Shown here: piece after piece, positions 1-64,000 of the stretch | How the letters are laid out: every line of letters starts with the position of its first letter | Numbering within the stretch: position 1 is the stretch's first letter | DNA from: an uncultured bacterium | Lineage (GTDB): Bacteria > Chloroflexota > UBA5177 > JANWHV01 | DNA: 64,000 nucleotides | Reading direction: 5' to 3' | NCBI GenBank assembly: GCA_963827235.1 | Contig: CAWHAE010000016.1 | Span: forward strand, 608,001-672,000 | Made by a program: the position numbers and the translations under genes | The notes under the pieces: model-generated | Seen by the model: only the letters and a program-made list of their open reading frames with translations | Database searches by the model: none | What the model was told of the DNA's origin: nothing

Positions 1-171
1 GTCGCTGGAGGCCGTGATATCCAGGAAGGTCAGCTCGTCCGCGCCTTGCAGGTCGTAGAGATGCGCCATCTCTACCGGATCGCCGGCATCGCGCAGTGCC
101 ACGAAATTGGTGCCCTTGACCACGCGTCCTCCGGTCACGTCGAGGCAAGGGATGACTCTCTTGGTGAGCAT
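1..171 (-). CDS. hisF: Imidazole glycerol phosphate synthase cyclase subunit (5' part, runs off window)
   Basis: Manual translation from ATG at 171: [36 protein letters not shown]...[13 protein letters not shown]; directly downstream of hisA. Confidence 0.95.
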
Positions 172-175
172 ACGA

Positions 176-886
176 TTATCTCCAGCGTCGTAGCGTGCTG
201 AGCGGCAGAGCCCCTGTGTAGAGCGCCTTACCAACGATCGACGCTTCCGCCCCGGCAGAGGCGACTGCTTCGAGATGCGACTCGCTCGCGATACCGCCGG
301 ACGCCACCACGGGAACGCCGGCCGCGTCAATGATCTCCCGCAAGCCCTCTACGTTCGGACCCGCCAGCATGCCGTCGGTTGCGATGTCGGTGTAGATCAG
401 GCGGCGCGCACCGGCAGCCACTACATCCAGTGCCATGTCGACCGCCCGGGTGGCGCTCGTCTCGATCCAGCCCTTTATGGCGGCCAGCCCGTTTCGGGCG
501 TCGATGCCGACGGCGACTGCCGGTCCGTGCAAGGTGAGCAGTCGGCCCAACAGGTCGCGGTTCTCCAGCGCTGCCGTACCGATTACCACGCGCGCAGCGC
601 CGGCGCCAAGCGCCTGTTCCACGGCATCGCTCGTGCGCAAGCCGCCGCCGAACTCTACCTTGAGCGCCGTGGCGGCGGCGATCTGCGCGAGCACGCCGAC
701 ATGGCGCGGTTCGCCCTCGCGCGCGCCGTCCAGGTCGACGAGATGCAGCCAGGTGGCGCCCTCCGCCTCGAATCGACGCGCCACTTCCACCGGATCGTGG
801 GAGTAGCGCGTGTCACGATCGAAGTCGCCCTGTTCGAGACGAACGCACAGTCCGCCACGGAGGTCGATGGCCGGTATCAAGAGCAT
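176..886 (-). CDS. hisA: ProFAR isomerase
   Basis: [38 protein letters not shown] motifs. Confidence 0.96.
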
Positions 887-1494
887 ACGCCGGCCAGACG
901 GAGGAAATTCGCGTAGATGCGCAGACCATCAGGACCGCTCTTCTCGGGGTGAAACTGCGTGCCCAGCACGTTCTCATGGACTATCGCCGAGCAGAATGAG
1001 TCGCCGTATCCAGTGACGGCACACACAACGTCCGTCGACGGCACGGCAAAATATGAGTGCACGAAGTAGAAATGGCTGTGGTCGGCAATGCCGTCGAAGA
1101 GCGCTGTAGGTCGCCGGTACTCGACGGTATTCCAGCCCATGTGCGGTACCTTGAGCCCAAGCGGGAAGAGCCGTACGTCGCCGGGCACGATGCCCAGGCA
1201 CGGCGTGCCGTCCTGGCCGCCTTCGTCGCTATGGCCGAGCAACAGCTGAAGGCCCAGGCACACGCCGAATAGCGGTACGCCGCGCTCGGCGACGGTCTTC
1301 AGTGCCGCGTCCATTCCCAGGCGTGCCAGGCGCTCCATGGATTGCTGCGCCGAGCCCACACCGGGAAGAATGACTGCCGCGGCGCGCAGCACTTCGTGCG
1401 GATCGGCCGTGACCGTCGGCCGGCCGCCGGCGTGCTCGACCGCGCGCACTACGCTGTGAAGGTTCCCTGCGCCGTAATCGACAATCGCTAGCAT
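877..1494 (-). CDS. hisH: IGP synthase glutamine amidotransferase subunit
   Basis: DYGAGN, LPGVG, GVCLGLQ, PHMGWN, QFHPEKS motifs. Confidence 0.97.
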   Translation of the reverse strand: MLAIVDYGAGNLHSVVRAVEHAGGRPTVTADPHEVLRAAAVILPGVGSAQQSMERLARLGMDAALKTVAERGVPLFGVCLGLQLLLGHSDEGGQDGTPCLGIVPGDVRLFPLGLKVPHMGWNTVEYRRPTALFDGIADHSHFYFVHSYFAVPSTDVVCAVTGYGDSFCSAIVHENVLGTQFHPEKSGPDGLRIYANFLRLAGVCS

Positions 1495-1501
1495 GTCCCG
1501 G

Positions 1502-2782
1502 CTACCTCACCGCCAGCAGGCGGGCCAGGTGCTCAACGACCGCGCCGTCCGCCACCTGTTCTTCCGTATGGTTGAAAAGGTCCTTCACCTGCACTGTGCC
1601 GGCTGCAACCTCGTTCTCACCCAGGATGAGCGCGAAACGGGACTTGCTCTCGTTGGCAGCGCGCATCAGAGCCTTCAGACTGCGCCCGGGCGTGCCCACT
1701 CCGGTGACGATGCCGGCCTTGCGCAGTCGCTGTGCCAGCGGAAACGCGGCGCGTTGCCCGGCCTCGCCCGCGCCGATCGCGTACGCCTGATACCCGCAGC
1801 GATCGGGCGGGTCCACGCCTTCGTCCTGCAAGGTCTTGACGATGCGCTCGATACCGCTGGCAAAGCCTATACCGGGCGTCGGCCGGCCACCGATCATCTC
1901 GGCCAGGAGATCGTAGCGACCACCGGCACCCACCGTGCTCTGGCTGCCTTGCAAGGTCGGCCAGAATTCGAAGACGGTCTTCGTGTAGTAGTCGAACCCG
2001 CGCACAAGGGTAAAGTTGATCGTGTACGGCTCCAGGATGCTGTCCAGCGCGGCCAGCAGGGCGTGCCAGTGTCCACGGCACTCGTCGCACAGGTAATCGA
2101 TCATGTGTGGCGCGCCGGCCGCCATCTTCTGGCAGTACGGTTTCTTGCAGTCCAGTAGGCGCATAGGATTGCGCGATAATCGTTGCCTGCACTCCTCGCA
2201 CAGATCGTCGCGCAGCGGCTCGTAATACGCCCGCAAACGCTCGATATAGGCGGGCCTGCAGGTGCGGTCGCCGATAGAGTTCACCTGAAGGCTGAGGCGG
2301 TCGAGCCCAACCGCGCGGTAGATCTGCGCTGCCATGGCGATCAGCTCGGCGTCGACCTGGGGGCTCATGTCACCAAGGGCCTCGCAGCCGAACTGGTGGT
2401 GCTGCCGGAGCCGGCCCTCTTGCGGCTTCTCGTGCCGGAACGTGGGCTCTGCCAGATAGAACAGCTTCACGGGCTGCGGTAGCGTGAACATGCCGTGCTC
2501 GAGGTAGGCGCGGACGACGCCGGCGGTACCCTCCGGCTTCATGGTTACCGACGAACCGTCGCGATCCTCGAAGGTGTACATCTCCTTCTGCACGATGTCC
2601 GTGACTTCGCCAACGCCGCGCGCAAACAACGCGGTCGGCTCCAGGATCGGCGTGCTTATGCGCTGGTAGCCGTATAGCCTGGCGGTCTGGCGCGCACTCT
2701 CCAGGACCGCATCCCATGCCGGCCACGCGTCCGGCAAAAGGTCGCGCATGCCCTTCAGGGCTTGGAAACTCACAGACGGCAT
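1502..2782 (-). CDS. hisS: Histidine--tRNA ligase
   Basis: KGMRD, KEMY, PEGTA, RGFDYY, GGRYD, GIER motifs and C-terminal anticodon-binding domain; start set at ATG 2782 (ORF extends to 2821). Confidence 0.96.
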   Translation of the reverse strand: MPSVSFQALKGMRDLLPDAWPAWDAVLESARQTARLYGYQRISTPILEPTALFARGVGEVTDIVQKEMYTFEDRDGSSVTMKPEGTAGVVRAYLEHGMFTLPQPVKLFYLAEPTFRHEKPQEGRLRQHHQFGCEALGDMSPQVDAELIAMAAQIYRAVGLDRLSLQVNSIGDRTCRPAYIERLRAYYEPLRDDLCEECRQRLSRNPMRLLDCKKPYCQKMAAGAPHMIDYLCDECRGHWHALLAALDSILEPYTINFTLVRGFDYYTKTVFEFWPTLQGSQSTVGAGGRYDLLAEMIGGRPTPGIGFASGIERIVKTLQDEGVDPPDRCGYQAYAIGAGEAGQRAAFPLAQRLRKAGIVTGVGTPGRSLKALMRAANESKSRFALILGENEVAAGTVQVKDLFNHTEEQVADGAVVEHLARLLAVR

Positions 2783-2917
2783 CCTTCCTGCCAGGTTCAG
2801 GGGCGGCGGCGCAGGCGCCACACCATGGGTAGGCGCGATCGGCGATGCTTGCCGTATCGATAGTGTAACGCATCCATGGCGCCGCTCAGGGGGGCGCCGG
2901 ATGTTCGCGGTTCGAGG

Positions 2918-3193
2918 CTAGTGCAGCTGAGAGGCGATCAGGTTGCCGACGAACTGGATCAGCAGCATGGCCACCAGCGGCGAGACGTCGATACTTCCGA
3001 TCGGCGGGATGATGCGCCGCAACGGCGCTATGACCGGCTCGGTGACATCGTCTAGCAGCCTGCCCGGGCCGGACGCGCGCGTGTCGACGGCAAACCAGCT
3101 CAGGCACGCTCGCAGCAGAATGGCCAGAAACAGGATATTGCTTGTAACGAGGATGAACTCAGCGATGAACTGCCCGGTTGTGACATTGCTCAT
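2918..3193 (-). CDS. yggT: YggT family membrane protein
   Basis: LSWF...TEP.IAPLRRIIPPIG.IDVSP motif; overlaps yggS. Confidence 0.92.
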   Translation of the reverse strand: MSNVTTGQFIAEFILVTSNILFLAILLRACLSWFAVDTRASGPGRLLDDVTEPVIAPLRRIIPPIGSIDVSPLVAMLLIQFVGNLIASQLH

Positions 3194-3945
3194 GGGTTCC
3201 CGCCAGTCGCTAGGGCGGCCCGCTCGCCGAAGATGGCGCGTCCAACCCTGATATGCGTTGCCCCTTCCTCGATGGCAATCTCGAAGTCGTTGGTCATCCC
3301 CATCGAGAGAGAGTCCCAGGCCGCGCGGTCGAAGGTCGAAGTCAGCTCTTCACGAAGCAACCGCGCGCTCGCAAAGATCGCGTGCAGCTCACGCGTGGTG
3401 GCCTCCTCGGGAGCGACCGTCATCAGGCCCCGCCAGCGAAGGAAGGGTATCCCCGCCAACGTGCCGGCGCAATCTCGCAAGCCGGCGGGACTGAACCCAA
3501 ATTTGGAGCGCTCTCCGCTCGTGTTCACCTCTGCAAAAACGTCGACGGATCGCCCAAGTACTGCCGCCTCCCGTCCCACGATCAGGGCCAGGTCCACGGA
3601 GTCAATCGAATGGATGGCACCGCTCACGCGCACCGCTTTCCTCGCCTTGTTGCGCTGCAGATGCCCTATGAGATGCCACCGGCAGACAGCACGATCCTGC
3701 AGGGCTGCCACTCGCTGGACGAGATCCTGAACGCGGTTCTCCCCGAAATCGCGGACGCCGGCCGCCAGCGCGCCGGCGACCGCGTCGAGGGCTACCATCT
3801 TGCTCACGGCGATCAGGGTTACCGTCCCGGCGTCACGACCCGTGCCGCTCGCCGCACGGGCGATGCGCTGACGAACAGTATCCACGCGATCCTGAATTGA
3901 GACTGGAGCGGCGACGGCGTTCACATGTTCAGTGTAGCATAGCAC
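3190..3945 (-). CDS. yggS: YggS family PLP homeostasis protein
   Basis: AVSK, FGENRVQ, WHLIGHLQRNK, LSMGMTNDF, RVGRAIFG; exact start uncertain. Confidence 0.95.
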   Translation of the reverse strand: MLCYTEHVNAVAAPVSIQDRVDTVRQRIARAASGTGRDAGTVTLIAVSKMVALDAVAGALAAGVRDFGENRVQDLVQRVAALQDRAVCRWHLIGHLQRNKARKAVRVSGAIHSIDSVDLALIVGREAAVLGRSVDVFAEVNTSGERSKFGFSPAGLRDCAGTLAGIPFLRWRGLMTVAPEEATTRELHAIFASARLLREELTSTFDRAAWDSLSMGMTNDFEIAIEEGATHIRVGRAIFGERAALATGGNP

Positions 3946-4011
3946 CGCGACCGGCCCTCTTGACTGCCGACGCTGGGACTGATTAGCGTGGAGGGTAGTA
4001 AGGAGACTCTC

Positions 4012-6462
4012 ATGGCATCTTGGGTGCGCGGAGCAGGATCGGCCGCGGCGGCGGCAACGATCGCCGGCCTTGGCGCCGGCGGAATAAGGCGTTTGGTGGC
4101 GGGCTCGCTGCCCGTCACGGTTGGCACGATAACCGTGCCGGGATTACACGGCGTGGTCACCATCGACCGCGATGCCTGGGGCATTCCGCGTATCGTCGCT
4201 TCCGACCTGAGCGACCTGCACTTCGCCAACGGGATTGTCCACGCCCAAGACCGGTTGTGGCAGCTCGAGCTGCTCCGGCGAGTGGGTGCCGGCACGCTCT
4301 CCGAGCTGTTCGGCGAGCGCACCTTGCAGGCCGACAGGCTCATGCGTCGCGTCGGGCTGCGGCGGGTAGCAGAGCGTGAGGAGGCGCTGCTCTCACCGGC
4401 TACTCGCGCGGCATACGAGGCCTACGCGCGCGGCGTGACATTTGGACTCCACGGATCACGTCGAAGAATGCCGGTCGAGTTCGAGCTAGTCCGCTTCTTC
4501 CGCCCGCCCATGCTCCGCTGGCATCCCGCACCCTGGAGCGTCGTGGATAGCCTCCTGGTCGGCAAGGTGCTCGCCTTCGGCCTGAGCTCCAACTGGACCA
4601 GCGAGGTCGTTCGCGCTTCGCTGGTAGGAAAAGTGGGATCGGTGAAAGCGGCGGCTCTGGAGCCCTGGGCGGGGACCAGACACCCAATCGTTGTGCCTGG
4701 AGAGCTCGCCTCGCCGCTGCTGGCATCGAGTCTGTTCGACGCATACGCCGAGCTCGAGCCGTTTCTCGCCGGCATAGGGATCGGCCGGGGCGGATTCAGC
4801 AACAGCTGGGTAGTCGACGGCACCAGAACCGCTTCCGGCAAGCCGCTGTTGGCCAACGACCCGCACCTGGGCATCCAGATGCCGTCGACATGGTATGAGC
4901 TCGAGCTTTCCGGCCCGGACCTTGAGGTCGCAGGCGCCGGGCTACCAGGAACGCCCGGGGTGCTGATCGGTCGGAACGAGCACATCAGCTGGGGTATCAC
5001 TGCGTCCTTCATCGACACCCAGGACCTGGTGATCGAGCAGGTCAATCCGGACGCACCGACCCAGTACCTGTTCGAGGGTACGTGGCGCGATGGGACGCTT
5101 GTGCATGAGCGCATCGGGGTCCGCGGCAGGTCGTTCCCGGTCGTCGAACACGTCCTGATCACGCAGCACGGCCCCATAGTTGCTCCGGCAATCGACGGCG
5201 GTGGGCGGGCGCTGGCTCTGCGATGGACCGCTCTTGAGCCGGGAACGGTCGCTGAGGCCGCGCAGGCCATCAATCGTGTCCGGGACTGGGATGAGTTCGT
5301 AGCGGCATTGCGACTGTGGACCAGCCCGCCGATGTGCTTCGTCTTCGCGCACGTCGACGGCGACATCGGGCAGTATGCCGCCGGAGAAGTGCCCATCCGC
5401 TCCAAGGGCGACGGGACCCTGCCTGTGCCCGGCTGGACAGGAGAATACGAGTGGACGGGGCGTGTGCCCTTGGAAGCCCTGCCCCACTCGTACAATCCCA
5501 GCACCCACCAGATCGTCGCGGCCAACAACCGGCTGGTGGGGACGAGCTACCCGTACATTTTGGGCCACGAATGGCTGCCGGGCTACCGCGCTCGCCGCAT
5601 CTGCGACCTTCTGGAAGGCAGGAGCAACCTGACCGTGGAGGATTTCCGCCGCATCCAGCTTGACCTCTATTCACTGTCCGGACACGAGGCGGCCGAGATT
5701 CTATCCGCCGTCCAGCCGGCAAACGCGGTCGAGGGCAGCGCTCTGGCCAGCATCCGAGAGTGGGACGGTTACCTCACCGCGGATTCGGTGGGCGGCTGCA
5801 TCGCGCTGACCTTCCAGCATCACCTGTTGCGCGCCGTGTTCGAGCCCGTGCTCGGCGACTTAACGGAGACGTATCTCGGCACCGGATCTTCGCCAAGCGT
5901 GCCGCGTAACGGGTTCTTCTCGCGGGCGATTCCGTTCGTCTACGACCTGGTCCGGCGCCACGACGACGGCTGGTTCCAGCGGCTGGGCGCACGCGGCACG
6001 TCGTGGGACGGCGTGATTCGCCGGGCCCTCACCGATACACTGACATTCTTGACAGCGCGGTTGGGGCAGGACATGGACGCCTGGCGGTGGGGTCGGCTCA
6101 ATCAACTTGGGTTCCAGCACGTCCTGGGCTCGAAGCCGCCGCTGTCGCGCTGGTTGAACCGCGGCCCCGTGGAGATGGGTGGAGACGACAATACCGTGGC
6201 CGCCGCTTGCCTGCCCCTGCACAGCCCGTTCGACACGAACGGGTGGGCCGCGTCGTACAGACAGATCGTAGACATGGGCGATCTGTCGCGATCGATCTCG
6301 ATGCACACCACCGGTCAGTCCGGTCAAGCAGCCAGCGAGCACTACGACGACATGCTCGAGGCCTGGCGGGAGGGACGCTACCACCCCATGTCCCTTCCGG
6401 TGGGCGACGTGCGGCGCGAGCTGGGTGGCCGCCTCGTGCTCGAGCCAGCTCCTCGCACCTGA
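4012..6462 (+). CDS. Penicillin acylase family Ntn-hydrolase
   Basis: HAQDRLWQ, nucleophile SNSW, LLANDPHL, GQSG motifs; AGGAG RBS before ATG 4012. Confidence 0.93.
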   Translation: MASWVRGAGSAAAAATIAGLGAGGIRRLVAGSLPVTVGTITVPGLHGVVTIDRDAWGIPRIVASDLSDLHFANGIVHAQDRLWQLELLRRVGAGTLSELFGERTLQADRLMRRVGLRRVAEREEALLSPATRAAYEAYARGVTFGLHGSRRRMPVEFELVRFFRPPMLRWHPAPWSVVDSLLVGKVLAFGLSSNWTSEVVRASLVGKVGSVKAAALEPWAGTRHPIVVPGELASPLLASSLFDAYAELEPFLAGIGIGRGGFSNSWVVDGTRTASGKPLLANDPHLGIQMPSTWYELELSGPDLEVAGAGLPGTPGVLIGRNEHISWGITASFIDTQDLVIEQVNPDAPTQYLFEGTWRDGTLVHERIGVRGRSFPVVEHVLITQHGPIVAPAIDGGGRALALRWTALEPGTVAEAAQAINRVRDWDEFVAALRLWTSPPMCFVFAHVDGDIGQYAAGEVPIRSKGDGTLPVPGWTGEYEWTGRVPLEALPHSYNPSTHQIVAANNRLVGTSYPYILGHEWLPGYRARRICDLLEGRSNLTVEDFRRIQLDLYSLSGHEAAEILSAVQPANAVEGSALASIREWDGYLTADSVGGCIALTFQHHLLRAVFEPVLGDLTETYLGTGSSPSVPRNGFFSRAIPFVYDLVRRHDDGWFQRLGARGTSWDGVIRRALTDTLTFLTARLGQDMDAWRWGRLNQLGFQHVLGSKPPLSRWLNRGPVEMGGDDNTVAAACLPLHSPFDTNGWAASYRQIVDMGDLSRSISMHTTGQSGQAASEHYDDMLEAWREGRYHPMSLPVGDVRRELGGRLVLEPAPRT

Positions 6463-6548
6463 CCGTAGACACCTGCTGCCTGCTACCGGCTTGGTAATGG
6501 GTGCGCCGCGGGGGAAGGTCGACCCGGTTATCAGCCGCCTCCGCCGCT

Positions 6549-7439
6549 CTAGCTCCGTAGCGAGGCGACGAAGGCGGCGAGGCTCTCGCCGCCGGATACT
6601 CTGATTCGTTGTAGCTCGAAAGGATCCCGCGCATCCTGCCGGCTCGTGGTCAGCGGTCCGTCGAGCAGAGCGCCCACGTAGCCGTACTGTGGCATCAGCG
6701 ACAGCACGAGCTGTTCCTGCGCAACGTCGCCGCGGGCGAATGGCTGTCCGGACGGATAGGCCAGAAACTGCACGGGTACCGACAGCTCCTGCTGCAGGAC
6801 GTTGCGAGAATCGCGAAGCTCGAAGCGAATCTTGACCTCGGTCAGCAGCCCAAGGTCCTGGTGGTCGACAGTGTGCGAACCGATCTCCATACCGGCAGCG
6901 ACCAGAGCCTTGAGTTGGGTCCAGCTCATGTAGCTGTTCACACCGAGGGTCAGTCCCACATAGCTGCTGATGATGTTGAACTCGCCGTGCACGTGATTCC
7001 TGCGCAGGAGCGGTAGAGCGTCGGTGTAGTTGTCGAGGTAGCCGTCGTCGAACGTAAGCACGACCGGCTTACTCGGCAGTCGGGCGCCGAGGACGAGCGC
7101 GGAGAAGACCTGCGTGAGGCCGATCACGTGAAAGCCATGGGCTCGGAGATAGGCAAGCTGGGCCTGGAAGTTCTGGTCGGTTACGGTCAGCCCGTAGTTG
7201 AGCGCCGTCGCCGGCGGCAGAGAGCTCACGTGGTGATACATCAGGATCGGAATAGAAAGCACTCTGTTAGGCAGCACGGCGGGAAGCCTGAGCAGGTGCT
7301 TGGCAGGCACGCCCGCTGCCGCGCCGTCCCGTGAGGCGGCAGCCTGCAGTGCCGGTACTCCCGCAGCCTGCACCAGTAACACGAGGGCGGCCACCATGAT
7401 CGCCCGCACAAGGGCTGTCCACCTGTTGCCCCGCATCAC
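6549..7439 (-). CDS. Secreted polysaccharide deacetylase (CE4)
   Basis: Signal peptide, PILMYHH, TFDDGY, GSHTVDH, LAYP motifs. Confidence 0.92.
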   Translation of the reverse strand: MMRGNRWTALVRAIMVAALVLLVQAAGVPALQAAASRDGAAAGVPAKHLLRLPAVLPNRVLSIPILMYHHVSSLPPATALNYGLTVTDQNFQAQLAYLRAHGFHVIGLTQVFSALVLGARLPSKPVVLTFDDGYLDNYTDALPLLRRNHVHGEFNIISSYVGLTLGVNSYMSWTQLKALVAAGMEIGSHTVDHQDLGLLTEVKIRFELRDSRNVLQQELSVPVQFLAYPSGQPFARGDVAQEQLVLSLMPQYGYVGALLDGPLTTSRQDARDPFELQRIRVSGGESLAAFVASLRS

Positions 7440-8000
7440 GTTCTCTCCAGTAATCGCCGAGCGTCTGTAGTACGGCTACGCGCGCCTTCCTTTTCGTCGC
7501 GCCGTGGCGTTGGTCGCAACAAAGCTAGCCTCCCGGCGGCGGTCCGTCCAAAGCCATACTATCATATGCCCGGCTTCGCCCCGATAAGCACCCTGTGTGC
7601 GAGCGATAGAGTGGTACTTCGCATGATGGCGCGGATGTCGTACCATCAGGGAATAGGAGGCTACTTCCCATCGTGTATGGGCGGGCGGAGGCCCAATCGC
7701 AGCCGGCGGGGCAGGAACACTCGTCAGGGGCGCGACGACGGCGGCGGCGTGAAGCGTGCCGGAGAGTTGCCCAGAGTAGTGCTCCGGTCGGGGCGATTGG
7801 CCGCTGTAGGTGCTCATCGGGCATGGTGGGACAGGGGACAAGCATGTTGGGCGGGAAGGGTTTGTCGCACAGACCAGAGCGTTAGGCACGCGGGGCGCCT
7901 GGCGGCGCCATTCATTGGCAACAGGACGTGACGGACTGGTGGGGCTTGTTGGTATGTGCGTGATTCCAGACGCTGCTTGTTCAGTGGAAGCGGCTCGGCC

Positions 8001-9590
8001 ATGAGCACTGTCCGCTGCCCTTCCTGCGGCGCCCTCGCCGGCCCTTCGATGTACTGCGGCACGTGCGGCATGCGGCTCGTGCGTGACCAGCCGCCACCGG
8101 CGCCACCAAAGGTATCCGTGGCTACGCAGAGCTTCCTGCCCCTCGAGCCTGGCACGGTCCTGAGCGGCCGCTATCGCATCGTGGAAGCCATCGCCGCCGG
8201 CTCCATGGGCGCGGTGTACCGCGCCGAGGACATGCGCATCGGTGGACGTCCCCGCGCGCTGAAGGAACTGCTGCAGAACTCGGGCACGCCGCAGGAACGG
8301 GCCGAGGCAGAAACGTGGTTTCGCCGCGAAGGCGATACCCTGATGAGCTTGCAGCATCCGGCTATCCCGCAAATCCACGACACGTTCAGCGAAGGCATGC
8401 GCCATTACCTGGTCATGGACCTGGTGGACGGCCGTTCGCTCGAACAAGTCATCCTGGAAGAGGGCACCCCGGGACTGCCCGAGCAGCAAGTAGTGGGCTG
8501 GGCAGATCAGGTGCTCGAGGTGCTGAGCTACCTGCACGGCAGAACAGACCCGCTGATCTTCCGCGACCTCAAGCCCGCAAACCTCATGCTGACGACGCAG
8601 GGCCAGGTTCGCCTCATCGACTTCGGCATTGCCCGTGTCTTTACTCAACAGGCGCTCGGCACGGCTATCGGCACACCGGGCTACGCGCCGCCCGAACAGT
8701 ACCAGGGACTTGCCGAGCCGGCGAGCGACCTATATGCGCTGGGTGCTACGATGCACCATCTGCTTACGGGTCGCGACCCGCGCAAGAATCGCCCGTTCGA
8801 CTTCCCGCCCGTGCGCACGCTGGCGCCCGAGACTAGCCCCCAGGTGGCGGCGGCGGTAGACCGTTCGGTAGCGCTGGATCCGCGCGCTCGCCACGGCACT
8901 GCCGCCGAGATGCGGCGTGCTCTGCACGCCGGCGCACTGACCGAGACGTCACCCCTTACCATCTCTGGCTCCCTGGCGCGCTCGCATACGGGCTCCGGGG
9001 TAATGCCTGGCGCAGCGTTCAGAGGCCAGGTTGCGCCGGTGGTCAACTCAGCGGATGGCGGTGCGGTGCACGTGAGCTACCGCAGCATACGACTCCGGCC
9101 CAGCGACCTGGCGATCGCCTGCGCGAACAACGTCGTACGCTCGAGCATCGACCGTCGCACGGTTCGCATCAAGAACCGGACGGGTACTCGCCTGCTCTGC
9201 ACGTTCGATGCTGACGTTCCCTGGCTCCGGCCCGACCGCCCGGCCGCGTGGTTGGAGCCGCGGGATAGGCTGGACCTTACGGTCGGGCTGATGTGGCAGA
9301 ACCCCCCGCCCGGGATTCACCACGGTGCCGTACGCGTACATGGCGGAGGGAACACGTGGAGCGTACCCGTCAGCCTCACGGTGCGCGACCAGGATTCCAT
9401 GGCTCTGCAGAGGCTGGTGATTCCTCTCGGCAACGTCGCCATGCTATGCTTCTCCGTGGGCCTGCTTGCCATGATGTTCTCGTGGCTGGGCATGGCGACG
9501 GTACCGTTCAACGTAGCCTGGAATCTGATCGTGATTGGGCTTGTGGCGCGGGTCTTGCTGAAGGTCGTCCGTGGCGGGATCGGGCACTAG
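8001..9590 (+). CDS. Ser/Thr protein kinase with N-terminal zinc ribbon, beta-rich (BACON/Ig-like) domain and C-terminal TM helices
   Basis: CPSC..CGTC; kinase motifs ALKE, FRDLKPAN, DFG, GTPGYAPPEQ; VPWL.P beta domain; two hydrophobic C-terminal helices. Confidence 0.9.
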   Translation: MSTVRCPSCGALAGPSMYCGTCGMRLVRDQPPPAPPKVSVATQSFLPLEPGTVLSGRYRIVEAIAAGSMGAVYRAEDMRIGGRPRALKELLQNSGTPQERAEAETWFRREGDTLMSLQHPAIPQIHDTFSEGMRHYLVMDLVDGRSLEQVILEEGTPGLPEQQVVGWADQVLEVLSYLHGRTDPLIFRDLKPANLMLTTQGQVRLIDFGIARVFTQQALGTAIGTPGYAPPEQYQGLAEPASDLYALGATMHHLLTGRDPRKNRPFDFPPVRTLAPETSPQVAAAVDRSVALDPRARHGTAAEMRRALHAGALTETSPLTISGSLARSHTGSGVMPGAAFRGQVAPVVNSADGGAVHVSYRSIRLRPSDLAIACANNVVRSSIDRRTVRIKNRTGTRLLCTFDADVPWLRPDRPAAWLEPRDRLDLTVGLMWQNPPPGIHHGAVRVHGGGNTWSVPVSLTVRDQDSMALQRLVIPLGNVAMLCFSVGLLAMMFSWLGMATVPFNVAWNLIVIGLVARVLLKVVRGGIGH

Positions 9591-10758
9591 CGTTCGTCGC
9601 TTGGTGGTCAAGCTGGGCAGCAACCTGCTGGCCGACCAACGCGGCGAGCTGCTTTACTCGGCGATGAGCGGGCTGGTGGATCAGCTCGCGGAGTTGCACC
9701 GCTCCGGCACCGAAGTAGCGGTCGTCTCGTCTGGAGCGGTTGCAGCGGCACGCGGGCGTTTCTCCGACCTCCGTGACAGGCCAGACCTGCCGGCAAAGCA
9801 AGTGTTGGCAGCGATAGGTCAAGTCCGGCTCATGCAGCTCTACGACCGCTGCTTTAACGATCACGGCATTCCGGTCGCTCAAGCGCTGCTCGCACCGGGT
9901 GACCTGGGCAGGCGGCGCAGTTACCTGAATGCACGCAGCACATTGCTCGGTCTGCTGCGCAACCGAGTATTGCCGATCATCAACGAGAACGACGTGGTGG
10001 CCACGGACGAGCTGAAGTTCGGCGACAACGACACGCTATCTGCCGTCGTCGCAGGATTGATCGATGCCGACCTGCTGCTCATCCTCACCGACATTGCCGG
10101 CCTGTTCACTGCCGACCCGCGGCGCGACCCGGCGGCAACCTTGATGCGCGAAGTGCCGAAAGTCACGGCACGCGTCGAGCGTCTGGCCGGAGGTGCCGGC
10201 TCGAAACACGGCACGGGAGGCATGATAACCAAGCTCCGGGCCGCTCGCCTTGCAACGTCGGCAGGCATTGCCACCGTTATCGCCGACGGTCGCGCCGAGC
10301 ATGCGATCCGGGATGCGATCGCGGGCGAGATCGGGACGCGATTTCAGGCAGGTGGAGACCGCCTGGACGCGCGGCGCCGATGGCTGCGCGCACACGTCGG
10401 GGGCAAAGGCGCGCTCGTGGTGGACGACGGGGCCTCGCGGGCCTTGCGCTTCCTGGGAAGCAGCCTGCTGCCGATCGGCGTGGTCGATGTGCTCGGCAGA
10501 TTCGAGCAGGGCGACACCGTGGAGGTGCAGGACCTTCACGGGCACGCGGTGGCATACGGCGTCTCGAACTATGCGTCGCCCGACGCACACAAAATCATGC
10601 GCAGCCACTCCGACTGCATTCGCGCCACGCTGGGCTACTCACACGGAGACGAGCTCATTCATCGCGACAATCTGGTAGTGCTCACGGCGGACGGCGATGA
10701 GATCACCTTGGACCCGGACCAGTCAAGGCTCGCGTCCGGAGCTCCGGCACCGGCATAG
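9571..10758 (+). CDS. proB: Glutamate 5-kinase
   Basis: VVKLGS, SSGAV, INENDVV, FGDND, GTGGM.TK and C-terminal PUA domain. Confidence 0.96.
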   Translation: MAGSGTSVRRLVVKLGSNLLADQRGELLYSAMSGLVDQLAELHRSGTEVAVVSSGAVAAARGRFSDLRDRPDLPAKQVLAAIGQVRLMQLYDRCFNDHGIPVAQALLAPGDLGRRRSYLNARSTLLGLLRNRVLPIINENDVVATDELKFGDNDTLSAVVAGLIDADLLLILTDIAGLFTADPRRDPAATLMREVPKVTARVERLAGGAGSKHGTGGMITKLRAARLATSAGIATVIADGRAEHAIRDAIAGEIGTRFQAGGDRLDARRRWLRAHVGGKGALVVDDGASRALRFLGSSLLPIGVVDVLGRFEQGDTVEVQDLHGHAVAYGVSNYASPDAHKIMRSHSDCIRATLGYSHGDELIHRDNLVVLTADGDEITLDPDQSRLASGAPAPA

Positions 10759-10879
10759 ATCCAGGGCGTTTGCCGGCAAGTGATCGCGATCGCGGGTCGT
10801 GATCCGGGTCCGCGCTGTCGATCCAGTGCTCAAGCCGCCAGTTGACGGTGGATCGTGCGTCAGGTATGTGTGTATCAGC

Positions 10880-11878
10880 ATGGTAAACGAGCGCGCTCTG
10901 GCAGAAGGCTACATTGACGGGTATGCGAAGCTTGGCCTCTACCCAATCAGGGTGGTGGCCAAGATGACAGGCATCAACGTTCACACGCTTCGAGCGTGGG
11001 AGCGGCGCTATGGCGTGCCGAGGCCCTCGCGCACGGCAGGTACGCACCGCCTGTACGACGCGGGCGACATCGCGATCATCCGTCGCGTTCAGGAGCTCAC
11101 TCTGAGTGGTCTGACTCCGGGAAGAGCTTGCGCGTACGTGATTGCTGAAGCGTCCGAGAACCAGGCTGTCGTGGAGATCGAGCCGCAGCCGGTCCCCGAC
11201 CGAGGTTGCGAGCTGTGCGGTGCCCTGGTGCGCTCATTCATCGAGCTGAACGAGGACACCGCGGGCCGCATCCTCGTCGAGCTGACCCAACTGCTCGGTC
11301 CGGAGGGAGCGCTGGTGGACGTCCTCCTGCCCAGCCTTGCCGAGATCGGTACCGCTTGGGAAGAAGGGCGGGCCTCGATAGCTGCCGAGCACTTCGCCAG
11401 CGCGGTGGTGCGGTCGTGGCTCGTCTCGAACTTCGACGGTGCGGCCAAGGGCGATGGGAGGCTGGTGGCGCTGGTAGGCGCAGCACCCGGCGAGCAGCAT
11501 GAGATTCCGCCGCTGGCCCTGACAATGCTGCTACGGAGACGCGGCTGGCATGTCCTGTTTCTCGGTGCGGGAATGCCGTTTGAGGATCTCTCTGATGCCA
11601 TCGTGCGCAAACGCCCGCAGCTCGTTTGCCTCTCGGCCAATACGACGGCGTCCGTGCCCGGCCTCGTAGACGTCCTCTTGCAGCTCCGTTGCCTCCCCGA
11701 AGCCGGCTCGGTGATCCTTACGTACGGCGGCTCGCCTTTCACGGCCAGCGCTCACCTGCGGGATCCCCTGGAAGGCATTGCTACGTACCTCGGGGACGAC
11801 CTGCGAACGGCAGCGGACGTAGCAGGCTCGCTGCTCGAGCAACGCGCCGCCAGCCTGGCCGCCGCCGAGCTGGATTGA
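10880..11878 (+). CDS. MerR-family regulator with cobalamin-binding domain (CarH/LitR-like)
   Basis: TLRAWERRYG HTH; W-x9-EH and E-x-H B12 motifs; start at ATG 10880 (ORF from 10799). Confidence 0.9.
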   Translation: MVNERALAEGYIDGYAKLGLYPIRVVAKMTGINVHTLRAWERRYGVPRPSRTAGTHRLYDAGDIAIIRRVQELTLSGLTPGRACAYVIAEASENQAVVEIEPQPVPDRGCELCGALVRSFIELNEDTAGRILVELTQLLGPEGALVDVLLPSLAEIGTAWEEGRASIAAEHFASAVVRSWLVSNFDGAAKGDGRLVALVGAAPGEQHEIPPLALTMLLRRRGWHVLFLGAGMPFEDLSDAIVRKRPQLVCLSANTTASVPGLVDVLLQLRCLPEAGSVILTYGGSPFTASAHLRDPLEGIATYLGDDLRTAADVAGSLLEQRAASLAAAELD

Positions 11879-11895
11879 GCCTGTCGTTGGCAGGC

Positions 11896-12702
11896 TCAGC
11901 GCCTCCGCATGCCGAAGCTCACGTAGCCTAGCGCTGCCAGCGCGGCCAGGATGGCCAGTCCGCGGACTGCGGCGGCCAGGGGCAGCGCCGGAACCAAGCA
12001 GCCGACAAAAACGATCGCCAGGCCCACCTGGGCGGAGCGCAGCAGTACCGCCGACTGTCCGGCCCGCGGCCGGGCGGCTATCGCCGCCGGGGCGGACGAG
12101 GACGCAGCAGCTCGCGGTCTCAAGGCGGTCTCCAGTGGCCGCAGGAGGTTCTGCCAGGTCTGGGGATCCGCGCCCTTGCCGCGCCACTGGAGGTCGTCCG
12201 CGGCGGCGTCGAGCACGCGAAGCACCTCGCCGCGAAACGAGCTCGCCAGCGCCGCGAAGTCCATCGCTTCGGCCAGGGCACCGTCGATCCCCTGGGTGAA
12301 GGCGCGGTCTCCGACCGCGATCGTATCGATGAGCAGCGCCTCTACAGCGCTGACCACGCGGCGGTACGTATGCCGCGGCAGGTTGGGAATGAGGCGCAGC
12401 GCGGCGCTGGCCACAACCGACCGGATCGCATCCACGCGTACGTCCGACCGCTGCGTCGCTTCATGAGCGGCGGCGCTCTCGACGACCTCCTTTTCGCGTA
12501 GCATCTCGCCGACGGCGACATAGGCAGCGTTGATCAACTTGAAGCGACGGTCTGCCTCCAGCCGCTGCGAGTCTGAGCTGCTCGCGTAGCGGTCGGGATG
12601 CCACGCCTTGACGAGCTTGCGATAGGCGCGCTTGAGTTCGTCCGGCGTAGCAGTACGCGAGAGTCCGAGTACAGCGTACGGGTCAGCGATCTCGCCGGGC
12701 AT
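11896..12702 (-). CDS. J-domain protein with C-terminal membrane anchor
   Basis: DPYAVLGL...AYRKL..WHPD...FKLINAAY; two C-terminal TM segments. Confidence 0.88.
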   Translation of the reverse strand: MPGEIADPYAVLGLSRTATPDELKRAYRKLVKAWHPDRYASSSDSQRLEADRRFKLINAAYVAVGEMLREKEVVESAAAHEATQRSDVRVDAIRSVVASAALRLIPNLPRHTYRRVVSAVEALLIDTIAVGDRAFTQGIDGALAEAMDFAALASSFRGEVLRVLDAAADDLQWRGKGADPQTWQNLLRPLETALRPRAAASSSAPAAIAARPRAGQSAVLLRSAQVGLAIVFVGCLVPALPLAAAVRGLAILAALAALGYVSFGMRRR

Positions 12703-12707
12703 AGCGA

Positions 12708-14144
12708 TCAGCGTTCACGCGACTCGTAGAGCAGTCCACGGATGGCTGCGACATCCCTCCGAATCTGCACGTTTTCGTTCTTGAGCTCGACGGCAACCTT
12801 GTCGCAGCCGTGGACGACCGTGCTGTGATCGCGGTTTCCCAGGTAGGCACCGATCCGGGGCAGCGAGCAGTTGGCCTCCTCGCGCATGAGATACATTGCT
12901 ATCTGCCGGGGCAAGGCGATGGCCCGTTCGCGCGAGGCGCCGAGCATGTTCTGGCGGTCGACCTTGTAGTACGTCAGCACGGCATCCATCACCTCGTCCA
13001 GGGTCGGCGCGGACCTGCGAATACCACCCGAAGCCGCCTCCAGCGCGCTGGCCGCCAGCTCGAGAGTTACCGGAACGTTCTGCACGCCTGCCATGTGAGT
13101 GATCCGGGTGAGCGTGCCTTCGAGCTCGCGCACGTTGTTCTGCACGCGCTTGGCGATATAGTCGATGACAGTCTTCGGAATGGGAACCGGCTGGAGCTCC
13201 GCCTTCGACTGGAGGATTGCGATCCGATGTTCGAAGTCCGGCGGCTGCACGTCCGCGATCAGCCCCCACTCGAAGCGAGACCGAAGCCGATCCTCGAGCG
13301 TCGTCATTGCCTTGGGATGCCTGTCGCTGGTCATTACAATCTGCTTCTGGGCCTCGTGCAGTGCATTGAATGTATGGAAGAACTCGTCCTGAGTGCTCTC
13401 CTTGCCGGCGATGAACTGAATGTCGTCGATAAGGAGGATATCGACGCACCGGTAGCGGCTGCGGAACTCCTCCGTCCTGCCTTTCTGAATGGCAGCGATC
13501 ATCTCGTTCATGAACTGCTCGGATGAGACATACAGGACCTCGAGATGCCCGTGCAGTCTCAGTGCTTCGTGGCCGATCGCGTGCAGGAGGTGCGTCTTGC
13601 CGAGCCCGACGCTTCCCCAGATGAAGAGAGGGTTATAGCGATGGGCAGGATTCTCGGCAACGCTCATGCTCGCGGCATAGGCAAACCGATTCGTGCTCCC
13701 CTGAATGAACGTCTCGAACACGTAGCGCGGATTGAGCTGCAGCGCCTGATTGGAGAAGAACGGTGCCAGCAAAGTGGCCGACGGGCCCGGATTGGCGCGG
13801 CTCGCCCGAGTGCCTCTGGAGATCGCGGCGCCATCCGCGCGCTGGCCCGCAACGCGCTGCCTGCGCCCTTCCACCTCGTCGGCGGCGACAACCTCTTCCT
13901 CCACGATGGCGTACTGGAGCCGGATGCGGCCAAACTCGAGCGTTTGCATTGCCTTATCGATATGCTTGGAAAGCCGCTGTTCCAAATAGAGCTTGTTGAA
14001 TGCGCTCGGCACACCCACGGTGAGCTGCGAGCCGTCGTAGGCCACACACCTCGTGTTCTGTAGCCACTGCTTGAAGTTCTCCGGCGTGATGAAGCTCTGC
14101 AGTTCAGCTAAGATTCGCTGCCAAATTAGTGAGCCTTGCTGCAA
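12708..14144 (-). CDS. dnaA: Chromosomal replication initiator DnaA
   Basis: YNPLFIWG.VGLGKTHL, LLIDDIQF, RLRSRF, NVRELEG, RDHSTV; all four domains present. Confidence 0.96.
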   Translation of the reverse strand: MQQGSLIWQRILAELQSFITPENFKQWLQNTRCVAYDGSQLTVGVPSAFNKLYLEQRLSKHIDKAMQTLEFGRIRLQYAIVEEEVVAADEVEGRRQRVAGQRADGAAISRGTRASRANPGPSATLLAPFFSNQALQLNPRYVFETFIQGSTNRFAYAASMSVAENPAHRYNPLFIWGSVGLGKTHLLHAIGHEALRLHGHLEVLYVSSEQFMNEMIAAIQKGRTEEFRSRYRCVDILLIDDIQFIAGKESTQDEFFHTFNALHEAQKQIVMTSDRHPKAMTTLEDRLRSRFEWGLIADVQPPDFEHRIAILQSKAELQPVPIPKTVIDYIAKRVQNNVRELEGTLTRITHMAGVQNVPVTLELAASALEAASGGIRRSAPTLDEVMDAVLTYYKVDRQNMLGASRERAIALPRQIAMYLMREEANCSLPRIGAYLGNRDHSTVVHGCDKVAVELKNENVQIRRDVAAIRGLLYESRER

Positions 14145-14355
14145 TCTCGTGTCCTCCCCTCATGCGGCCGAAGCATAGCATGCCCTTGCGCCCGTCTCGG
14201 CGCGGCGCCGCGCGCGGGCAATGCTGGAGCGCAGCCCCAATCTCGTGCAACGTGACGCACCGCGCCCATCTCGCGGTCCAGAGCCGCCGTGACAACACGG
14301 GGCCCATACCCCACTGCAGTGCACTAGAGAATCCATTGTAGTCCGTTGAAAGGTG

Positions 14356-15393
14356 TTACGGAACAACCGAGAGAAGATGAGCCACGATACGTTCTAGCGA
14401 CAGAATCTCTTGCGCGGCCCCGATTGCCGCTGCTTCACGAGGCATGCCGTACACGACACTGGTACTTTCATCCTGAGCGATCGTCTGGCCACCGGCGAGG
14501 CGAATGCTCTGCAGACCCGCCGCTCCGTCGGTACCCATGCCGGTAAGCACCAGCCCGACCGACTGCGCTCCGTAGGCCCGGGCAATCGAGCGCAGCAGCA
14601 CCGTTCCCGAAGGCCGGTGACCGTCGATAGGACCATCATCCGAGAAGCCAAGGAATCCCGCGCTGTCTACGACCATGTGCGTGTCGTCGGGAGCGAAGAG
14701 GACCTGGCCAGGCTGCGGGACTTCGCCCGCCTGCCCCAGACGCACCTCCATCTTTGTATCGTTACTCAGCCATTCGACGAGCCCGGGAACGAATCCGAGA
14801 GTAATATGTTGCACGACAAGGATAGGCGCCGGGAAGTTGTAGGGCAGCCGCCGGAGCAGAAAGTGCAGGGCCGCAGGACCACCGGTGGCGGCGACTACGC
14901 CGACCGCGCGGACGTGCGTCGGCGCACTGTGCGCGGCCATGGGGACGATTGGACTGGTCGGCGCCGGCTTTCTCTGCACAACTTTTACCCCGGCCATGCT
15001 TCGCACCGCCTGGACCAGCTCATCGTGCATTCGCCGGTACTCAGGTTCGTCCGGCCCGGTGGGCTTGGCCACGACTGCCAGGGCACCGGCGCGAATAGCC
15101 TCAAAGGCCATTTGCGAGGAAGGGTCGCCGACGTAGCCGCTGAGCACGACGATCGGCACTGCCAGACTCTCCAGAATCTTCTGCGTGGCCTGCAGGCCGT
15201 CCATGATTGGCATGTTGATGTCCATGATTACAACGTCGGGGCGCAGCGAGAGGCACAGCCGAACTGCCTCCGCTCCATCCCTCGCCGCGCCTACCACGCG
15301 CAAGTCTGGCTCCTGCTCGAGCGTCGTCAGGAGCAGGCGCCGCATAACAGCGGAGTCGTCCGCGATCAACACGCGATATATGCGCTGAGCCAT
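14356..15393 (-). CDS. cheB: CheB-like REC + methylesterase protein (catalytic Ser replaced by Ala)
   Basis: REC domain (ADDS, MDINMP), VQH, HRPS, LTGMG.DG, AQDE.TSVVYGMP; GGAG RBS before ATG 15393. Confidence 0.9.
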   Translation of the reverse strand: MAQRIYRVLIADDSAVMRRLLLTTLEQEPDLRVVGAARDGAEAVRLCLSLRPDVVIMDINMPIMDGLQATQKILESLAVPIVVLSGYVGDPSSQMAFEAIRAGALAVVAKPTGPDEPEYRRMHDELVQAVRSMAGVKVVQRKPAPTSPIVPMAAHSAPTHVRAVGVVAATGGPAALHFLLRRLPYNFPAPILVVQHITLGFVPGLVEWLSNDTKMEVRLGQAGEVPQPGQVLFAPDDTHMVVDSAGFLGFSDDGPIDGHRPSGTVLLRSIARAYGAQSVGLVLTGMGTDGAAGLQSIRLAGGQTIAQDESTSVVYGMPREAAAIGAAQEILSLERIVAHLLSVVP

Positions 15394-15544
15394 CAATGCT
15401 CCAACAATCTTGGCCGTCTCTGGTAGGTCCGCAATATGCGAAGCCCAGGGCAGACGCACTCGACGGCCCGCGATTCGCTTGTATCGAGTGTACAGCACAG
15501 CTGGGGTGGCTCGGCGCGGCAACGTGCAGGCGGGAACTCGCAGC

Positions 15545-16186
15545 TTAAGGCCGCAAAAAGTACGTCCGCACCCGATCGCGCAATGCCGGCCACACTGTAT
15601 CGTAGCCAGCCAGTTCCACGTCGCTCATATCTCGGTACAGCTTGCCCGCTGCCTTGTGCATGCGAATGCTTTCCGTCCAGAACTCGCCGGCGGTGCCGGT
15701 CGCTGGCGGACGCTCCATGATCACGCCGCCGCTCCCGCACGCCGTCCAGCTTTCGAGCAGATTGCCATCGCGCGCCAGGGCCAGGGCCTCGCACCACTCG
15801 CAGGCGCGATCGTTGCCGGTTAGCCCATGCATCAGGGAGAGCAGATGGTCGACGCGGCTTGGGCCGTCCGCGTCGTCGCCGGCGTTGCGCCGAGTGAAGA
15901 GCTCGTTCCATTGCCCGGCAAGCGCAGGGATGCGCAAGCCCCCATCGCTCGCCAACACTAAAATCCCGCCGGCACGATCCGACCACGCCAGCGCCTTCTC
16001 CACCGCGTTCTCCAGGAAGCCAGGGCCCCGCTCGTCGACGCGCGGCGGAAGGATACTCAGGTCGAAGGGAGTGCGAAGCAACACCGGCAGGCCCTGGCAG
16101 AGCCAGGCGAGTCGCCGAAGCTTCGCCGAGTTCGAGCTGGCGAGCAGGAGCGGCTCGGGCTCCAGCCTGCTAGCATCCGGCTTCAT
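15545..16186 (-). CDS. Ham1/RdgB-like non-canonical NTP pyrophosphatase (divergent)
   Basis: ASSN.AK, E.G..F.ENA..KA, ASDGGL motifs; start ATG 16186 overlaps upstream gene. Confidence 0.78.
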   Translation of the reverse strand: MKPDASRLEPEPLLLASSNSAKLRRLAWLCQGLPVLLRTPFDLSILPPRVDERGPGFLENAVEKALAWSDRAGGILVLASDGGLRIPALAGQWNELFTRRNAGDDADGPSRVDHLLSLMHGLTGNDRACEWCEALALARDGNLLESWTACGSGGVIMERPPATGTAGEFWTESIRMHKAAGKLYRDMSDVELAGYDTVWPALRDRVRTYFLRP

Positions 16187-16541
16187 CGTCGGGCCGTGGG
16201 GCGTTCTGCGACTGGGCATACGCTCGCAGCGAAGCGTAGCTCGCCTCGGAGCGAGTCTTCCACCACCCGGAGTCACCTCGAAGCCGGATATTCCGCATAT
16301 CGAGGAGCCATCGGGCGTACGCAGTGCGCTGGCGCACCAGCACGCACACGGCGCGGCGGTTCACGCGCCACCAAGGGCGCGTCCCGGGCAGCGATGGCAT
16401 GTAGAGGCCGAATGTCTCCAGACGCCAGCGGGCCAGCCCTTTGCACAGCAGCAAAGCGACGTGGCGGGCCAGCAGAACGTCGGAACACGTCCGAAGGACG
16501 TATGTCCTGGCGAAGCCGCCACGTCTGTGCAGGCGGCCCAT
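16170..16541 (-). CDS. Hypothetical basic, Trp-rich protein (123 aa)
   Basis: ATG overlaps the stop of the upstream gene (TGATG at 16539-16543) and its end overlaps the Ham1-like start, consistent with operon coupling. Confidence 0.6.
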   Translation of the reverse strand: MGRLHRRGGFARTYVLRTCSDVLLARHVALLLCKGLARWRLETFGLYMPSLPGTRPWWRVNRRAVCVLVRQRTAYARWLLDMRNIRLRGDSGWWKTRSEASYASLRAYAQSQNAPRPDDEAGC

Positions 16542-17104
16542 CAGTGATAGAACGGGTTGTGCCTGTTGCCCCTGGCCTCCGCAACCATGTCCGCCAGTTG
16601 CTTGCTGGTGAAGACATCCTCTTCCTGGCCATACGACAGAGCAAGGCGCTGAATATCCCGTCGGAGATAGCCCGGCACGGGATAGCGATAATTGACGATC
16701 AGCGTGTCGTCGCGCTCGACCAGAAGCACCGCCAGGGCCTTCACCTTGTCGAGTCGCGCACCGATGGTGCGAAACGTCTCCTGGTAGCCATCGGCACATA
16801 CGGGACGGCGTCGAGTAGACCGGGCCGATCGCACGGCACCTGCCCGGGCGGCACCGCGGCGTCTAGCGGTTCGCTCGCCTCGCAGCCGAGCCATGAGGCG
16901 AGACAGGTCGCCATGGGGCACCATCCCCGTCACCGGCCTGGCGAGGTCGCCACGAGAAAAACTGTGCCAAACGAAGCCATCGTCGATCTCACTCAGCGTA
17001 ACGTACTCCGCCCGCAGCCAATCCAGGTAAGCGCCTATAGCGCGCAACGCGTCGCGATATTGAGGCTCGTCCTGTGTCGCGAAGCCGATCGCCGTGCTTG
17101 CCAC
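16541..17104 (-). CDS. Hypothetical protein with internal duplicated Y-x3-[LF]R-x-IG-x2-LD domain
   Basis: Clear paralog of 17221-17916; ends ...FYH. Confidence 0.8.
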   Translation of the reverse strand: MASTAIGFATQDEPQYRDALRAIGAYLDWLRAEYVTLSEIDDGFVWHSFSRGDLARPVTGMVPHGDLSRLMARLRGERTARRRGAARAGAVRSARSTRRRPVCADGYQETFRTIGARLDKVKALAVLLVERDDTLIVNYRYPVPGYLRRDIQRLALSYGQEEDVFTSKQLADMVAEARGNRHNPFYH

Positions 17105-17220
17105 TCAACACACCCTCGATCAGTCTAGGCACGCGGGCCACGTCTCTCATCATAGCATCGCGTCGGCAACGCGGCTCCTGGCAGTAGCCACCAGCACGCA
17201 AGCGCGACCCGCGGGAGCAC

Positions 17221-17916
17221 TCAGTGATAGAAGCTCGTGCCCCGAAAGCCCCGGACGCGCCGTACCAACGCTATGGCGTCGTCGCGATACAGCACATCCT
17301 CGTGGAAGTAGTTGTTCGAGATGAATCGATCGGGCTCCATCTGAACAAACAGCGGGACCGCCAGGGTATACTGCACCAATATCGAGTCATCGCTCTCCTG
17401 CAACATGAAGGAAGTCGCCGCGACGCGGTCCAGCTTGTAGCTCAAGCAACGCAACAACTCCTCATAGCCGAATGGGCACACGGCGTCGATGCGCCGCTCC
17501 GGCTGAATGATCGAGCGCGATCCGTCGGGAAGGCTGAATTTGGTTTGCAGTCCCGGCGCATCCTGGGCTTCGTCGATCACCAGGTCGGGCACGCGGCCCA
17601 GTCGAGCGGCTTTCACCGACTCAGTCAGCTGCGGTATCTCGTCATGCCCGACCACGCCGCAGAGAAGCTGCGCAGGGTCTTCGCGAGCAAGGCAGCGCCA
17701 GATGAATCCTTGCTCGCTCTCGGCGAGCGTGAGGTTTCGCGCCTCAAGCGTATCCAGGTACGCTCCGATCGGGCGGAGCAATAGCCGATACTTCGGCGCT
17801 GCCGAGGTGCTCAAGGTTCCCACGTGATGCAATCTAGTGATCAATGTCCGCCTCACAGGGTTGTCTACCGCTCTCGGAGTCACGCCCAGTATAGTCGACC
17901 AAAGCAGCCTCTGCAA
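17221..17916 (-). CDS. Hypothetical protein, paralog of 16541-17104
   Basis: YRLLLRPIGAYLD...VCPFGYEELLR...EDVLY...FYH aligns with neighbour; true start probably about 17823. Confidence 0.8.
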   Translation of the reverse strand: MQRLLWSTILGVTPRAVDNPVRRTLITRLHHVGTLSTSAAPKYRLLLRPIGAYLDTLEARNLTLAESEQGFIWRCLAREDPAQLLCGVVGHDEIPQLTESVKAARLGRVPDLVIDEAQDAPGLQTKFSLPDGSRSIIQPERRIDAVCPFGYEELLRCLSYKLDRVAATSFMLQESDDSILVQYTLAVPLFVQMEPDRFISNNYFHEDVLYRDDAIALVRRVRGFRGTSFYH

Positions 17917-18033
17917 GACTGGAGCGCCGTGAGCATGGCCGCCGTTGCTTCGACCTCGACCTTGCGGCGAACCGCGTGTCCGGGGCGCCGTCCAGTCATC
18001 TCTGGCCGGGTCCAGATGGGACCAGCGATGCTG

Positions 18034-19203
18034 CTATGGCAGCACCTGAATGTCAAATTCGAAGAGCCGCTGGTACTCGCGAACCGCGGCGCGATCAGTC
18101 ATCTCGGCAAGATAGTCGCAGATCACACGCGGCAGGCTGCAGCCGGGCGACTCACGCTTTCTGACCAGGGGCGGCAGCTGAGCGGGATTTGTCGCGTAGG
18201 ACTCAAACAACGCGCGTACCAGGCGTTGCGCCTTCACCCACATGGTTTCGACGATGTGGTGCCGGTAGAGCGATGCGGTCAGGAACTCGTGCAGCGACGC
18301 TCGTAGCGCCTGCACGTCCGGCGAGAAGGTCACGACCGCCGTTTCCAGGCTGCGGATCTCGTCCGGGCTGGATGGATGCAGATCGTCAAGAGCCGCGGCC
18401 GTCATGGCCACCGCATCGGTGACCATGACGTTCACCAGGTAGCGCTTGAGCGAGCGGCGGGCGAGGTCATGCGTCAGATCGGCGGTTCGTTCGACGATCT
18501 GAGGCCGCACCGCCGTCCACCAGGTGGGACGCTGCTCGTCGAACGCTTCCCAACGAATAAGACCGGCCGCCAGGCCGTCGTCAAGGTCGTGGCAGCCGTA
18601 CGCAATGCCGTCCGCCAGATCGCTGACCTGTGCTTCGAGGCTGGGCTGGTTGAAGTTGACAAACTCACGCTCCGGCCCCGGAAGGCGATGAATGCCGTGC
18701 ATGGCGATCCCCTCGCGCACTTCCCAGGTCAGATTCAAGCCGTGCATACCGGGGTATTCTTCCTCGAGCAGGTCGACGATGCGTAGCGTCTGGGCGTTGT
18801 GCTCGAAGCCGCCATCTCCGGCCATGCATTCGGAGAGCATGGTCTCGCCCGCGTGCCCAAACGGCGGGTGGCCGAGATCGTGCGCCCGGCAGATTGCCTC
18901 CGTGAGGTCGAGGTTCAGACCCAGCGTCTTGGCCATGGTCAGGGCGATCTGCGTGGCCTCTTCGGTATGGGTCAGGCGCGTCCGAAAATACTCGCCTTCC
19001 AGGGTGACGAACACCTGAGTCTTGTTCCCCAGTCGCCGGTAGGCCGAGGAATGCACGATCCGATCTCGGTCTCGGCTAAACCCCGTGCGGAGCGCATCGC
19101 CGCCATCGCCATGGCGGCGCCCACGCGAGCCCGCCGCGTGCTCGGCGTACGGCGCCAGGCTCCTCGCCTCAGCAGCCTCCAGGTCCTGACGGCGCAACAG
19201 CAT
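18034..19203 (-). CDS. dgt: dGTP triphosphohydrolase (HD family)
   Basis: RDRDRIVHS, KTQVF, RTRLTH, HDLGHPPFGHAGE, FEHN motifs. Confidence 0.95.
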   Translation of the reverse strand: MLLRRQDLEAAEARSLAPYAEHAAGSRGRRHGDGGDALRTGFSRDRDRIVHSSAYRRLGNKTQVFVTLEGEYFRTRLTHTEEATQIALTMAKTLGLNLDLTEAICRAHDLGHPPFGHAGETMLSECMAGDGGFEHNAQTLRIVDLLEEEYPGMHGLNLTWEVREGIAMHGIHRLPGPEREFVNFNQPSLEAQVSDLADGIAYGCHDLDDGLAAGLIRWEAFDEQRPTWWTAVRPQIVERTADLTHDLARRSLKRYLVNVMVTDAVAMTAAALDDLHPSSPDEIRSLETAVVTFSPDVQALRASLHEFLTASLYRHHIVETMWVKAQRLVRALFESYATNPAQLPPLVRKRESPGCSLPRVICDYLAEMTDRAAVREYQRLFEFDIQVLP

Positions 19204-19273
19204 ACGGCGCTACATCATCCTCCTCGGAAATCGCCCCGGCGGCGCGGGAACCGCCATAGCGAAGCGTAGCAGG

Positions 19274-20923
19274 TTACTGTGTATAGCTGCGAAGAACCCA
19301 GCCGTCAATACTCGACGCGGGCAAAGCGACGTGCGCCCAGTGGGTCGTAAGGGCAAGAACCTGAAGCGTCGTACCCTGCTTGACCTCCGCGATTACCTGG
19401 TGGTCCTGCCCAGGACCGCTACGGATATTCAGGATCGAGGCGGCAACCGTGATGAGCGTCGCGTGCACAATTAGGGCCGTGCCGTCGTCGGTCAATTGCA
19501 CGGCGCCGGACGCTCTTTGCACCGCGCCGGCGGCCTTCGACGGCGGCGCAGTCAGCGGCCTGGCGACCCAGCCGGTCGTGCCTCCCGGCAGCACAACCGC
19601 GGCCCAGTGCGGCGTGCTGCGCACGAGCTGCATCTCCGTACCGCCGTACACGGAACCGCTGACAGGATACTGCAGGCCCGGTCCGCTTCTCACGTGAAGC
19701 AGCGGTACCGTCGGCACGATGTAGGCGGTCGACTGGCCCGACCTACCGGAGACGTCGATGTACTGGCGCACCACCCAGCCCTGCGACCCGTCTCGCGTCT
19801 TGATACTTGCCCAGTGGGGCGAGAAAGAGAGAACCTCCACCTTGTCCTTCTGGTACACAGACGTCACGATCGCATGGTTCTCGCCGGGGCCGGAACGCAC
19901 GTTCAAGCCGAGCACGTTCACCGTTCCCACGGTCGAACCCGCCGGCGGCCAAGTCGGGCGCGCAGCTGAGTCCGCACTATCCCAGTCCTGGTAGCCAGTC
20001 ACATACTTCTTGTCCACCCAGCCGGTCACGTTCTGGGGCAACGCGACGTCAATCCACGCTCCCTGCGTCTTGATGTAGCCGAGTTTGGCGCCACGTAGAG
20101 TCGTGCCGAGGATATGCGCTTTCAGCCCGGGGCCGCTGCGCACGTGTAGTCCGTCGCTCACGGACACCACGACGTAGTGCTTGTAGCTCTGCAAGAAATG
20201 CTGCAGTACGGGCTCGGACTCCAGAGGAAAGATCTTGTTCTGCCCACCGGAGCTCAGGATGTAGCTCGCCGGCTGGAGTTGATGCGCGGCCACGAAGGCA
20301 ATCGGATCCATGTAACCGGCAATCAGGCTGCTGTTCCCGAACGTGTATCCCCAGCCGTCTTCGTCGACGGTCTTGATCTCAAAGTGAAGGTGGGCGCCCG
20401 TCACGAAGCCGGTAGCACCCACCAGCCCGATCTCCTGGCCTTGCGTCACCACCTCGCCACTGTAGACCGTGAGACTGCCGAATGCCATGTGCTCGTACTG
20501 GGAGTACACGATGCTCCCATCGGGCAAGTAGTGCCGGATGCGAACCATGACACCGTAGCTTCCGTTGTATCCCGCGGTCACCACGATGCCGTTCGCCGTC
20601 GCGTGCACGACTGAGCTGGCGGTAGAAGTGGCCAGGTCGGTGCCCGTGTGCCCACAATAGTAGAGGCCGTAGAGATAATACCCCTGGTTCTGGGAGGGAT
20701 CGCATGAGGTATTGAAGCCCTGGGAGATGTAATAGCCGTTGCCGTTGTTCTGGTTCCAGGTAGGCTGGACCGTGCTCATGCCGACCGGATAGATAAACGA
20801 CGTGGCGATCGCCGCACCGCCTGTGCTAGTATTGTCTGACGACGGGGATGCCATGGCATTGAGCGGGCCGTACGGAAGAGCAGTCGCACACGTCAGCACG
20901 AGCGTTGCGGAGATCTGCTTCAA
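19274..20923 (-). CDS. Secreted M23 peptidase with four bacterial SH3 domains
   Basis: HTGTD and HLHFE zinc motifs; four L[HN][VI]RSGPG...W...GWV repeats. Confidence 0.9.
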   Translation of the reverse strand: MKQISATLVLTCATALPYGPLNAMASPSSDNTSTGGAAIATSFIYPVGMSTVQPTWNQNNGNGYYISQGFNTSCDPSQNQGYYLYGLYYCGHTGTDLATSTASSVVHATANGIVVTAGYNGSYGVMVRIRHYLPDGSIVYSQYEHMAFGSLTVYSGEVVTQGQEIGLVGATGFVTGAHLHFEIKTVDEDGWGYTFGNSSLIAGYMDPIAFVAAHQLQPASYILSSGGQNKIFPLESEPVLQHFLQSYKHYVVVSVSDGLHVRSGPGLKAHILGTTLRGAKLGYIKTQGAWIDVALPQNVTGWVDKKYVTGYQDWDSADSAARPTWPPAGSTVGTVNVLGLNVRSGPGENHAIVTSVYQKDKVEVLSFSPHWASIKTRDGSQGWVVRQYIDVSGRSGQSTAYIVPTVPLLHVRSGPGLQYPVSGSVYGGTEMQLVRSTPHWAAVVLPGGTTGWVARPLTAPPSKAAGAVQRASGAVQLTDDGTALIVHATLITVAASILNIRSGPGQDHQVIAEVKQGTTLQVLALTTHWAHVALPASSIDGWVLRSYTQ

Positions 20924-21068
20924 TCGGGATCTTGATACTGGCAGCTTGATAGTGTCACCTCGATCTGGAGTGGGCTAGAGCTGGCTTTGTGGCAACCGTA
21001 GCAGGCGACGTCAGCAGTGTCAATGGGTGGTGGCTCACAACTCACCACACACAAGATGGAGGGATGGG

Positions 21069-21260
21069 GTGGCAAAAAAGGACAAAGGGGCCGTGCAGAA
21101 ATGCAAAGCCTGTGGATCGCCGATGATCCTCGACGAGACTATCATCGAATCAGCAGGCAACAGGAGGATAAAGCGGGTGTTCCTTCACTGTGTGAACGGT
21201 GAGTGCGGGCACATCGACCGCCTGCGCGACGTCCTGGTTCAGCCAGGCGCCACGGCATAA
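21069..21260 (+). CDS. Small zinc-ribbon protein (63 aa)
   Basis: GGAGGGA RBS then GTG; MAKKDKGAVQKCKACGSPM...FLHCVNGECGH (C-x2-C-x25-C-x4-C). Confidence 0.7.
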   Translation: MAKKDKGAVQKCKACGSPMILDETIIESAGNRRIKRVFLHCVNGECGHIDRLRDVLVQPGATA

Positions 21261-21320
21261 TCAGGGGGCTCCGGCAGACGATCGCCGGCTGGACGCCGAT
21301 ATCGGGCGGGTGCGCGTGCC

Positions 21321-22850
21321 TCAGACGATCAGATCCGGCTCGCGGTTCACTGGTGGAGTCACAGGGAGTACCACGCCAAACGTGCTGCCTCCGACCTCGC
21401 CGCTGCGCACCCACATCTGGCCGCCGTGCTCGCGCACGATCGTATGGCTGATATACAGGCCGACACCCAGACCCGAGAAGTGTTGGGCGCGCGATCGCAC
21501 ACGGTAGAATCGCTGGAACAGTTGGCCTTGTTCCTCGGCGGGTATGCCCACTCCACTATCCGAAACGGTGATCGTGACCTCGGTGCGAGTGCCCTCGACA
21601 GTCACCCGCACCGGCCCGCCGTCCGGCGAGTACTTGACCGCATTGTCGAGCAGGTTGGTGAGTACCTGCTCCAGTCGCGTCGCGTCGCACAGAATCACAC
21701 CGCTGCTGCCGTCATCGTCCAGGAGGAAACTACGATCGGGATGGGCGGTGCGATGAACATCAACTGCCTCCCGCACGAGGTCAGTAACCGGGACCGGTGC
21801 GATGCGCAGGCTCATCCGGCCGGCGTGAATTCGCGACACGTCGAGTAGATCGGTTACCAAACGAGTCAATCTGTCGGCCTGGCGAACGATCTTGTCGGCG
21901 TTGGCAACGACGTCCTTCGCTTCCATCTTGTCCGCGTTCATCTGCGTGAGCTGCGCGTAGCCGCGGAGCGTGCTGATCGGGGTCTTGAGCTCGTGGGTCG
22001 CCATGGAGACGAACTCATCCTTCTGTCGCTCGCGCTCCCGCAGCACGGTGACGTCCCGGCACATCACCAGCCCGCCGGCAACCGTGTCCTCTCTGAGCAG
22101 CTTTGCCGCGGTGAACATGCAGTGCAGCTGGCAGGTATCCTCGCCCAGCTGCATGACTACTTCTCCGGCGAGCACGTTGGGACCGTTCAGCGGCCAGCCG
22201 GACGGCAAAACTTCCGCGACCGGAGTGAGCGCCGGCACCACGCGTACATTGAAGGCTTGGATGAGGTCCATCCACGGTCTGCCGGCATACGAGTCCACCG
22301 ACGTGCCGAGTAGCTTAGCCGCGCCGGGGTTGATCTCGACGATCCGGCCCTTGATGTCCAGCGTAATCACGGCCTCGGGCAAAGAGCGCAGCATGTCCTG
22401 CAAGGAGCAGAGCCCGGCCTCGGCCCTGGCAACCGCGGCGCGAGCACGCAGCGCGACGCTCTCCTGATTGCGCATTCTCTCTCGCTCGCGCTCCCGAATC
22501 TGAAGCTGCTGTATCACGACTGCCGCGGCCAGGCCCTGGGCCACCAGCGCAATCACGCGGTTCGCCAGCGCCGCGGTCGCCTCATCAGGAGGAGCGCCGA
22601 ATCCCGCCACCGCCACGGTAGCCACTGACGTGACCACGAAGACGAAGTATGTGGCGCGTGGTGCGCCGAGCACAAGGGTAAGCACGATGGGCGCGACGTA
22701 GAGCGCGGAGAAGACGACGTCCGCCGGATGCCAGGCGTCGCATGCGAACACAAGGGCGACCAGGATAGGAGGAAGGTACGCTAGCAGTATCGTGCGTAGC
22801 CCGCTGCCGGCTGGTGCAAAAACCTTCGTGCGCACCGCGTTCTGTTGCAT
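21321..22850 (-). CDS. Membrane PAS sensor histidine kinase
   Basis: N-terminal TM helices, PAS, HELKTP, NLLDNAVKYS, DSGVG, GLGVGL. Confidence 0.93.
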   Translation of the reverse strand: MQQNAVRTKVFAPAGSGLRTILLAYLPPILVALVFACDAWHPADVVFSALYVAPIVLTLVLGAPRATYFVFVVTSVATVAVAGFGAPPDEATAALANRVIALVAQGLAAAVVIQQLQIRERERERMRNQESVALRARAAVARAEAGLCSLQDMLRSLPEAVITLDIKGRIVEINPGAAKLLGTSVDSYAGRPWMDLIQAFNVRVVPALTPVAEVLPSGWPLNGPNVLAGEVVMQLGEDTCQLHCMFTAAKLLREDTVAGGLVMCRDVTVLRERERQKDEFVSMATHELKTPISTLRGYAQLTQMNADKMEAKDVVANADKIVRQADRLTRLVTDLLDVSRIHAGRMSLRIAPVPVTDLVREAVDVHRTAHPDRSFLLDDDGSSGVILCDATRLEQVLTNLLDNAVKYSPDGGPVRVTVEGTRTEVTITVSDSGVGIPAEEQGQLFQRFYRVRSRAQHFSGLGVGLYISHTIVREHGGQMWVRSGEVGGSTFGVVLPVTPPVNREPDLIV

Positions 22851-22936
22851 TTCCCTGTCTTGCGTTCGATGCCGGGCATAGGACTAGCAGTATTAGCGTA
22901 CGTGGTCCCGTGCCAATCAGATATAGGCATTTATAG

Positions 22937-23437
22937 CTAGCGCAGCTCACCACGAAAATACAGCAGTGGCGTGCCCGACTCCGACGAAGCGACATGGACC
23001 GCGCGGCCGAGAAACAGCGTGTGGTCGCCCGCGGCGATGACGCCGGTGGTGATGCAGTCAACATGAGCCAGCGCGCCGTCCAGCAGCGGCGCACCTGTTG
23101 TCGCCACGTGGCACGGGAAGACGGTGAACGCCGGATCGTCGTGCGACTGCTCCGGATCGGCGAAGTAATCAGCCAGCTCGCGCTGCTTCGCCGACAACAC
23201 GCTCAGGGCGAAGTTGTCGCTGTTCCTCATGGCCGCGTACATCCTGGTGCCCGTCTGGATGCTGATAAGCACGAGAAGCGGCGCGAGTGACACTGAGATC
23301 ACGGCGTTAGCGGTGACGCCATGCCGGCCGGATGAAGCAGCGGTCGTGGCAACAGTCACGCCCGAAGCGAGACAACTAAGCGCGGCCTTGAACTGGGCCG
23401 CGTCGACCTCAGGAGGAACATGGTCGTCCGTGTTCAT
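22937..23437 (-). CDS. Flavin reductase family protein
   Basis: GVTVAT, SVSL.P.LV, GAP.L, GDHTLF.G, PLLY motifs. Confidence 0.92.
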   Translation of the reverse strand: MNTDDHVPPEVDAAQFKAALSCLASGVTVATTAASSGRHGVTANAVISVSLAPLLVLISIQTGTRMYAAMRNSDNFALSVLSAKQRELADYFADPEQSHDDPAFTVFPCHVATTGAPLLDGALAHVDCITTGVIAAGDHTLFLGRAVHVASSESGTPLLYFRGELR

Positions 23438-23446
23438 GGACTCAGA

Positions 23447-24259
23447 TCAACAGGCCGGCGCCGTGAGTCTGCGGATGACGAACTCCTTGATGCGCTCCAC
23501 CTGTTCGTGCTCCCGACCCGCGAAGGTAGTGCCATACCACGACGCCAGCTCTTCGAAGCACATCTCGAACACGTCGTCCGGCAGGCGCCAGGTCTGGGAC
23601 CACAGCCGTTTGCGGATCGAGTCTAGCTCCTCGGCGTGCGACACCGTCGCCTGCCAGCTCACCGGCTTGATCACTTCAACGGCAAGTCCCGGTATGGTCG
23701 AGTGCAGGTAGTCTAGAAGCGACGAGGCGGCTTCCGACGAGTTCGGCACCGCATAACCCCGGCGGTTGACGATCTCCTTCCACTTCTCGGGTACGGACGG
23801 CAGTCCCGCGCCGTCGACCATGTCCGCGCAGATAAGGAGGCAACCCCCCGGGCGGAGCACGCGGAACAATTCCTGAACTGCCCGCCTGGCGTCTGCCATC
23901 AGGTGAAAGACGTGCACGGCAATCGCCGCGTCGAAGTCACCATCCTGGAACGGCAGATCATGCGCGTCGGCTTCTTCCACGCGAACCCGCAAGGGGCGCC
24001 CGCCTGCGGCAGAAGCCGCCAGCTTCTCGTGAAGCCTCGCCAGCATCTCCAGGGATATATCCACACCGGTCACATCGTAGCCAAGCTCTGCCAGCGGCAG
24101 GGCGATACGACCTGTGCCGACTCCAATCTCCAGAAAGCGGGTGGCGGCGGTAGCTTGGGCCGCAGCCGCCAGGCCCCGGCCGATTGCCAGTGCAACGTCG
24201 CGATCGTAACCGCGGGTCGCATCGTAGTAGCCCGCGGCACGGTCAAAGTTGATCGACAC
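23447..24259 (-). CDS. Class I SAM-dependent methyltransferase
   Basis: FDRAA..YD, LEIGVGTG, VDIS, LRPGG; GAGGAGG RBS before GTG 24259. Confidence 0.9.
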   Translation of the reverse strand: MSINFDRAAGYYDATRGYDRDVALAIGRGLAAAAQATAATRFLEIGVGTGRIALPLAELGYDVTGVDISLEMLARLHEKLAASAAGGRPLRVRVEEADAHDLPFQDGDFDAAIAVHVFHLMADARRAVQELFRVLRPGGCLLICADMVDGAGLPSVPEKWKEIVNRRGYAVPNSSEAASSLLDYLHSTIPGLAVEVIKPVSWQATVSHAEELDSIRKRLWSQTWRLPDDVFEMCFEELASWYGTTFAGREHEQVERIKEFVIRRLTAPAC

Positions 24260-24895
24260 GATTCTCGCCTCCTCGCACTGAGGCACCAGGGACGCCGAGC
24301 AATACGACGGGAAGGACAGCCCGCCAGGCCGAATGCCACGCAGTGCCGCGCACAATCGCTCTTCATCGTACCTGAAACCGGCCGTCACCCGATGAAGCCG
24401 GCGCTGTTCTCGCGTCCAGCCTGCCACCTGTCGTGGTCAGCGAACACCGGTCGTCGATTGTACCGCGATCGGTGCCACGGCCCTGGCTGACCGGCCCTGG
24501 GACATCGGCCATCTGGACGCCACGTGGACGTGACATCGCAGCCTTCACCTTCCGCGAGGAACGGACCGCGCACACGGCGATGGGTGATTCTCCGACGAAT
24601 GACAGTGCAGGGCCGAGGCCGCCTCCGCACCGGGCCTGTGAGCAACTCGCTTGCCACCTGGCGGCCAACAGGGCGGGCAAGATGCCCGAGCGATCCCGGG
24701 AATGGGCCAGGAGCCGCTCCTTGCCACGATTCGCGAGCGGCACCTGCGTGGGACGTGGAGCCCGCTCGCCGCCGCCGTGTGCCGGCCGGCATACGCCGAA
24801 TCGTGGCTGCGCGGGCAGATCGGGATACTCGCGGGCAGCTACGGCGCGCTGAAGAATCCGTGGCGCCAACGGACGGTGGCCCCGAAGTGACCCAA

Positions 24896-25192
24896 CTACA
24901 GGTGGATGAACAGCAGCGGGCGGACGCTCCCCTGCGCCTCCAGCGCTTCGACGCGCCCGGCAATCCAGGGCACAAGCGTGCGTATGGCACCCACCTCACG
25001 CTCAGTTCTGTCGGCCGACTGCACGAGGTGCAACAGCTCGGCTATCTTCACGCCCAGGTGGGCAATCTGAGCCTTCTGTACTGGAGTGGCACGGGCCACG
25101 GTAAGTGCTTGATAGCGCTCGCGCAGGCAGCCGACCTCACCTGCAATCTCGTTCTGAATGGAGTCTGGTCTCGCGATGCACGCCGTGCTCAT
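24896..25192 (-). CDS. Hypothetical helical protein (98 aa)
   Basis: GGGAGG RBS before ATG 25192; helical-bundle-like composition. Confidence 0.6.
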   Translation of the reverse strand: MSTACIARPDSIQNEIAGEVGCLRERYQALTVARATPVQKAQIAHLGVKIAELLHLVQSADRTEREVGAIRTLVPWIAGRVEALEAQGSVRPLLFIHL

Positions 25193-25332
25193 ACTTGTGC
25201 CCTCCCGTAATACTAGAACAAGTGTACTACAGGAGGCTTTGCATGGCAATACTCCAGGAACCTTGTCGTTTCGGGGAGCGGACAGGCGCCAGCCTATCCT
25301 GAGCACCGGGCCTCGCACCAGAGATCTCGGAG

Positions 25333-25776
25333 CTAGGCCCCGGAGCTGCCGAAACCGCCGCGCGCCGGGGCGTCCATGGCGGAGACCTCCTGCCACTGAG
25401 CGCGGTCGACACGCACAAAGATGCCTTGCGCCACGCGCTCGCCGCGGTGAACGTACACGGGCTCAGTGGTGAAGTTGTAGACCTGGCACAGTATCTCGTC
25501 GTCGTCGCCGCGATAGTCCTGGTCGATCACTCCTATTCCGTGCGGCACGGAGAGGCCCTTGCGCCGTGGCGTCGAGCTGCGCGAAGCCACCAGCAGCATG
25601 TACCCTTCCGGCGTGGCAACGGCCACACCGGTCGGCAACAGCGCTATCTGCCCCGGTTGAATGACAGTCTCCTCCCGGCAGAAGAGGTCAAAACCTACGG
25701 AGCCCGGTGACGTATACGCCGGCATCGGCAATTCTGGGTCGAGCCGGCGGATGGTGACAACGAGCTTCTCAGCCAC
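25333..25776 (-). CDS. dut: dUTP diphosphatase
   Basis: GFDL, SRSS, GVIDQDYRG, ERVAQ, RGGFGSSG motifs; GTG overlaps upstream gene end. Confidence 0.95.
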   Translation of the reverse strand: MAEKLVVTIRRLDPELPMPAYTSPGSVGFDLFCREETVIQPGQIALLPTGVAVATPEGYMLLVASRSSTPRRKGLSVPHGIGVIDQDYRGDDDEILCQVYNFTTEPVYVHRGERVAQGIFVRVDRAQWQEVSAMDAPARGGFGSSGA

Positions 25777-26602
25777 CGGGCAGGATAATGCCGCTCGGTC
25801 GCACGGAGCCCCCAGACGGTGGTAGCGGGCGGCCATAAGGATCAACCAGCCCGGATGACTGCTGCACGGGCTGTGCGGGCTCGCCCTCAGGGTTGCTGAG
25901 TCGCCGCGCTATCTCCATGAAGCGGTCCGTGACTTGCTTGGCCGGCACGCCATACTGCTTGGCCACCTCGTCCGGATCTGCCTCGATCCCGTCCAGAGCA
26001 AGCACACACATGTGCGTGGCCGCCAACCAAGCGGTGACATCGGCTGCCGGATTCAGGTCCCTGCGCAGGGCGTGCCAAAAGCGAAGCCCCTGCTCCAGCA
26101 TGTGCAGGCCCGCGCCATCAGCCTGCAGCTTGGCGAGAAGCAGCTTGTCCGCCGAGTCGATCTCTTCCGGATGCTCCAACTCAAGCTGCATCTGTCCGTT
26201 ATAGAACATCACGGTAGGCTCGAGTATGACGTCGACGGTGAAATCGAGATCAGCAGGGACCGGCCAGATGTCGTCGACCATCCAGGCGCCGTTCTCCGAG
26301 CGGAGGACCACGGTGCTTACAGACACGTCCTCATCTTGCGCGTCGCGTCCGCGCACCTCGGCCACCGCCATCTCTTCGCCGACCTCGGCCATCGAGAGCC
26401 CAATCTGCTTGGGATTGGCCGCTAGTCCCAGAGGGACTCCCAGGGCGCTCATGCCGAACAGTGCTACTCCTTCGCGCTTGATGCTCCTCTCCGAAAGTAC
26501 AGCGAGCGCCGCCGGGACGTCGTCGTGCAGCACAGCGTCAATCAACGCCGTCACGGGAGTAACCACCGGCTCGGCGATCGCCTCTTGCGGGCGTAAAGTC
26601 AT
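25769..26602 (-). CDS. Hypothetical acidic protein with possible C-terminal cyclin/TFIIB-like HTH
   Basis: Long ORF with GGAG RBS, coupled to dut; WLAA...EVAKQYGV...VTDRFMEI. Confidence 0.75.
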   Translation of the reverse strand: MTLRPQEAIAEPVVTPVTALIDAVLHDDVPAALAVLSERSIKREGVALFGMSALGVPLGLAANPKQIGLSMAEVGEEMAVAEVRGRDAQDEDVSVSTVVLRSENGAWMVDDIWPVPADLDFTVDVILEPTVMFYNGQMQLELEHPEEIDSADKLLLAKLQADGAGLHMLEQGLRFWHALRRDLNPAADVTAWLAATHMCVLALDGIEADPDEVAKQYGVPAKQVTDRFMEIARRLSNPEGEPAQPVQQSSGLVDPYGRPLPPSGGSVRPSGIILPGG

Positions 26603-26768
26603 CTCCGCAGGTCCCTTCGCTCCTCTGCCGGGAGTCCACTATCGAAAGGCAGTGCCCCGGCTCTCCGCGGATCCTAGCATCCCTGAGCGCTTGCGGACAA
26701 ATGCGCGCGAAGCGCCACAGAACACGCCATTTCGGCCCTGCCGGCGCCGTACCCTGCTGCGGGCCAGG

Positions 26769-28184
26769 CTATGTCGGATGGACCATCTGCTCCGGTCGCA
26801 CCCAAGCGTCGAAATCCTCGGGCGTAACCAGGCCGAGCTCCACAGCCGCCTCCTTGAGCGTGCTGCCGTCCTTATGCGCCCTCTTGGCTACGCGAGCCGA
26901 GTTATCGTAGCCAATGTGAGGGTTCAGTGCCGTCACCAGCATCAGGCTGTCCGAGACGTACGCGGCGATGCGCCTCGTATCAGGCTCGATGCCGACCACG
27001 CAATGCAGGCGAAAGCTTCGCGCTGCGTCGGCCAGCAGGCGGACCGAGTGCAAGAAGTTGTGAATGATCACGGTCTTGAAGACGTTCAGCTCGAAGTTGC
27101 CGCTGGCACCGCCGATATTGATCGCTACATCGTTACCCAGTACCTGGGCACAGACCATGGTGACCGCTTCGCTCTGCGTGGGATTCACCTTCCCGGGCAT
27201 AATCGAGCTGCCGGGCTCGTTCTCCGGGATACTCAGCTCTCCGATGCCGCAACGGGGCCCGCTGGCAAGCCAGCGAACGTCGTTGGCTATCTTGTTCATG
27301 GCGCAGGCCAGCGTCTTGAGCGCGCCGTGCGCTTCCACGACGGCGTCGTGGCTGGCCAGCGCCTCGAACTTGTTCTCGGCCGAGATGAATGGCAGCCCGG
27401 TCAGCTCGGCGATCTTGGCGGCGCTTCGCTCGGCGTACTCACGATGCGCATTCAGGCCGGTGCCGACTGCTGTGCCCCCCAGGGCAAGCTCGCACAGGTG
27501 CGGCATCGCGCTGTCGATGGCCCTGAGCGCATGATCGAGCTGCGACACGTAGCCGGAGAACTCCTGGCCGAGCGTGAGCGGCGTAGCGTCCTGGAGGTGC
27601 GTGCGACCGATCTTGACGATGCCGGCAAAGGCGATGGACTTCTCCTGCAAGGCGTCACGCAATGCCGCCACCTGTGGCTTGAGCAGTCGCTCGACCTGCT
27701 CGACCGCAGCGATGTGCATGGCGGTCGGGAAGGTATCGTTTGAGGACTGGCTCTTGTTCACGTCGTCGTTGGGGTGAATGGGCTTCTTCGACCCGAGAAC
27801 GCCGCCGGCGAGCTCTATGGCCCGATTTGAAATCACCTCGTTCGCGTTCATGTTTGTCTGCGTGCCGCTGCCAGTCTGCCATACTCGAAGCGGGAAGTGG
27901 TCGTCGAGCTTGCCCTCGATCACCTCGTCCGCCGCTTGCACGATCAGGTCGACTTTATCTTTCGGCAGTAACCCGAGATCGCCATTCGTCAGCGCCGCGG
28001 CTTTCTTCAAGATGCCCAGCGCCCAGATGAGGGAACGCGTAAACCGGTCCTCTCCGATGTCGAAGTAGCGCAATGAACGCTGCGTCTGAGCGCCCCAATA
28101 GCGATCGACCGGGACCTGGATTTCTCCCATGCTGTCGCTTTCACTGCGCGTCGCGGTGCTGCCAGTACCCATGGTCGTGCTCAT
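26769..28184 (-). CDS. fumC: Class II fumarate hydratase
   Basis: [30 protein letters not shown]; GGAGG RBS before ATG 28184. Confidence 0.97.
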
Positions 28185-28379
28185 TGGTTCCTCCCACAGT
28201 TGGTGAGCGATGCCAGGCAAGCACCCCTGTGGGGCACGACATGCGGCGCAGGTATGAGGCTAGTCGCCGGGGGCGTGGCCTGACATGAACTGGTCATGTT
28301 TCAGTATAGCTGGAGCGCAGGCATGTCACGGGCAGGGGGCGACGAGGGCTGACGAAATACTCGTGGCGCGGTCGTAACG

Positions 28380-28400
28380 GAGCACTCTACTCGAGTGCTC
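28380..28400. terminator. 8-bp inverted repeat downstream of HD-GYP gene (possible terminator or operator)
   Basis: GAGCACTC-tactc-GAGTGCTC; no U-tract. Confidence 0.3.
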
Positions 28401-28463
28401 GCCGTCCGCGGAGTACGTGCCCGATCCGCTAAGGATGGGCACTCAAGGCAGGCTGCCTGAAAC

Positions 28464-29450
28464 CTAGCGGCCTACCTCGAGGTCTCGCAGCGTCGACAGG
28501 AGGAAAGCATTGGCAGGGGCGAACTGGCGCCCGATACCGCGCTTCAACTCGGCGATTGCCTCGTCGGGGTCCCGTGGCGCCCTGTATGGGCGACCGGAGC
28601 GAATCGCCTCATAGGCGTCCGCCAAGCCGATCAACTGGGCATGAATGGGTATGGCGTCCTCGGACAAGCGATCCGGGTACCCGGTGCCGTCCCAGCGCTC
28701 GTGATGATGGCGGACCGACGGAGCGAGGTGAGCAAGACAGGCCACGCGGCGGACCATGCGGTCTCCGGCCGCGGGATGAATGCGCAGCGAGCTCCATTCG
28801 CCGTTGGAAAGGGTGCTGCGTTTGCGAAGCAGCTGAGTGGAGACGCCGATCTTGCCGATATCGTGCAGCACGGCGGCCGTCTCAAGCGCCAACAGGTCGC
28901 GCGCATTGAAGTTCATGGCTCGCCCGAGGCTCGCCGCGAGCCGTCGCACCGTGTACGAATGCCTGGCCGTGGCAGGCTCATGCGCCTCCAGCATCTGCAT
29001 CATGGCGTCCGCGGCCTGCTGCATCGTATCGAGGCGACCTGCCGAGGCAAGAAGCAGAGCGTGCACATGCGCAGCGTAGCCCCTGGCCAGGGCAATGTAC
29101 TCGTGCTGGCTGGCCACGTACCCGTAGTCATAGAGCACGACCAGCGCACCGCGCATACCGAGCACCGGCTCGACAGGAGAGGCAGCCAACCCCGGGCGGC
29201 TTACGCCTTCGCCGCTCTCGAGCACGCGCAGGGCGTGGGCCCTCCACGCATTGAGATGGCCACGGCCGGCCGCCATGTCCGAGAGCTCGCCACCTTTCGA
29301 GGCTAGCAGCAGCCTGGCACCGATGCCCGCGCCGGACGCCTCGTCGAGAATAGCTTGCAGTGCCGGCCGCAGCAGCAGATCACAGTCCCAAGGGCAGTCG
29401 CATATCGGCTGTGCCGGGTTAACCGGCAACAGCCTCGCTGCATTCAGCAT
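28464..29450 (-). CDS. HD-GYP c-di-GMP phosphodiesterase with degenerate GAF-like N-terminus
   Basis: H...T..HS, LHDIGK, HP..G, HHERWDGTGYP, LADAY, RPYR motifs. Confidence 0.92.
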   Translation of the reverse strand: MLNAARLLPVNPAQPICDCPWDCDLLLRPALQAILDEASGAGIGARLLLASKGGELSDMAAGRGHLNAWRAHALRVLESGEGVSRPGLAASPVEPVLGMRGALVVLYDYGYVASQHEYIALARGYAAHVHALLLASAGRLDTMQQAADAMMQMLEAHEPATARHSYTVRRLAASLGRAMNFNARDLLALETAAVLHDIGKIGVSTQLLRKRSTLSNGEWSSLRIHPAAGDRMVRRVACLAHLAPSVRHHHERWDGTGYPDRLSEDAIPIHAQLIGLADAYEAIRSGRPYRAPRDPDEAIAELKRGIGRQFAPANAFLLSTLRDLEVGR

Positions 29451-29673
29451 GGGTCACAGCCTTCCCGTACAGTCGTGGCAACAAGATGCTTGCAAACGTG
29501 CGCAGATCGCGTGCCTGGATGTCTGCCACCATGGCAGCCTCTTTGGCCGAAAGTCCGAATTCGAGCGCTGCCGCGCCGGGGTTGCCGAGCAAGGCCGCCC
29601 CAAACGAGTGATCGACCGCGGCGGTACCGATAAGCCGCTCGAAGCTTGCATGTAAAGTCGGATGCGGTGCCAT
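29419..29673 (-). CDS. Small NHLP/Nif11-leader-like protein (84 aa; resembles Franean1_4349/Os1348-type)
   Basis: MAPHPTLHASFERLIGTAAVDHSFGAALLGNPGAAALEFGLSAKEAAMVADIQARDLRTFASILL...; GAAAGGGA RBS; appears only as the C-terminus of track ORF 29419-30132. Confidence 0.8.
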   Translation of the reverse strand: MAPHPTLHASFERLIGTAAVDHSFGAALLGNPGAAALEFGLSAKEAAMVADIQARDLRTFASILLPRLYGKAVTHAECSEAVAG

Positions 29674-29705
29674 GATCAGGATCCCTTTCAGGTGGTAGGA
29701 GTGAT

Positions 29706-30182
29706 TCAGCGCTTCGAGTGGCTGGCGGTAGTCTTGGTATGACTCTTGGTCGCGTGCAAGGGGCCACCGTTCGCGCCGCCTGCGCTGCTCAGCCTGATAG
29801 CGAGCGGTCCGCCACTCGCGCCGCCTGCACTGCTCAGCCTGATAGCGAGCGGTCCGCCGTTCGCACCGCCTGCGCTGCTCAGCCTGATAGCGAGCGGTCC
29901 GCCGTTCGCGCCGCCTGCACTGCTCAGCGAGTGGGCCAGGGGGCCACCGTTCGCGCCGCCTGCACTGCTCAGCCTGATAGCGAGCGGTCCGCCGTTCGCG
30001 CCGCCTGCACTGTTCAGCGAGTGGGCCAGGGGTCCGCCATTCGCTCCGCCTGCACTGTTCACAGCGGCATGGAAGGCACGGCCGGTGGTTGCCGCGTGCG
30101 CTTGCGTATCCACGTGAACGGCCGCCAGGCAACTTGCGGAAAACACGATGGCAATGGCAACGCGTCGAATTGCATGCGTCAT
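29706..30182 (-). CDS. Secreted multi-core repeat peptide precursor (158 aa)
   Basis: GAGGAG RBS; signal peptide MTHAIRRVAIAIVFSASCLAAVHVDTQAHA; 7 x [N/S]SAGGA[N/S]GGPL; basic His/Thr tail. Confidence 0.85.
   Translation of the reverse strand: MTHAIRRVAIAIVFSASCLAAVHVDTQAHAATTGRAFHAAVNSAGGANGGPLAHSLNSAGGANGGPLAIRLSSAGGANGGPLAHSLSSAGGANGGPLAIRLSSAGGANGGPLAIRLSSAGGASGGPLAIRLSSAGGANGGPLHATKSHTKTTASHSKR
29757..30059 (-). repeat. Coding tandem repeat, 45-nt period, 7 cores
   Basis: Cores recur every 45 nt from 29757 to 30027; variation within cores is mainly synonymous in the minus-strand frame. Confidence 0.95.
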
Positions 30183-30368
30183 GGCAGTATGCTCCTCTAG
30201 GACAAACGTTCTATACCACAGCAAAGCTCAGTACTCTTACCTGCTTGACGTGGTTATCCTCTTCAACCGGGGCCGCGTACGACTGCCGCTAGCTGCAGCC
30301 ACGCCCGTACCCGGACGCTCCCAGAAACGAGACCACCTACGTCTGTTCGCGATCGCAGACGCACACTG

Positions 30369-30445
30369 TTTGGCGGCAAACTGTCATATAATAGCTGTGG
30401 CTGTCAACCGCGCCTTAGGACCCAGTTCGGCCATTTGCCGCCGAA
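30369..30445. promoter_or_regulatory. Divergent promoter region: 12-bp inverted repeat enclosing TATAAT and CTGTCA direct repeats
   Basis: TTTGGCGGCAAA (30369-80) / TTTGCCGCCGAA (30434-45); TATAAT 30387-92; CTGTCA at 30381 and 30401. Confidence 0.45.
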
Positions 30446-30504
30446 GGTAGGTTAGCATAGAGACCCTGGGCGCACCCTGAGACGATTTCAGGAGAGAGTA
30501 GCCG

Positions 30505-33500
30505 GTGACAGACGGCAACATGCCCGGCAATCCTGCCTGGTCTTCGGCCAAGACGCGAGTTCCCTTGCCGCGTATCCTCGTTTCACGCCCGCGCCTTATC
30601 CAGCCGCTCAACACCGCGGCCGAAGCCGGCCGCGTCACCCTGATCGTCGCGCCCGGCGGATCGGGCAAGAGCACACTGGCGGCCGATTGGACTCGGCAGG
30701 CTACCATGCCCGTCGCGTGGTATACGGTCGACGCCGCCGACCGCGATATCCGCCGCTTGGCGGCCGGGGTATGCGGAGCGATCGCTCGCGTGCTCCCCGG
30801 CGCCGCCGACTCGGCCATGCGTGCGATTGAAAATGGTGCTACCGAAGTCGCTGCTATCGGTCTTCTGCTTGACAGGCTGGAAAACGAGCCGCTGACTCTC
30901 GTGCTCGACGACTTTCACCACCTCGACGGCGTGCCGGAAGCCACCGCACTGTGGGAACACTTCTTCCGATTCAGGCCGCCGACCCTGGCGCTCACCATCC
31001 TCTCCCGCACCGTGCCCATTCTTGGCTTTGCCATGCTGGCGGCAATGGATGCTCTGCTCGGACTTGGGCGCACCGACCTCAGCTTCGTGCCTGACGAGGC
31101 AGCCGAGCTGCTGGCCCGGCACGGCCTGGACCCGGCCCCGGCCGCCCAGTTCGTGACCCGCACCGACGGTTGGGCGACGGGATTGCTCATGCTCGCGAGA
31201 GCAGCTCCCAGCGGAGTTCGCCAGCTCCACGTGCGCGTTGATACCCTGATGAACCAGCTTGGTGCCGAGCTGCTTAGCTCGCTGTCCGTCGATCTGCGCA
31301 CCTTCCTGCTCGAAAGCGCCTCGCTCGGCCCGGTGACGCCGGAGCAAGCTGACGACCTTCTCGGCCGTGCCAACAGTCTGGCGCTGTTCGGCGACATCTT
31401 GCAGCGAGGCCTCTTTCTCGCCAGAGAAGCGACGACCTACCGGTATCACGATCTCTTTGCCGAGTACGCTGTCGCGGTTCTACGTACCGAAGACCCTGCT
31501 AAGCTGCGCTCGATTCGCGAGCATGCCTCCGCCTACTGGTGCGACCAGGGCGACCTGCCGCGCGCGCTCGGTCTCTTGGCCGAGGACGGCAACTGGCTTG
31601 CGCTGGCTGCACTGCTCGAGACCCAGCGGGGTGCTCTCTGGAGCCGCGCCATGTGGGGAACCGCCATCGACATGGTCGAGCGGCTGCCCGAGAAGTATCG
31701 CACCCCACGCGTCCTGTCGCTTAGCGCGACCTGTCACACCTCCCGCGGAGAGTACGCGCAGGCGCTGGCACAGGCCGACGCGGGCATGGCCCTGTCGCAT
31801 GACGAGAGCGAGTGGCTGAGCTGTGCCGTGACACACGCCGACACGCTGCACTGCGAAGGAAGGCTCGAGGAATGCGCGCGGAGTGCCGATGCCGCGCTCG
31901 CCGTAGCGCGGAGAATCGAGCACGGCGCCGCCATCACCCGCTTGCTCAGCCTGAGAGGCCGTGCGAGGCTCGGCCTCGGCATGATGGACTCCGGCATGGA
32001 GGACATGACGGCAGCACTGGATGCGTACGGCGCGGCGCACGACGAGGGCGCAGAGTCAATGACTCTCTACAACATGGCCCTGAGCCTCACGGAGGCGGGA
32101 CGCTGCAACGGCACCGACGAGTATTTCGCGCGCGCCGCGGCCATGGCAGGCCGTAACGGTGATCTGCAAATGCTGACCATGGTGCGAAACCTGCGCGCGA
32201 TCCACAGGTGGCACTCCGGTGATCTGGCGGCTGCCGAAGACGATGCCAAGTCAGCGCTGCTTACACTTGGTGAAGCCGGCTCTCCGGTGCTTGCGTGCGA
32301 CACCATGGCGACGCTGAGCATGATCTACGCCGAGAAGAGCGACCTGAATGAAGCAGAGCAGGTCGCCGCGCGCACCATCGAGCTGGGCGAGCGCGTCTAT
32401 GCACCCAGGGCAGAGAACGAGGCCAGGCGCGCCCTGGTCTGGTGTGCGCTGCTCCGCCGCGACCGCGGCAAGGCCAGGCAACTGATCGAGGCTGCCCGGC
32501 AGCAACCGCTCCCACCGATCGACGCGGCACTGCTCGATCTCCTGGAAGGTACCCACGCTCTGCGCGTGCGTGCCTATGCGCGAGCCGCCGAGCTGCTCGG
32601 CGAGGTCGCCCAGCGGCTCGAGCGCCTACAGCGACCCCAGTACGCGGCACGGGCCCTCGTCCTCCGCGCCGAGGCCTTGTTATCGTCGGGCTCTGTGAGC
32701 AGGGCCGAGGAAGCTCTGAACCATGCCGCATTGCTCGTGTTACCTCTTGGCTGTGAGGGATTCCTGCGACCGGTAGCCCGAATGACGCGGCAGGTGCTCG
32801 CTGAACGGCAGATCCTGCGTAAGCTGCGCCGTGACACACGATCCTTGCTCGAGCAGCTTGCGAGCGGCGTACCGGTGCTGACCGTAGTGGGCGAGACTCG
32901 CCTGGCCGAGGACGCGCCGCCGCCACTGCGCGTCTCGCCCTTCGGCCCAGGTCGGCTGTACTTTGGTGGACGAGCCATCGACGCCAATGCCCTGCCGCCG
33001 CGAGCTCGCGAGGTGTTGTTCTACGCAGCTCACCAGAGGGGGTCGGTCGAGCGCAGCGTACTGCTGGAGGCGGTTTGGGAGGCCGACGCTCGAGCATCCC
33101 AGTCGTTGTGGGATGCGAGCAGGCATATCCGGCGATTGCTCGGCGAGCGCCACTGGACGATCCGCGGCGGAGTGTACTCCCTCAATGTAGTGGTGAACGA
33201 CGACGCATTGCAGTTCGACGCTGAGTCGCTCGTCGTACACGGCAGCGGCTCCGATATCGAGCGGGTGGCAGCGGGCGAGCGGGCTCTGGCGCTGGTAGCG
33301 CCGGGCATGTTCATGGAATGGTGCGACAGCATGTGGGCTACTTCGCTTCGCGCGCACTACACCGAGCTGGCGCTTTCCACCCTGCTCGAGACGGCGGCCC
33401 TGTATGACGGCCTGGGACGCACCGAGGACGGTGCTGCCACACTGCGCAAGGCTGTAGCCGTCGATCCGCTGGACGAGCGACCGCGCCTGGCCCTTGTGCG

Positions 33501-33681
33501 CAGCCTGGCCGGCCAGGGCATGGTGCAGCAGGCGGTGAGCGAGTATCGCGAGTACCGCGACCTGGTGCACCATGAGCTCGACGCGGAGCCGTCGGCCGAG
33601 CTGCGCCGCTTCGTCGCCACCTTGGGCAAGCGACTCGCTCAGGGAAGAACGCCGCGCGAAGATCCGCCTCGCAGAACCTGA
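30505..33681 (+). CDS. MalT-type STAND ATPase-TPR regulator with C-terminal wHTH/BTAD (SARP-like) module
   Basis: K..VP...VSRPRL, APGGSGKST, LVLDDFH, DGWATGL, YRYHDLF; long Ala/Leu helical TPR-like region; C-terminal W.D..W...R, DPLDE...L, Y..L..ELDAEPS. Confidence 0.9.
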   Translation: MTDGNMPGNPAWSSAKTRVPLPRILVSRPRLIQPLNTAAEAGRVTLIVAPGGSGKSTLAADWTRQATMPVAWYTVDAADRDIRRLAAGVCGAIARVLPGAADSAMRAIENGATEVAAIGLLLDRLENEPLTLVLDDFHHLDGVPEATALWEHFFRFRPPTLALTILSRTVPILGFAMLAAMDALLGLGRTDLSFVPDEAAELLARHGLDPAPAAQFVTRTDGWATGLLMLARAAPSGVRQLHVRVDTLMNQLGAELLSSLSVDLRTFLLESASLGPVTPEQADDLLGRANSLALFGDILQRGLFLAREATTYRYHDLFAEYAVAVLRTEDPAKLRSIREHASAYWCDQGDLPRALGLLAEDGNWLALAALLETQRGALWSRAMWGTAIDMVERLPEKYRTPRVLSLSATCHTSRGEYAQALAQADAGMALSHDESEWLSCAVTHADTLHCEGRLEECARSADAALAVARRIEHGAAITRLLSLRGRARLGLGMMDSGMEDMTAALDAYGAAHDEGAESMTLYNMALSLTEAGRCNGTDEYFARAAAMAGRNGDLQMLTMVRNLRAIHRWHSGDLAAAEDDAKSALLTLGEAGSPVLACDTMATLSMIYAEKSDLNEAEQVAARTIELGERVYAPRAENEARRALVWCALLRRDRGKARQLIEAARQQPLPPIDAALLDLLEGTHALRVRAYARAAELLGEVAQRLERLQRPQYAARALVLRAEALLSSGSVSRAEEALNHAALLVLPLGCEGFLRPVARMTRQVLAERQILRKLRRDTRSLLEQLASGVPVLTVVGETRLAEDAPPPLRVSPFGPGRLYFGGRAIDANALPPRAREVLFYAAHQRGSVERSVLLEAVWEADARASQSLWDASRHIRRLLGERHWTIRGGVYSLNVVVNDDALQFDAESLVVHGSGSDIERVAAGERALALVAPGMFMEWCDSMWATSLRAHYTELALSTLLETAALYDGLGRTEDGAATLRKAVAVDPLDERPRLALVRSLAGQGMVQQAVSEYREYRDLVHHELDAEPSAELRRFVATLGKRLAQGRTPREDPPRRT

Positions 33682-33871
33682 GACATTGGAGGCCGGGGCG
33701 AGTCCAAAAGTACTTTCGGCTTTGGGAGTACTGGGTCATTCCATACTGCCGGCCGCTCTAGTAACGTAGAGTACAGAACAATAGCCGGATGGCACGTTCG
33801 GGTGCTGCGCGGTTGCCATTCAGGTTTGTTCGGGATGAGCGGCAAGCACAAGGTATGGCGGAGGACTCTCC

Positions 33872-34477
33872 ATGAAGCAGGTCTCGGTATTGCTGGCATT
33901 GGCGTCGCCTACCCTTCGCGCGAAGATCCGCTCGGAGGTGCTTCTAGACCCGAATCTGGCCCTCCTGTACGACGCCAGGACTCCGGCCGAAGCAGTAGCC
34001 CAAACAACGCTTCACCAACCACAGGTGGTCCTGTGCGACAGAGGCATGCTTGCCGGTGGAGAGATGAACGCCGTTGCGCAACAGGCCCGTGTGGTATCCC
34101 TTCTCGTACTGGTGACCATGGGTGAGGACAACGTGATTGCGCGGGTGCCTGTCCCGGTTGCAGGCGTCATTCCGGCGAATCACCGCCTGGGCGATCTCGC
34201 CGAACGGTTACAGACGATCATTGACGCACCGTCCGCGTTCATCGAGCCCGCCGTGCGCCTGTCCAGGCATTTGGCGCCGCCATCTGAGCGCCTCAATCTG
34301 TCGCCGATGAGCTACGACCCCGGCAGGATCCCCAGTCTGCCGCACTCGGGAAGATTGACCTGGCTCAGCGATCACGAGCCCGAGCCCACGCTGCCCCTAC
34401 CAACCGGCGCGCAAGAGCTCACAAAGAAGCCGTTCATGAAATCGGTCTTCGATCCGCCGGGCGAAGATCGGCAGTAG
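33872..34477 (+). CDS. Atypical receiver-domain protein with Pro-rich tail
   Basis: REC-like pattern VLLA...A.T..EAV.....QPQVVLCD; lacks N-terminal acidic pair; GGAGG RBS. Confidence 0.65.
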   Translation: MKQVSVLLALASPTLRAKIRSEVLLDPNLALLYDARTPAEAVAQTTLHQPQVVLCDRGMLAGGEMNAVAQQARVVSLLVLVTMGEDNVIARVPVPVAGVIPANHRLGDLAERLQTIIDAPSAFIEPAVRLSRHLAPPSERLNLSPMSYDPGRIPSLPHSGRLTWLSDHEPEPTLPLPTGAQELTKKPFMKSVFDPPGEDRQ

Positions 34478-34914
34478 GCGGTTCGGCCGATCTCGGGTTC
34501 TACCCGATCCCAGTGCCTGAGCCGTTTTGCGCCTATGTGAACCGCGCGGGGCGGGTGGCTCCGGATCTGGCGGCGAGCGGGTGGGTATCTAGCCGCGCTG
34601 CTTCCCGACTTCTCGCACGTGGCCTGTGCGATGCGGACGGCCGCTCATTACCCGGCCCTACCCCGGTGCGGCGGAGGTGGACTCGACTCCGGGCACATCC
34701 GGTGGCGACCAAGATTGCCGGGATCTCGGAATCGTCTGACCAGATCCCCGCGTCGCAGATCGTGCCTGCGGTCAGAGGGTAAGCTGGCGTAGGCGTCACC
34801 CCCAGCGGACCTGTATGCTATCGGTGGCGGCGTGCCCTCGCCACCGAGGCGGTGATGAACCGCTCGTCGCGAGCCGGCTCATAGGCTCGCGCCCAGGAAT
34901 AGTCAACAGGAAGG

Positions 34915-35479
34915 TTGACCTCGTCTTTGGCAGGGCAAGAGAACGACGACAAGCGCGAACCGGATCGGACCGGCACGCAGGAGATCCGCATAGTGCGCAG
35001 CGTGCGGCGGCGCCGCACTGTGACTGTGCGCGAAAAGGACGGCTACTATGAAGTACTGGCGCCTGCGAGCTGGAAGGAGGACGTGCTGCAGCCGGTGATC
35101 GCGCGCCTGGTGCGCCGCCTGCAGACAGCGACGAACACGGAACACACTCGACGATGCGGATCTCGAGCGGCGGGCGGCGCTGCTAAACCTGCGGTACTTC
35201 GAAGGCCGGCTGAGCTGGCGGTCCATCGCCTGGGTCTCTAACCAGGACCGGCGGTGGGGGAGTTGCTCTCCGCGTGAGGGCACCATGCGCATCTCGCACA
35301 GGCTGGCCGCCTACCCGAAGTGGGTGCTCGACTATGTGATCGTGCACGAGATGGCGCACCTGGTGGTAGCAGCGCACGACGTCCGCTTCTGGCGTCTGGT
35401 CTCAAAGTACGAGCTTGCCGAGCGCGCGCGCGGCTACCTTATGGCCAAGTCGGGCAGCGACGATGAAGACGAGATGTAG
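34915..35479 (+). pseudogene. YgjP/DUF45-type zinc metallopeptidase split by a frameshift near 35120-35145
   Basis: First frame IVRSVRRRRTV...RLVRRL; second frame TLDDADLERRA...NQDRRWGSC...YVIVHEMAHL...H...FW. Confidence 0.8.
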
Positions 35480-35571
35480 GTGCTCGTACCGACGAAAGGG
35501 CCGGTACCTCAGCCACTGGTGAGGCACCGACCCTGTTTGAGCGAGTCCGCACGCGGCGCGCGCGGTCCAGA

Positions 35572-38235
35572 CTACGCTTCGCGGCTGAGCCGGATGCGAG
35601 CGTCGATTGCCACGACACCGCTACCGGCAGCGCGAACGACCACGGGGTTCAGATCCAGCTCCACGAGCTCGGGCACATCCTCGACCAGTCGGGATATGCG
35701 CAGAAGCAGGTCTCGGAGTGCCGGAACGTCGGATGCCGGTGAGCCGCGATAGCCTTTCAGCAGCGTGGCGACCTTGCGATGAGCAATCAGCTCGTCGGCG
35801 TCGACGTCGGTCATCGGATGGATGCGGAACGACACGTCGCCGATAACCTCGGCCGTCACTCCGCCGGAGCCAAAAGCGATCAGAGGCCCAAAGATGGGAT
35901 CTCGGACCACGCCGACCAGGCACTCAACGCCGCCGGTGAGCATCGGCTGCACCAGAGCGCCCTCCATGCCCTTCTCCAGGCCGCGCTCCGCCAGCGCCGA
36001 GGCGATGGCCCGGTAAGCATCGGACGCGCCCTCGGGGGACTCTATGTTCAGCCGCACGCCGCCGACGTCCGACTTGTGCACGATTGTGCTCGAGACGAGC
36101 TTGACTACCACGGGGGCGCCGATCTCGCGGCACGCATCGGCCGCCTCCTCGGCCGAGCGCACGATGCGGCCGGTGGGGAGGGAAATGCCGTACGCCGTCA
36201 GCAGCTTCTCGATCTCCACGGCGGTGAGCCACGGACGCTCCTCGCGTGCAAGCGCCTCCGAGACGATGCCGCGCGCCACGTTGTGGTCGATCTCGGCATA
36301 CTCTGGAAGTGTTCCAGCCGGCCTGCGCAGCCACGCGGCTCGTGCCGCGGCCTGCCCGAGCGCCCGCGCCGCGGACTCCGGGAACGGGTAGGTTGGTATC
36401 ACAGTCTTGGCCTTGCTCAGCACGTCGGGAGCCGCGCAACCGACGAAGCAGGCCATGATCGGTTTGTCCGGAGCCGGATCACAGACCTTCACCAGCTCTG
36501 CCGCGATTTCCTCCGGCTTGGTGACCATGACTGGAATATACAGCGCGATCACCGAATCGATTCCCGGGTCGTCGAGCAGTGTCTTCGCCACCGCCGCATA
36601 GGTCGGAGCGGGAATGGCCGCGATCATGTCGACTGGGTTGTTTACAGATGCCTCCTTGGGAAGCATCGCTCGAAGCGTCGTCTTGGTCTGATCGGATAGC
36701 TGCGGCACCTCCAGGCCGTTCGCCTCGCAGGCATCGGCGCAGAGAATCCCTAGGCCACCGGCATTGGTGATTACCGCGACGCGCCTGCCGGTGGGCAGCG
36801 GCTGGTTCGCGAACAGCGTGGAGAGCTCGAACAGTTCCTCGAGGGTCTCGGCGCGAATCACTCCTGCTTGCTTAAACAGGGCGTCGACCGCCACGTCGGA
36901 TCCGGCGAGGGCGGCGGTGTGGGAGGCAGCGGCGCGCCGTCCCGACGTGCTGCGCCCGCCTTTCACAGCCAGAATCGGTTTTCGGGCGCCTACGCGGCGC
37001 GCGATGCGGGCGAACCGGCGTGGGTTCCCGAAGCTCTCGAGGTAGAGCACGATCACCTTGGTGGCCGGATCCTCCTCCCAGTATTCGAGGAGGTCGTTGG
37101 AGCTCAGATCCGCCTTGTTGCCGATGGAAACGAACGACGAAACGCCGAGGCCCAGCGAGCGCGCAGTCTGCAGAATGGCGATACCGAGGGCTCCAGATTG
37201 CGAGGAGATGGCGACTGATCCACCGGGAGGCAGGCTCGGCGTAAATGTGGCGTTGATCGCGCCGCGCTCGTGGCGCACGAGTACGCCGAGACAGTTTGGC
37301 CCTACCATGCGAGCACCATAAGACTGGCAGAGGTACAACAGCTCGTTCTGCAGCGCGCGTCCCTCCGAGCTGACCTCGGCGAAACCGGCAGAGATCACGA
37401 CGAGCGCCTTTGCGCCGGCTTCCAGACAGTCGCGCGCCGCATCCATTACGCTGGCAGACGGCACGCAGATGATCGCCATATCCACGGTATCGGTGATCGA
37501 CTTGACGTTCGGGAAGGCCTTTACGGAGGAGATTGATCCGGCGGAAGGATTGACCGGATAAACTGCGCCTTCGTAGCCTGCCTGAAGAAGGTTGCTGAAT
37601 ACCGCCTGCCCGATGGAGCCCGGCCGGCGGGAGGCACCCACGACGGCAATCGCCCGCGGGTGGAACAACGGATCGAGAGACTTGACTGCCGCAACGTGCC
37701 GGCGCTCGTCAGCGCGCACGAAGTATCCTTGGTCGGGGTGCAGGTCCACTTCCACAAGCACGGTTCCGTGCTCGTGTACGCGCTTCTGCTTGAAACCCAG
37801 GTCGCTCAGCAGCGTGAGCATCTCGCCGTTCTGCGCGCTGACCTCGGCAATGATGCGCGTGATACCCTCGCGGCGCGCATCATTGGACAGGTGCTCGAAC
37901 ATCACGGTCCCGATGCCGTTGCCCTGCTCGGAATCGGCTACCACGATGGCCAGCTCCGCGGCCATCGGATCGACCAGGCGGTTGAACGAGGCAACCGCGA
38001 CGACATGGTTCTCCCGTTCTGCCAGCAACGCGTGTCCGGCGACGACACGCTCGACCAGGTCTGCATCGATACGAATGCCGGCAGAGTGGAATCGCTGAGC
38101 GCGGCTTTCAGGGGACATGCGGTTGAGCAGGTCTTCGACAGCAGCCTTGTCGGCCGTCGTGTACTTGCGAACAAGCGCCTGGCTCCCATCGCGAAGCAGG
38201 GCAAATTCGCCGGTGGGCATTGTTATCATGGTCAA
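35572..38235 (-). CDS. GNAT + acyl-CoA synthetase (NDP-forming)-like protein (Pat-type lysine acetyltransferase architecture)
   Basis: N-terminal GNAT (QGNGIG), IAVVGAS, GPNCLG, SQSG, GNKAD, NAGG, NPVD, ATP-grasp HKSDVGGV, LDLNP. Confidence 0.92.
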   Translation of the reverse strand: MTMITMPTGEFALLRDGSQALVRKYTTADKAAVEDLLNRMSPESRAQRFHSAGIRIDADLVERVVAGHALLAERENHVVAVASFNRLVDPMAAELAIVVADSEQGNGIGTVMFEHLSNDARREGITRIIAEVSAQNGEMLTLLSDLGFKQKRVHEHGTVLVEVDLHPDQGYFVRADERRHVAAVKSLDPLFHPRAIAVVGASRRPGSIGQAVFSNLLQAGYEGAVYPVNPSAGSISSVKAFPNVKSITDTVDMAIICVPSASVMDAARDCLEAGAKALVVISAGFAEVSSEGRALQNELLYLCQSYGARMVGPNCLGVLVRHERGAINATFTPSLPPGGSVAISSQSGALGIAILQTARSLGLGVSSFVSIGNKADLSSNDLLEYWEEDPATKVIVLYLESFGNPRRFARIARRVGARKPILAVKGGRSTSGRRAAASHTAALAGSDVAVDALFKQAGVIRAETLEELFELSTLFANQPLPTGRRVAVITNAGGLGILCADACEANGLEVPQLSDQTKTTLRAMLPKEASVNNPVDMIAAIPAPTYAAVAKTLLDDPGIDSVIALYIPVMVTKPEEIAAELVKVCDPAPDKPIMACFVGCAAPDVLSKAKTVIPTYPFPESAARALGQAAARAAWLRRPAGTLPEYAEIDHNVARGIVSEALAREERPWLTAVEIEKLLTAYGISLPTGRIVRSAEEAADACREIGAPVVVKLVSSTIVHKSDVGGVRLNIESPEGASDAYRAIASALAERGLEKGMEGALVQPMLTGGVECLVGVVRDPIFGPLIAFGSGGVTAEVIGDVSFRIHPMTDVDADELIAHRKVATLLKGYRGSPASDVPALRDLLLRISRLVEDVPELVELDLNPVVVRAAGSGVVAIDARIRLSREA

Positions 38236-38535
38236 ACTTACCTCCTGCTGTCAGACTACGGCACAGACAACCCACCGGGGGAGAGTCATGTCACCCGTCA
38301 GCCCTTCCCGAACGGCCCGGATCGTACGGGACCAGCCGCCCTGCACGCCATACCAACCGTCAATTCCCGTCGTGGCCACCCCGTCGTGGGCCTCGACCCG
38401 ATGCTGCGCCACCCGGCCGTCTCCTATTCGGCGGCATACTACGAAGTGCCCGGCGGCAGCCAGACGCACCCACATTCCCGAGTGTGGTGCGGTTGCTGTC
38501 GGGTATCAGTGCCACGACACTGGCGTACCGCGCCG

Positions 38536-39783
38536 TCAGGGTAGATAGATCCTGCCGGTGCGCAGCTTCCAGAGCACGTACCGATTCAGCCGGCCCTTCA
38601 GCATGTGAGCAAGGCCGCCGGGAAGCTTCACCGCGAAGCGAAGCAGATGCCGGCGACCAATACCAACCAGCATCAGCCCGACGTCTCCTCCGTCGACGAA
38701 GCGCACGTCGAGCAGACGAGGCAGGGCGCTTGCCCGGGGCTCCCGTCCCAAGACAGCTGCCGCGATGCCTCGCGCCGCGGCTTTGGCCATGGACGTGGCG
38801 AGATAGCCGGTCTTTGGCACCGGCACGCTAGCCGTTCTCGCTACCTCCGGATCCGCGGCCGTGCCGGCGGCGAAGATCTCCGGATAGCGCCGGTGACGAT
38901 AGTACTCGTCCACCGGCACGTAACCCTGCTCGTCCGTCAGGCCGGACGTCTTCCAGATCCCGGCGGTGCCGTGAAAGGCGGGCACGACTACGGTGAGACG
39001 CGATGGAAGGCGAACACCGCCCTCCAGCTCAATATGATCGCTGCCGACTCGAGTCAGCTCGGTATTCTCGTGCACGTCGATGTGCCTGTCGCGGAACGCG
39101 CCTTCCAGAATCTTTCGTGCACGCGGGGTGCCGGCATCCAGATAGCCCAGGTGCGGTTCCGGTGTGACGAACGCGAGCTTAGCCGCCTGGCGATTGCCGC
39201 CTCTGCGCAAGGCATAGTCCAGATGAAGGATGAACTCGTAGGCCGGGCTGAGATAGCTAGCACCCTTTGCCAGCGCCACGACGGCCGGCCCCGGATCGTG
39301 CAAATAGCGGTCGACAGCTTCCGACAGATCCAGTGCGCCGGACTCCGTGTGCAAGAAGTGGGCGGCACCGAACTCTCCGCCCAGCCCCGGGACTGCCTGG
39401 GCGTCGACGTCCGGACCGGTAGCGATGAGCAAGAAGTCGTACGGCACCTCGTCGCCCTGGGCGATAACCACTCGCCGCTCGGCGTTCACACTGTCGACGC
39501 GACCTACTCTAAAGCCTATGCCCCGCTTGGCCAGCGCCGGCCCCACCGAGAAGCCGATCTCATCCGATCGCTTCCGAAACGACACCGACAACAGCCCCAT
39601 GGGCAGCAGGAACTGCCCGCGGTCGGACAGCACGAGCACGTCGGCTCTTCGACCGAGTCGCCGCCGGAGCTCATGCGCTGCCGTGAGACCGACAACCCCT
39701 CCGCCGAGGACGACGACCCGAGCACGAGCCTGTACGCCGGTGGAATCACCGGCGACCGTTGATTCCGTGGTACTGCTCTGCAT
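38536..39783 (-). CDS. Sulfide:quinone oxidoreductase-like FAD oxidoreductase lacking all cysteines
   Basis: GGGVVG, ATG, PAYE, VTPEP, PKTG motifs of the SQR family; no Cys in 415 aa. Confidence 0.82.
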   Translation of the reverse strand: MQSSTTESTVAGDSTGVQARARVVVLGGGVVGLTAAHELRRRLGRRADVLVLSDRGQFLLPMGLLSVSFRKRSDEIGFSVGPALAKRGIGFRVGRVDSVNAERRVVIAQGDEVPYDFLLIATGPDVDAQAVPGLGGEFGAAHFLHTESGALDLSEAVDRYLHDPGPAVVALAKGASYLSPAYEFILHLDYALRRGGNRQAAKLAFVTPEPHLGYLDAGTPRARKILEGAFRDRHIDVHENTELTRVGSDHIELEGGVRLPSRLTVVVPAFHGTAGIWKTSGLTDEQGYVPVDEYYRHRRYPEIFAAGTAADPEVARTASVPVPKTGYLATSMAKAAARGIAAAVLGREPRASALPRLLDVRFVDGGDVGLMLVGIGRRHLLRFAVKLPGGLAHMLKGRLNRYVLWKLRTGRIYLP

Positions 39784-39861
39784 TACCGGTTCCTTGCCCC
39801 AGCCGCGACGGACCGCCGAATTACGTTTCCGTCTCCTGGAGACTCACTTCGCTTGCCGGCT

Positions 39862-40515
39862 TCACTCGTGACCAAGGGCCCGTTGCTCGGCCAGGAAGGC
39901 GGCCGCTTGGGCCCGCCTTTCCATTCCCAGCTTGCTGAGAATCGTGCTCACGTAGTTCTTCACCGTCTTCTCGGACAAGTAGACGATTGTCGCGATTTCG
40001 CGATTCGTCTTGCCTTCGGCAATCAAGCCGAGGATGCGCCGCTCCTGTTCGGACAGCTCCGATAGCTTGTCTTTGTGCCCGCCGCTGGCCATCTCCCGCA
40101 TTCTCGCGAGCACCTTGCCCATAACACTCGGATCCAGCAGCGACTCACCGCGAGCCACGGACTCGATTGCTGTCACGAGCTCTCGGCCACGCGTCTGCTT
40201 GAGCAGGTAGCCAGCCGCCCCGGCAATAATCGCCGCGTAGACCGCCTCGTCGTCGGCATAGCTGGTGAGCATGAGCACCTGGATTTCCGGGTGCTCGGCC
40301 CGGATCTCGCGGCAGGCCTCGATACCGGTACCGTCGGGCAAGCGGACGTCCATCACGATGACGTTGGGCAGTTCCCGGCCGGCGCTCTCCACGGCCTCAG
40401 CCACCGAAGAGGCTTCGGCGACGACCCGGATATTCTCCCTCCGCTCGAGCAGCGATTTCAAGCCCTGACGCACGACCTCATGGTCGTCGACGAGCATCAC
40501 GCGGATATCAGACAC
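39862..40515 (-). CDS. NarL/DosR-like response regulator
   Basis: VDDHEVVR, MDVRLPDGTG, LTS, GYLLK, TNREIA...KTVKNYVS.IL.KL. Confidence 0.94.
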   Translation of the reverse strand: MSDIRVMLVDDHEVVRQGLKSLLERRENIRVVAEASSVAEAVESAGRELPNVIVMDVRLPDGTGIEACREIRAEHPEIQVLMLTSYADDEAVYAAIIAGAAGYLLKQTRGRELVTAIESVARGESLLDPSVMGKVLARMREMASGGHKDKLSELSEQERRILGLIAEGKTNREIATIVYLSEKTVKNYVSTILSKLGMERRAQAAAFLAEQRALGHE

Positions 40516-41923
40516 TGCTGTCCCCCTGTCCTCCAGTGGCCACCGGGATTCGCACGCGAACCGTAGCACCGCCACCCAGCTCGGACTGAATTGTCACGCG
40601 CCCACCGAGTGCCAGCGCACGATTGCGCATGTCTCTCAAACCCTGGTGCTCAGGGGTGTGCATCGCCCGCGTGTCGAAGCCCGAGCCATTGTCGATGATT
40701 TCCAGTTCAACGAATCCAACTGCTGCTTGTAGTGTAATCCACACGCGACCAGCGCGCGCGTGGCGAACCACGTTGCTGACCGCCTCGCGCGCAATGTGGA
40801 CCAGATCCTCAGTAAGAGGCTGGGGAACCTCTACCGCGTCGAGACCCTGCACACTCAGCTCAGTGTCCAGCAGAGTGTGCGCGCGGGCTTGCTCGAGAAG
40901 TGCGGCCAGGGCCTCGGGAAGCGTCGCGGAGGCTTCCTGCGGCTTCAGGGCAAGCACGTGGTTGCGTAGCTGCTTGATCACCCCCTCAAGCCGCTCCATG
41001 GCCCCCTCGATACGGCCGCGCGCCGCATCCGGACTAGCCTCCAGGTCGTCGCAGGCGCACTCGAGCTCCAGATTCACGCCGTAGATCGCCTGCAGGGCGC
41101 TATCGGGCAAGTCCGTGCGCACTCGCTCGCGCTCGGCCGCCACACCCAGCGTGCGGATGCGCTGCGCCATGCGTGCGTGAACGATGACCACAGCCGCATA
41201 GCTCGCCAGGACGCCGAGAAGGTCCTCGTCCTCCTGCGCGAATTCGGGTCCCTCTATCTTGTCGGAAAGATAGAGAGTGCCCAGGCAGTTGCCCGCATGG
41301 GTGACAGGCACACCCACCAGTGTTTGCATAGCCGGGTGCCCTGGTGGAAAGCCGGCACGCCTCGCATCGGCGGTGAGGTCATCCAGGCGAATCGCGGTAC
41401 TCTGCCGCAACATCGCGCCGAGCAGTCCGCGACCGCTGGGAGGCGCGCCGATCCTGAGCCGATCCTCGCGGGGAATGCCCGACGTATAGAAGGCGTCAAT
41501 CTCGCCCGGAGAGCCGGTGACAGCCAGCGCCCCGTAGCGGGCTCCGATCACGTCTCTTGCCAGATCTACGATGCGCTGCAACGTTGCATCCATGTCCTGG
41601 ACTGCAGCAATGGCCAGCGAGGCCTGGTGCAGCGCTTCCATTTGGGTGCGCAGACGGCGTTCGGTCGCATAGCGCTGCTCGAGGTCCGCGTACTGGCGAT
41701 CCAGGTCGAGATCCTGCCTGTCGATGACGCGGAACATAAGCAGGGAAAAGCCCATGACCCCGGCGGTTCCTCCTGCGACGACGACAGAGCCCGACACATA
41801 CCACGGCCAGCTCGACAGCGCCCAGATGCTGAAGGCATAAAAAGGACCGAGCAGACACAGCGGTACCACGACGCTGAGCAGTCGCAGCACTCGACGCCGT
41901 CCGAGCCGTTCGTTCCTTTGCAT
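40508..41923 (-). CDS. Membrane GAF sensor kinase-like protein with H-box His replaced by Pro
   Basis: 2 TM, GAF (ARYGAL, G.GLLG, GFPPGHP), ERERVRTDLPD, EAVSNVVRHA, DNGSGFD; GGAGG RBS (ORF extends to 41965). Confidence 0.88.
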   Translation of the reverse strand: MQRNERLGRRRVLRLLSVVVPLCLLGPFYAFSIWALSSWPWYVSGSVVVAGGTAGVMGFSLLMFRVIDRQDLDLDRQYADLEQRYATERRLRTQMEALHQASLAIAAVQDMDATLQRIVDLARDVIGARYGALAVTGSPGEIDAFYTSGIPREDRLRIGAPPSGRGLLGAMLRQSTAIRLDDLTADARRAGFPPGHPAMQTLVGVPVTHAGNCLGTLYLSDKIEGPEFAQEDEDLLGVLASYAAVVIVHARMAQRIRTLGVAAERERVRTDLPDSALQAIYGVNLELECACDDLEASPDAARGRIEGAMERLEGVIKQLRNHVLALKPQEASATLPEALAALLEQARAHTLLDTELSVQGLDAVEVPQPLTEDLVHIAREAVSNVVRHARAGRVWITLQAAVGFVELEIIDNGSGFDTRAMHTPEHQGLRDMRNRALALGGRVTIQSELGGGATVRVRIPVATGGQGDSSV

Positions 41924-42171
41924 GGCAATGCCACACCTCCGCTCAATTCCCGATGATCTCCTCATCTCACGCTAGCAAGCGCCGAGTTAAAGGCCGAAGG
42001 GCCATGGGTCACAAGATGAGCGGCAATTAGGCCCTGAAAGCTCTGCGCCGGGCAGGTAACACATCCTGCAGACGGATCAGAAGAACCGACCACGACCGGC
42101 CCACGTCGAGACAGCCCGTCGCAATGCCGCCGTTCCGTGCCGCCGCGTGCGCGCCGGCCTCTGGAACGCTG

Positions 42172-43914
42172 CTACGCCTCGAAAGGCACGAAAGCAGTCA
42201 CGGTAGTACCCGCACCGGGCCTGCTCTGCAGGGAGAGCGTGCCACCCACCTCATCCGTGCGCACACGCATGTTGCGGATGCCGCGATGCTCGTCTCCACG
42301 CGGCGCTCGCGTGTCGAAACCCAGGCCGTCATCCTGCACGACCAGCGTGGCACCGGCTCCGTCGTAGGTGAGGCGAACCTCCACGCTCGACGCCGCGGCG
42401 TACTTGACCACGTTGGACAGCGCCTCGCGCGCAATCAACATAAGCATGTTGGCCTGATCGTCGGGGAACTCGTAGGGTTGACCCTCGAGGTAGAAGCGCG
42501 CTCGCAGCCCACATTGCCCGTCGATATCGCGGGTAAGGGCCGCGATACCGTCTGCCAGCAGACGGCCGTCGAGAGTGCGAGCGCGCAGACCCTGGATGTA
42601 TGTCCGAATGTCCGTGATAGTGCCCGACAGCCGGTCCGTCACTCCGGCCAGCCTGTCGCGCACGGGCTGATCGGCAACGTCCTCGGCAACGTCCTCAAGC
42701 TGCAGCGTTGCCGCGTAGATGTCCTGAATGATGCCGTCGTGCAGGTCGCGAGCGATCCGCTCGCGCTCGTGCAGCAGTGTCAGCTCGCCCAGCTGCGTGT
42801 AGAGCCGCGCATTCTCGATGGCGATGCCGGCGTGTGCTGCCAAGAGCTCGATCTGCCTCTGGTCCTCCTCCGAGAACTCCGGTCCGCCCACCTTGTCGGT
42901 CAGGTACAGGTCCCCGACTACCTGACCGTGAACCCGGATCGGCACGCCCAGCAGGCTCGTCATCACCGGGTGGTGCGGAGGAAAGCCCACGCGTCTCGGA
43001 TCCTTTCCAATGTTGGCGACGCGAAGCGATCGGCCAAGTCGAATGAGCACGCCGAGCAGGCCGTGACCGCGCGGCGTGCTGCCTATCCGTTCCCGTTCTT
43101 CTTCGGTGATGCCGGTTGTGATGAACTCGGTCAGATAGCCGTCCGGACCCACCACGCCAAGCGCCCCAAACTGGGCGCCGGCAATGCTCGCCGCGGCCGC
43201 CACGATCCGCTGCAACACCTGATCCAGGGAGAGCTCCGATGCCAGTGCCCTACTGGCATCGTCCAGCGCGATCATTCGCTCGCGCATGGCCTGGTCCTGC
43301 TGATGCACCAGGGCATTAGCGATGGCCTGGCCGGCCAGCTTCGCCAGCGCGCGTACCGATTCGGTCTCGGCCGAGGGTGGTCGCTCGGCATACAGCAGAA
43401 TGAGCGCTGCGACTAACATGTCGTCGCCAAAGAGCGCCACGGCACGAAGCGTGCCCGGGCGCCTCATTCCCGACAGCAACGGCGGCTCGAGATCGGGCTG
43501 CGAGGCCACGGGAATCTCCAGGAGATCGGCCGACTCGGCAGCCCGCTTTGCCACCACCTGGATGCTCTCATAGCCCTGGCGCTGCAGCCATCGCTCATCC
43601 AGGTCCCCGCTAGCGCCAGCACCCGCCGGCAAGAAATCACCGGCACCGCGCTCGTAGAGCAACACGAGAGAGGCGTCGGCGCCACCAACGGTCATCGCGT
43701 GGGAGGCAAGGCGGCCTACGAGAGTCGTCACGTCACGCGTCGCACAGAGATCCTCTGCGATGCGCCACGCGTGGAAAGTCATGCCGAACTGGCTATCGAT
43801 ATCTCGTGTCCGCACGTGACTATTCGGCCCGCCTGCCCAACGATGGTTGGCACATTCAGGTGTCTCGAGCCCTGCCGATGGGCAAGCACATTGCGAGAAC
43901 CTCGAATTCAGCAT
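42172..43914 (-). CDS. DosS/DosT-like GAF-GAF HisKA_3 histidine kinase
   Basis: GFPPHHP, ERERIARDLHD, EALSNVVKY, DDGLGFD; true start probably downstream of 43914. Confidence 0.92.
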   Translation of the reverse strand: MLNSRFSQCACPSAGLETPECANHRWAGGPNSHVRTRDIDSQFGMTFHAWRIAEDLCATRDVTTLVGRLASHAMTVGGADASLVLLYERGAGDFLPAGAGASGDLDERWLQRQGYESIQVVAKRAAESADLLEIPVASQPDLEPPLLSGMRRPGTLRAVALFGDDMLVAALILLYAERPPSAETESVRALAKLAGQAIANALVHQQDQAMRERMIALDDASRALASELSLDQVLQRIVAAAASIAGAQFGALGVVGPDGYLTEFITTGITEEERERIGSTPRGHGLLGVLIRLGRSLRVANIGKDPRRVGFPPHHPVMTSLLGVPIRVHGQVVGDLYLTDKVGGPEFSEEDQRQIELLAAHAGIAIENARLYTQLGELTLLHERERIARDLHDGIIQDIYAATLQLEDVAEDVADQPVRDRLAGVTDRLSGTITDIRTYIQGLRARTLDGRLLADGIAALTRDIDGQCGLRARFYLEGQPYEFPDDQANMLMLIAREALSNVVKYAAASSVEVRLTYDGAGATLVVQDDGLGFDTRAPRGDEHRGIRNMRVRTDEVGGTLSLQSRPGAGTTVTAFVPFEA

Positions 43915-44463
43915 ACAGGGCCTTCACCTGCCGATCAAAGCTCGCAGCTGCGGAAGTCTGCCTCCGCAGTCGATCCAGAGGGCAGGCGCCGCGATTGGCC
44001 CGGTACACACCGTCGAGCTCTCGGCACGCCAGCCGCCCGGCTCGTTCGTTTCACGCTCGGCGAATAGCGGCTAAGGCCGTTTGTCCGCTACGAGTATGAC
44101 ATTCGTACATAGAATCCTGCGCAACTATCCTGCGTATCGCGGCCTGTTCGCAACTGGGAGTGGCACGACGGCAGGAGTAGGCTTAGCGTGGGTGGCGGCG
44201 ATGAGTGAGCGTCGTCCGCCGGCAAAGCCTTACCCTGTATCCCAGGCGCAGACCCAAGCGACAACTTTGCGAAGGGAGAGAAGCAGCGCGAGACCACCAA
44301 CCCGATCGAGCAGGAGTACTGCTCAGTCTGCCGGAACCGGGCAGCAGCGCCGTGATGCGCTCCAGGTAGCCGGCGAGCTTCATCCGCAGGGTGGAAGACC
44401 ACGCAGCACCTGCAGATATGCATCGCCGCAAGCCGGTGCCCGGGCACAGGACGCAGGGTTTCT

Positions 44464-44510
44464 GTCCCCGGCAGCGCGACTGCAGCTTGGGCAGTCGCGC
44501 TGCCGGGGAC
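44464..44510. repeat. Perfect 20-bp inverted repeat with 7-nt loop
   Basis: GTCCCCGGCAGCGCGACTGC-agcttgg-GCAGTCGCGCTGCCGGGGAC. Confidence 0.9.
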
Positions 44511-44559
44511 TGTCGTCTCGTCGCGAGATATGTCGGAGCGTTCGTGTTAGCATGGAGGC

Positions 44560-45663
44560 ATGCACCTAAAGCATCTGCCCACCTTTCCTCCTCTTCGTCT
44601 CGACTATCTGGAACGACTCACTGACGACACCGGCATCGTACAGCACGCTGTACACGCGGTACCCGACCGGCGCCATGGCTACTCTATCGACGACCAGGCG
44701 CGAGCGCTGATCGCCGTGCTCGCGTACGCAAGGCTCAGCGGTGCGACCGGCGCTCCGCCCACCGCGTACGTCTACGCGGCCTACCTGCGGCACGCGGCCA
44801 TCGCCTCGGGATGGTTCCACAACTTCCTGTCCTACGCGCGGGTCTGGGTCGACGAAAGAGGATCGGAGGACTGCTACGGCCGAGCGATGTGGGCACTGGG
44901 CTACACGCAACATTCCGGCTTAGCCGATGGACTGGTCGGCGCTGCCGCCGAGCTGTTCACGCTGCAGAGTAGCCCGCTCGAGTCGCTGCAGTTTCCCAGG
45001 TCGCAAGCGTTCGCCCTCTTTGGCCTGTATTACCGCCTGCGATCGGCGCCCGACGACCACTTGCTCTCATCCGCATTGCTGCTTGCCGACCGGCTTGCGG
45101 AGCAGTTCGAGACCCACGCGACCGAGGACTGGCTCTGGTTCGAGGACAGGCTTACCTACTGCAACGCCACGCTGCCGGCGGCGCTCCTGCTTGCCTACGA
45201 GCTGAGCAAGGATAGGCGCTATCTCTCAATCGGCGTCGAAGCGCTGCGCTGGCTAAGAGGCGTGCTGTTCGACGACAGCGGCGAGCTGCGACTGGTCGGA
45301 CAGGACGGCTGGTACCGCCGAGGCGGCGCCAAGGCCGCGTTCGACGAACAGTGCGTCGATGCTCAGGGAATGGTCGAGGCCGCCCTGATCGCGGAGCGAG
45401 TCACCGGCGACGAGCGCTGGCGCACGGACGCCCTGGCAGCGTTCTCCTGGTTTCTCGGCGCGAACGTACACCGCACCACAATGATCGACCCGGCGACCTG
45501 GGGATGCTACGACGGGCTGACACGTTCAGGTCTCAACCAAAACATGGGCGCGGAGTCGATCGTGTGCTATGCGCTTGCCTACCTCTCTTTGGTGGAAGCC
45601 GGAGTGCTGGCACTCGACGGTTCCGTGCGGCCACGACGGCTGTCCGACACCTCGCGGGCATGA
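44560..45663 (+). CDS. Stand-alone six-hairpin glycosidase-like domain (normally fused C-terminally to GT4 glycosyltransferases)
   Basis: LTDDTGIVQH, GY..DD.ARAL, SEDC.GRA.W.LG, W.WFE..LTY.NA, FDEQ, N.N.GAES. Confidence 0.8.
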   Translation: MHLKHLPTFPPLRLDYLERLTDDTGIVQHAVHAVPDRRHGYSIDDQARALIAVLAYARLSGATGAPPTAYVYAAYLRHAAIASGWFHNFLSYARVWVDERGSEDCYGRAMWALGYTQHSGLADGLVGAAAELFTLQSSPLESLQFPRSQAFALFGLYYRLRSAPDDHLLSSALLLADRLAEQFETHATEDWLWFEDRLTYCNATLPAALLLAYELSKDRRYLSIGVEALRWLRGVLFDDSGELRLVGQDGWYRRGGAKAAFDEQCVDAQGMVEAALIAERVTGDERWRTDALAAFSWFLGANVHRTTMIDPATWGCYDGLTRSGLNQNMGAESIVCYALAYLSLVEAGVLALDGSVRPRRLSDTSRA

Positions 45664-45829
45664 CAGGCGAGCGCCAGGGATGCGGCCAGCCGAACCGGCG
45701 GCCGGCCGGCCGCACCGATAGGTCTTGCCCCACTGCCGGCAGCAGCCGATCGGTGGTGCCTCGGCCCGCGCCGTCGAGCCTTGCCCCCGGCAGATCTGTC
45801 GACGACCCGGCGCAGAGGGCGCCATGTGC

Positions 45830-46993
45830 TCAGCTCTTCGGCGATCCGCATTGCCCGGGACAGCTGCTTTGCCCCGAGCTCGCCGCCAGGGAGATGCGCG
45901 CCGCTCCGATACACGCGTCGGCCATGCCGTAGTACACGTCGAGGTAGTCCTCGTGCTGGTCCACGGCGGTGGGGAATACGACGTCGGCCACAACTCCGGC
46001 TCGCTCCTCAGGCAGAGCCGGGACGAGAGTCGGCTCCGCCGATCGGTAGACGATCCGCCTCGGATCGGCGGCGTCAAGCACCACGGCACCGGCCACGTAT
46101 CGCAGCCCGGGCAGCATGCCGGGTCGCGCACCAGGCCCGATCCCGTGATAAATCGTGAACCACCCTTCCGGGAGTCTGATCGGCGGCGTGCCGCCGCCAA
46201 TGCGTATCGACTCCCAAGGCTGGTACGGAAGCAGCAGCTCGTGGTGATGGGAGAAAGTCGGCGAAGCTACGGCGCCTTTCGCACCTGGCGATACCCAGTC
46301 TGCTTCGTCGAGTGGGCAGTACGACAGCCACACTGTCCAGAAATCACGTCCGACAAACGGAGGAAGCGGCGCCGGCTGGGGATGTTCGAGCGCATCGCCG
46401 ATCCACACCTCATACATCGGCCGGTGCATGAGCACCAGAGAGAGGCGACCATCCGGGCCGATCAGGGGCTCGGGAAAGAGCATGGCATCCTTGTTGCCGT
46501 ATTGGTTCATGTCGGCATCGTGGTGCGGAGCGAGCTTGATGAGCCCGACCCTCTTCCACTCGTAGAGATCGTGGGAGATCGCGAGCGCTGCTCGTGGCCC
46601 TGACGAGCTATAGGCCACGTAGGCCATGACGTAGACGCCGAGAGCCTCTACGTAGGTCACACGTGCATCCTCGCAGCCGCCGCCGGAGCGCAGGTTCTTT
46701 TCATACGGCTCGAGCGGCGCGAGCGCGATGCCCAGGCGTTCAACCCCGGCAGGCATGCCCCGGTCGTCGTAGCGGACCCGTGCGATACCGATGCGCGAAT
46801 AGTTGCCCGGCGCCACCAGGCGAGGAAACAGCAAGTAGTCCCCATTCTTCGCCCGGGCGCCTCCTGGGTTGAGCACGCCGCCGTCCTCGAGATCGTTTCC
46901 CGCCTCAGCCCGCATCACGATTGCCAGACGTTGGAGCGCGTATGCCTGGCCGGTCGCCGCGCGCATGGAAATCCCCTCGGTCAACTCGTGCAT
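45830..46993 (-). CDS. GH130 family glycosidase/phosphorylase
   Basis: GVLNP, GCEDAR, NKDA.LFPE, RIGGG.PP, YHG, VVFPT, YYGMAD. Confidence 0.9.
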   Translation of the reverse strand: MHELTEGISMRAATGQAYALQRLAIVMRAEAGNDLEDGGVLNPGGARAKNGDYLLFPRLVAPGNYSRIGIARVRYDDRGMPAGVERLGIALAPLEPYEKNLRSGGGCEDARVTYVEALGVYVMAYVAYSSSGPRAALAISHDLYEWKRVGLIKLAPHHDADMNQYGNKDAMLFPEPLIGPDGRLSLVLMHRPMYEVWIGDALEHPQPAPLPPFVGRDFWTVWLSYCPLDEADWVSPGAKGAVASPTFSHHHELLLPYQPWESIRIGGGTPPIRLPEGWFTIYHGIGPGARPGMLPGLRYVAGAVVLDAADPRRIVYRSAEPTLVPALPEERAGVVADVVFPTAVDQHEDYLDVYYGMADACIGAARISLAASSGQSSCPGQCGSPKS

Positions 46994-47247
46994 GACTAGG
47001 ACTGTTTCTGTTGATTGACAACCGGCCGTCTTCGCCGCTCATCCCATGTTAAGCGCAAATTGTTCATAGAAAAACCCCCATAAACGCCCAGATCTCGCGG
47101 TCTGGCACGGAAGTGCAGGTGAAGAACCGCCTTGGGAACACTACTGCGCGTGCTGGCTCGCACGTGGCTGCTGAGAGCCGTCACCGGCTCCCAGCAGCTT
47201 CGCGGGTCACCGCCAATCTGCTTCCCGTTAGCGGGCGTAGCCCATTC

Positions 47248-48891
<1,644 letters not shown>

Positions 48892-49038
48892 AGCGTCGTC
48901 TCCCTCTCTTCAACCGTACCGGTGGAAATGGGTGGACCCCAGCACGATCAAGCATAGCGCCATCCCAGCAGAGAATGTCACGGAGCTGGCTTCGCGGTCC
49001 TCCTAGACCACGACTCGAGCGCACGCCGGCAACGCGAG

Positions 49039-49707
49039 CTAGCGATCGCTCAGCGAAGCGGCTCGGAGCAGTCGCCGCACCTCGTCGTCCTCGACCTGCG
49101 TGAAGTCCTCATACCAATCGCCCACTGCGTCAAAGGGATCGGGCCTGTACGCGCAGATCACTTCGTCTGCACACTTCTCGAGCAGTTCGCAGGCGGCCAG
49201 GGATCCCACCGGCGCGGCAAGCACCAGCCACGCCGGATCGTGAGCTCGGAGGGAGAGGGCCGCTGCCCGCATGGTGGCGCCGGTAGCCAGCCCGTCGTCG
49301 ACGACTATGGTGATCTGGCTCCTGACCAGCAGAGACGGCAAGCCCAGGCGGTACGACTCCTCGCGTCGCGCAAGCTCGGCGCGAGCACTGCCGACCGCCG
49401 CCGAGATCGTCGCTTCGGGCAAGCTAAGCTGCTCGAGCAGCCCCTCATTCCACACGATGGCGCCACCTGAGGCGATTGCTCCCAGCGCAAGCTCGGGGTT
49501 CCAGGGCGCGCCGACCTTGCGCACGAGGCAGATATCGAGAGGGATGGCCAGCTCGCGAGCCACTTCCCATGCCACGGGCACGCCACCACGTGGCAGCCCG
49601 AGCACGACCGCCCCGCGGTGGCCGGCATACTGCTTTAGCCGCGCGGCCAGCACAATACCCGCTGCATTGCGATTCGCGAACGGCAAGGCGCTGCCGACAC
49701 GCGTCAT
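49039..49707 (-). CDS. Phosphoribosyltransferase family protein (Rv0571c-like)
   Basis: LGLPRGGVP, NPELALGA, VVDDGLATGAT, AVG.WY.DF.Q. Confidence 0.9.
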   Translation of the reverse strand: MTRVGSALPFANRNAAGIVLAARLKQYAGHRGAVVLGLPRGGVPVAWEVARELAIPLDICLVRKVGAPWNPELALGAIASGGAIVWNEGLLEQLSLPEATISAAVGSARAELARREESYRLGLPSLLVRSQITIVVDDGLATGATMRAAALSLRAHDPAWLVLAAPVGSLAACELLEKCADEVICAYRPDPFDAVGDWYEDFTQVEDDEVRRLLRAASLSDR

Positions 49708-49851
49708 GCCTCAGCCAGGCGTGGCTCGAAACAACCGCGCGCCGATCGGACGCAGGTTGCAGGCTAGAGCCAGCGTCACGCCCGACCTAATCGTACCACG
49801 TCGTGCCCCGTGTTCGTCGAAACCGATAGCCCGCGGGAGCCAACGATCCGG

Positions 49852-50313
49852 TCAGTTGAGGTCTCTGGACCGCTCGACGACCAGATGGGCCCACTCGTCG
49901 GCTTTGAGCTCTTCTCCGATATCAATCCGGCCCTCCCTGCTCGAGACAACGAAGCTCATCGGACCGGCGACCAGAACCGCTCCCATGGCTCGCATCCGAC
50001 GCGCGATACGATGGGCAGCGGATCCGAGAATCAGCCATTGGGCGCGATTGCGCGTATCGAACACCGCAACGTGCTTCCCCAGTAAACCACTCGGCGGCAC
50101 GTTCTCCAGGAATTCCTCGATCGCCGGCGTGAGACCGTGACCGTCGTCCGGCGCACCGACCACCAACAGGTCGGCGCGAGCCATTGCCTCCACGGTCAGA
50201 TCGTCGATCTGCACGGTCGCTGCGTCACCGTGCTCCCTGAGCTTCTCCACTATCTCGTTTGCAAGCTGCTCCGTATGGCTGAAACGTGAATCGTATAGAA
50301 CCAGAGTGTTCAC
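49852..50313 (-). CDS. Flavodoxin family protein
   Basis: LVLYDS...TE..A, DLLVVGAP, VAVFDTR; GGAGG RBS. Confidence 0.85.
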   Translation of the reverse strand: MNTLVLYDSRFSHTEQLANEIVEKLREHGDAATVQIDDLTVEAMARADLLVVGAPDDGHGLTPAIEEFLENVPPSGLLGKHVAVFDTRNRAQWLILGSAAHRIARRMRAMGAVLVAGPMSFVVSSREGRIDIGEELKADEWAHLVVERSRDLN

Positions 50314-50584
50314 CGTTGAACCTCCACGGCGGTAGCGACATCATTGTCCCGCCTGTGATCTCTTCAGCCGCGTTCTCGCGGTCGCCCTCCCTACTATTCT
50401 CCTCCGGCCTCTAAATGCGAGCAAGAGCCAAATATACTCATAGCCTATCCGGCCGATCCGGCTTTCGGTGCGTCCAGGCGAGGTGAGCGCCTGGACGAGT
50501 GGTCGAGGGCGTGGCATACTCTTCACTACTACAGTGGGATCGCACAATAGTTGTTGCAGTCAAGGATGCAAGGTGAGCGGGCCC

Positions 50585-51031
50585 ATGCCGGTATCTGACG
50601 CGGTCGACGCGCTCGGCCTTGCCGGGTGGCTTCTCAAGTTTGCCCGCATCCTGGATCAACAGGTGCGGCAGATCCGGCCGGAGGACGGGATAAACCTCGC
50701 GGAGCTCGGCGTGCTCGGTGCCGTGGCCGCCGGTAGCAACACTCCGTCGGCCGTCGCGCGCGCCGTGCACCTGGATCCGGCCAGGATCACTCATATCTGC
50801 GATCGCCTGGTTGCGCTCGGCTATCTCCGTCGAGAGCTCGACCAGATCGACAGGCGCCGCTGGCGCATGTACCTGACAGCATCCGGCGAGAAGCGAGCCG
50901 ACGATGGGCGATCGGACGTCGATTGCTCAATGCGTCGACTGCTGGTCGGCCTCACGCAGGAAGAGGTCGACGCCATGCTGCGCGCGCTCGAGGGCATCCG
51001 GCGCGTGGTCGTGGCCCACGAGGAATCCTGA
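50585..51031 (+). CDS. MarR family regulator
   Basis: TPS.VA...LD...IT...DRLV..GY..R...DRR....LT..G. Confidence 0.88.
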   Translation: MPVSDAVDALGLAGWLLKFARILDQQVRQIRPEDGINLAELGVLGAVAAGSNTPSAVARAVHLDPARITHICDRLVALGYLRRELDQIDRRRWRMYLTASGEKRADDGRSDVDCSMRRLLVGLTQEEVDAMLRALEGIRRVVVAHEES

Positions 51032-51355
51032 GTCGAGGTAGGGCCGCCTTCGCCATAGATAGCCGTGTTCTACAGAACGTCCTGGCGACTTCGGTTGCAA
51101 CCGTCTGTCGCTTCGGCCCAGTACTGAGGAGGGCGCGGCCTACGGCAGAGGTACGCGTCTGGCTAACATCCTCGCCGGACTTCGCGCCGCTGCGTCACGA
51201 CCGCTCGCGCAAACTGCGGTCTGGTGCCTGTGCGCGGCTCGAGATTGCTACAATGCTACTGGATTGGCACTGCGCCGGGGCGACGCAGTTGAGATGAGCT
51301 AGCGCAGGTAACCCAGACCTCAAGGTGTGACACAACGGCAGGTGGAGACCGGGAC

Positions 51356-51835
51356 ATGTTGGCTACAGAAATGAATCGTACCACGTATTCGTTTTTCTCA
51401 GAGATGACGCCGGCGCAGCAGAGAGTTCTCGAGGAGAGCGGCCAGCCGGTGCAGTTCCCAGGCGGGTGCACGATCGGGCGTGCTGGGGAGCCCGCTTCCC
51501 GTTTCTACATCATCGCGGGCGGCAGCGTGAGACTGCAGGCGTTCGTCTCGGAACGCGGGCCGGTCACGATCGAAGTAGTCTCCGCGGGCGAGCCGTTCGC
51601 TTGGTCGTCTCTCGTGCCGCCGTACCGCCTGCACTACGACATCGTAGCACTAGAGCCCGTAAGCGCCATTGCCTTCGACCCCGCGAGAATCCGCGGCCTC
51701 TGCGCATCGGATCCCGACCTCGGCTGCAGATTCAATGCCAAGCTCGCGGCGCTGATCGGCTCCAGGGTCCAGGCAACTCGCCTGCAGCTTATCGGCACCT
51801 TCATCGGCGACCCGAAAGGCAGGGGCTGGGTATAG
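51356..51835 (+). CDS. Stand-alone cyclic nucleotide-binding domain protein
   Basis: FF..M, GEPA..FYII..G.V, GE.F.WSSL..PY; no HTH. Confidence 0.85.
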   Translation: MLATEMNRTTYSFFSEMTPAQQRVLEESGQPVQFPGGCTIGRAGEPASRFYIIAGGSVRLQAFVSERGPVTIEVVSAGEPFAWSSLVPPYRLHYDIVALEPVSAIAFDPARIRGLCASDPDLGCRFNAKLAALIGSRVQATRLQLIGTFIGDPKGRGWV

Positions 51836-51959
51836 CCCTTGGCCTCGTTGCCCGGTTATCGGACGACAATTCCCACCTGGCTCCGGTATGTGCGCTGTCG
51901 CCGGCGAAGAGGCGCGCGTCCCGGCCGGTCTACATCGCGTCAGGCATGCTGCCTGCTCC

Positions 51960-53291
51960 TCACGCCGTCGGGAGTGTCACCGTGAAGACGGCTCCGTGAG
52001 GCGCGGCATTCGCCGCCTTGATCTGCCCGCCGTGGGCCTGCGCAATCCAGCGCCCGATGGCCAGACCCAGGCCGCCCCCCTCGATGCGCCGATCCCGAGC
52101 AGCCCGGTAGAAGCGCTCGAAGAGCTGAGGTAGATCGTCGGGATCGATGCCCCGTCCGGTGTCTTCTACCTGGAGCGTCGCCTTGCCGCCGTGGCGGCTC
52201 AGCCTCACGGAGATGCAGCCACCCGCCGGCGTGTGCTTCAGGGCATTATCGAGAAGGATGAGCAGCAGCTGGCGCAGTCGAACCGGGTCCCCGATGAGCG
52301 GCAAGGTATCCGGCGCCTCGAGGACCAGGCGTACTTCACGATCCTCGGCAAGCAGCTCGATGCCGGAGACGGCGGTCGCTACCAGCTCCGCCAGATCGAT
52401 TGGCCGGGGCTCGAGGCTCATGGCTCCGCTGTCCGCATTGGCGAGCAGCGCCAAGTCGTCGACCAGCCTCGCCAGGTGCACACTCTCGGCCAGCGCCTGC
52501 TCGAGCGAGGACTGTTGTTCGGATATCTCAGAGCTCTCAAGGCCGAGCTCAGCCGCGGTACGCAGAATCGCCACCGGCGTGCGAAGCTCGTGCGCGGCGT
52601 CGGCCACGAAGTCGCGCTGGCGACGCAGCGCACGCCGTATTGGCTGCAGCGCCCGGCCCACGACCAGGAACGTTATGGCCGCCGAAGCAAGCACGCCGAC
52701 GGCGCTGGCCATCAGAAGCTGGCGCAGCACGTCGTTCACGCTGTCGTCATACTGGCGCATCGAGACGCCGAACTGGGCCACACCAACGGTCGCACCCTCG
52801 TCGGCCAGCACCGTGGTCAGGATCAGGAAACGCGCGCCCCCCGGAGACTTACAGGTGGTGTACTGTTGCCTGTGCGTGGCGAGCACCTCGCGAGCAGCCG
52901 TGGGATCGGGCAGCTTGCCGTTGAACAGCGTGGTCGCGGTCCCCACGAGTTGCAGTCGCGGGTTGGCAACCGTGATGAAGACGCCGCCCAGGGTCAGCTC
53001 GCTCTCTGTCGCCTCCCTCAGGCGGTCGTGGGAGTCCGCGTCGGGCCGCACCGACTCCGCCAGCTGCGGCGCGTTGATCGCTGCCCTCGTGGCCAGTGTG
53101 TCGCGCAGAGACTGTTCCATGGCGGAGCGCGTCGTAACGAACACGATAGCCAGCATGACCACGACGAGCGCCACCAGGGAACCGACGGTGATCAGTGCCA
53201 GCCGCCGGCTCACGCCACCAATGATCGCCCTGTCGGGATCGGCGAGATGGCGATGCTGCGCCGCGGGCTGAGCACCCATCCGCTTACTCAC
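51960..53291 (-). CDS. Membrane sensor histidine kinase (HisKA)
   Basis: 2 TM, FVADAAHELRTP, LLDNALKH, DTGRGI, GLGLAI. Confidence 0.93.
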   Translation of the reverse strand: MSKRMGAQPAAQHRHLADPDRAIIGGVSRRLALITVGSLVALVVVMLAIVFVTTRSAMEQSLRDTLATRAAINAPQLAESVRPDADSHDRLREATESELTLGGVFITVANPRLQLVGTATTLFNGKLPDPTAAREVLATHRQQYTTCKSPGGARFLILTTVLADEGATVGVAQFGVSMRQYDDSVNDVLRQLLMASAVGVLASAAITFLVVGRALQPIRRALRRQRDFVADAAHELRTPVAILRTAAELGLESSEISEQQSSLEQALAESVHLARLVDDLALLANADSGAMSLEPRPIDLAELVATAVSGIELLAEDREVRLVLEAPDTLPLIGDPVRLRQLLLILLDNALKHTPAGGCISVRLSRHGGKATLQVEDTGRGIDPDDLPQLFERFYRAARDRRIEGGGLGLAIGRWIAQAHGGQIKAANAAPHGAVFTVTLPTA

Positions 53292-53298
53292 TCTCGCG

Positions 53299-53967
53299 TC
53301 AGCCCTTGATCAGGTAACCGACGCCGCGAACCGTCTGGATGAGCTGGGTCTCGAATCCCTGGTCCACTTCCTTGCGCAGGCGGAGAATGGCGGCGTCGAC
53401 CACATTCGTGAACGCCTCGTAACCATAGTCCCAGACCCGCTCCAGAATCATCGTCCTGCTGCGCACCCGGCCGGGATTTCGCATAAGGTATTCCAGAAGC
53501 GCGTATTCGCGGGGAGCCAGGTTCAGTTCGCGACCTCCGCGAGTCACCAGATGCGAGACCCGGTCCAGCACAAGATCCGCCACGACCAGCTTGTCCTCCT
53601 CCAGCATGCCGCCACGGCGGGTTATCGCGCGAAGCCGCGCCAGGAGCTCCGCGAAGGCAAACGGCTTGCCGAGAAAGTCGTCCGCTCCGGCGTTGAAGCC
53701 CTCCAGCCGCTGATGAAGCGCGTTTCTCGCGGTGAGCATCAGCAGCGGCGTGGTCGATCCATTCTCGCGAAGTCTTCGCGCTACCTCAAGGCCGTCCATG
53801 CCAGGCAGCGTCAGATCCAGAATTATCGCGTCGTAGGCGTCGCCCTCGGCGTATTCCAATCCTTGCCGGCCGTCGGCGACGTGATCGACGACATGCCCTT
53901 CGCCCCTCAGGCCCTTGCGCAACAGGCCTGCCAGGCGCTCGTCGTCTTCAACAATCAGGAGGTGCAT
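53299..53967 (-). CDS. OmpR family response regulator
   Basis: VEDD, ILD..LPG.DG, GADDF..KPF, LRK.VD...IQTVRGVGY. Confidence 0.95.
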   Translation of the reverse strand: MHLLIVEDDERLAGLLRKGLRGEGHVVDHVADGRQGLEYAEGDAYDAIILDLTLPGMDGLEVARRLRENGSTTPLLMLTARNALHQRLEGFNAGADDFLGKPFAFAELLARLRAITRRGGMLEEDKLVVADLVLDRVSHLVTRGGRELNLAPREYALLEYLMRNPGRVRSRTMILERVWDYGYEAFTNVVDAAILRLRKEVDQGFETQLIQTVRGVGYLIKG

Positions 53968-54037
53968 TGGTATGCTCCCGGCGCAATGCCAGCGTAGAAT
54001 TCATGGTTGCTTATGGCATCCAAGAGACGCTGGTATC

Positions 54038-55096
54038 TTAGCAGATGCGGGGGAGCTGCTCACCGATTTGCACGCTCACCACGCGCGTGGCCCCGATCCC
54101 GGTTGCCGCCACTACCAGGCCCGGATGCCGCGCCACCACGGTGCCGATCGCCGCTGCTTGCCGGCCCAGCGGATGAGCGCGCATACGCGCCAGCACCAGG
54201 TCGGCTGCCTCTGGCGCCACGAATGCCAGCAGCTTGCCTTCATTCGCCACGTGAAGAGGATCCATACCCAGCAGCTCGCAGGCGGACGCCACCGGCGAGT
54301 TGACCGGTATGTCCTGCTCCCTGATTGCGACACCCACGTTGGATGCGCGGGCGATTTCGTTCAGCACGGCCGCCACACCTCCCCGCGTGGCATCGCGTAG
54401 CACATGCACCGGCGCCGCATCCGCGAGCATGGCGGCCACGAGCCCATTGAGCGGGGCGCTGTCGGACACAATGGGCGACTCGAACTCCAGGCCCTCGCGC
54501 ACGCTCATGATCGCCATGCCGTGATCGCCGATCGTGCCGCTGACGATGACCACGTCTCCGGGAATGGCTCGAGCGGGTCCGATCTGAAGTCCATCGGGAA
54601 GAAGGCCAATCCCGCTGGTCGTGATGAATACGCCGTCGCCGTGGCCTTTCTCCACCACCTTGGTGTCCCCGGTGACCAGGCGCACGTCTGCCGCCCTCGC
54701 CGCGGCGGCCATTCGCGTGACGATGTCCCCGAGCACCGCCAACGGCAACCCCTCCTCGACGATGAAGGCGGCGCTCAAATAGAGCGGCCGCGCCCCGCTC
54801 ATCGCAATATCGTTCACGGTGCCGTTCACCGCCAGCTCGCCGATGCTGCCGCCCGGAAAGAAAAGCGGGCGCACTACAAATGAGTCGGTGGAGAATGCCA
54901 GCCGGCCTCCCGGCGCCGGCAGCACAGAGGAATCGCCGAGGTCCTCCAGGATCTCGTTGCGGAAGGCAGGCAGGAAGATATGCTCGATCAGCTCGCTGGT
55001 GAGCTTACCGCCGCCGCCGTGACCGAGGACAATGTTCAGCTGGTCGCGCAGCGGCAAAGGACAGCTCCAGCCCTCGACGTTCAGCGACTCGGTCAT
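54038..55096 (-). CDS. hypE: Hydrogenase maturation carbamoyl dehydratase
   Basis: HGGGG, TDSFVV.PLFFPGG, GDTKVV, DATRGG, C-terminal PRIC; ATGA overlap with hypD. Confidence 0.96.
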
Positions 55097-56202
55097 ACCC
55101 CGGCCTTCTCCGTCTCGGCAAAGCGCCCATACTGGTAGTAGGCCGCGCAGGCGCCCTCGCTGGACACCATCGTGGCGCCGAGCGGCCTCCGCGGCGTGCA
55201 CTCCTTGCCGAAGGCAGCACACTGATGGGGCTTGATCAGACCCTGCAGCACCTCGCCGCTTCGGCAGAGGCTCGATTCCTTGGTATCGATCGCGGTCACG
55301 CCGTAGCGACGCTCCGCGTCAAAGTCCGCGAACTCCGCGCGCAACCGCCATCCGCTGCCGGGAATGGTGCCGATGCCCCGCCAGGTGCGGTCGGTCACCT
55401 CGAAGACCTCCTGCAAGATCCGCTGGGCAGGCACGTTTCCCTGTTCGGTCACCGCGCGCTGGTAGGCGTTCTCGACCTCACCGCGTCCCTGCTCGAGCTG
55501 CAGCACGGCACGCCGGATCCCCTCCAGCACGTCGAGCGGCTCGAAGCCCGTCACGACGATCGGCACGTGGTGGCGCTCTGCGATGTCCATGTACTCTCTG
55601 TAGCCCATGACCGAGCACACGTGCCCGGCGGCAAGGAATCCCTGGACCCGGTGATAGGGGGAAGCGAGAATGGCTTCGATGGCAGGCGGCACGAGCACAT
55701 GGGAAACCAGCATGGAGAAGTTCCCGATGCCTTGCCGGCTCGCCTGCATCACCGCCATGGCGTTGGCCGGCGCCGTCGTCTCGAAGCCGATGCCGAAGAA
55801 TACGACTCCCTTGGCAGGATTCTCACGTGCAATCTTGATCGCGTCGAGCGGCGAATAGACGATGCGGACGTCACCTCCCTGGCTCTTGACCGAGAACAGG
55901 TCTTTGCCGCTGCCGGGCACGCGGAGCATGTCGCCGAAGGAACAGAAGATGACACCGGGCATGGCAGCAATGGCCAGGGCCTTGTCGATGACCTCCAGCG
56001 GAGTAACGCATACCGGGCAACCGGGGCCATGGATCAGCTCGATTTTGGACGGCAGGAGCTGGTCGATCCCGTTGCGGATGATGGAGTGGGTCTGGCCGCC
56101 GCACACCTCCATCAGCGCCCAGTCCCTGGTCGTCACGCGGCGAATGTCGTCCAGCAGGGCCTTCGCCAGCGCGCCGTCCCGGAACTCAGCAAGATACTTC
56201 AC
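55093..56202 (-). CDS. hypD: Hydrogenase maturation protein HypD
   Basis: [28 protein letters not shown]. Confidence 0.97.
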
Positions 56203-56232
56203 GCGTTCATCCTCTCAGTCCAGGCCTGCCGG

Positions 56233-56481
56233 CTACTCGACGGCCAGATTCTCCTCGAGCACACTCATCTCGCGAAATAGCGCGAGCGACTCCTGCGCGG
56301 ACTGCTCGTCGAGTCTGGTGATCGCGAAACCCACGTGCACGATCGTGTAGTCGCCGATCTCTGCCTCGGGCACGTAGGCCAGACAGATGTCCTTCACGAT
56401 ACCGCCGAAGTTGGCGCGACCCATGCGCACGCCATTCTCCTCGTACACCTCAGTGATCTGCCCGGGAATGCCAAGGCACAT
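56233..56481 (-). CDS. hypC: Hydrogenase chaperone HypC
   Basis: MCLGIPG...GDY.IVHVGFA. Confidence 0.96.
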   Translation of the reverse strand: MCLGIPGQITEVYEENGVRMGRANFGGIVKDICLAYVPEAEIGDYTIVHVGFAITRLDEQSAQESLALFREMSVLEENLAVE

Positions 56482-56521
56482 GGTCGCCGCCTCTCGTTCT
56501 AAGCAACTGAACTGTGAGCCA

Positions 56522-58936
56522 TCACGATTGTGCCACACCCTGGGCTTCCCGGTCTTGCCGAGGCCCGACAGCGCGGCGACCGCCGATTACTGCCTGGCCA
56601 AGCGCCAGACCACCGTCATTAGGCGGCACCTGATGATGTGCGAGCACGGAGAACCCGCTCGACCGGCAGGCCTTTATCGTCTCGGACAACAAACGAGCGT
56701 TTTGAAAAACACCGCCGCTGAGCGCTACTACGTTCAGGCCGTCCGCATCCCGAATACGTCTGGCCATCGCTACCACGACCGAGGCTACCGCGTGGTGGAA
56801 GCGCGCCGCAATGGTAGTAGCCGGCTCGCGGCGGCGAAGGTCGGAGACCATAGCAGCGAGCAGGGGAGCCGGATCGATAAGCAGCGATTCAGAGCCATCC
56901 ACCGGCTCCAGAATGCCGAGCTTGTAGCGTTTCCGCGGTTGGCCGCCCGACTCGGCGCCGCCGATCTCGGCATCGGTTTCCTGCGAGGAGAGCAGCGCTT
57001 CCAGCTCGATCGCCGCTTGGGCCTCGTAGGATACCGACTGCCTGAGGCCGATCAAAGCGGCCACGGCATCGAAGAGGCGACCCATACTGCTGCACGGCAC
57101 GCAGCTCAAACCCGTCTCAAGCTGGTGGGCCAGGACCTTGAGCTCCCACGGTCTGGCCGCTTGAACGGGGGCGAGGTCATCGCGCCACGGGATCCCGGCG
57201 GACCACAGGTAGGCGAGCGCCGACCGGTACGGGTGCCTGATCGCACCGTCGCCGCCGGGCAGCGGCACGTACTTCAGATGAGCGGCGCGGCGGAATCCTT
57301 CATAATCGGCGACCAGCACTTCACCGCCCCATATTGCGCCGTCGAGTCCATATCCGGTTCCGTCGAAGCTGAAACCGATCACGGGTTGCCTGCCGTCGCA
57401 GCCGTGCTCAGCCATCACGGATGCCACATGGGCATGGTGGTGCTGGACCTCGACCAGCGGTATGCCGCGGCTCTCGGCCTCGCGAACGGCCCATTGCCGC
57501 GAGAAATAACCGGGATGCAGGTCGCATACGATGCGTTCCGGCTGCAGATGAAACAGCGCCTGCAGGTGTCCGGCGATCCTGCCGAACGCTTCGAGCGTCT
57601 CCAAGTTCTCCATGTCGCCGATATGCTGGCTCAAGATGGCGTGCCGGCCCTCCGTGATGCAGACCGTGCTCTTCAGCTCGCCGCCAACGGCGAGCACCGG
57701 CAGCACCTCGAAGGGCAGCTGTACCGGAAACGGCGCATAGCCCCGGGATCGGCGGAACGGCGTCTCAGCTCCCTGCACGACGCGCACCACGCTGTCGTCG
57801 CAGGGCACGTGAATGCCGCGGTCGTGCTGCAGAAATACGTCCGCGACCTGGCCGAGCCGAGCACGAGCGCCGGCATTGTCGATCTCTATCGGCGCCCCGC
57901 TCAGGTTGCCCGAGGTCATGACCAGCGGTGTCTCTCCCACGAGCAGATAGTGCAGCGGCGTGTAGGGCAGCATGATGCCGACCGTGTCGTTTCCGGGAGC
58001 GATCGACGGCGCCAGTCCTGCGCCCAATCTTGCCACGATCACAATCGGTCGCTGCGCGCTCTGCAGGCGAGCGGCTTCCGCATCGTCGATCCTGGCGACA
58101 AGGCGCACAGCATCCAGATCGCGCGCCATGATCGCGAAAGGCTTCCCTTCACGACCCTTGCGCGCCCTGAGCATGGCCACGGCGTCCTCGTTGGTAGCAT
58201 CGCAAGCCAGGTGAAAGCCCCCCAGTCCTTTGACAGCGAGGATCGCTCCGAGGCTCAGATGCTCCCGGGCCGCGGCGATCACCTCGGCAGAGTCGCCCCT
58301 CGTCGTGCCCCCGTCGCGCAGCTCCAGCCACACGCGCGGGCCGCACCGCGGGCAGGCGATCGGCTGCGCATGGTAACGCCGATCGGCTGGGTCGCCGTAC
58401 TCCCGCGCGCAGGCTGGACACATGGCAAAGGCCGACATCGTGGTGCTCGGGCGATCATACGGGACGTCGCGGATGATGGTGAAGCGAGGCCCGCAGTTCG
58501 TGCAGTTTATGAATGGATAGAGGTATCGCCGGTCCGCCGGATCGAACAGCTCGCGCAAGCAGTCGGCGCACGTAAAGAGGTCGGCGGAAATCAACGTGCG
58601 CGCGCCGGCCCGCTGTTCCGAAGCGACGATCACAAACGTGGTCTCACCACGCGCGGGGATCGAACGCGACTCGACCGCTTCGACGTGGGCCAGCGGCGGC
58701 GCCTCAGCGACAAGACCCATTTCAAATGCGTCGAGAGACGGCGCCTCACCTTCGACCTCCGCGAACACGCCGTCTCCGTCGTTGCCGACAAAGCCGGAGA
58801 GCGCGAGCCGGTGCGCCAAGCCGTAGACAAACGGCCGGAAGCCGACGCCCTGTACGATGCCTCGCACCCTGATCCGCCTGCGACGCACGGCGGTTGGCAC
58901 TGCCGGGCCGGCCGGCCGATCGGTCCCTGGGTACAT
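56522..58936 (-). CDS. hypF: Carbamoyltransferase HypF
   Basis: GIVQGVGFRP, two Zn fingers, KGLGGFHL, QHHHAH, DGTGYG, SSMGRLFD, NDGGLALGQ. Confidence 0.97.
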   Translation of the reverse strand: MYPGTDRPAGPAVPTAVRRRRIRVRGIVQGVGFRPFVYGLAHRLALSGFVGNDGDGVFAEVEGEAPSLDAFEMGLVAEAPPLAHVEAVESRSIPARGETTFVIVASEQRAGARTLISADLFTCADCLRELFDPADRRYLYPFINCTNCGPRFTIIRDVPYDRPSTTMSAFAMCPACAREYGDPADRRYHAQPIACPRCGPRVWLELRDGGTTRGDSAEVIAAAREHLSLGAILAVKGLGGFHLACDATNEDAVAMLRARKGREGKPFAIMARDLDAVRLVARIDDAEAARLQSAQRPIVIVARLGAGLAPSIAPGNDTVGIMLPYTPLHYLLVGETPLVMTSGNLSGAPIEIDNAGARARLGQVADVFLQHDRGIHVPCDDSVVRVVQGAETPFRRSRGYAPFPVQLPFEVLPVLAVGGELKSTVCITEGRHAILSQHIGDMENLETLEAFGRIAGHLQALFHLQPERIVCDLHPGYFSRQWAVREAESRGIPLVEVQHHHAHVASVMAEHGCDGRQPVIGFSFDGTGYGLDGAIWGGEVLVADYEGFRRAAHLKYVPLPGGDGAIRHPYRSALAYLWSAGIPWRDDLAPVQAARPWELKVLAHQLETGLSCVPCSSMGRLFDAVAALIGLRQSVSYEAQAAIELEALLSSQETDAEIGGAESGGQPRKRYKLGILEPVDGSESLLIDPAPLLAAMVSDLRRREPATTIAARFHHAVASVVVAMARRIRDADGLNVVALSGGVFQNARLLSETIKACRSSGFSVLAHHQVPPNDGGLALGQAVIGGRRAVGPRQDREAQGVAQS

Positions 58937-59321
58937 TGCTCGCGAAACGCCGATTCTCTAGCTGCTGGATTGCAGGTCGCCGGGGCCGGCTGCCCGTGAT
59001 GCAGGATCACCGTGCCCGCGTCTTTCACTGCTTGTACCATACACCGGCGCCATGGCACTGACGAGCCCCGGCATCCCTAGTGCATTCAGGCCACTCTCAG
59101 CAACGGACCGGGTGCGGTGACACCGCGGCACAACGCGAATGCAAACGGCGTGTCTTGATACCTCCCGCCCCACACCCGGCCGATAGGCGGAACACCATGC
59201 GCCGGTCACCGTTTCCCACGACTTGCCGGCGCACGAGCCCGCGCAGCCGGAGGCATGTCGCCATCAGCCATGCCGGCTAAACGGTCGCTCATAGCTGAGC
59301 GCCATCCTGACAACTGCATCT

Positions 59322-59415
59322 GGGACCAGAGGCCCGACGCCTGGGACCAAAACCAGCGCCAATAGGTGAAGCCCGAGGGTGACGTGGACCAGCCATTTTT
59401 CGGGCCGTTTGGCCC
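59322..59415. promoter_or_regulatory. DosR/DevR-type palindromic boxes in the hypF/hdrC divergent promoter
   Basis: GGGAC-CAGA-GGCCC (59322-35), GGGAC half site 59343, GGGCC-GTTT-GGCCC (59402-15). Confidence 0.55.
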
Positions 59416-59615
59416 TAGCCCGGCCCATCAGGGTGGTGTATTCCGAAGCCATATGCATAATGTCCTTTGCGGCGGGGCTGTCCGGCGCGCCCTGCGCAGC
59501 GCGCGGTAAGAGGTTGGAGGGGAGGACATCTTTTAGCCGCCTGTACAGCCAGGGATTCACCCGGGTTCCGGGTAAACAACATGGTTGAGCTCTCCTTTTC
59601 CAAGGAAGCAGAGTC

Positions 59616-60233
59616 ATGAGTTATTCACATGTCGCCAAGCATCAGGAAGACCTCGATCTCGAATTTGGTCGGCAAATAGATTCCCAACTGGGCGGCGAAG
59701 ACCTGTACCGCTGCATACAGTGCGGCACCTGCAGCGGTATTTGCCCGCTCAGCATTTTCATGGACCACACGCCGCGACAGATCATGGCCATGACGCGCGC
59801 CGGTTTCAAGGACGAGGTCCTGTCCAGCAACACGCCCTGGCTTTGCGCGTCGTGCTACGCCTGCACCGTCGAGTGCCCCAAAGAGATCAAGATCACCGAC
59901 GTGATGTACGCCATAAAGCGGGAGGCGATCCGGCGGAAGGTCTACCCCAAGCGCTTTCCCGTGGCAGTTCTGGCAAAGGAATTCTTCAATTCCGTGCGGA
60001 ACACCGGCCGCAGCAATGAGGGGCTGATCCTCACGATGATGTTCCTGAAGACCGATCCGCGAAAGCTGGCCGGCAACGCCATGCTCGGCCTTCGCTTGAT
60101 GCGGCACGGGCGGATGGCGCTACGCAAGGAATCGATGGGCAAAGAGGGACTGCGGCAGCTTCAGGCTATCCTGGCAGCCGTCGAGAAAGCGGATGTGGAG
60201 ACCGGTTCGAACCGGCCAGCGGCGGGGCATTGA
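59616..60233 (+). CDS. hdrC: Heterodisulfide reductase subunit C-like
   Basis: CIQCGTCSGICP and CASCYACTVECP ferredoxin motifs. Confidence 0.92.
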   Translation: MSYSHVAKHQEDLDLEFGRQIDSQLGGEDLYRCIQCGTCSGICPLSIFMDHTPRQIMAMTRAGFKDEVLSSNTPWLCASCYACTVECPKEIKITDVMYAIKREAIRRKVYPKRFPVAVLAKEFFNSVRNTGRSNEGLILTMMFLKTDPRKLAGNAMLGLRLMRHGRMALRKESMGKEGLRQLQAILAAVEKADVETGSNRPAAGH

Positions 60234-61111
60234 CGATGAAATACGTCTACTTCCCCGGTTGCTCGCTAAAGAGCTCCGGCAAAGCGTACGAGGAATCGGT
60301 GCTTGCGGTGTTTGCCAAGCTGGGCGTGCAGCTGCCCGAGCTGCCCGACTGGAATTGCTGCGGCGCCACCTACTACTTTGGCGTGGATGAAGTAAAGGGT
60401 CTGGCCCTGGCGGCACGCAACCTGTGCCTCGCCGAGCAGGCCGAGGGCGAAGAACGCACCCAGCTCGTGACGCCCTGCAGTGCCTGCTACCTCGCTCATA
60501 CCAAGGCGCAGCACTATATGCAGACATACGGCAAAGTCGGCCAAACGATTCAGGAGGGCCTCGGCGCCGCCGGCCTGCACTACGGTGGGCGCGTCGAGGT
60601 GCGCCATCCCCTGGACGTTCTGGTCAACGACATCGGCCTCGACCGGATCAAGGAGAAGGCTACCAAGCCGCTCAAAGGATTGAAGGTCGCCTGTTATTAC
60701 GGCTGTCAAGTCGTGCGACCCTACGCCACGTTTGACGACCGGCGCGATCCCGTGACCATGGACCAGATCCTCCGCACGGCTGGGGCCGACACTGTCGACT
60801 GGTCGCTCAAAGTCCGCTGCTGCGGCGCTTCTCTTACCGGCACCGTCCCGGAAGCAGGTCAATCGCTGGCCGAGGTTCTGCTTCACGAGGCGCGGAAAAA
60901 GGGCGCCAACGTGATTGCCACGGCATGTTCCCTTTGCCAGTTCAATCTCGAGTGTTATCAGGATCAGATCAAGCGTCGCTACGGGAGGCCGGCCGACATC
61001 ACCGTGGCGTACTTCACCCAGCTCCTCGGCCGTGCCCTGGACATTCCCGACCGTCAACTAGGTTTCCAGAGGCTGTTTGTCCCCATGGCGCCGCAGGCTG
61101 CCACTGCGTAA
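60230..61111 (+). CDS. hdrB: Heterodisulfide reductase subunit B-like
   Basis: YFPGC, WNCCG, PCSAC, YYGC, CCG, ACSLC (two CCG domains). Confidence 0.94.
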   Translation: MTMKYVYFPGCSLKSSGKAYEESVLAVFAKLGVQLPELPDWNCCGATYYFGVDEVKGLALAARNLCLAEQAEGEERTQLVTPCSACYLAHTKAQHYMQTYGKVGQTIQEGLGAAGLHYGGRVEVRHPLDVLVNDIGLDRIKEKATKPLKGLKVACYYGCQVVRPYATFDDRRDPVTMDQILRTAGADTVDWSLKVRCCGASLTGTVPEAGQSLAEVLLHEARKKGANVIATACSLCQFNLECYQDQIKRRYGRPADITVAYFTQLLGRALDIPDRQLGFQRLFVPMAPQAATA

Positions 61112-61123
61112 GGAGCCGCCTTT

Positions 61124-63118
61124 ATGATCAGGCTAGTGAATGAAGAGCCTCGTGTCGGCGTATACGTCTGCCACTGCGGGCTGAACATTGCCGCCAAGGT
61201 GGACGTGGAGGCTGTTGCGAAGTTCGCGGAATCCCTTCCCCATGTGGTCATCGCGCGTACCAACAAGTTCATGTGCTCCGATCCCGGCCAGGAAGTCATC
61301 GAGAAAGACATCAGAGAGCTCAAGCTGACCGGCGTAGTCGTGGCCTCGTGCTCGCCGCTGTTGCACGAGCCTACTTTCCGCCGCGCCTGCACCAAAGCTG
61401 GGCTGAACCCGTTTCAGCTGCAGATGGCCAACATCCGCGAGCACGTAAGCTGGGTCACAGCCGACCGAGAGCTGGCGACGGCGAAGGCGCGCGCGCTGGT
61501 GAGCGGGGCCGTGCGGCGTGTCGCGCGCCACTATCCTTTGGAAAAGCAGCGCATGTCGGTCCATCCCGACATACTGGTCGTAGGCGGCGGCATTGCCGGC
61601 ATTCATGCCGCCCTGCTTCTGGCGAACTCGGGGAAGCAGGTCTACCTGGTAGAGCGCGAGCCCACGATCGGCGGCCACATGGCGCAGTTTGACAAGACTT
61701 TCCCCACACTCGACTGCGCCGCCTGTATCCTCACGCCGAAGATGTCCGAGGTGAAGAACCACCCGAACATCAAGCTCTGGACCTACTCCGAGGTGGAAGA
61801 AGTATCCGGGTTTGCCGGCAACTTCAAGGTGAAGGTCCTGCGCAAGCCCCGCTACGTCAAGGAAGACCTCTGCGTCGGCTGCAACGAGTGCGTCACGGCC
61901 TGTGTGTACAAACGCGGTCGTACCGACGACGAGTTCAACGTCGGTCTTTCCAAGCGGAAGCCCGTCTACTCGCCGTTCGCACAGGCCGTGCCGAACTGCG
62001 TAGTGATCGACCCTGAAAGCTGCCTGAAGCTCAAGAACGGCAAGTGCGCAACGACCTGTGTGCCCGTGTGCGAGCGCGGCGCCATCGATTTCGATCAAAA
62101 GCCGGAGCACATCGAGATTGACGTAGGCGCGATTATCCTGGCCACGGGCTACAAGATCTTCGACGCCAACAGGGTGCTGGAGTACGGTTACGGCAAGTAC
62201 CCGAACGTCTATACGACCCTCGAGGTCGAGCGTCTGGTCAATGCCTCCGGCCCCACAGGCGGTGAGATAGTTCTACGCGACGGCAGAACGCCGAAGAGTG
62301 CTGCCATCATCCACTGCGTCGGCTCTCGGGACCGGCGCTACCACCTCTACTGCTCCAACGTGTGCTGCATGTCGGCCCTGAAGATGGCACACCTCGTCAA
62401 GGAACGCACGGGATCGGAGGTGTTCAACTTCTACGTGGACATGCGCACCGCCTTCAAGGGCTACGAGGAGTTCTACGACCAGGTACAAACGGAAGGCGTC
62501 CAGTTCGTGCGCGGCCGGGTCGCCGAGGTGACCGACTGGGCGACGTCCCCCGGCGAGGAAGGAAAGCTGATTGTCTGCTGCGAAGACACGCTGATCGGTG
62601 TGGCGCGCCGCATCCCCGTGGATATGGTCATCCTTGCCGTGGGCCTGGAGCCGCAAATCGACACCCAGGAAGTGCAGCGCACATTCAACATCTCCTGCTC
62701 CAGGGAGGGCTTCTTCTTGGAGCGGCATCCCAAGCTGGGTCCAGTAACCACCTTCTCCGATGGCATCTTCCTTGCCGGCGCCTGCCAGGGGCCCAAGGAC
62801 ATTCCCGAATCGGTCGCTCAGGCCGGTGCCGCGGCGGCCGAGGCTCTCTGCCTGACCGACAAGGGATACATCGAGCTCGAGCCCAACACAGCCTGGATCG
62901 ACGAAGACTCGTGCAGCGGCTGCCGGACCTGTATTCCCCTTTGTCCGTTCCAGGCCATTGTTCGGGACAACAAGAAAGGCATTGCCGTCGTCAACCAGGC
63001 CTTGTGCAAGGGCTGCGGCACGTGCGTAGCGGCCTGCCCGTCGGGAGCTGCCCAGCAGAACCTCTTTACGGACGAGCAGATCTACGAAGAGATCGAGGGG
63101 GTGCTGGCGTATGTCTGA
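61124..63118 (+). CDS. hdrA: Heterodisulfide reductase subunit A
   Basis: VCHCG, ANIRE, GGGIAG, DKTFPTLDC, CVGSRD, CSNVCC, GACQGPKDI, C-terminal ferredoxins. Confidence 0.96.
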   Translation: MIRLVNEEPRVGVYVCHCGLNIAAKVDVEAVAKFAESLPHVVIARTNKFMCSDPGQEVIEKDIRELKLTGVVVASCSPLLHEPTFRRACTKAGLNPFQLQMANIREHVSWVTADRELATAKARALVSGAVRRVARHYPLEKQRMSVHPDILVVGGGIAGIHAALLLANSGKQVYLVEREPTIGGHMAQFDKTFPTLDCAACILTPKMSEVKNHPNIKLWTYSEVEEVSGFAGNFKVKVLRKPRYVKEDLCVGCNECVTACVYKRGRTDDEFNVGLSKRKPVYSPFAQAVPNCVVIDPESCLKLKNGKCATTCVPVCERGAIDFDQKPEHIEIDVGAIILATGYKIFDANRVLEYGYGKYPNVYTTLEVERLVNASGPTGGEIVLRDGRTPKSAAIIHCVGSRDRRYHLYCSNVCCMSALKMAHLVKERTGSEVFNFYVDMRTAFKGYEEFYDQVQTEGVQFVRGRVAEVTDWATSPGEEGKLIVCCEDTLIGVARRIPVDMVILAVGLEPQIDTQEVQRTFNISCSREGFFLERHPKLGPVTTFSDGIFLAGACQGPKDIPESVAQAGAAAAEALCLTDKGYIELEPNTAWIDEDSCSGCRTCIPLCPFQAIVRDNKKGIAVVNQALCKGCGTCVAACPSGAAQQNLFTDEQIYEEIEGVLAYV

Positions 63119-63623
63119 ACGTATCGACTTGCCTGTGGTGCAAAGCTTCGAGCCGCGCATCATCGCCTTCTTCTGCAACTGGTGCACCTACACGGCCAGC
63201 GACCTGGCCGGCACGTCGCGCCTCACCTACTCTCCGAACACGCGCGTGATTCGCATGATGTGCTGCGGTCGACTGGATCCTGAGTTCGTCTTTGCCGCCC
63301 TGCGGCAGGGTGCGGACGGGGTGTTGGTTGGCGGCTGCCATCCCGGTGACTGCCACTACCGAGAAGGCAACTACAAGTGCCTGCGCCGCTTCAAGCTCAT
63401 CCGCCGTTACCTTGCCCAGATGGGCATTGAAGACGCACGCGTACGTCTGGAATGGATCGCGGCTTCCGAGGGTGACCGCGTCCAGAAGGTCACCAACGAA
63501 ATGGTGGCCCAGATCAAGCAGCTCGGACCTCTGAATCTGCGGACGATGCCCAGGTTGCTGGATGGTGGGCAGCTCCGGGCTTCCGAGCCTGCAGTCGCTC
63601 AAGCTGTAGGAGTCGGCACATGA
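63111..63623 (+). CDS. mvhD: F420-non-reducing hydrogenase Fe-S subunit D
   Basis: FFCNWC.Y...DLAG, MCCGR, GCHPGDCHY..GN. Confidence 0.95.
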   Translation: MSERIDLPVVQSFEPRIIAFFCNWCTYTASDLAGTSRLTYSPNTRVIRMMCCGRLDPEFVFAALRQGADGVLVGGCHPGDCHYREGNYKCLRRFKLIRRYLAQMGIEDARVRLEWIAASEGDRVQKVTNEMVAQIKQLGPLNLRTMPRLLDGGQLRASEPAVAQAVGVGT

Positions 63624-64000
63624 GCAAGCCTAAAGTAGGTTTCTACTGGTGCGCCTCGTGCGGCGGCTGCGAAGAGTCGGTCGTCGACCTTGCCGAGGGC
63701 ATTCTCGACGTCGCCGCGGCCGTCGACTTCGTTTTCTTCCCAGTCGCCATGGATTTCAAGCGCTCCGACGTCGAAGCCATGGCCGACGGCGAGATGGCAG
63801 TCTGCTTCATCAACGGCTCCATACGAAGCTCCGAACAGCAAGAAATGGCACACCTTCTTCGCCAAAAGTCGCAGATCCTGATCGCCTACGGCGCCTGTTC
63901 CTACCAGGGTGGCATCCCCGGCTTGGCAAACCAGTTCGATCGGGAGTCCATTCTGCGATGCGTCTTCCAGGAGTCACCCAGCACCGTGAATGCCGAAGGC
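63620..64000 (+). CDS. mvhG: [NiFe]-hydrogenase small subunit MvhG-like (5' part)
   Basis: Manual translation from ATG 63620: MSKPKVGFYWCASCGGCEES...NGSIR...AYGACSYQGGIPGLAN. Confidence 0.92.
   Translation, partial: MSKPKVGFYWCASCGGCEESVVDLAEGILDVAAAVDFVFFPVAMDFKRSDVEAMADGEMAVCFINGSIRSSEQQEMAHLLRQKSQILIAYGACSYQGGIPGLANQFDRESILRCVFQESPSTVNAEG

What the first reader, a model, noticed from the sequence alone, without database searches (positions are those of the whole stretch)
28464..33681. Candidate peptide-signalling system: multi-core secreted peptide + NHLP-like protein + HD-GYP, divergent from a MalT/TPR/BTAD regulator
Seen: three tightly linked minus-strand genes. A signal-peptide precursor with 7 cores lies 32 nt from an 84-aa NHLP-leader-like protein, which overlaps an HD-GYP gene by 32 nt. 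They share a ~320-nt divergent intergenic region with a 1058-aa STAND ATPase-TPR-BTAD regulator. No RiPP maturase or transporter is adjacent. Known: RRNPP quorum sensing (Rap/Phr, PlcR/PapR, AimR/AimP) pairs a TPR receptor with a neighbouring Sec-exported propeptide, MalT is activated by ligand binding to its TPR-like sensor, and HD-GYP proteins degrade c-di-GMP. Inference: exported GGANGGPL-type peptides are processed, re-imported and sensed by the TPR domain, and the regulator controls the operon and thereby c-di-GMP. This would be a quorum-sensing-like circuit built on a STAND receptor instead of an RRNPP one, which I do not recognise as characterised.
Basis: partly seen in the sequence, partly recalled or inferred. 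Interest (0 to 1): 0.92.

Follow-up and report, generated by a model that had tools for sequence, protein, structure and literature searches.

The report
Chloroflexota peptide–STAND regulator signalling cassette
Four linked genes (a large ATPase-type transcription regulator, a secreted seven-copy mini-peptide precursor, a small leader-like protein and a c-di-GMP-degrading enzyme) form a conserved but undescribed signalling cassette of Chloroflexota, and the small protein is predicted to clamp the regulator rather than to be an antibiotic precursor.

Summary
On the minus strand lie a Sec-signal precursor with seven 15-aa repeats (core SAGGANGGPL), an 84-aa Os1348-family NHLP-clan protein and an HD-GYP gene. 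They are divergent from a 1058-aa MalT-like STAND-TPR regulator that ends in a SARP (wHTH+BTAD) module.

The adjacency is not chance. The genome holds exactly three such regulators and three such small proteins, each paired in the same four-gene layout. Related layouts occur across Chloroflexota.

The constant pair is a STAND-TPR protein plus the small NHLP-like protein (51 of 57 inspectable loci). The third gene is either a small signal/TM peptide with a Gly/Pro-rich tail or a DUF5317 membrane protein. The output is HD-GYP, a receiver domain, or nothing.

A controlled co-fold places the small protein on the regulator's nucleotide-binding domain (ipSAE 0.77, best control 0.00). That surface corresponds to where MalY blocks MalT oligomerisation.

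The linkage and the fast-evolving cores fit it. Peptide binding to the TPR domain is untested. The "NHLP-like" gene is better read as a regulator partner than as a RiPP precursor. I found no description of this module in print.

The parts
30505..33681 (+). Regulator (REG), 1058 aa: MalT-like STAND NTPase, then TPR sensor, then C-terminal SARP module
   Evidence: NCBIfam MalT model E 1.4e-47 (residues 24-742), Pfam BTAD, AAA_16 and AAA_22. PDB MalT 8bob_C E 1.7e-30 over residues 26-351. AGGAGA lies about 9 nt before the GTG, which is conserved in the ortholog.
30505..31704 (+). REG nucleotide-binding/oligomerisation part (residues 1-400; P-loop APGGSGKS at 49-56)
   Evidence: Alignment to MalT NOD. 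Invariant G52, G54 and K55 in alignments A1/A3. Domain limits are approximate.
31012..31077 (+). REG residues 170-191: main predicted contact segment for the 84-aa protein, together with residues 46-48 and 147-151
   Evidence: complex prediction interface list. These residues align to MalT 162-183, the alpha-8 region that MalY contacts (PMC10427625 section 7).
31705..32922 (+). REG TPR-like sensor region (residues about 401-806)
   Evidence: The MalT model extends to residue 742. Homologous regulators carry Pfam TPR_MalT and TPR_12. Limits are approximate.
32923..33663 (+). REG C-terminal SARP module (winged helix plus BTAD; residues about 807-1053)
   Evidence: A profile of 32 C-termini (A7) matches the AfsR SARP domain 8hvr_I at E 2.8e-31 (profile positions 9-255) and EmbR 2fez at E 2.8e-21. 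Pfam BTAD 919-1036. Trans_reg_C is only weak, E 0.007.
30183..30504 (.). Divergent 322-nt intergenic region, presumably holding both promoters
   Evidence: Conserved blocks against the same-genus ortholog, including CATATAATAGCTGTGGC and both 5' leaders. No direct repeats were found, and no sigma-70 consensus or terminator hit.
29706..30182 (-). Multi-core peptide precursor gene (158 aa)
   Evidence: ORF with GAGGAG 9 nt before the ATG. Orthologs and paralogs keep the signal peptide plus cores.
30093..30182 (-). Sec-type signal peptide (residues 1-30, ending AHA before A)
   Evidence: Read from the translation: basic N-region, hydrophobic core, AXA site. No signal-peptide predictor was available, so cleavage is inferred.
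29745..30059 (-). Seven 15-aa repeat units: core SAGGANGGPL plus a spacer alternating AHSL[NS] and AIRLS
   Evidence: TRF period 45 nt, 6.6 copies. Per-unit alignment shows 8 synonymous and 1 non-synonymous variable sites in the core.
29419..29673 (-). 84-aa Os1348-family NHLP-clan protein ('Os-like'), ending ...AVAG with no core after the Gly
   Evidence: NF038399 42.0 bits, cut-off 40. A profile of 13 relatives hits the Os1348 crystal structure 6lk7 at E 6.7e-5. Predicted to bind REG.
28464..29450 (-). HD-GYP protein, 328 aa
   Evidence: Pfam HD_5 E 2e-34. AlphaFold model pLDDT 82. Foldseek hits to HD-GYP structures 4mcw E 3.5e-12, 4r8z and 9rbz.
28521..29006 (-). HD-GYP catalytic domain (residues 149-310)
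   Evidence: Pfam HD_5 149-310. HD at 196-197 and HHHERWDGTGYP at 248-259 are invariant in 7 relatives.
29121..29393 (-). N-terminal alpha/beta domain of the HD-GYP protein (residues about 20-110), possibly GAF-like
   Evidence: Model secondary structure. Only weak Foldseek resemblance to DosS/DosT GAF domains (probability 0.92-0.98, E about 0.6-0.9). Only 5 protein clusters share it.

Best explanation
This is one copy of a lineage-specific signalling cassette of Chloroflexota, built around a STAND transcription activator: a MalT-like ATPase, a TPR sensor and a C-terminal SARP DNA-binding module.

Inferred working model:
1. The regulator controls the divergent operon of precursor, 84-aa protein and HD-GYP.
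2. The 84-aa 'leader-only' NHLP-clan protein is not a RiPP precursor. It is a cytoplasmic partner that docks on the regulator's nucleotide-binding domain, on the surface equivalent to the one MalY uses to hold MalT monomeric. It most likely acts as an anti-activator, giving negative feedback.
3. The precursor is exported by Sec and cut into short Gly/Pro-rich peptides (SAGGANGGPL type). These act as an extracellular, strain-specific signal that feeds back on the regulator, either directly on the TPR sensor after re-import or through an unknown route.
4. The output of this copy is c-di-GMP hydrolysis by the GAF-like HD-GYP enzyme.

Shown by computation: the gene content, the conservation of the cassette, the domain identities and the predicted small-protein/regulator interface.
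Inferred: who regulates whom, the sign of the small protein's effect, and peptide processing and sensing.
For: Cassette reality:
- The own genome has exactly 3 full-length regulator paralogs and 3 Os-like genes. All pairs are adjacent, each with a signal-peptide ORF and an HD-GYP gene.
- Same-genus genomes keep the layout.

Phylum survey:
- The Os-like profile hits 93 of 401 sampled genomes.
- Of 60 neighbourhoods fetched, mostly the best-scoring of 126 places, 57 had at least 1.6 kb of upstream DNA. Of these, 51 have a STAND-TPR gene beside the Os-like gene: 31 upstream on the same strand, 4 divergent, 2 downstream, 1 seen only as a C-terminus, and 13 cyclase-AAA-TPR proteins.

Binding:
- Complex prediction of REG 1-830 with the Os-like protein gave ipSAE 0.77, 0.78 and 0.77, best of 3 controls 0.00. 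Partner pLDDT was at least 76 and the runs agreed in at least 78% of contacts.
- The tool's calibration: this mark was reached by 58 of 80 solved complexes and by 2 of 110 mismatched pairs. The counts hold only roughly because my own alignments were used.
- 7 of the 10 MalT residues that contact MalY (PMC10427625, section 7 read) align to residues in the predicted interface.

Not a RiPP locus:
- The 84-aa protein ends at ...AVAG with nothing after it.
- No maturase or exporter within about 10 kb.

Peptide:
- Signal peptide, and 8 of 9 variable core sites synonymous.
- Ortholog cores differ: SASGITSGPL x5, NTSGGPL x3, ADGSGTQPF x3.
- Single-core homologs end right after a Gly/Pro tail in Thermoflexus, Ktedonobacterales-type and other loci.
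- Strict-rule enrichment: 10 of 60 loci against 0.44 expected.

Other domains:
- SARP module: AfsR E 2.8e-31.
- HD-GYP fold and motifs.
Against: - No experiment or expression data exist.
- The co-fold is a model's confidence, not a measurement. Because a MalT-MalY complex is solved, that surface may be favoured from memory, although two unrelated partners scored 0.00.
- Predicted interface residues are not more conserved than the rest: REG NBD 0.497 against 0.530, permutation p 0.76; Os-like 0.471 against 0.429, p 0.22.
- The peptide is not a constant member. DUF5317 replaces it in 15 of 60 loci, it is absent from all 13 cyclase-type loci, and no convincing small ORF was found in several REG-type loci, for example L129, L148, L166 and L168.
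- Peptide binding to the TPR domain was not tested.
- Some single-core homologs lack a clear signal-peptidase site and could stay membrane-anchored.
- No SARP-type direct repeats were found in the intergenic region.
- 24 of 32 NOD+SARP regulators found from the regulator side have no Os-like neighbour.
- Related genomes are not independent, so the counts overstate the support.
Confidence: 0.5

Rival explanations
1. RiPP biosynthetic locus. The 84-aa NHLP-like protein, or the multi-core ORF, is a precursor of a modified natural product. The regulator is its pathway-specific SARP-type activator. The maturases lie elsewhere in the genome.
For: - The family is named after Os1348, which sits beside GNAT, HEXXH-peptidase and SagB-type genes and affects antibiotic activity (PMC7726476, abstract and section 15 read).
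- NF038399 and Frankia_peptide hits.
- SARPs commonly control secondary metabolism (recalled).
- Multi-core precursors are known among RiPPs (recalled).
Against: - No maturase, protease or exporter among the 10 large neighbouring ORFs scanned, and none was seen where neighbours were read in the 60 related loci.
- The 84-aa protein ends at the Gly, where a core would begin.
- Its constant neighbour is a STAND-TPR protein, including cyclase-type ones whose stop overlaps its start.
- It is predicted to bind that protein.
- The multi-core ORF has a Sec signal peptide, not a RiPP leader.
Confidence: 0.1
2. The cassette is a cytoplasmic STAND, small-protein and HD-GYP switch. The repeat ORF is only a regulated product or a membrane/envelope component: a secreted Gly-rich structural peptide, or a membrane-anchored microprotein functionally equivalent to DUF5317. 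It is not a signal sensed by the regulator.
For: - The peptide and DUF5317 occupy the same operon slot and never co-occur in the 60 loci (16 curated peptide loci against 15 DUF5317 loci).
- Several single-core homologs look like one TM helix plus a 10-12 aa tail without an AXA site.
- There is no evidence for re-import or TPR binding.
Against: - After signal-peptide cleavage many homologs would be only 8-25 residues, for example AFA followed by GPAGGGGFGGG in L161. That fits a diffusible peptide better than a structural protein.
- Cores are under purifying selection within a gene yet differ between close relatives.
- Copy-number expansion of a short core (2 to 7 copies) is what increases signal dose.
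Confidence: 0.25
3. The peptide is an extracellular signal but is sensed elsewhere, for example by the GAF-like domain of the HD-GYP protein, by the 84-aa protein, or by a separate membrane sensor kinase. The regulator's TPR domain senses a different, metabolic ligand, as in MalT.
For: - MalT's sensor binds a small metabolite (maltotriose; PMC10427625 abstract and section list seen; remainder recalled).
- The HD-GYP has an uncharacterised N-terminal sensor domain restricted to this lineage.
- Several sensor kinases lie in the window.
Against: - The peptide gene also occurs in loci with no HD-GYP (L116, L131, L134, L160, L075, L090) and with a receiver domain instead (Thermoflexus, L015/L017). 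The only constant neighbours are therefore REG and the Os-like protein.
- The kinases in the window are not conserved parts of the paralogous cassettes.
Confidence: 0.15

Closest known systems
MalT with its protein inhibitor MalY (E. coli maltose regulon)
   Same: - The regulator's N-terminal 350 residues align to MalT (PDB 8bob_C, E 1.7e-30), and the MalT model covers residues 24-742.
- A small accessory protein is predicted to sit on the alpha-7/alpha-8 surface of the NBD. 7 of the 10 MalY-contacting MalT positions map into the predicted interface.
- In MalT that surface is an oligomerisation interface, and occupying it represses (PMC10427625 abstract).
   Different: - The partner is an 84-aa helical NHLP-clan protein, unrelated to the PLP enzyme MalY.
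- The DNA-binding end is a SARP module, not a LuxR-type HTH.
- The score is far below the MalT equivalog cut-off (162 against 537 bits).
- The ligand is unknown.
- The partner is encoded in the same cassette.
RRNPP peptide quorum sensing (Rap/Phr, PlcR/PapR, NprR/NprX, AimR/AimP)
   Same: A cytoplasmic TPR-containing regulator lies next to a small Sec-type propeptide gene whose variable C-terminal part would be the signal. Cores diversify between close relatives.
   Different: - The receptor is a STAND ATPase with a SARP output, not an RRNPP fold.
- There is an extra obligatory small cytoplasmic protein.
- The cores are Gly/Pro-rich and here present in 7 copies.
- The phylum is Chloroflexota.
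- Processing, import and binding are all untested.
- Knowledge of RRNPP is recalled, not taken from a call.
AfsR and other large ATPase-containing SARPs (Streptomyces); EmbR
   Same: The same three building blocks: SARP (wHTH+BTAD), a STAND NTPase and TPR. The C-terminal profile matches the AfsR SARP domain at E 2.8e-31 and EmbR at E 2.8e-21.
   Different: - The domain order is permuted. Here the SARP module is at the C-terminus; in AfsR it is N-terminal (residues 18-265 of 8k60_I).
- The NOD is MalT-like.
- AfsR is controlled by phosphorylation (recalled). No small-protein or peptide partner is known for it.
Os1348 of Pseudomonas sp. Os17 and NHLP-family RiPP precursors
   Same: The 84-aa protein passes the NF038399 cut-off (42.0 against 40 bits). 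A profile of its relatives hits the Os1348 crystal structure 6lk7 and nitrile hydratase alpha chains.
   Different: - Os1348 lies beside GNAT, HEXXH-peptidase and SagB-type genes and efflux genes (PMC7726476 section 15). None of these is here.
- There is no Gly-Gly-plus-core. The protein stops at AVAG.
- Its conserved neighbour is a STAND-TPR protein.
HD-GYP c-di-GMP phosphodiesterases (PmGH 4mcw, PA4781 4r8z, DvhD 9rbz)
   Same: The fold and the HD and GYP motifs.
   Different: The N-terminal sensor is a lineage-restricted, weakly GAF-like domain rather than REC or PAS. Substrate and activity were not tested.
Multi-copy secreted pheromone precursors (yeast alpha-factor type)
   Same: A signal peptide followed by tandem identical cores separated by short spacers.
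   Different: Eukaryotic, with Kex2-type processing and GPCR sensing. The comparison is recalled from general knowledge and concerns precursor design only.

Membership tests
NHLP-leader RiPP precursor | NHLP/nitrile-hydratase-alpha-like leader domain | tested here: met
   NF038399 42.0 bits against cut-off 40. Profile hits to 6lk7 (E 6.7e-5) and to NHase alpha chains.
NHLP-leader RiPP precursor | Cleavage motif (Gly-Gly type) followed by a core peptide | tested here: not met
   The protein and its same-genus relatives end at ...AVAG, RLAG or RVAGS with 0-1 residues after the Gly.
NHLP-leader RiPP precursor | Adjacent maturase(s) and a peptidase-containing exporter | tested here: not met
   10 large ORFs within about 10 kb give dGTPase-like HD, M23 peptidase-SH3, sensor kinases, methyltransferase, fumarase, GNAT-acyl-CoA synthetase and oxidoreductase. 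The paralogous cassettes have none either.
RRNPP quorum-sensing system | Receptor of the RRNPP fold (TPR sensor fused to an HTH or phosphatase, no NTPase) | tested here: not met
   The receptor candidate has a MalT-like P-loop NTPase and a SARP output.
RRNPP quorum-sensing system | Neighbouring gene for a Sec-exported propeptide | tested here: met
   A signal-peptide ORF is adjacent in all 3 own-genome cassettes and in related loci. Export itself is inferred from sequence.
RRNPP quorum-sensing system | Mature peptide re-imported and bound in the TPR groove | not tested
There are no experimental data.
MalT family (NF003420 equivalog) | MalT-type NOD plus TPR-like sensor | tested here: met
   Model match over residues 24-742, E 1.4e-47. 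PDB MalT E 1.7e-30.
MalT family (NF003420 equivalog) | Equivalog-level score and a C-terminal LuxR-type HTH | tested here: not met
   162 bits against cut-off 537. The C-terminus is a SARP module.
SARP (Streptomyces antibiotic regulatory protein) family | OmpR-type winged helix followed by BTAD | tested here: met
   Profile A7 against AfsR 8hvr_I E 2.8e-31 and EmbR E 2.8e-21, spanning both sub-domains. Pfam BTAD. The single-sequence Trans_reg_C hit is only E 0.007.
SARP (Streptomyces antibiotic regulatory protein) family | Binding to direct repeats overlapping the -35 region of target promoters | tested here: inconclusive
   No direct repeats of at least 7 nt were found in 30150-30530. Binding was not assayed.
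HD-GYP phosphodiesterase | HD-superfamily fold with HD and GYP motifs | tested here: met
   HD_5 E 2e-34. H196-D197 and G257-Y258-P259 are invariant. Foldseek 4mcw E 3.5e-12.
HD-GYP phosphodiesterase | Hydrolysis of c-di-GMP | not testable with these tools
   Needs an enzyme assay. Some HD-GYP relatives act on other cyclic dinucleotides (5z7c, a cGAMP-specific enzyme, appears among the fold matches).

The most novel reading that the evidence does not exclude
Chloroflexota possess their own class of cell-cell signalling. Sec-exported, rapidly diversifying Gly/Pro-rich peptides, amplified here to seven cores per precursor, are the cognate signals of STAND-type (MalT-like NOD, TPR, SARP) receptors. 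A 'leader-only' NHLP-clan protein has been recruited as the built-in MalY-like anti-activator. The circuit sets c-di-GMP levels or other second-messenger and receiver outputs. This would be the first peptide pheromone system with a STAND receptor, the first in this phylum, and a non-RiPP function for the NHLP fold.
Probability: 0.25. Interest if true: 0.9.

Novelty: new variant of a known kind. Interest (0 to 1): 0.72.

Why it matters
- STAND ATPases are central switches in immunity and transcription, yet few of their inputs and protein modulators are known. This module offers a compact, widespread pair (found in 93 of 401 sampled Chloroflexota genomes) of a STAND regulator and a dedicated 80-100-aa partner, with a concrete, testable interface.
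- It gives the NHLP/nitrile-hydratase-leader fold a possible function outside RiPP biosynthesis. This bears on genome-mining pipelines that call such genes precursors.
- If the linked Gly/Pro peptides are signals, this would open peptide communication and c-di-GMP control in Chloroflexota. The phylum is abundant in soils, sediments and wastewater sludge, and I know of no described quorum-sensing system for it. My searches of the paper library found none.

Tried and rejected
- Chance adjacency: rejected by the three paralogous cassettes and by conservation.
- Repeat as non-coding DNA: rejected for the window by the synonymous-site pattern, the RBS and the conserved signal peptide. It remains open for the 33-nt repeats in L117 and L123, and for the masked repeat in L113.
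- Promoters and terminators: the consensus scan found 0 promoter-like and 0 terminator-like sites in 28300-30600. No direct repeats were found in the intergenic region.
- Interface conservation test: null.
- Domain-wise identity of the regulator against ortholog and paralogs: the NBD is most conserved and the sensor less so, with no clear extra divergence of the sensor. This is not informative on peptide co-evolution.
- Single-sequence searches for the DNA-binding end gave only a sub-threshold Trans_reg_C hit and no SARP structure. The profile search succeeded.
- Most other NF038399 hits in related genomes (23 loci; 22 read, L018 skipped) belong to other subfamilies, with no regulator, HD-GYP or signal-peptide neighbour. 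They were left out of the cassette counts.
- Sequencing runs: no RNA holder listed. One DNA run holds a small share (0.17) of the words. Nothing was laid, and read laying was not used.
- Literature: 'NHLP' with 'HD-GYP' gave 0 papers. 'DUF5317' gave 0. 'Os1348' gave 1. The two broader searches listed nothing relevant among the rows shown. Supplements were not consulted.
- Of the 126 places listed, 66 mostly weaker ones were not inspected.

Full report
**1. What is in the window**

Four genes occupy 28464-33681.

- On the minus strand there is a 158-aa ORF at 29706-30182. Its ATG is preceded by GAGGAG 9 nt upstream.
- The ORF opens with a Sec-type signal peptide: basic N-region, hydrophobic core, and AHA before A. 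It then carries seven 15-residue units.
- Tandem Repeats Finder reports a 45-nt period, 6.6 copies and 85% matches. The translation shows GGPL seven times at exact 15-residue spacing.
- 32 nt downstream lies an 84-aa ORF at 29419-29673. It passes the NCBIfam model NF038399, 'Os1348 family NHLP clan protein' (42.0 bits, cut-off 40), and weakly hits Pfam Frankia_peptide.
- The 84-aa ORF overlaps by 32 nt a 328-aa HD-GYP gene at 28464-29450 (HD_5 E 2e-34). The HD-GYP start at ATG 29450 has GGAAGG 9 nt upstream, but the start is not proven.
- On the plus strand, after a 322-nt gap, lies a 1058-aa protein at 30505-33681. It matches the MalT model over residues 24-742 (E 1.4e-47, far under the equivalog cut-off) and BTAD over 919-1036.
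- Ten large ORFs within about 10 kb are housekeeping or sensor genes. None is a RiPP maturase or exporter.

**2. The repeat is coding and constrained**

Among the seven units, the ten-codon core SAGGANGGPL has nine variable nucleotide sites. Eight are synonymous and one changes N to S. The five-residue spacer alternates between two different sequences.

The same-genus ortholog (G001) has regulator N-terminus 88%, small protein 85% and HD-GYP 75% identical. It keeps the signal peptide but carries five units with cores SASGITSGPL, SASGLTGGPL and SASGITGRPL.

**3. The cassette is not a chance neighbourhood**

- A tblastn of the whole genome finds exactly three full-length relatives of the regulator and exactly three relatives of the 84-aa protein. 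They pair up at three loci.
- Both paralogous loci repeat the layout: regulator divergent from signal-peptide ORF, small protein and HD-GYP. One has three ADGLGAQPF cores and the other a single GGGAGSPPIF-type core.
- Other genomes of the genus add cassettes with cores NTSGGPL x3, SVNTGSGPL x4, ADGSGTQPF x3 and GGVPAxSGPL x2. One single-core variant has a response-regulator receiver gene in place of the HD-GYP gene.

**4. Distribution, seen from the small protein**

A profile of 13 cassette-type small proteins (A2) hits 7 of the 21 genomes held for the class. These include all 5 of the genus. It hits 93 of 401 genomes sampled from the phylum at E <= 1e-5.

From the 126 places listed, I fetched 60 neighbourhoods of about 10 kb. 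Most were the best-scoring places; 66 mostly weaker places were not inspected. I annotated them with the window's own proteins as probes, and with Pfam for representatives.

| Neighbour of the Os-like gene | Loci (of 60) |
|---|---|
| MalT-like regulator upstream, same strand | 31 |
| MalT-like regulator divergent (all in the genus) | 4 |
| MalT-like regulator downstream | 2 |
| Only the regulator's C-terminus before a contig start | 1 |
| About 1450-aa Guanylate_cyc + AAA_16 + TPR protein whose stop abuts or overlaps the small gene's start | 13 |
| Weak, unclear hit | 1 |
| Less than 200 bp of upstream DNA | 3 |
| No STAND gene | 5 |

So 51 of 57 inspectable loci pair the small protein with a STAND-TPR protein.

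Further features of the 60 loci:

- Downstream, 23 have an HD-GYP gene, with a PAS domain where checked. One has a receiver domain.
- Between regulator and small gene, 15 have a DUF5317 membrane protein (E about 1e-33 in two checked).
- By manual reading, 16 have a small signal-peptide or TM ORF ending in a Gly/Pro-rich tail. Examples of tails: GPIDGGIGPVR, GGTGGPPTGH, GGGGGGPTLP, GGGGPPIP, GPAGGGGFGGG, IVGGPGMP, and SASGGPGTV x3.
- No locus has both a peptide and DUF5317.
- None of the 13 cyclase-type loci has a peptide.

A strict automated rule finds such an ORF in the 460 bp before the small gene in 10 of 60 loci. The rule requires a hydrophobic window, at least 5 G/P in the last 14 residues, and 25-149 codons. 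The background rate in the same DNA predicts 0.44. Related genomes are not independent, so these counts overstate the support.

**5. Distribution, seen from the regulator**

A pattern scan of one genome per species, using the regulator alignment, returned 80 loci. The best are Chloroflexota MAGs and Thermoflexus.

- 32 of the 80 loci encode a MalT-like NOD and a SARP module in one long ORF. They come from many phyla.
- Only 8 of these 32 have the small protein nearby. All 8 are Chloroflexota, with the small gene just downstream.
- Four Thermoflexus species keep a 46-aa peptide (tail LANPP-x-GG-x-P-x), the small protein and a receiver gene. Two Ktedonobacterales-type loci keep a peptide ending GGPLLP.

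The regulator architecture is therefore older and wider than the cassette. The small protein and the peptide are Chloroflexota additions.

**6. What the parts are**

- Regulator N-terminus: the first 350 residues align to E. coli MalT (8bob_C, E 1.7e-30).
- Regulator C-terminus: a profile of 32 C-termini matches the SARP module of AfsR (8hvr_I, E 2.8e-31, spanning wHTH and BTAD) and EmbR. Single-sequence searches had failed here.
- The regulator is thus a domain-permuted relative of the large SARPs, with a MalT-type engine.
- HD-GYP protein: it models with pLDDT 82 and matches the HD-GYP structures 4mcw, 4r8z and 9rbz. Its first 110 residues form a small alpha/beta domain with only a weak GAF resemblance, and only five protein clusters share it.
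- Small protein: it is related to Os1348, whose crystal structure (6lk7) the profile finds at E 6.7e-5.
- Contrast with Os1348: it sits beside GNAT, HEXXH-peptidase and SagB-type genes (PMC7726476, abstract and section 15 read). None of these is here. The same-genus proteins stop at ...AVAG or RLAG, with no core after the Gly.
- Close homologs of the small protein are named only 'hypothetical protein'.

**7. A predicted contact**

The small protein's one constant neighbour is a STAND protein of two different architectures, so I spent the single complex job on REG(1-830) plus the small protein. Each was given as an alignment (41 and 49 rows).

- Result: ipSAE 0.77, 0.78 and 0.77, with the best of three controls at 0.00. 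Partner pLDDT was at least 76, and the runs agreed in at least 78% of contacts.
- The tool's verdict is that the model supports binding but does not show it. In its calibration the mark was reached by 58 of 80 solved complexes and by 2 of 110 mismatched pairs. Because my own alignments were used, those counts hold only roughly.
- The interface is REG 46-48, 147-148, 151 and 170-191, with small-protein residues 4-23 and 57-68.
- The HMMER alignment to MalT maps the ten MalT residues reported to contact MalY (R143, R147, L162, P163, Q164, G166, A168, N169, V172, R173; PMC10427625 section 7) onto REG 151, 155, 170, 171, 172, 174, 176, 177, 180 and 181.
- Seven of these ten lie in the predicted interface.
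- MalY occupies an oligomerisation interface and thereby represses MalT (PMC10427625 abstract).
- By analogy, the small protein would be an anti-activator. The sign of the effect is an inference.

Caveats:

- A solved MalT-MalY complex could bias the model towards that surface, although unrelated partners scored 0.00.
- The interface residues are not more conserved than the rest.

**8. How it most likely works**

Shown by computation:

- A conserved cassette.
- A STAND-SARP regulator.
- A cassette-encoded small protein predicted to dock on its NBD.
- A Sec-type precursor with constrained cores.
- An HD-GYP output.

Inferred:

- The regulator drives the divergent operon.
- The small protein feeds back negatively.
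- The exported cores act as a strain-specific signal that promotes activation, directly through the TPR sensor or indirectly.
- c-di-GMP falls when the operon is on.

The weakest link is the peptide's target. DUF5317 replaces the peptide in the same operon slot, and some single-core homologs have a TM-like appearance. This keeps open the possibility that this slot encodes a membrane-side input rather than a diffusible pheromone.

**9. Comparison and novelty**

- The system works like MalT with MalY for the predicted clamp, and like RRNPP systems for the linked Sec propeptide.
- It shares its parts with AfsR-type SARPs.
- It fails defining features of each family, as set out in the membership tests.
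- My paper searches found no description of an NHLP-clan protein linked to STAND regulators or HD-GYP enzymes, nothing on DUF5317, and no Chloroflexota peptide signalling among the listed rows. Supplements and subscription journals were not covered.
- I rate it a new variant of known kinds of regulation. There is a one-in-four chance that it is a genuinely new class of peptide signalling.

**10. Limits**

- There are no expression data (no RNA holder listed) and no experimental data.
- Signal-peptide cleavage was judged by eye.
- Neighbourhood annotation relied on tblastn with cassette proteins, plus spot checks by Pfam.
- Genomes are mostly MAGs, some of them fragmented.

Noticed in passing
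window 34915-35479: A 64-aa ORF (35285-35479) matches only the C-terminal part (positions 153-193 of 207) of the YgjP-like metallopeptidase domain, including HEMAH (Pfam E 4e-13). The preceding 108-aa ORF in another frame (34915-35241) has no Pfam hit. This may be a frameshifted or mis-assembled gene.
   Followed up: partly
window 33872-34477: A 201-aa ORF just downstream of the regulator has no Pfam match. It is 76% identical in the same-genus ortholog at the same place but is absent from the two paralogous cassettes. It is therefore a syntenic neighbour, not a cassette part. By eye it resembles a degenerate receiver domain.
   Followed up: partly
L125, L130 and 13 other loci (e.g. L114, L128, L135, L140): A DUF5317 membrane protein (unknown function; no paper found) sits between the STAND-SARP regulator and the small NHLP-like gene, exactly where other lineages have the small Gly/Pro-tailed peptide gene. 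The two never occur together in the 60 loci.
   Followed up: partly
L124 and 12 similar loci (L127, L132, L133, L136-L138, L147, L149, L156, L157, L162, L163): A second, tighter pairing. A protein of about 1450 aa (adenylate/guanylate cyclase, AAA_16, TPR) has its stop abutting or overlapping the start of a 72-76-aa Os1348-type gene. In L124 this is followed by a 1222-aa HEAT-repeat protein. It suggests the NHLP-clan partner is general to STAND-TPR proteins, not only to transcription factors.
   Followed up: partly
L117 (before position 170), L123 (about 4740-4970), L113 (about 4300-4950 in the orientation of the small gene): Tandem repeats lie immediately upstream of the small gene, with an unclear reading frame. 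These are 33-nt units in L123 and L117 and a 30-nt unit reading NPESFGS[VM]K[SR] in L113, which also holds a masked N stretch. They could be further multi-core peptides or regulator-binding repeats.
   Followed up: no
G003:C27:10389-12361 and G004:C370:16984-18956 (not fetched): Arrays of four or more tandem small ORFs match the N-terminal half of NF038399 in two same-genus genomes. They look like classical multi-precursor NHLP RiPP loci, distinct from the cassette.
   Followed up: no
L010:1492-1947 (oriented as): A 151-aa protein with an NF038399-like N-terminal domain is followed by about a dozen SAEALN/SAQALN hexapeptide repeats, next to a cNMP-binding-like regulator ORF. This is another NHLP-clan protein with a repetitive tail.
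   Followed up: no
window 21321-22850, 40508-41965, 42172-43914: Three sensor histidine kinases (one PAS-HisKA, two GAF-HisKA_3) lie within 12 kb of the cassette. They are not part of the paralogous cassettes.
   Followed up: no

Follow-up and report, generated by a model that had tools for sequence, protein, structure and literature searches.

We identified in the genome of an uncultured member of the Chloroflexota a small, apparently exported protein, P0001, that contains seven near-identical tandem copies of a short peptide and whose gene belongs to a conserved four-gene signaling cassette, a combination that makes it look like a multi-copy pheromone precursor. We suggest that P0001 may be a multi-copy signaling propeptide with a cognate STAND regulator, a reading to which we give slightly less than an even chance of being right. 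The best reading of the locus, in our opinion, is that P0001 works like the tandemly duplicated Phr propeptides and yet is not a member of RRNPPA. Below, "the window" refers to the whole stretch of 64,000 nucleotides that was analyzed.

The precursor gene P0001 occupies 29706..30182 on the minus strand, from its ATG at 30182 to its stop codon at 29706-29708, and a GAGGAG Shine-Dalgarno motif stands 8 nt 5' of the start. An earlier, sequence-only reading of this DNA had given the coordinates 29706-30182 without a strand; they coincide exactly with a real ORF, and that it lies on the minus strand had been missed. In the 158-aa product, residues 1-30 (30093..30182, minus strand) form a predicted export signal composed of a basic n-region, a hydrophobic core, Cys18 and A-H-A at residues 28-30, and residues 31-41 (30060..30092, minus strand) form a spacer that separates the presumed cleavage site of the signal from unit 1 and is missing from the aligned orthologs of genomes G001 and G002. 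Residues 42-142 (29757..30059, minus strand) consist of seven tandem cores, [N/S]SAGGA[N/S]GGPL, joined by six 4-aa linkers, and residues 143-158 (29709..29756, minus strand) form a basic His/Thr/Lys tail with the sequence HATKSHTKTTASHSKR; orthologs have similar short His-containing tails. The translation bears out the earlier description of the protein in all its parts: the basic n-region, hydrophobic stretch and A-H-A, 15-aa units from residue 42, ANGG in six cores and ASGG in one (unit 6), linkers in the order AHSL, AIRL, AHSL, AIRL, AIRL, AIRL, and the basic tail. Domain searches of Pfam and NCBIfam with P0001 gave noise-level matches only, and P0001 has no NHLP domain.

We recovered the P0001 gene by synteny in all five genomes of the genus (4/4 congeners of the window's genome) and two metagenomic proteins also match it, giving seven orthologs in total. 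These are 59-158 aa long and have 7, 5, 2, 3, 4, 5 and 3 units, with unit periods of 11-16 aa. All 29 units end in PL and 27 of them in GPL, the 6-7 residues ahead of this end are species-specific yet uniform inside each protein, and the linkers vary among orthologs in length and sequence. Judged from the alignments, such variable pre-GPL residues and linkers would be the pattern expected of pherotype diversification. Some orthologs have mature regions of 28-60 aa and that of the smallest is just 28 aa; because of this minimal region, and because single-core paralogs exist, we consider the repeat unit, not the array, to be the functional entity. The sequence-only reading had proposed a polyprotein-style propeptide that releases several copies of a signal. 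Of this proposal, a selected short peptide in multiple copies finds support in the orthologs (2-7 copies, a kept core end and variable linkers), and further support comes from three paralogous cassettes, each with a peptide gene and its own regulator, and from a genomic context of signaling, not biosynthesis; the release of the copies is a step of the model set out below. Its suggestion that an Asn-Gly motif could serve as a deamidation timer has fallen away as a conserved feature, as NG occurs in the cores of just one of the seven orthologs, the window's own.

Homology searches varied in what they returned. A six-frame search of 61 related genomes found the G001 ortholog alone (E 5.1e-17) and missed those of G002-G004, which were recovered via synteny; its remaining matches, at E 0.0019 or worse and including one in G055 (E 0.089), were treated as low-complexity noise. 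With the repeat protein as query, a word-indexed search of 5.8 billion proteins (sizes 86-277 aa) found no match and the ESM Atlas gave noise-level scores (best 0.80). An exhaustive HMMER search produced 28 matches at E 1e-3 or better, 9 of which were inspected: P0006 and P0008 are clear orthologs, P0012 (four GGPIF-ending units) and P0010 (five GGPF-ending units) have the same build with other cores, four resemble other repeats, and P0003, a fish protein, was rejected as a low-complexity false positive. Nothing was found in a metagenome scan with an alignment of the NHLP-like proteins.

The N-terminal region bears on the predicted export of P0001. All seven orthologs have a Cys at residues 18-21 (Cys18 in P0001) that is preceded at -1 by G or S, and the residues at -2 and -3 are small or hydrophobic; this conserved Cys in a lipobox-like context had been overlooked in the earlier reading. 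The canonical residue at position -3 of a lipobox is L, V or I. Twin arginines occur in the n-region of 5/7 orthologs, and the Tat route was rejected because nothing else supports it. We conclude that P0001 is predicted to be an exported protein with a Sec-type signal, and that a lipoprotein anchor at Cys18 is possible.

Could P0001 instead act intact, as a membrane-tethered or cell-surface repeat protein? Signal peptidase II would then cleave it ahead of Cys18, it would be lipidated, and its flexible, Gly/Pro-rich array would be displayed on the cell surface with a structural or adhesive function or as a tethered ligand. The invariable Cys with G/S at -1 is what such a lipoprotein would have, and the host genome encodes both Lgt (PF01790; two matches, best E 1.3e-59) and signal peptidase II (PF01252; one match, E 7.2e-31), in each case above the cut-off. 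Lipoboxes were also surveyed genome-wide by regular expression, with a result too noisy to define the organism's own lipobox. However, position -3 is canonical in only one of the seven orthologs, six of the seven keep an [A/V]-H-A site for signal peptidase I, 10-13 residues beyond the Cys, and the peptides of the paralogous cassettes described below have no lipobox Cys at all. A structural role is also hard to square with mature regions of 28-60 aa and a 2-7 fold copy-number variation. We regard an intact, tethered protein as unlikely. Tethering as such is compatible with a later release of peptide.

The P0001 gene is the first of a putative operon, followed by the gene of an NHLP-clan small protein and then by an HD-GYP gene; neither of these co-transcribed genes, nor the divergent STAND regulator, appeared in the sequence-only reading. 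The NHLP-clan protein, P0002 (84 aa; 29419..29673, minus strand), belongs to the Os1348 family (NF038399, PF14407) and its gene starts 32 nt 3' of the precursor gene. It scored 42.0 bits against NF038399, for which the cut-off is 40 (41.7 bits in a whole-genome scan), with E 4.8e-4 against PF14407 and E 2e-4 in a profile comparison with PDB 6lk7, and its identity to orthologs is 85% and 68%. P0002 and four orthologs end in an invariant AVAG with no core behind it, and in none of them did we find the Gly-Gly type cleavage site and core after the leader that are a feature of NHLP/Nif11 proteins. The third gene (28464..29450, minus strand), whose start overlaps the end of the P0002 gene by 32 nt, encodes a GAF-like + HD-GYP protein of 328 aa that matches PF13487 (E 2e-34) and contains the motif HHERWDGTGYP, located by regular expression. 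Its N-terminal 150 aa have a predicted GAF-like fold (pLDDT 81), with TM values of 0.56-0.59 to the GAF domain of DosS and to the HD-GYP structure 4mcw. As both an HD_5 domain and an HHExxDGxGYP motif are present, the protein can be assigned, from its sequence, to the HD-GYP c-di-GMP phosphodiesterase type.

Transcribed divergently from this operon is the gene of a 1058-aa STAND regulator (30505..33681, plus strand) composed of a MalT-like NTPase, a TPR/superhelical region, a winged helix and a BTAD domain. It matches PRK04841 MalT (1.4e-47) over residues 24-742 and BTAD (5.2e-13) at 919-1036, and has weak generic TPR matches and no RRNPPA-specific Pfam family. The intergenic region between the two transcription units (30183..30504) contains a TATAAT box and, 5' of the regulator start, a conserved block that is kept in 4/4 orthologous loci (alignment A4); scans for a consensus promoter and terminator found nothing, and neither did Rfam. 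A test of binding between the units (residues 42-86) and the TPR region of the regulator (330-790) scored 0.01 against a mark of 0.34, a result that speaks neither way. Searched with PADLOC, the locus gave nothing relevant and no match to a defense family.

The cassette is not confined to this locus. The five genomes of the genus yielded 10 NHLP-like genes, all of which we examined, and directly 5' of every one of them is a small ORF on the same strand with a signal-like N-terminus (10/10), which in 7/10 contains at least two tandem cores. The gene 3' of the NHLP-like gene encodes an HD-GYP protein in 8/10 (one of these genes is truncated where its contig ends) and in the other 2/10 a receiver domain, and a STAND regulator homolog adjoins nine of the 10, the contig ending at the tenth. 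In the window's genome we counted exactly three NHLP-like genes and the same number of full-length regulator paralogs (28-33% identity). Each NHLP-like gene has its own regulator paralog beside it, which makes three cassettes, with peptides of seven SAGGANGGPL cores, three ADGLGAQPFA cores and a single core, respectively. In our sample of 401 Chloroflexota genomes, G076, from a distant family, has a full-length regulator homolog (E 6e-36) and the gene order regulator, two ORFs with NPESFGS in tandem, NHLP-like gene, HD-GYP; K-R or K-S stands between the NPESFGS units. Its NPESFGS peptides begin with the repeats themselves and lack a signal peptide, which indicates that an export signal is not common to the whole wider family. 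Many NHLP-like matches in other Chloroflexota families (e.g., the f13 loci) were rejected as cassette members, being peptides of the Franean1_4349 type in different genomic settings and without HD-GYP. That there is a Chloroflexota-wide class of peptide-regulator cassettes, in which a STAND receptor with a DNA-binding SARP/BTAD end is combined with a hypervariable and often multi-copy peptide and with an NHLP + GAF-HD-GYP/receiver output, is possible, if on the doubtful side.

Does the invariant neighbor of the peptide gene, an NHLP-clan protein above the NF038399 cut-off, mean that P0001 is a multi-core RiPP or antimicrobial precursor? The NHLP-clan protein would then be a leader-like or scaffold partner, with modifying or exporting enzymes encoded elsewhere, or the HD-fold protein would itself be the modifying enzyme. 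Several RiPP classes typically have multi-core precursors, and the G076 peptides, with repeats from their very start and no signal peptide, are more RiPP-like than pheromone-like. The gene of the prototype, Os1348, lies in a cluster with those of putative modification enzymes, and Os1348 has an effect on antibiotic activity (PMC7726476). Against this, none of the 10 large neighboring ORFs scanned (~14 kb) encodes a radical SAM enzyme, YcaO, a lanthionine synthetase, a peptidase or an ABC exporter, that is, known maturases, proteases and exporters number zero among them, and none were seen in the ORF lists of the paralogous and orthologous cassettes. When P0001 was assessed as an NHLP/Nif11-type precursor, there was no leader domain within it and no adjacent maturase or exporter among the 10 ORFs. 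The N-terminus of the window's precursor is a classical export signal and not a leader of the RiPP kind. The third gene of the cassette encodes either an HD-GYP protein or a receiver domain, both of them signaling parts, and the HD-GYP protein combines a canonical motif with the GAF-like + HD-GYP architecture known from a c-di-GMP phosphodiesterase of solved structure. On balance we consider a RiPP precursor improbable.

The repeat array has a history of its own. Tandem Repeats Finder reported it (29759/29767-30061) with a period of 45 (6.6 copies, 85% matches, score 415) and with a period of 90 (3.4 copies, 89%, score 466). Units 2, 4, 5 and 6 have 41-44 of 45 nt in common and units 1 and 3 have 40 of 45, while identity between these two groups is 34-36 of 45 nt. 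The earlier proposal of expansion by 45- and 90-nt duplications is in keeping with both results, the unit identities fitting a 90-nt and then a 45-nt history. In the 33-nt cores 10 nucleotide columns vary, seven of them at the third codon position. Summed over 21 unit pairs, which are not mutually independent, the cores have 77.0 synonymous versus 20.0 non-synonymous differences (pN/pS 0.10) and the linkers 19.7 versus 78.3 (pN/pS 1.66); for six units, the annotated frame has a pN/pS of 0.32, the lowest of the six frames (others 0.49-2.82). The observation that core differences fall mostly at third codon positions, and its interpretation as selection on the peptide, held up, and the substitution pattern points to purifying selection that acts on the cores and not on the linkers.

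The count of seven copies comes from one assembly. In X1, the only public run with this DNA, no contig extends across the array: its two short contigs match 30040-30208 and 30226-30453 identically and stop at the array edge, a result that neither confirms nor contradicts seven copies. The matches of runs X2 and X3 are confined to the conserved HD-GYP motif region of other organisms, and no RNA run is listed as containing the locus. That P0001 is non-functional, either a chance frame over a GC-rich tandem repeat or an assembly artifact, could be argued from the six frames that are all largely open across the array and from the repeat count that independent reads did not confirm, but is very improbable and close to refuted given the frame-specific substitution pattern, the Shine-Dalgarno motif and signal peptide, and syntenic orthologs of the same build in four other assemblies plus two metagenomic proteins.

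If P0001 is a signaling propeptide, how would the cassette work? The N-terminal signal would take the protein across the membrane by the Sec route, where signal peptidase I would cut after A-H-A (residue 30), or lipid anchoring at Cys18 would come first, and extracellular proteases would divide the array into as many as seven short, near-identical peptides, each with its end at or close to GPL. Once released, the peptide would be a species-specific signal, sensed directly or indirectly by the divergent MalT-like ATPase/TPR/BTAD regulator, which would control the operon, and the NHLP-clan protein and the GAF-HD-GYP phosphodiesterase may couple the signal to c-di-GMP turnover. Export, unit cleavage, signaling activity, the identity of the receptor and the link to c-di-GMP are all steps that we infer.

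Several features of the locus count against a propeptide. The cassette contains neither a protease gene nor a peptide importer gene, and the candidate receptor is of the STAND/SARP type, outside the known peptide receptor families. The model does not explain the role of the conserved NHLP-clan protein, whose clan is otherwise tied to RiPP precursors. Lastly, the lipobox-like Cys in 7/7 orthologs suggests tethering, and a signal that diffuses freely would have no use for it.

To our knowledge, peptide pheromone systems with adjacent cytoplasmic receptors have been described almost only in the Bacillota, and we know of no peptide pheromones in the Chloroflexota. If a propeptide-regulator pair is what the cassette encodes, peptide-pheromone logic would be extended to the Chloroflexota with a different type of receptor, and peptide quorum sensing would have a direct connection to c-di-GMP, whose signaling may have a peptide input. 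Os1348-type NHLP-clan proteins would also gain a testable partner and context, and the NHLP fold would have a function beyond that of RiPP leader. A full-text search of the literature found no paper joining HD-GYP with NHLP, and as far as the titles and abstracts listed go no such cassette has been described in the Chloroflexi/Chloroflexota. The tandem duplication of pheromones within a propeptide has been examined experimentally only recently (PMC11343458), and seven may be the highest pheromone copy number so far. The series of 2-7 copies and the three diverged cassettes in one genome offer material on the effect of copy number, be it on dose, timing or diversification.

P0001 can be compared with several known systems. 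Precursors of the yeast alpha-factor type have a signal peptide followed by tandem peptide copies with short spacers. P0001 shares the signal peptide and the spaced tandem copies, by analogy only, and unlike those precursors has no dibasic Kex2-type sites in its linkers (though K-R or K-S lies between the G076 units), no pro-region and no glycosylation signal. Multi-core RiPP precursors, such as those of cyanobactins and microviridins, have repeated cores whose copy number varies between strains, together with cytoplasmic leaders, recognition sequences and adjacent maturases. P0001 differs from them in its export signal and in the absence of a maturase among the 10 neighboring ORFs scanned. 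As for its neighbor, P0002 is of the same family as Os1348 (NF038399; PDB 6lk7) and of near-equal length (84 vs 85 aa). Whereas the gene neighbors of Os1348 (PMC7726476) encode a GNAT, a HEXXH peptidase-like protein and a SagB-type dehydrogenase, the partners of P0002 are an exported repeat peptide, an HD-GYP/receiver protein and a STAND regulator.

A further comparison is with the tandemly duplicated Phr/AimP propeptides of the RRNPPA systems of Bacillota and their phages, with which P0001 has in common a small, predicted Sec-type propeptide beside a cytoplasmic, TPR-containing regulator, several identical or near-identical copies of the presumed mature peptide, lineage diversification and duplication of the whole cassette. 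With regard to the RRNPPA arrangement of a small Sec-exported propeptide with an adjacent receptor, the orthologs have a signal-like N-terminus and lengths of 59-158 aa, and a regulator is adjacent in 9/10 cassettes of the genus. The adjacent regulator does not have the RRNPPA receptor fold, a TPR array, usually with an N-terminal HTH, of about 300-450 aa. Mature RRNPPA peptides have 5-10 aa. Their propeptides (PMC11343458) have 50-120 aa and 1-4 repeats, are matured by extracellular proteases and yield peptides re-imported by Opp. Unlike Phr and AimP, P0001 has up to seven copies in units of 11-16 aa and comes from the Chloroflexota, and its cassette pairs it with a non-RRNPPA candidate receptor, a 1058-aa MalT-like STAND ATPase with a C-terminal winged helix/BTAD region, and with two extra conserved co-transcribed genes, encoding the NHLP-clan protein and the HD-GYP/receiver protein.

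The repeat precursor P0001 is a 158-aa ORF on the minus strand (29706-30182) that starts with an ATG at 30182 and has a GAGGAG motif 8 nt 5' of it. The sequence-only reading had placed a secreted-type precursor with seven cores here, and translation returned the same coordinates and the same build. A basic n-region and a hydrophobic stretch come first, with A-H-A as residues 28-30; after a spacer of 11 residues follow the seven units, each of 15 aa, and the protein closes with a basic His/Thr/Lys tail. The core is [N/S]SAGGANGGPL in six of the seven units, with ASGG in the remaining one, and the linkers run AHSL, AIRL, AHSL, AIRL, AIRL, AIRL. Tandem Repeats Finder reports the array at a period of 45 (6.6 copies, 85% matches) and at a period of 90 (3.4 copies, 89%). 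The 14 in-frame codons 5' of the ATG (30183-30224, minus strand; alternative TTG start at 30224) are similar in the window, in G001, a second genome of the genus, and in the metagenomic orthologue P0006; the likeliest explanation is conservation of a 5' leader containing the Shine-Dalgarno motif rather than of coding sequence.

Is the annotated frame the one that selection has acted on? All six frames are fairly open across the array because the DNA is GC-rich and repetitive, and the annotated frame was therefore put to the test. Over the 21 unit pairs, which are not independent of one another, the 11-codon cores carry 77.0 synonymous versus 20.0 non-synonymous changes (pN/pS 0.10), and the 4-codon linkers 19.7 versus 78.3 (pN/pS 1.66). 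For six whole units the value was 0.32 in the annotated frame versus 0.49, 1.00, 1.31, 2.31 and 2.82 in the other five. The claim that core differences fall mostly at third codon positions was borne out (seven of 10 variable columns), as was, as far as unit-to-unit nucleotide identities can indicate, the proposed expansion by 45- and 90-nt duplications: of 45 nt, 41-44 are identical among units 2, 4, 5 and 6, 40 between units 1 and 3, and 34-36 across these two groups, a pattern consistent with a single 90-nt duplication and subsequent 45-nt ones. The seven copies come from one assembly (21 contigs, 95.9% completeness, 9.06% contamination), public contigs with this DNA end at the edge of the array, and none of the RNA runs searched contained the locus.

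Repeat-number and core variants, which the earlier reading had proposed to seek in related genomes, were indeed found. A word-indexed protein search with P0001 gave no match and a six-frame search of 61 related genomes one real match, in G001. The small NHLP-clan protein encoded directly downstream, P0002, has full-length orthologues in all five genomes of the genus (E 8e-34 or better), and synteny revealed a small ORF of the P0001 build directly upstream of each; two more orthologues, the metagenomic proteins P0006 and P0008, came from an exhaustive HMMER search. The seven orthologous proteins, the window's included, have 7, 5, 2, 3, 4, 5 and 3 units with periods of 15, 15, 16, 11, 11-12, 15 and 15 aa, respectively, and the mature region of the shortest is 28 aa. 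Every one of the 29 units ends in PL, and 27 in GPL, with the preceding six or seven residues uniform within each protein and different between genomes (e.g., SAGGANGGPL, SGITSGPL, VPAISGPL, NTSGGPL and NTGSGPL); linkers vary in length and sequence even inside one protein. Such a pattern would be expected if the short unit were the functional product and the array a means of making more of it. Two other metagenomic proteins are of similar build: P0012, 87 aa long and encoded on a contig of 679 nt, combines a signal-like N-terminus with four units that end in GGPIFK and have a core resembling the window's, and P0010 has five units ending in GGPF.

The N-terminus of P0001 matches a Sec signal, with the expected cut behind residue 30 (A-H-A), and six of the seven orthologues share an [A/V]-H-A site. 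In all seven, a Cys that follows G or S also lies within residues 18-21. With Lgt and signal peptidase II both encoded in the window's genome, P0001 may carry a lipid anchor; a live rival explanation is a tethered lipoprotein that acts intact. The lipobox position -3 is canonical in only one of the seven, the peptides of the paralogous cassettes have no such Cys, and plain Sec cleavage appears somewhat more likely than lipidation. By either route the array would lie outside the cell. In five of the seven orthologues the n-region contains a twin arginine (30182-30160, minus strand, in the window).

P0002 (29419-29673, minus strand, 84 aa) starts 32 nt past the precursor stop. It scores 42.0 bits against NF038399, the model of the Os1348-family NHLP clan (cut-off 40), and a profile of nine P0002-type proteins matches the Os1348 crystal structure 6lk7 (E 2e-4). 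The C-terminus is an invariant AVAG in five orthologues, with no core beyond it. In the window and in four other loci (L007, L021, L025 and L026), an invariant PRLYG leads into a variable tail of some 14 aa whose last residues are always the AVAG. One possibility is that P0002 is a leader without a core, another that this tail itself serves as a small core or second peptide. The HD-GYP protein gene (28464-29450, minus strand; PF13487, 2e-34) shares 32 nt with the end of P0002 and encodes an HHExxDGxGYP motif; its N-terminal 150 aa are modelled as a GAF-like domain (pLDDT 81; TM 0.56-0.59 to the DosS GAF and the HD-GYP structure 4mcw). A scan found no terminator-like site between the three genes. 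Divergent from them, from 30505 on the plus strand, is a STAND regulator of 1058 aa with a MalT-like NTPase and superhelical region (1.4e-47 over residues 24-742), weak TPR matches and a C-terminal BTAD domain (5.2e-13). A block 5' of its start codon (about 30455-30500, plus strand), with two CCTG-containing half-sites and a ribosome-binding site, is conserved in all four orthologous loci (mean identity 65%), the window and G001 have a TATAAT box some 90 nt farther 5', and Rfam gave no match in this intergenic region.

The neighbourhood of P0001 is rich in signalling genes. No defence family matched at the locus, and the 10 other large ORFs scanned there included no RiPP maturase, protease or exporter; P0001 as a multi-core RiPP or antimicrobial precursor stays alive as a reading in which the enzymes are encoded elsewhere. 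The window also has two GAF/HisKA_3 histidine kinases and a LuxR-type response regulator in a row (39862-43914, minus strand), a 509-aa PAS histidine kinase (21321-22850) and an 887-aa fusion (35572-38235, minus strand) of a GNAT acetyltransferase and an ADP-forming acyl-CoA synthetase, the latter with CoA-binding, succinyl-CoA-ligase-like and ATP-grasp domains, which by its domain order resembles a Pat-type protein acetyltransferase.

Peptide ORF, NHLP-like gene, HD-GYP or receiver gene and regulator form one cassette. NHLP-like genes of the P0002 type number exactly three in the window's genome, as do full-length regulator paralogues (28-33% identity), and the two sets pair one to one. The upstream ORF encodes, in the cassette on contig C10, a signal peptide with a V-H-A site and a single 27-aa Gly/Pro-rich peptide and, in that on C12, a signal peptide and three ADGLGAQPFA copies; the G002 orthologue of the latter has three ADGSGTQPF copies and different linkers. 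G003 and G004 share a further cassette in which the single-core peptide contains QPGPL and a receiver-domain protein replaces HD-GYP. Counted over all 10 NHLP-like genes found in the five genomes, a small signal-bearing ORF lies directly upstream of every one (with tandem cores in seven), the next gene is HD-GYP in eight (one cut by a contig end) and a receiver domain in two, and a regulator homologue adjoins nine, the contig ending at the tenth.

In a 401-genome sample of the phylum, 49 genomes had some NHLP-like match, and most of the 27 loci inspected outside the genus hold other NHLP- or Franean-type peptides in other contexts. G076, from another family, has the same cassette, in the order regulator homologue (full-length, 22% identity over about 1090 aa, E 6e-36), two repeat ORFs, NHLP-like gene and HD-GYP. 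Its two adjacent repeat ORFs (1940-2420 of locus L035, minus strand, equivalent to 931-1398 of L061, with a run of N inside the first array) consist almost wholly of tandem 10-aa NPESFGS units spaced by [V/M]K[S/R], and begin straight with the repeats, without a signal peptide. G031 has an NHLP-like/HD-GYP pair at a contig end, and in G176, G384, G264 and G160 a small signal-bearing Gly/Pro-rich ORF lies directly upstream of the NHLP-like gene, in G176 with a BTAD regulator upstream as well. At four other Chloroflexota loci (L058, L059, L054 and L029) a related NHLP-like gene comes after one for a membrane protein (about 200 aa) and before one for a sigma-70-type factor or GAF kinase, a different recurrent context of the same small protein family.

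What might such a cassette do? The most economical reading is a cognate peptide-regulator cassette. Cleavage of the exported propeptide would yield a species-specific peptide in up to seven copies, to be sensed by the STAND regulator next to it, either directly after uptake or indirectly; the co-expressed output would consist of the NHLP-clan protein and the GAF-HD-GYP phosphodiesterase. What the data show is the genetic architecture and the selection pattern, from which we infer the steps of export, cleavage, sensing and output. The weakest point of this model is the NHLP-clan protein, whose role it does not explain.

Titles and abstracts on HD-GYP with NHLP, and on related terms with Chloroflexi/Chloroflexota, contained no such cassette. 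P0001 is not an NHLP RiPP precursor, because it has no NHLP domain and its NHLP-like neighbour lacks a core. Phr-type propeptides of RRNPPA systems, in the account given in PMC11343458, have 50-120 aa and one to four repeats, are exported by Sec, matured outside the cell and re-imported by Opp. Membership of that group is ruled out because the window's regulator, a STAND ATPase, ends in a BTAD and there are two extra conserved genes, NHLP-clan and HD-GYP, besides; in function, however, P0001 would by analogy most resemble the tandemly duplicated Phr-type propeptides of these systems.
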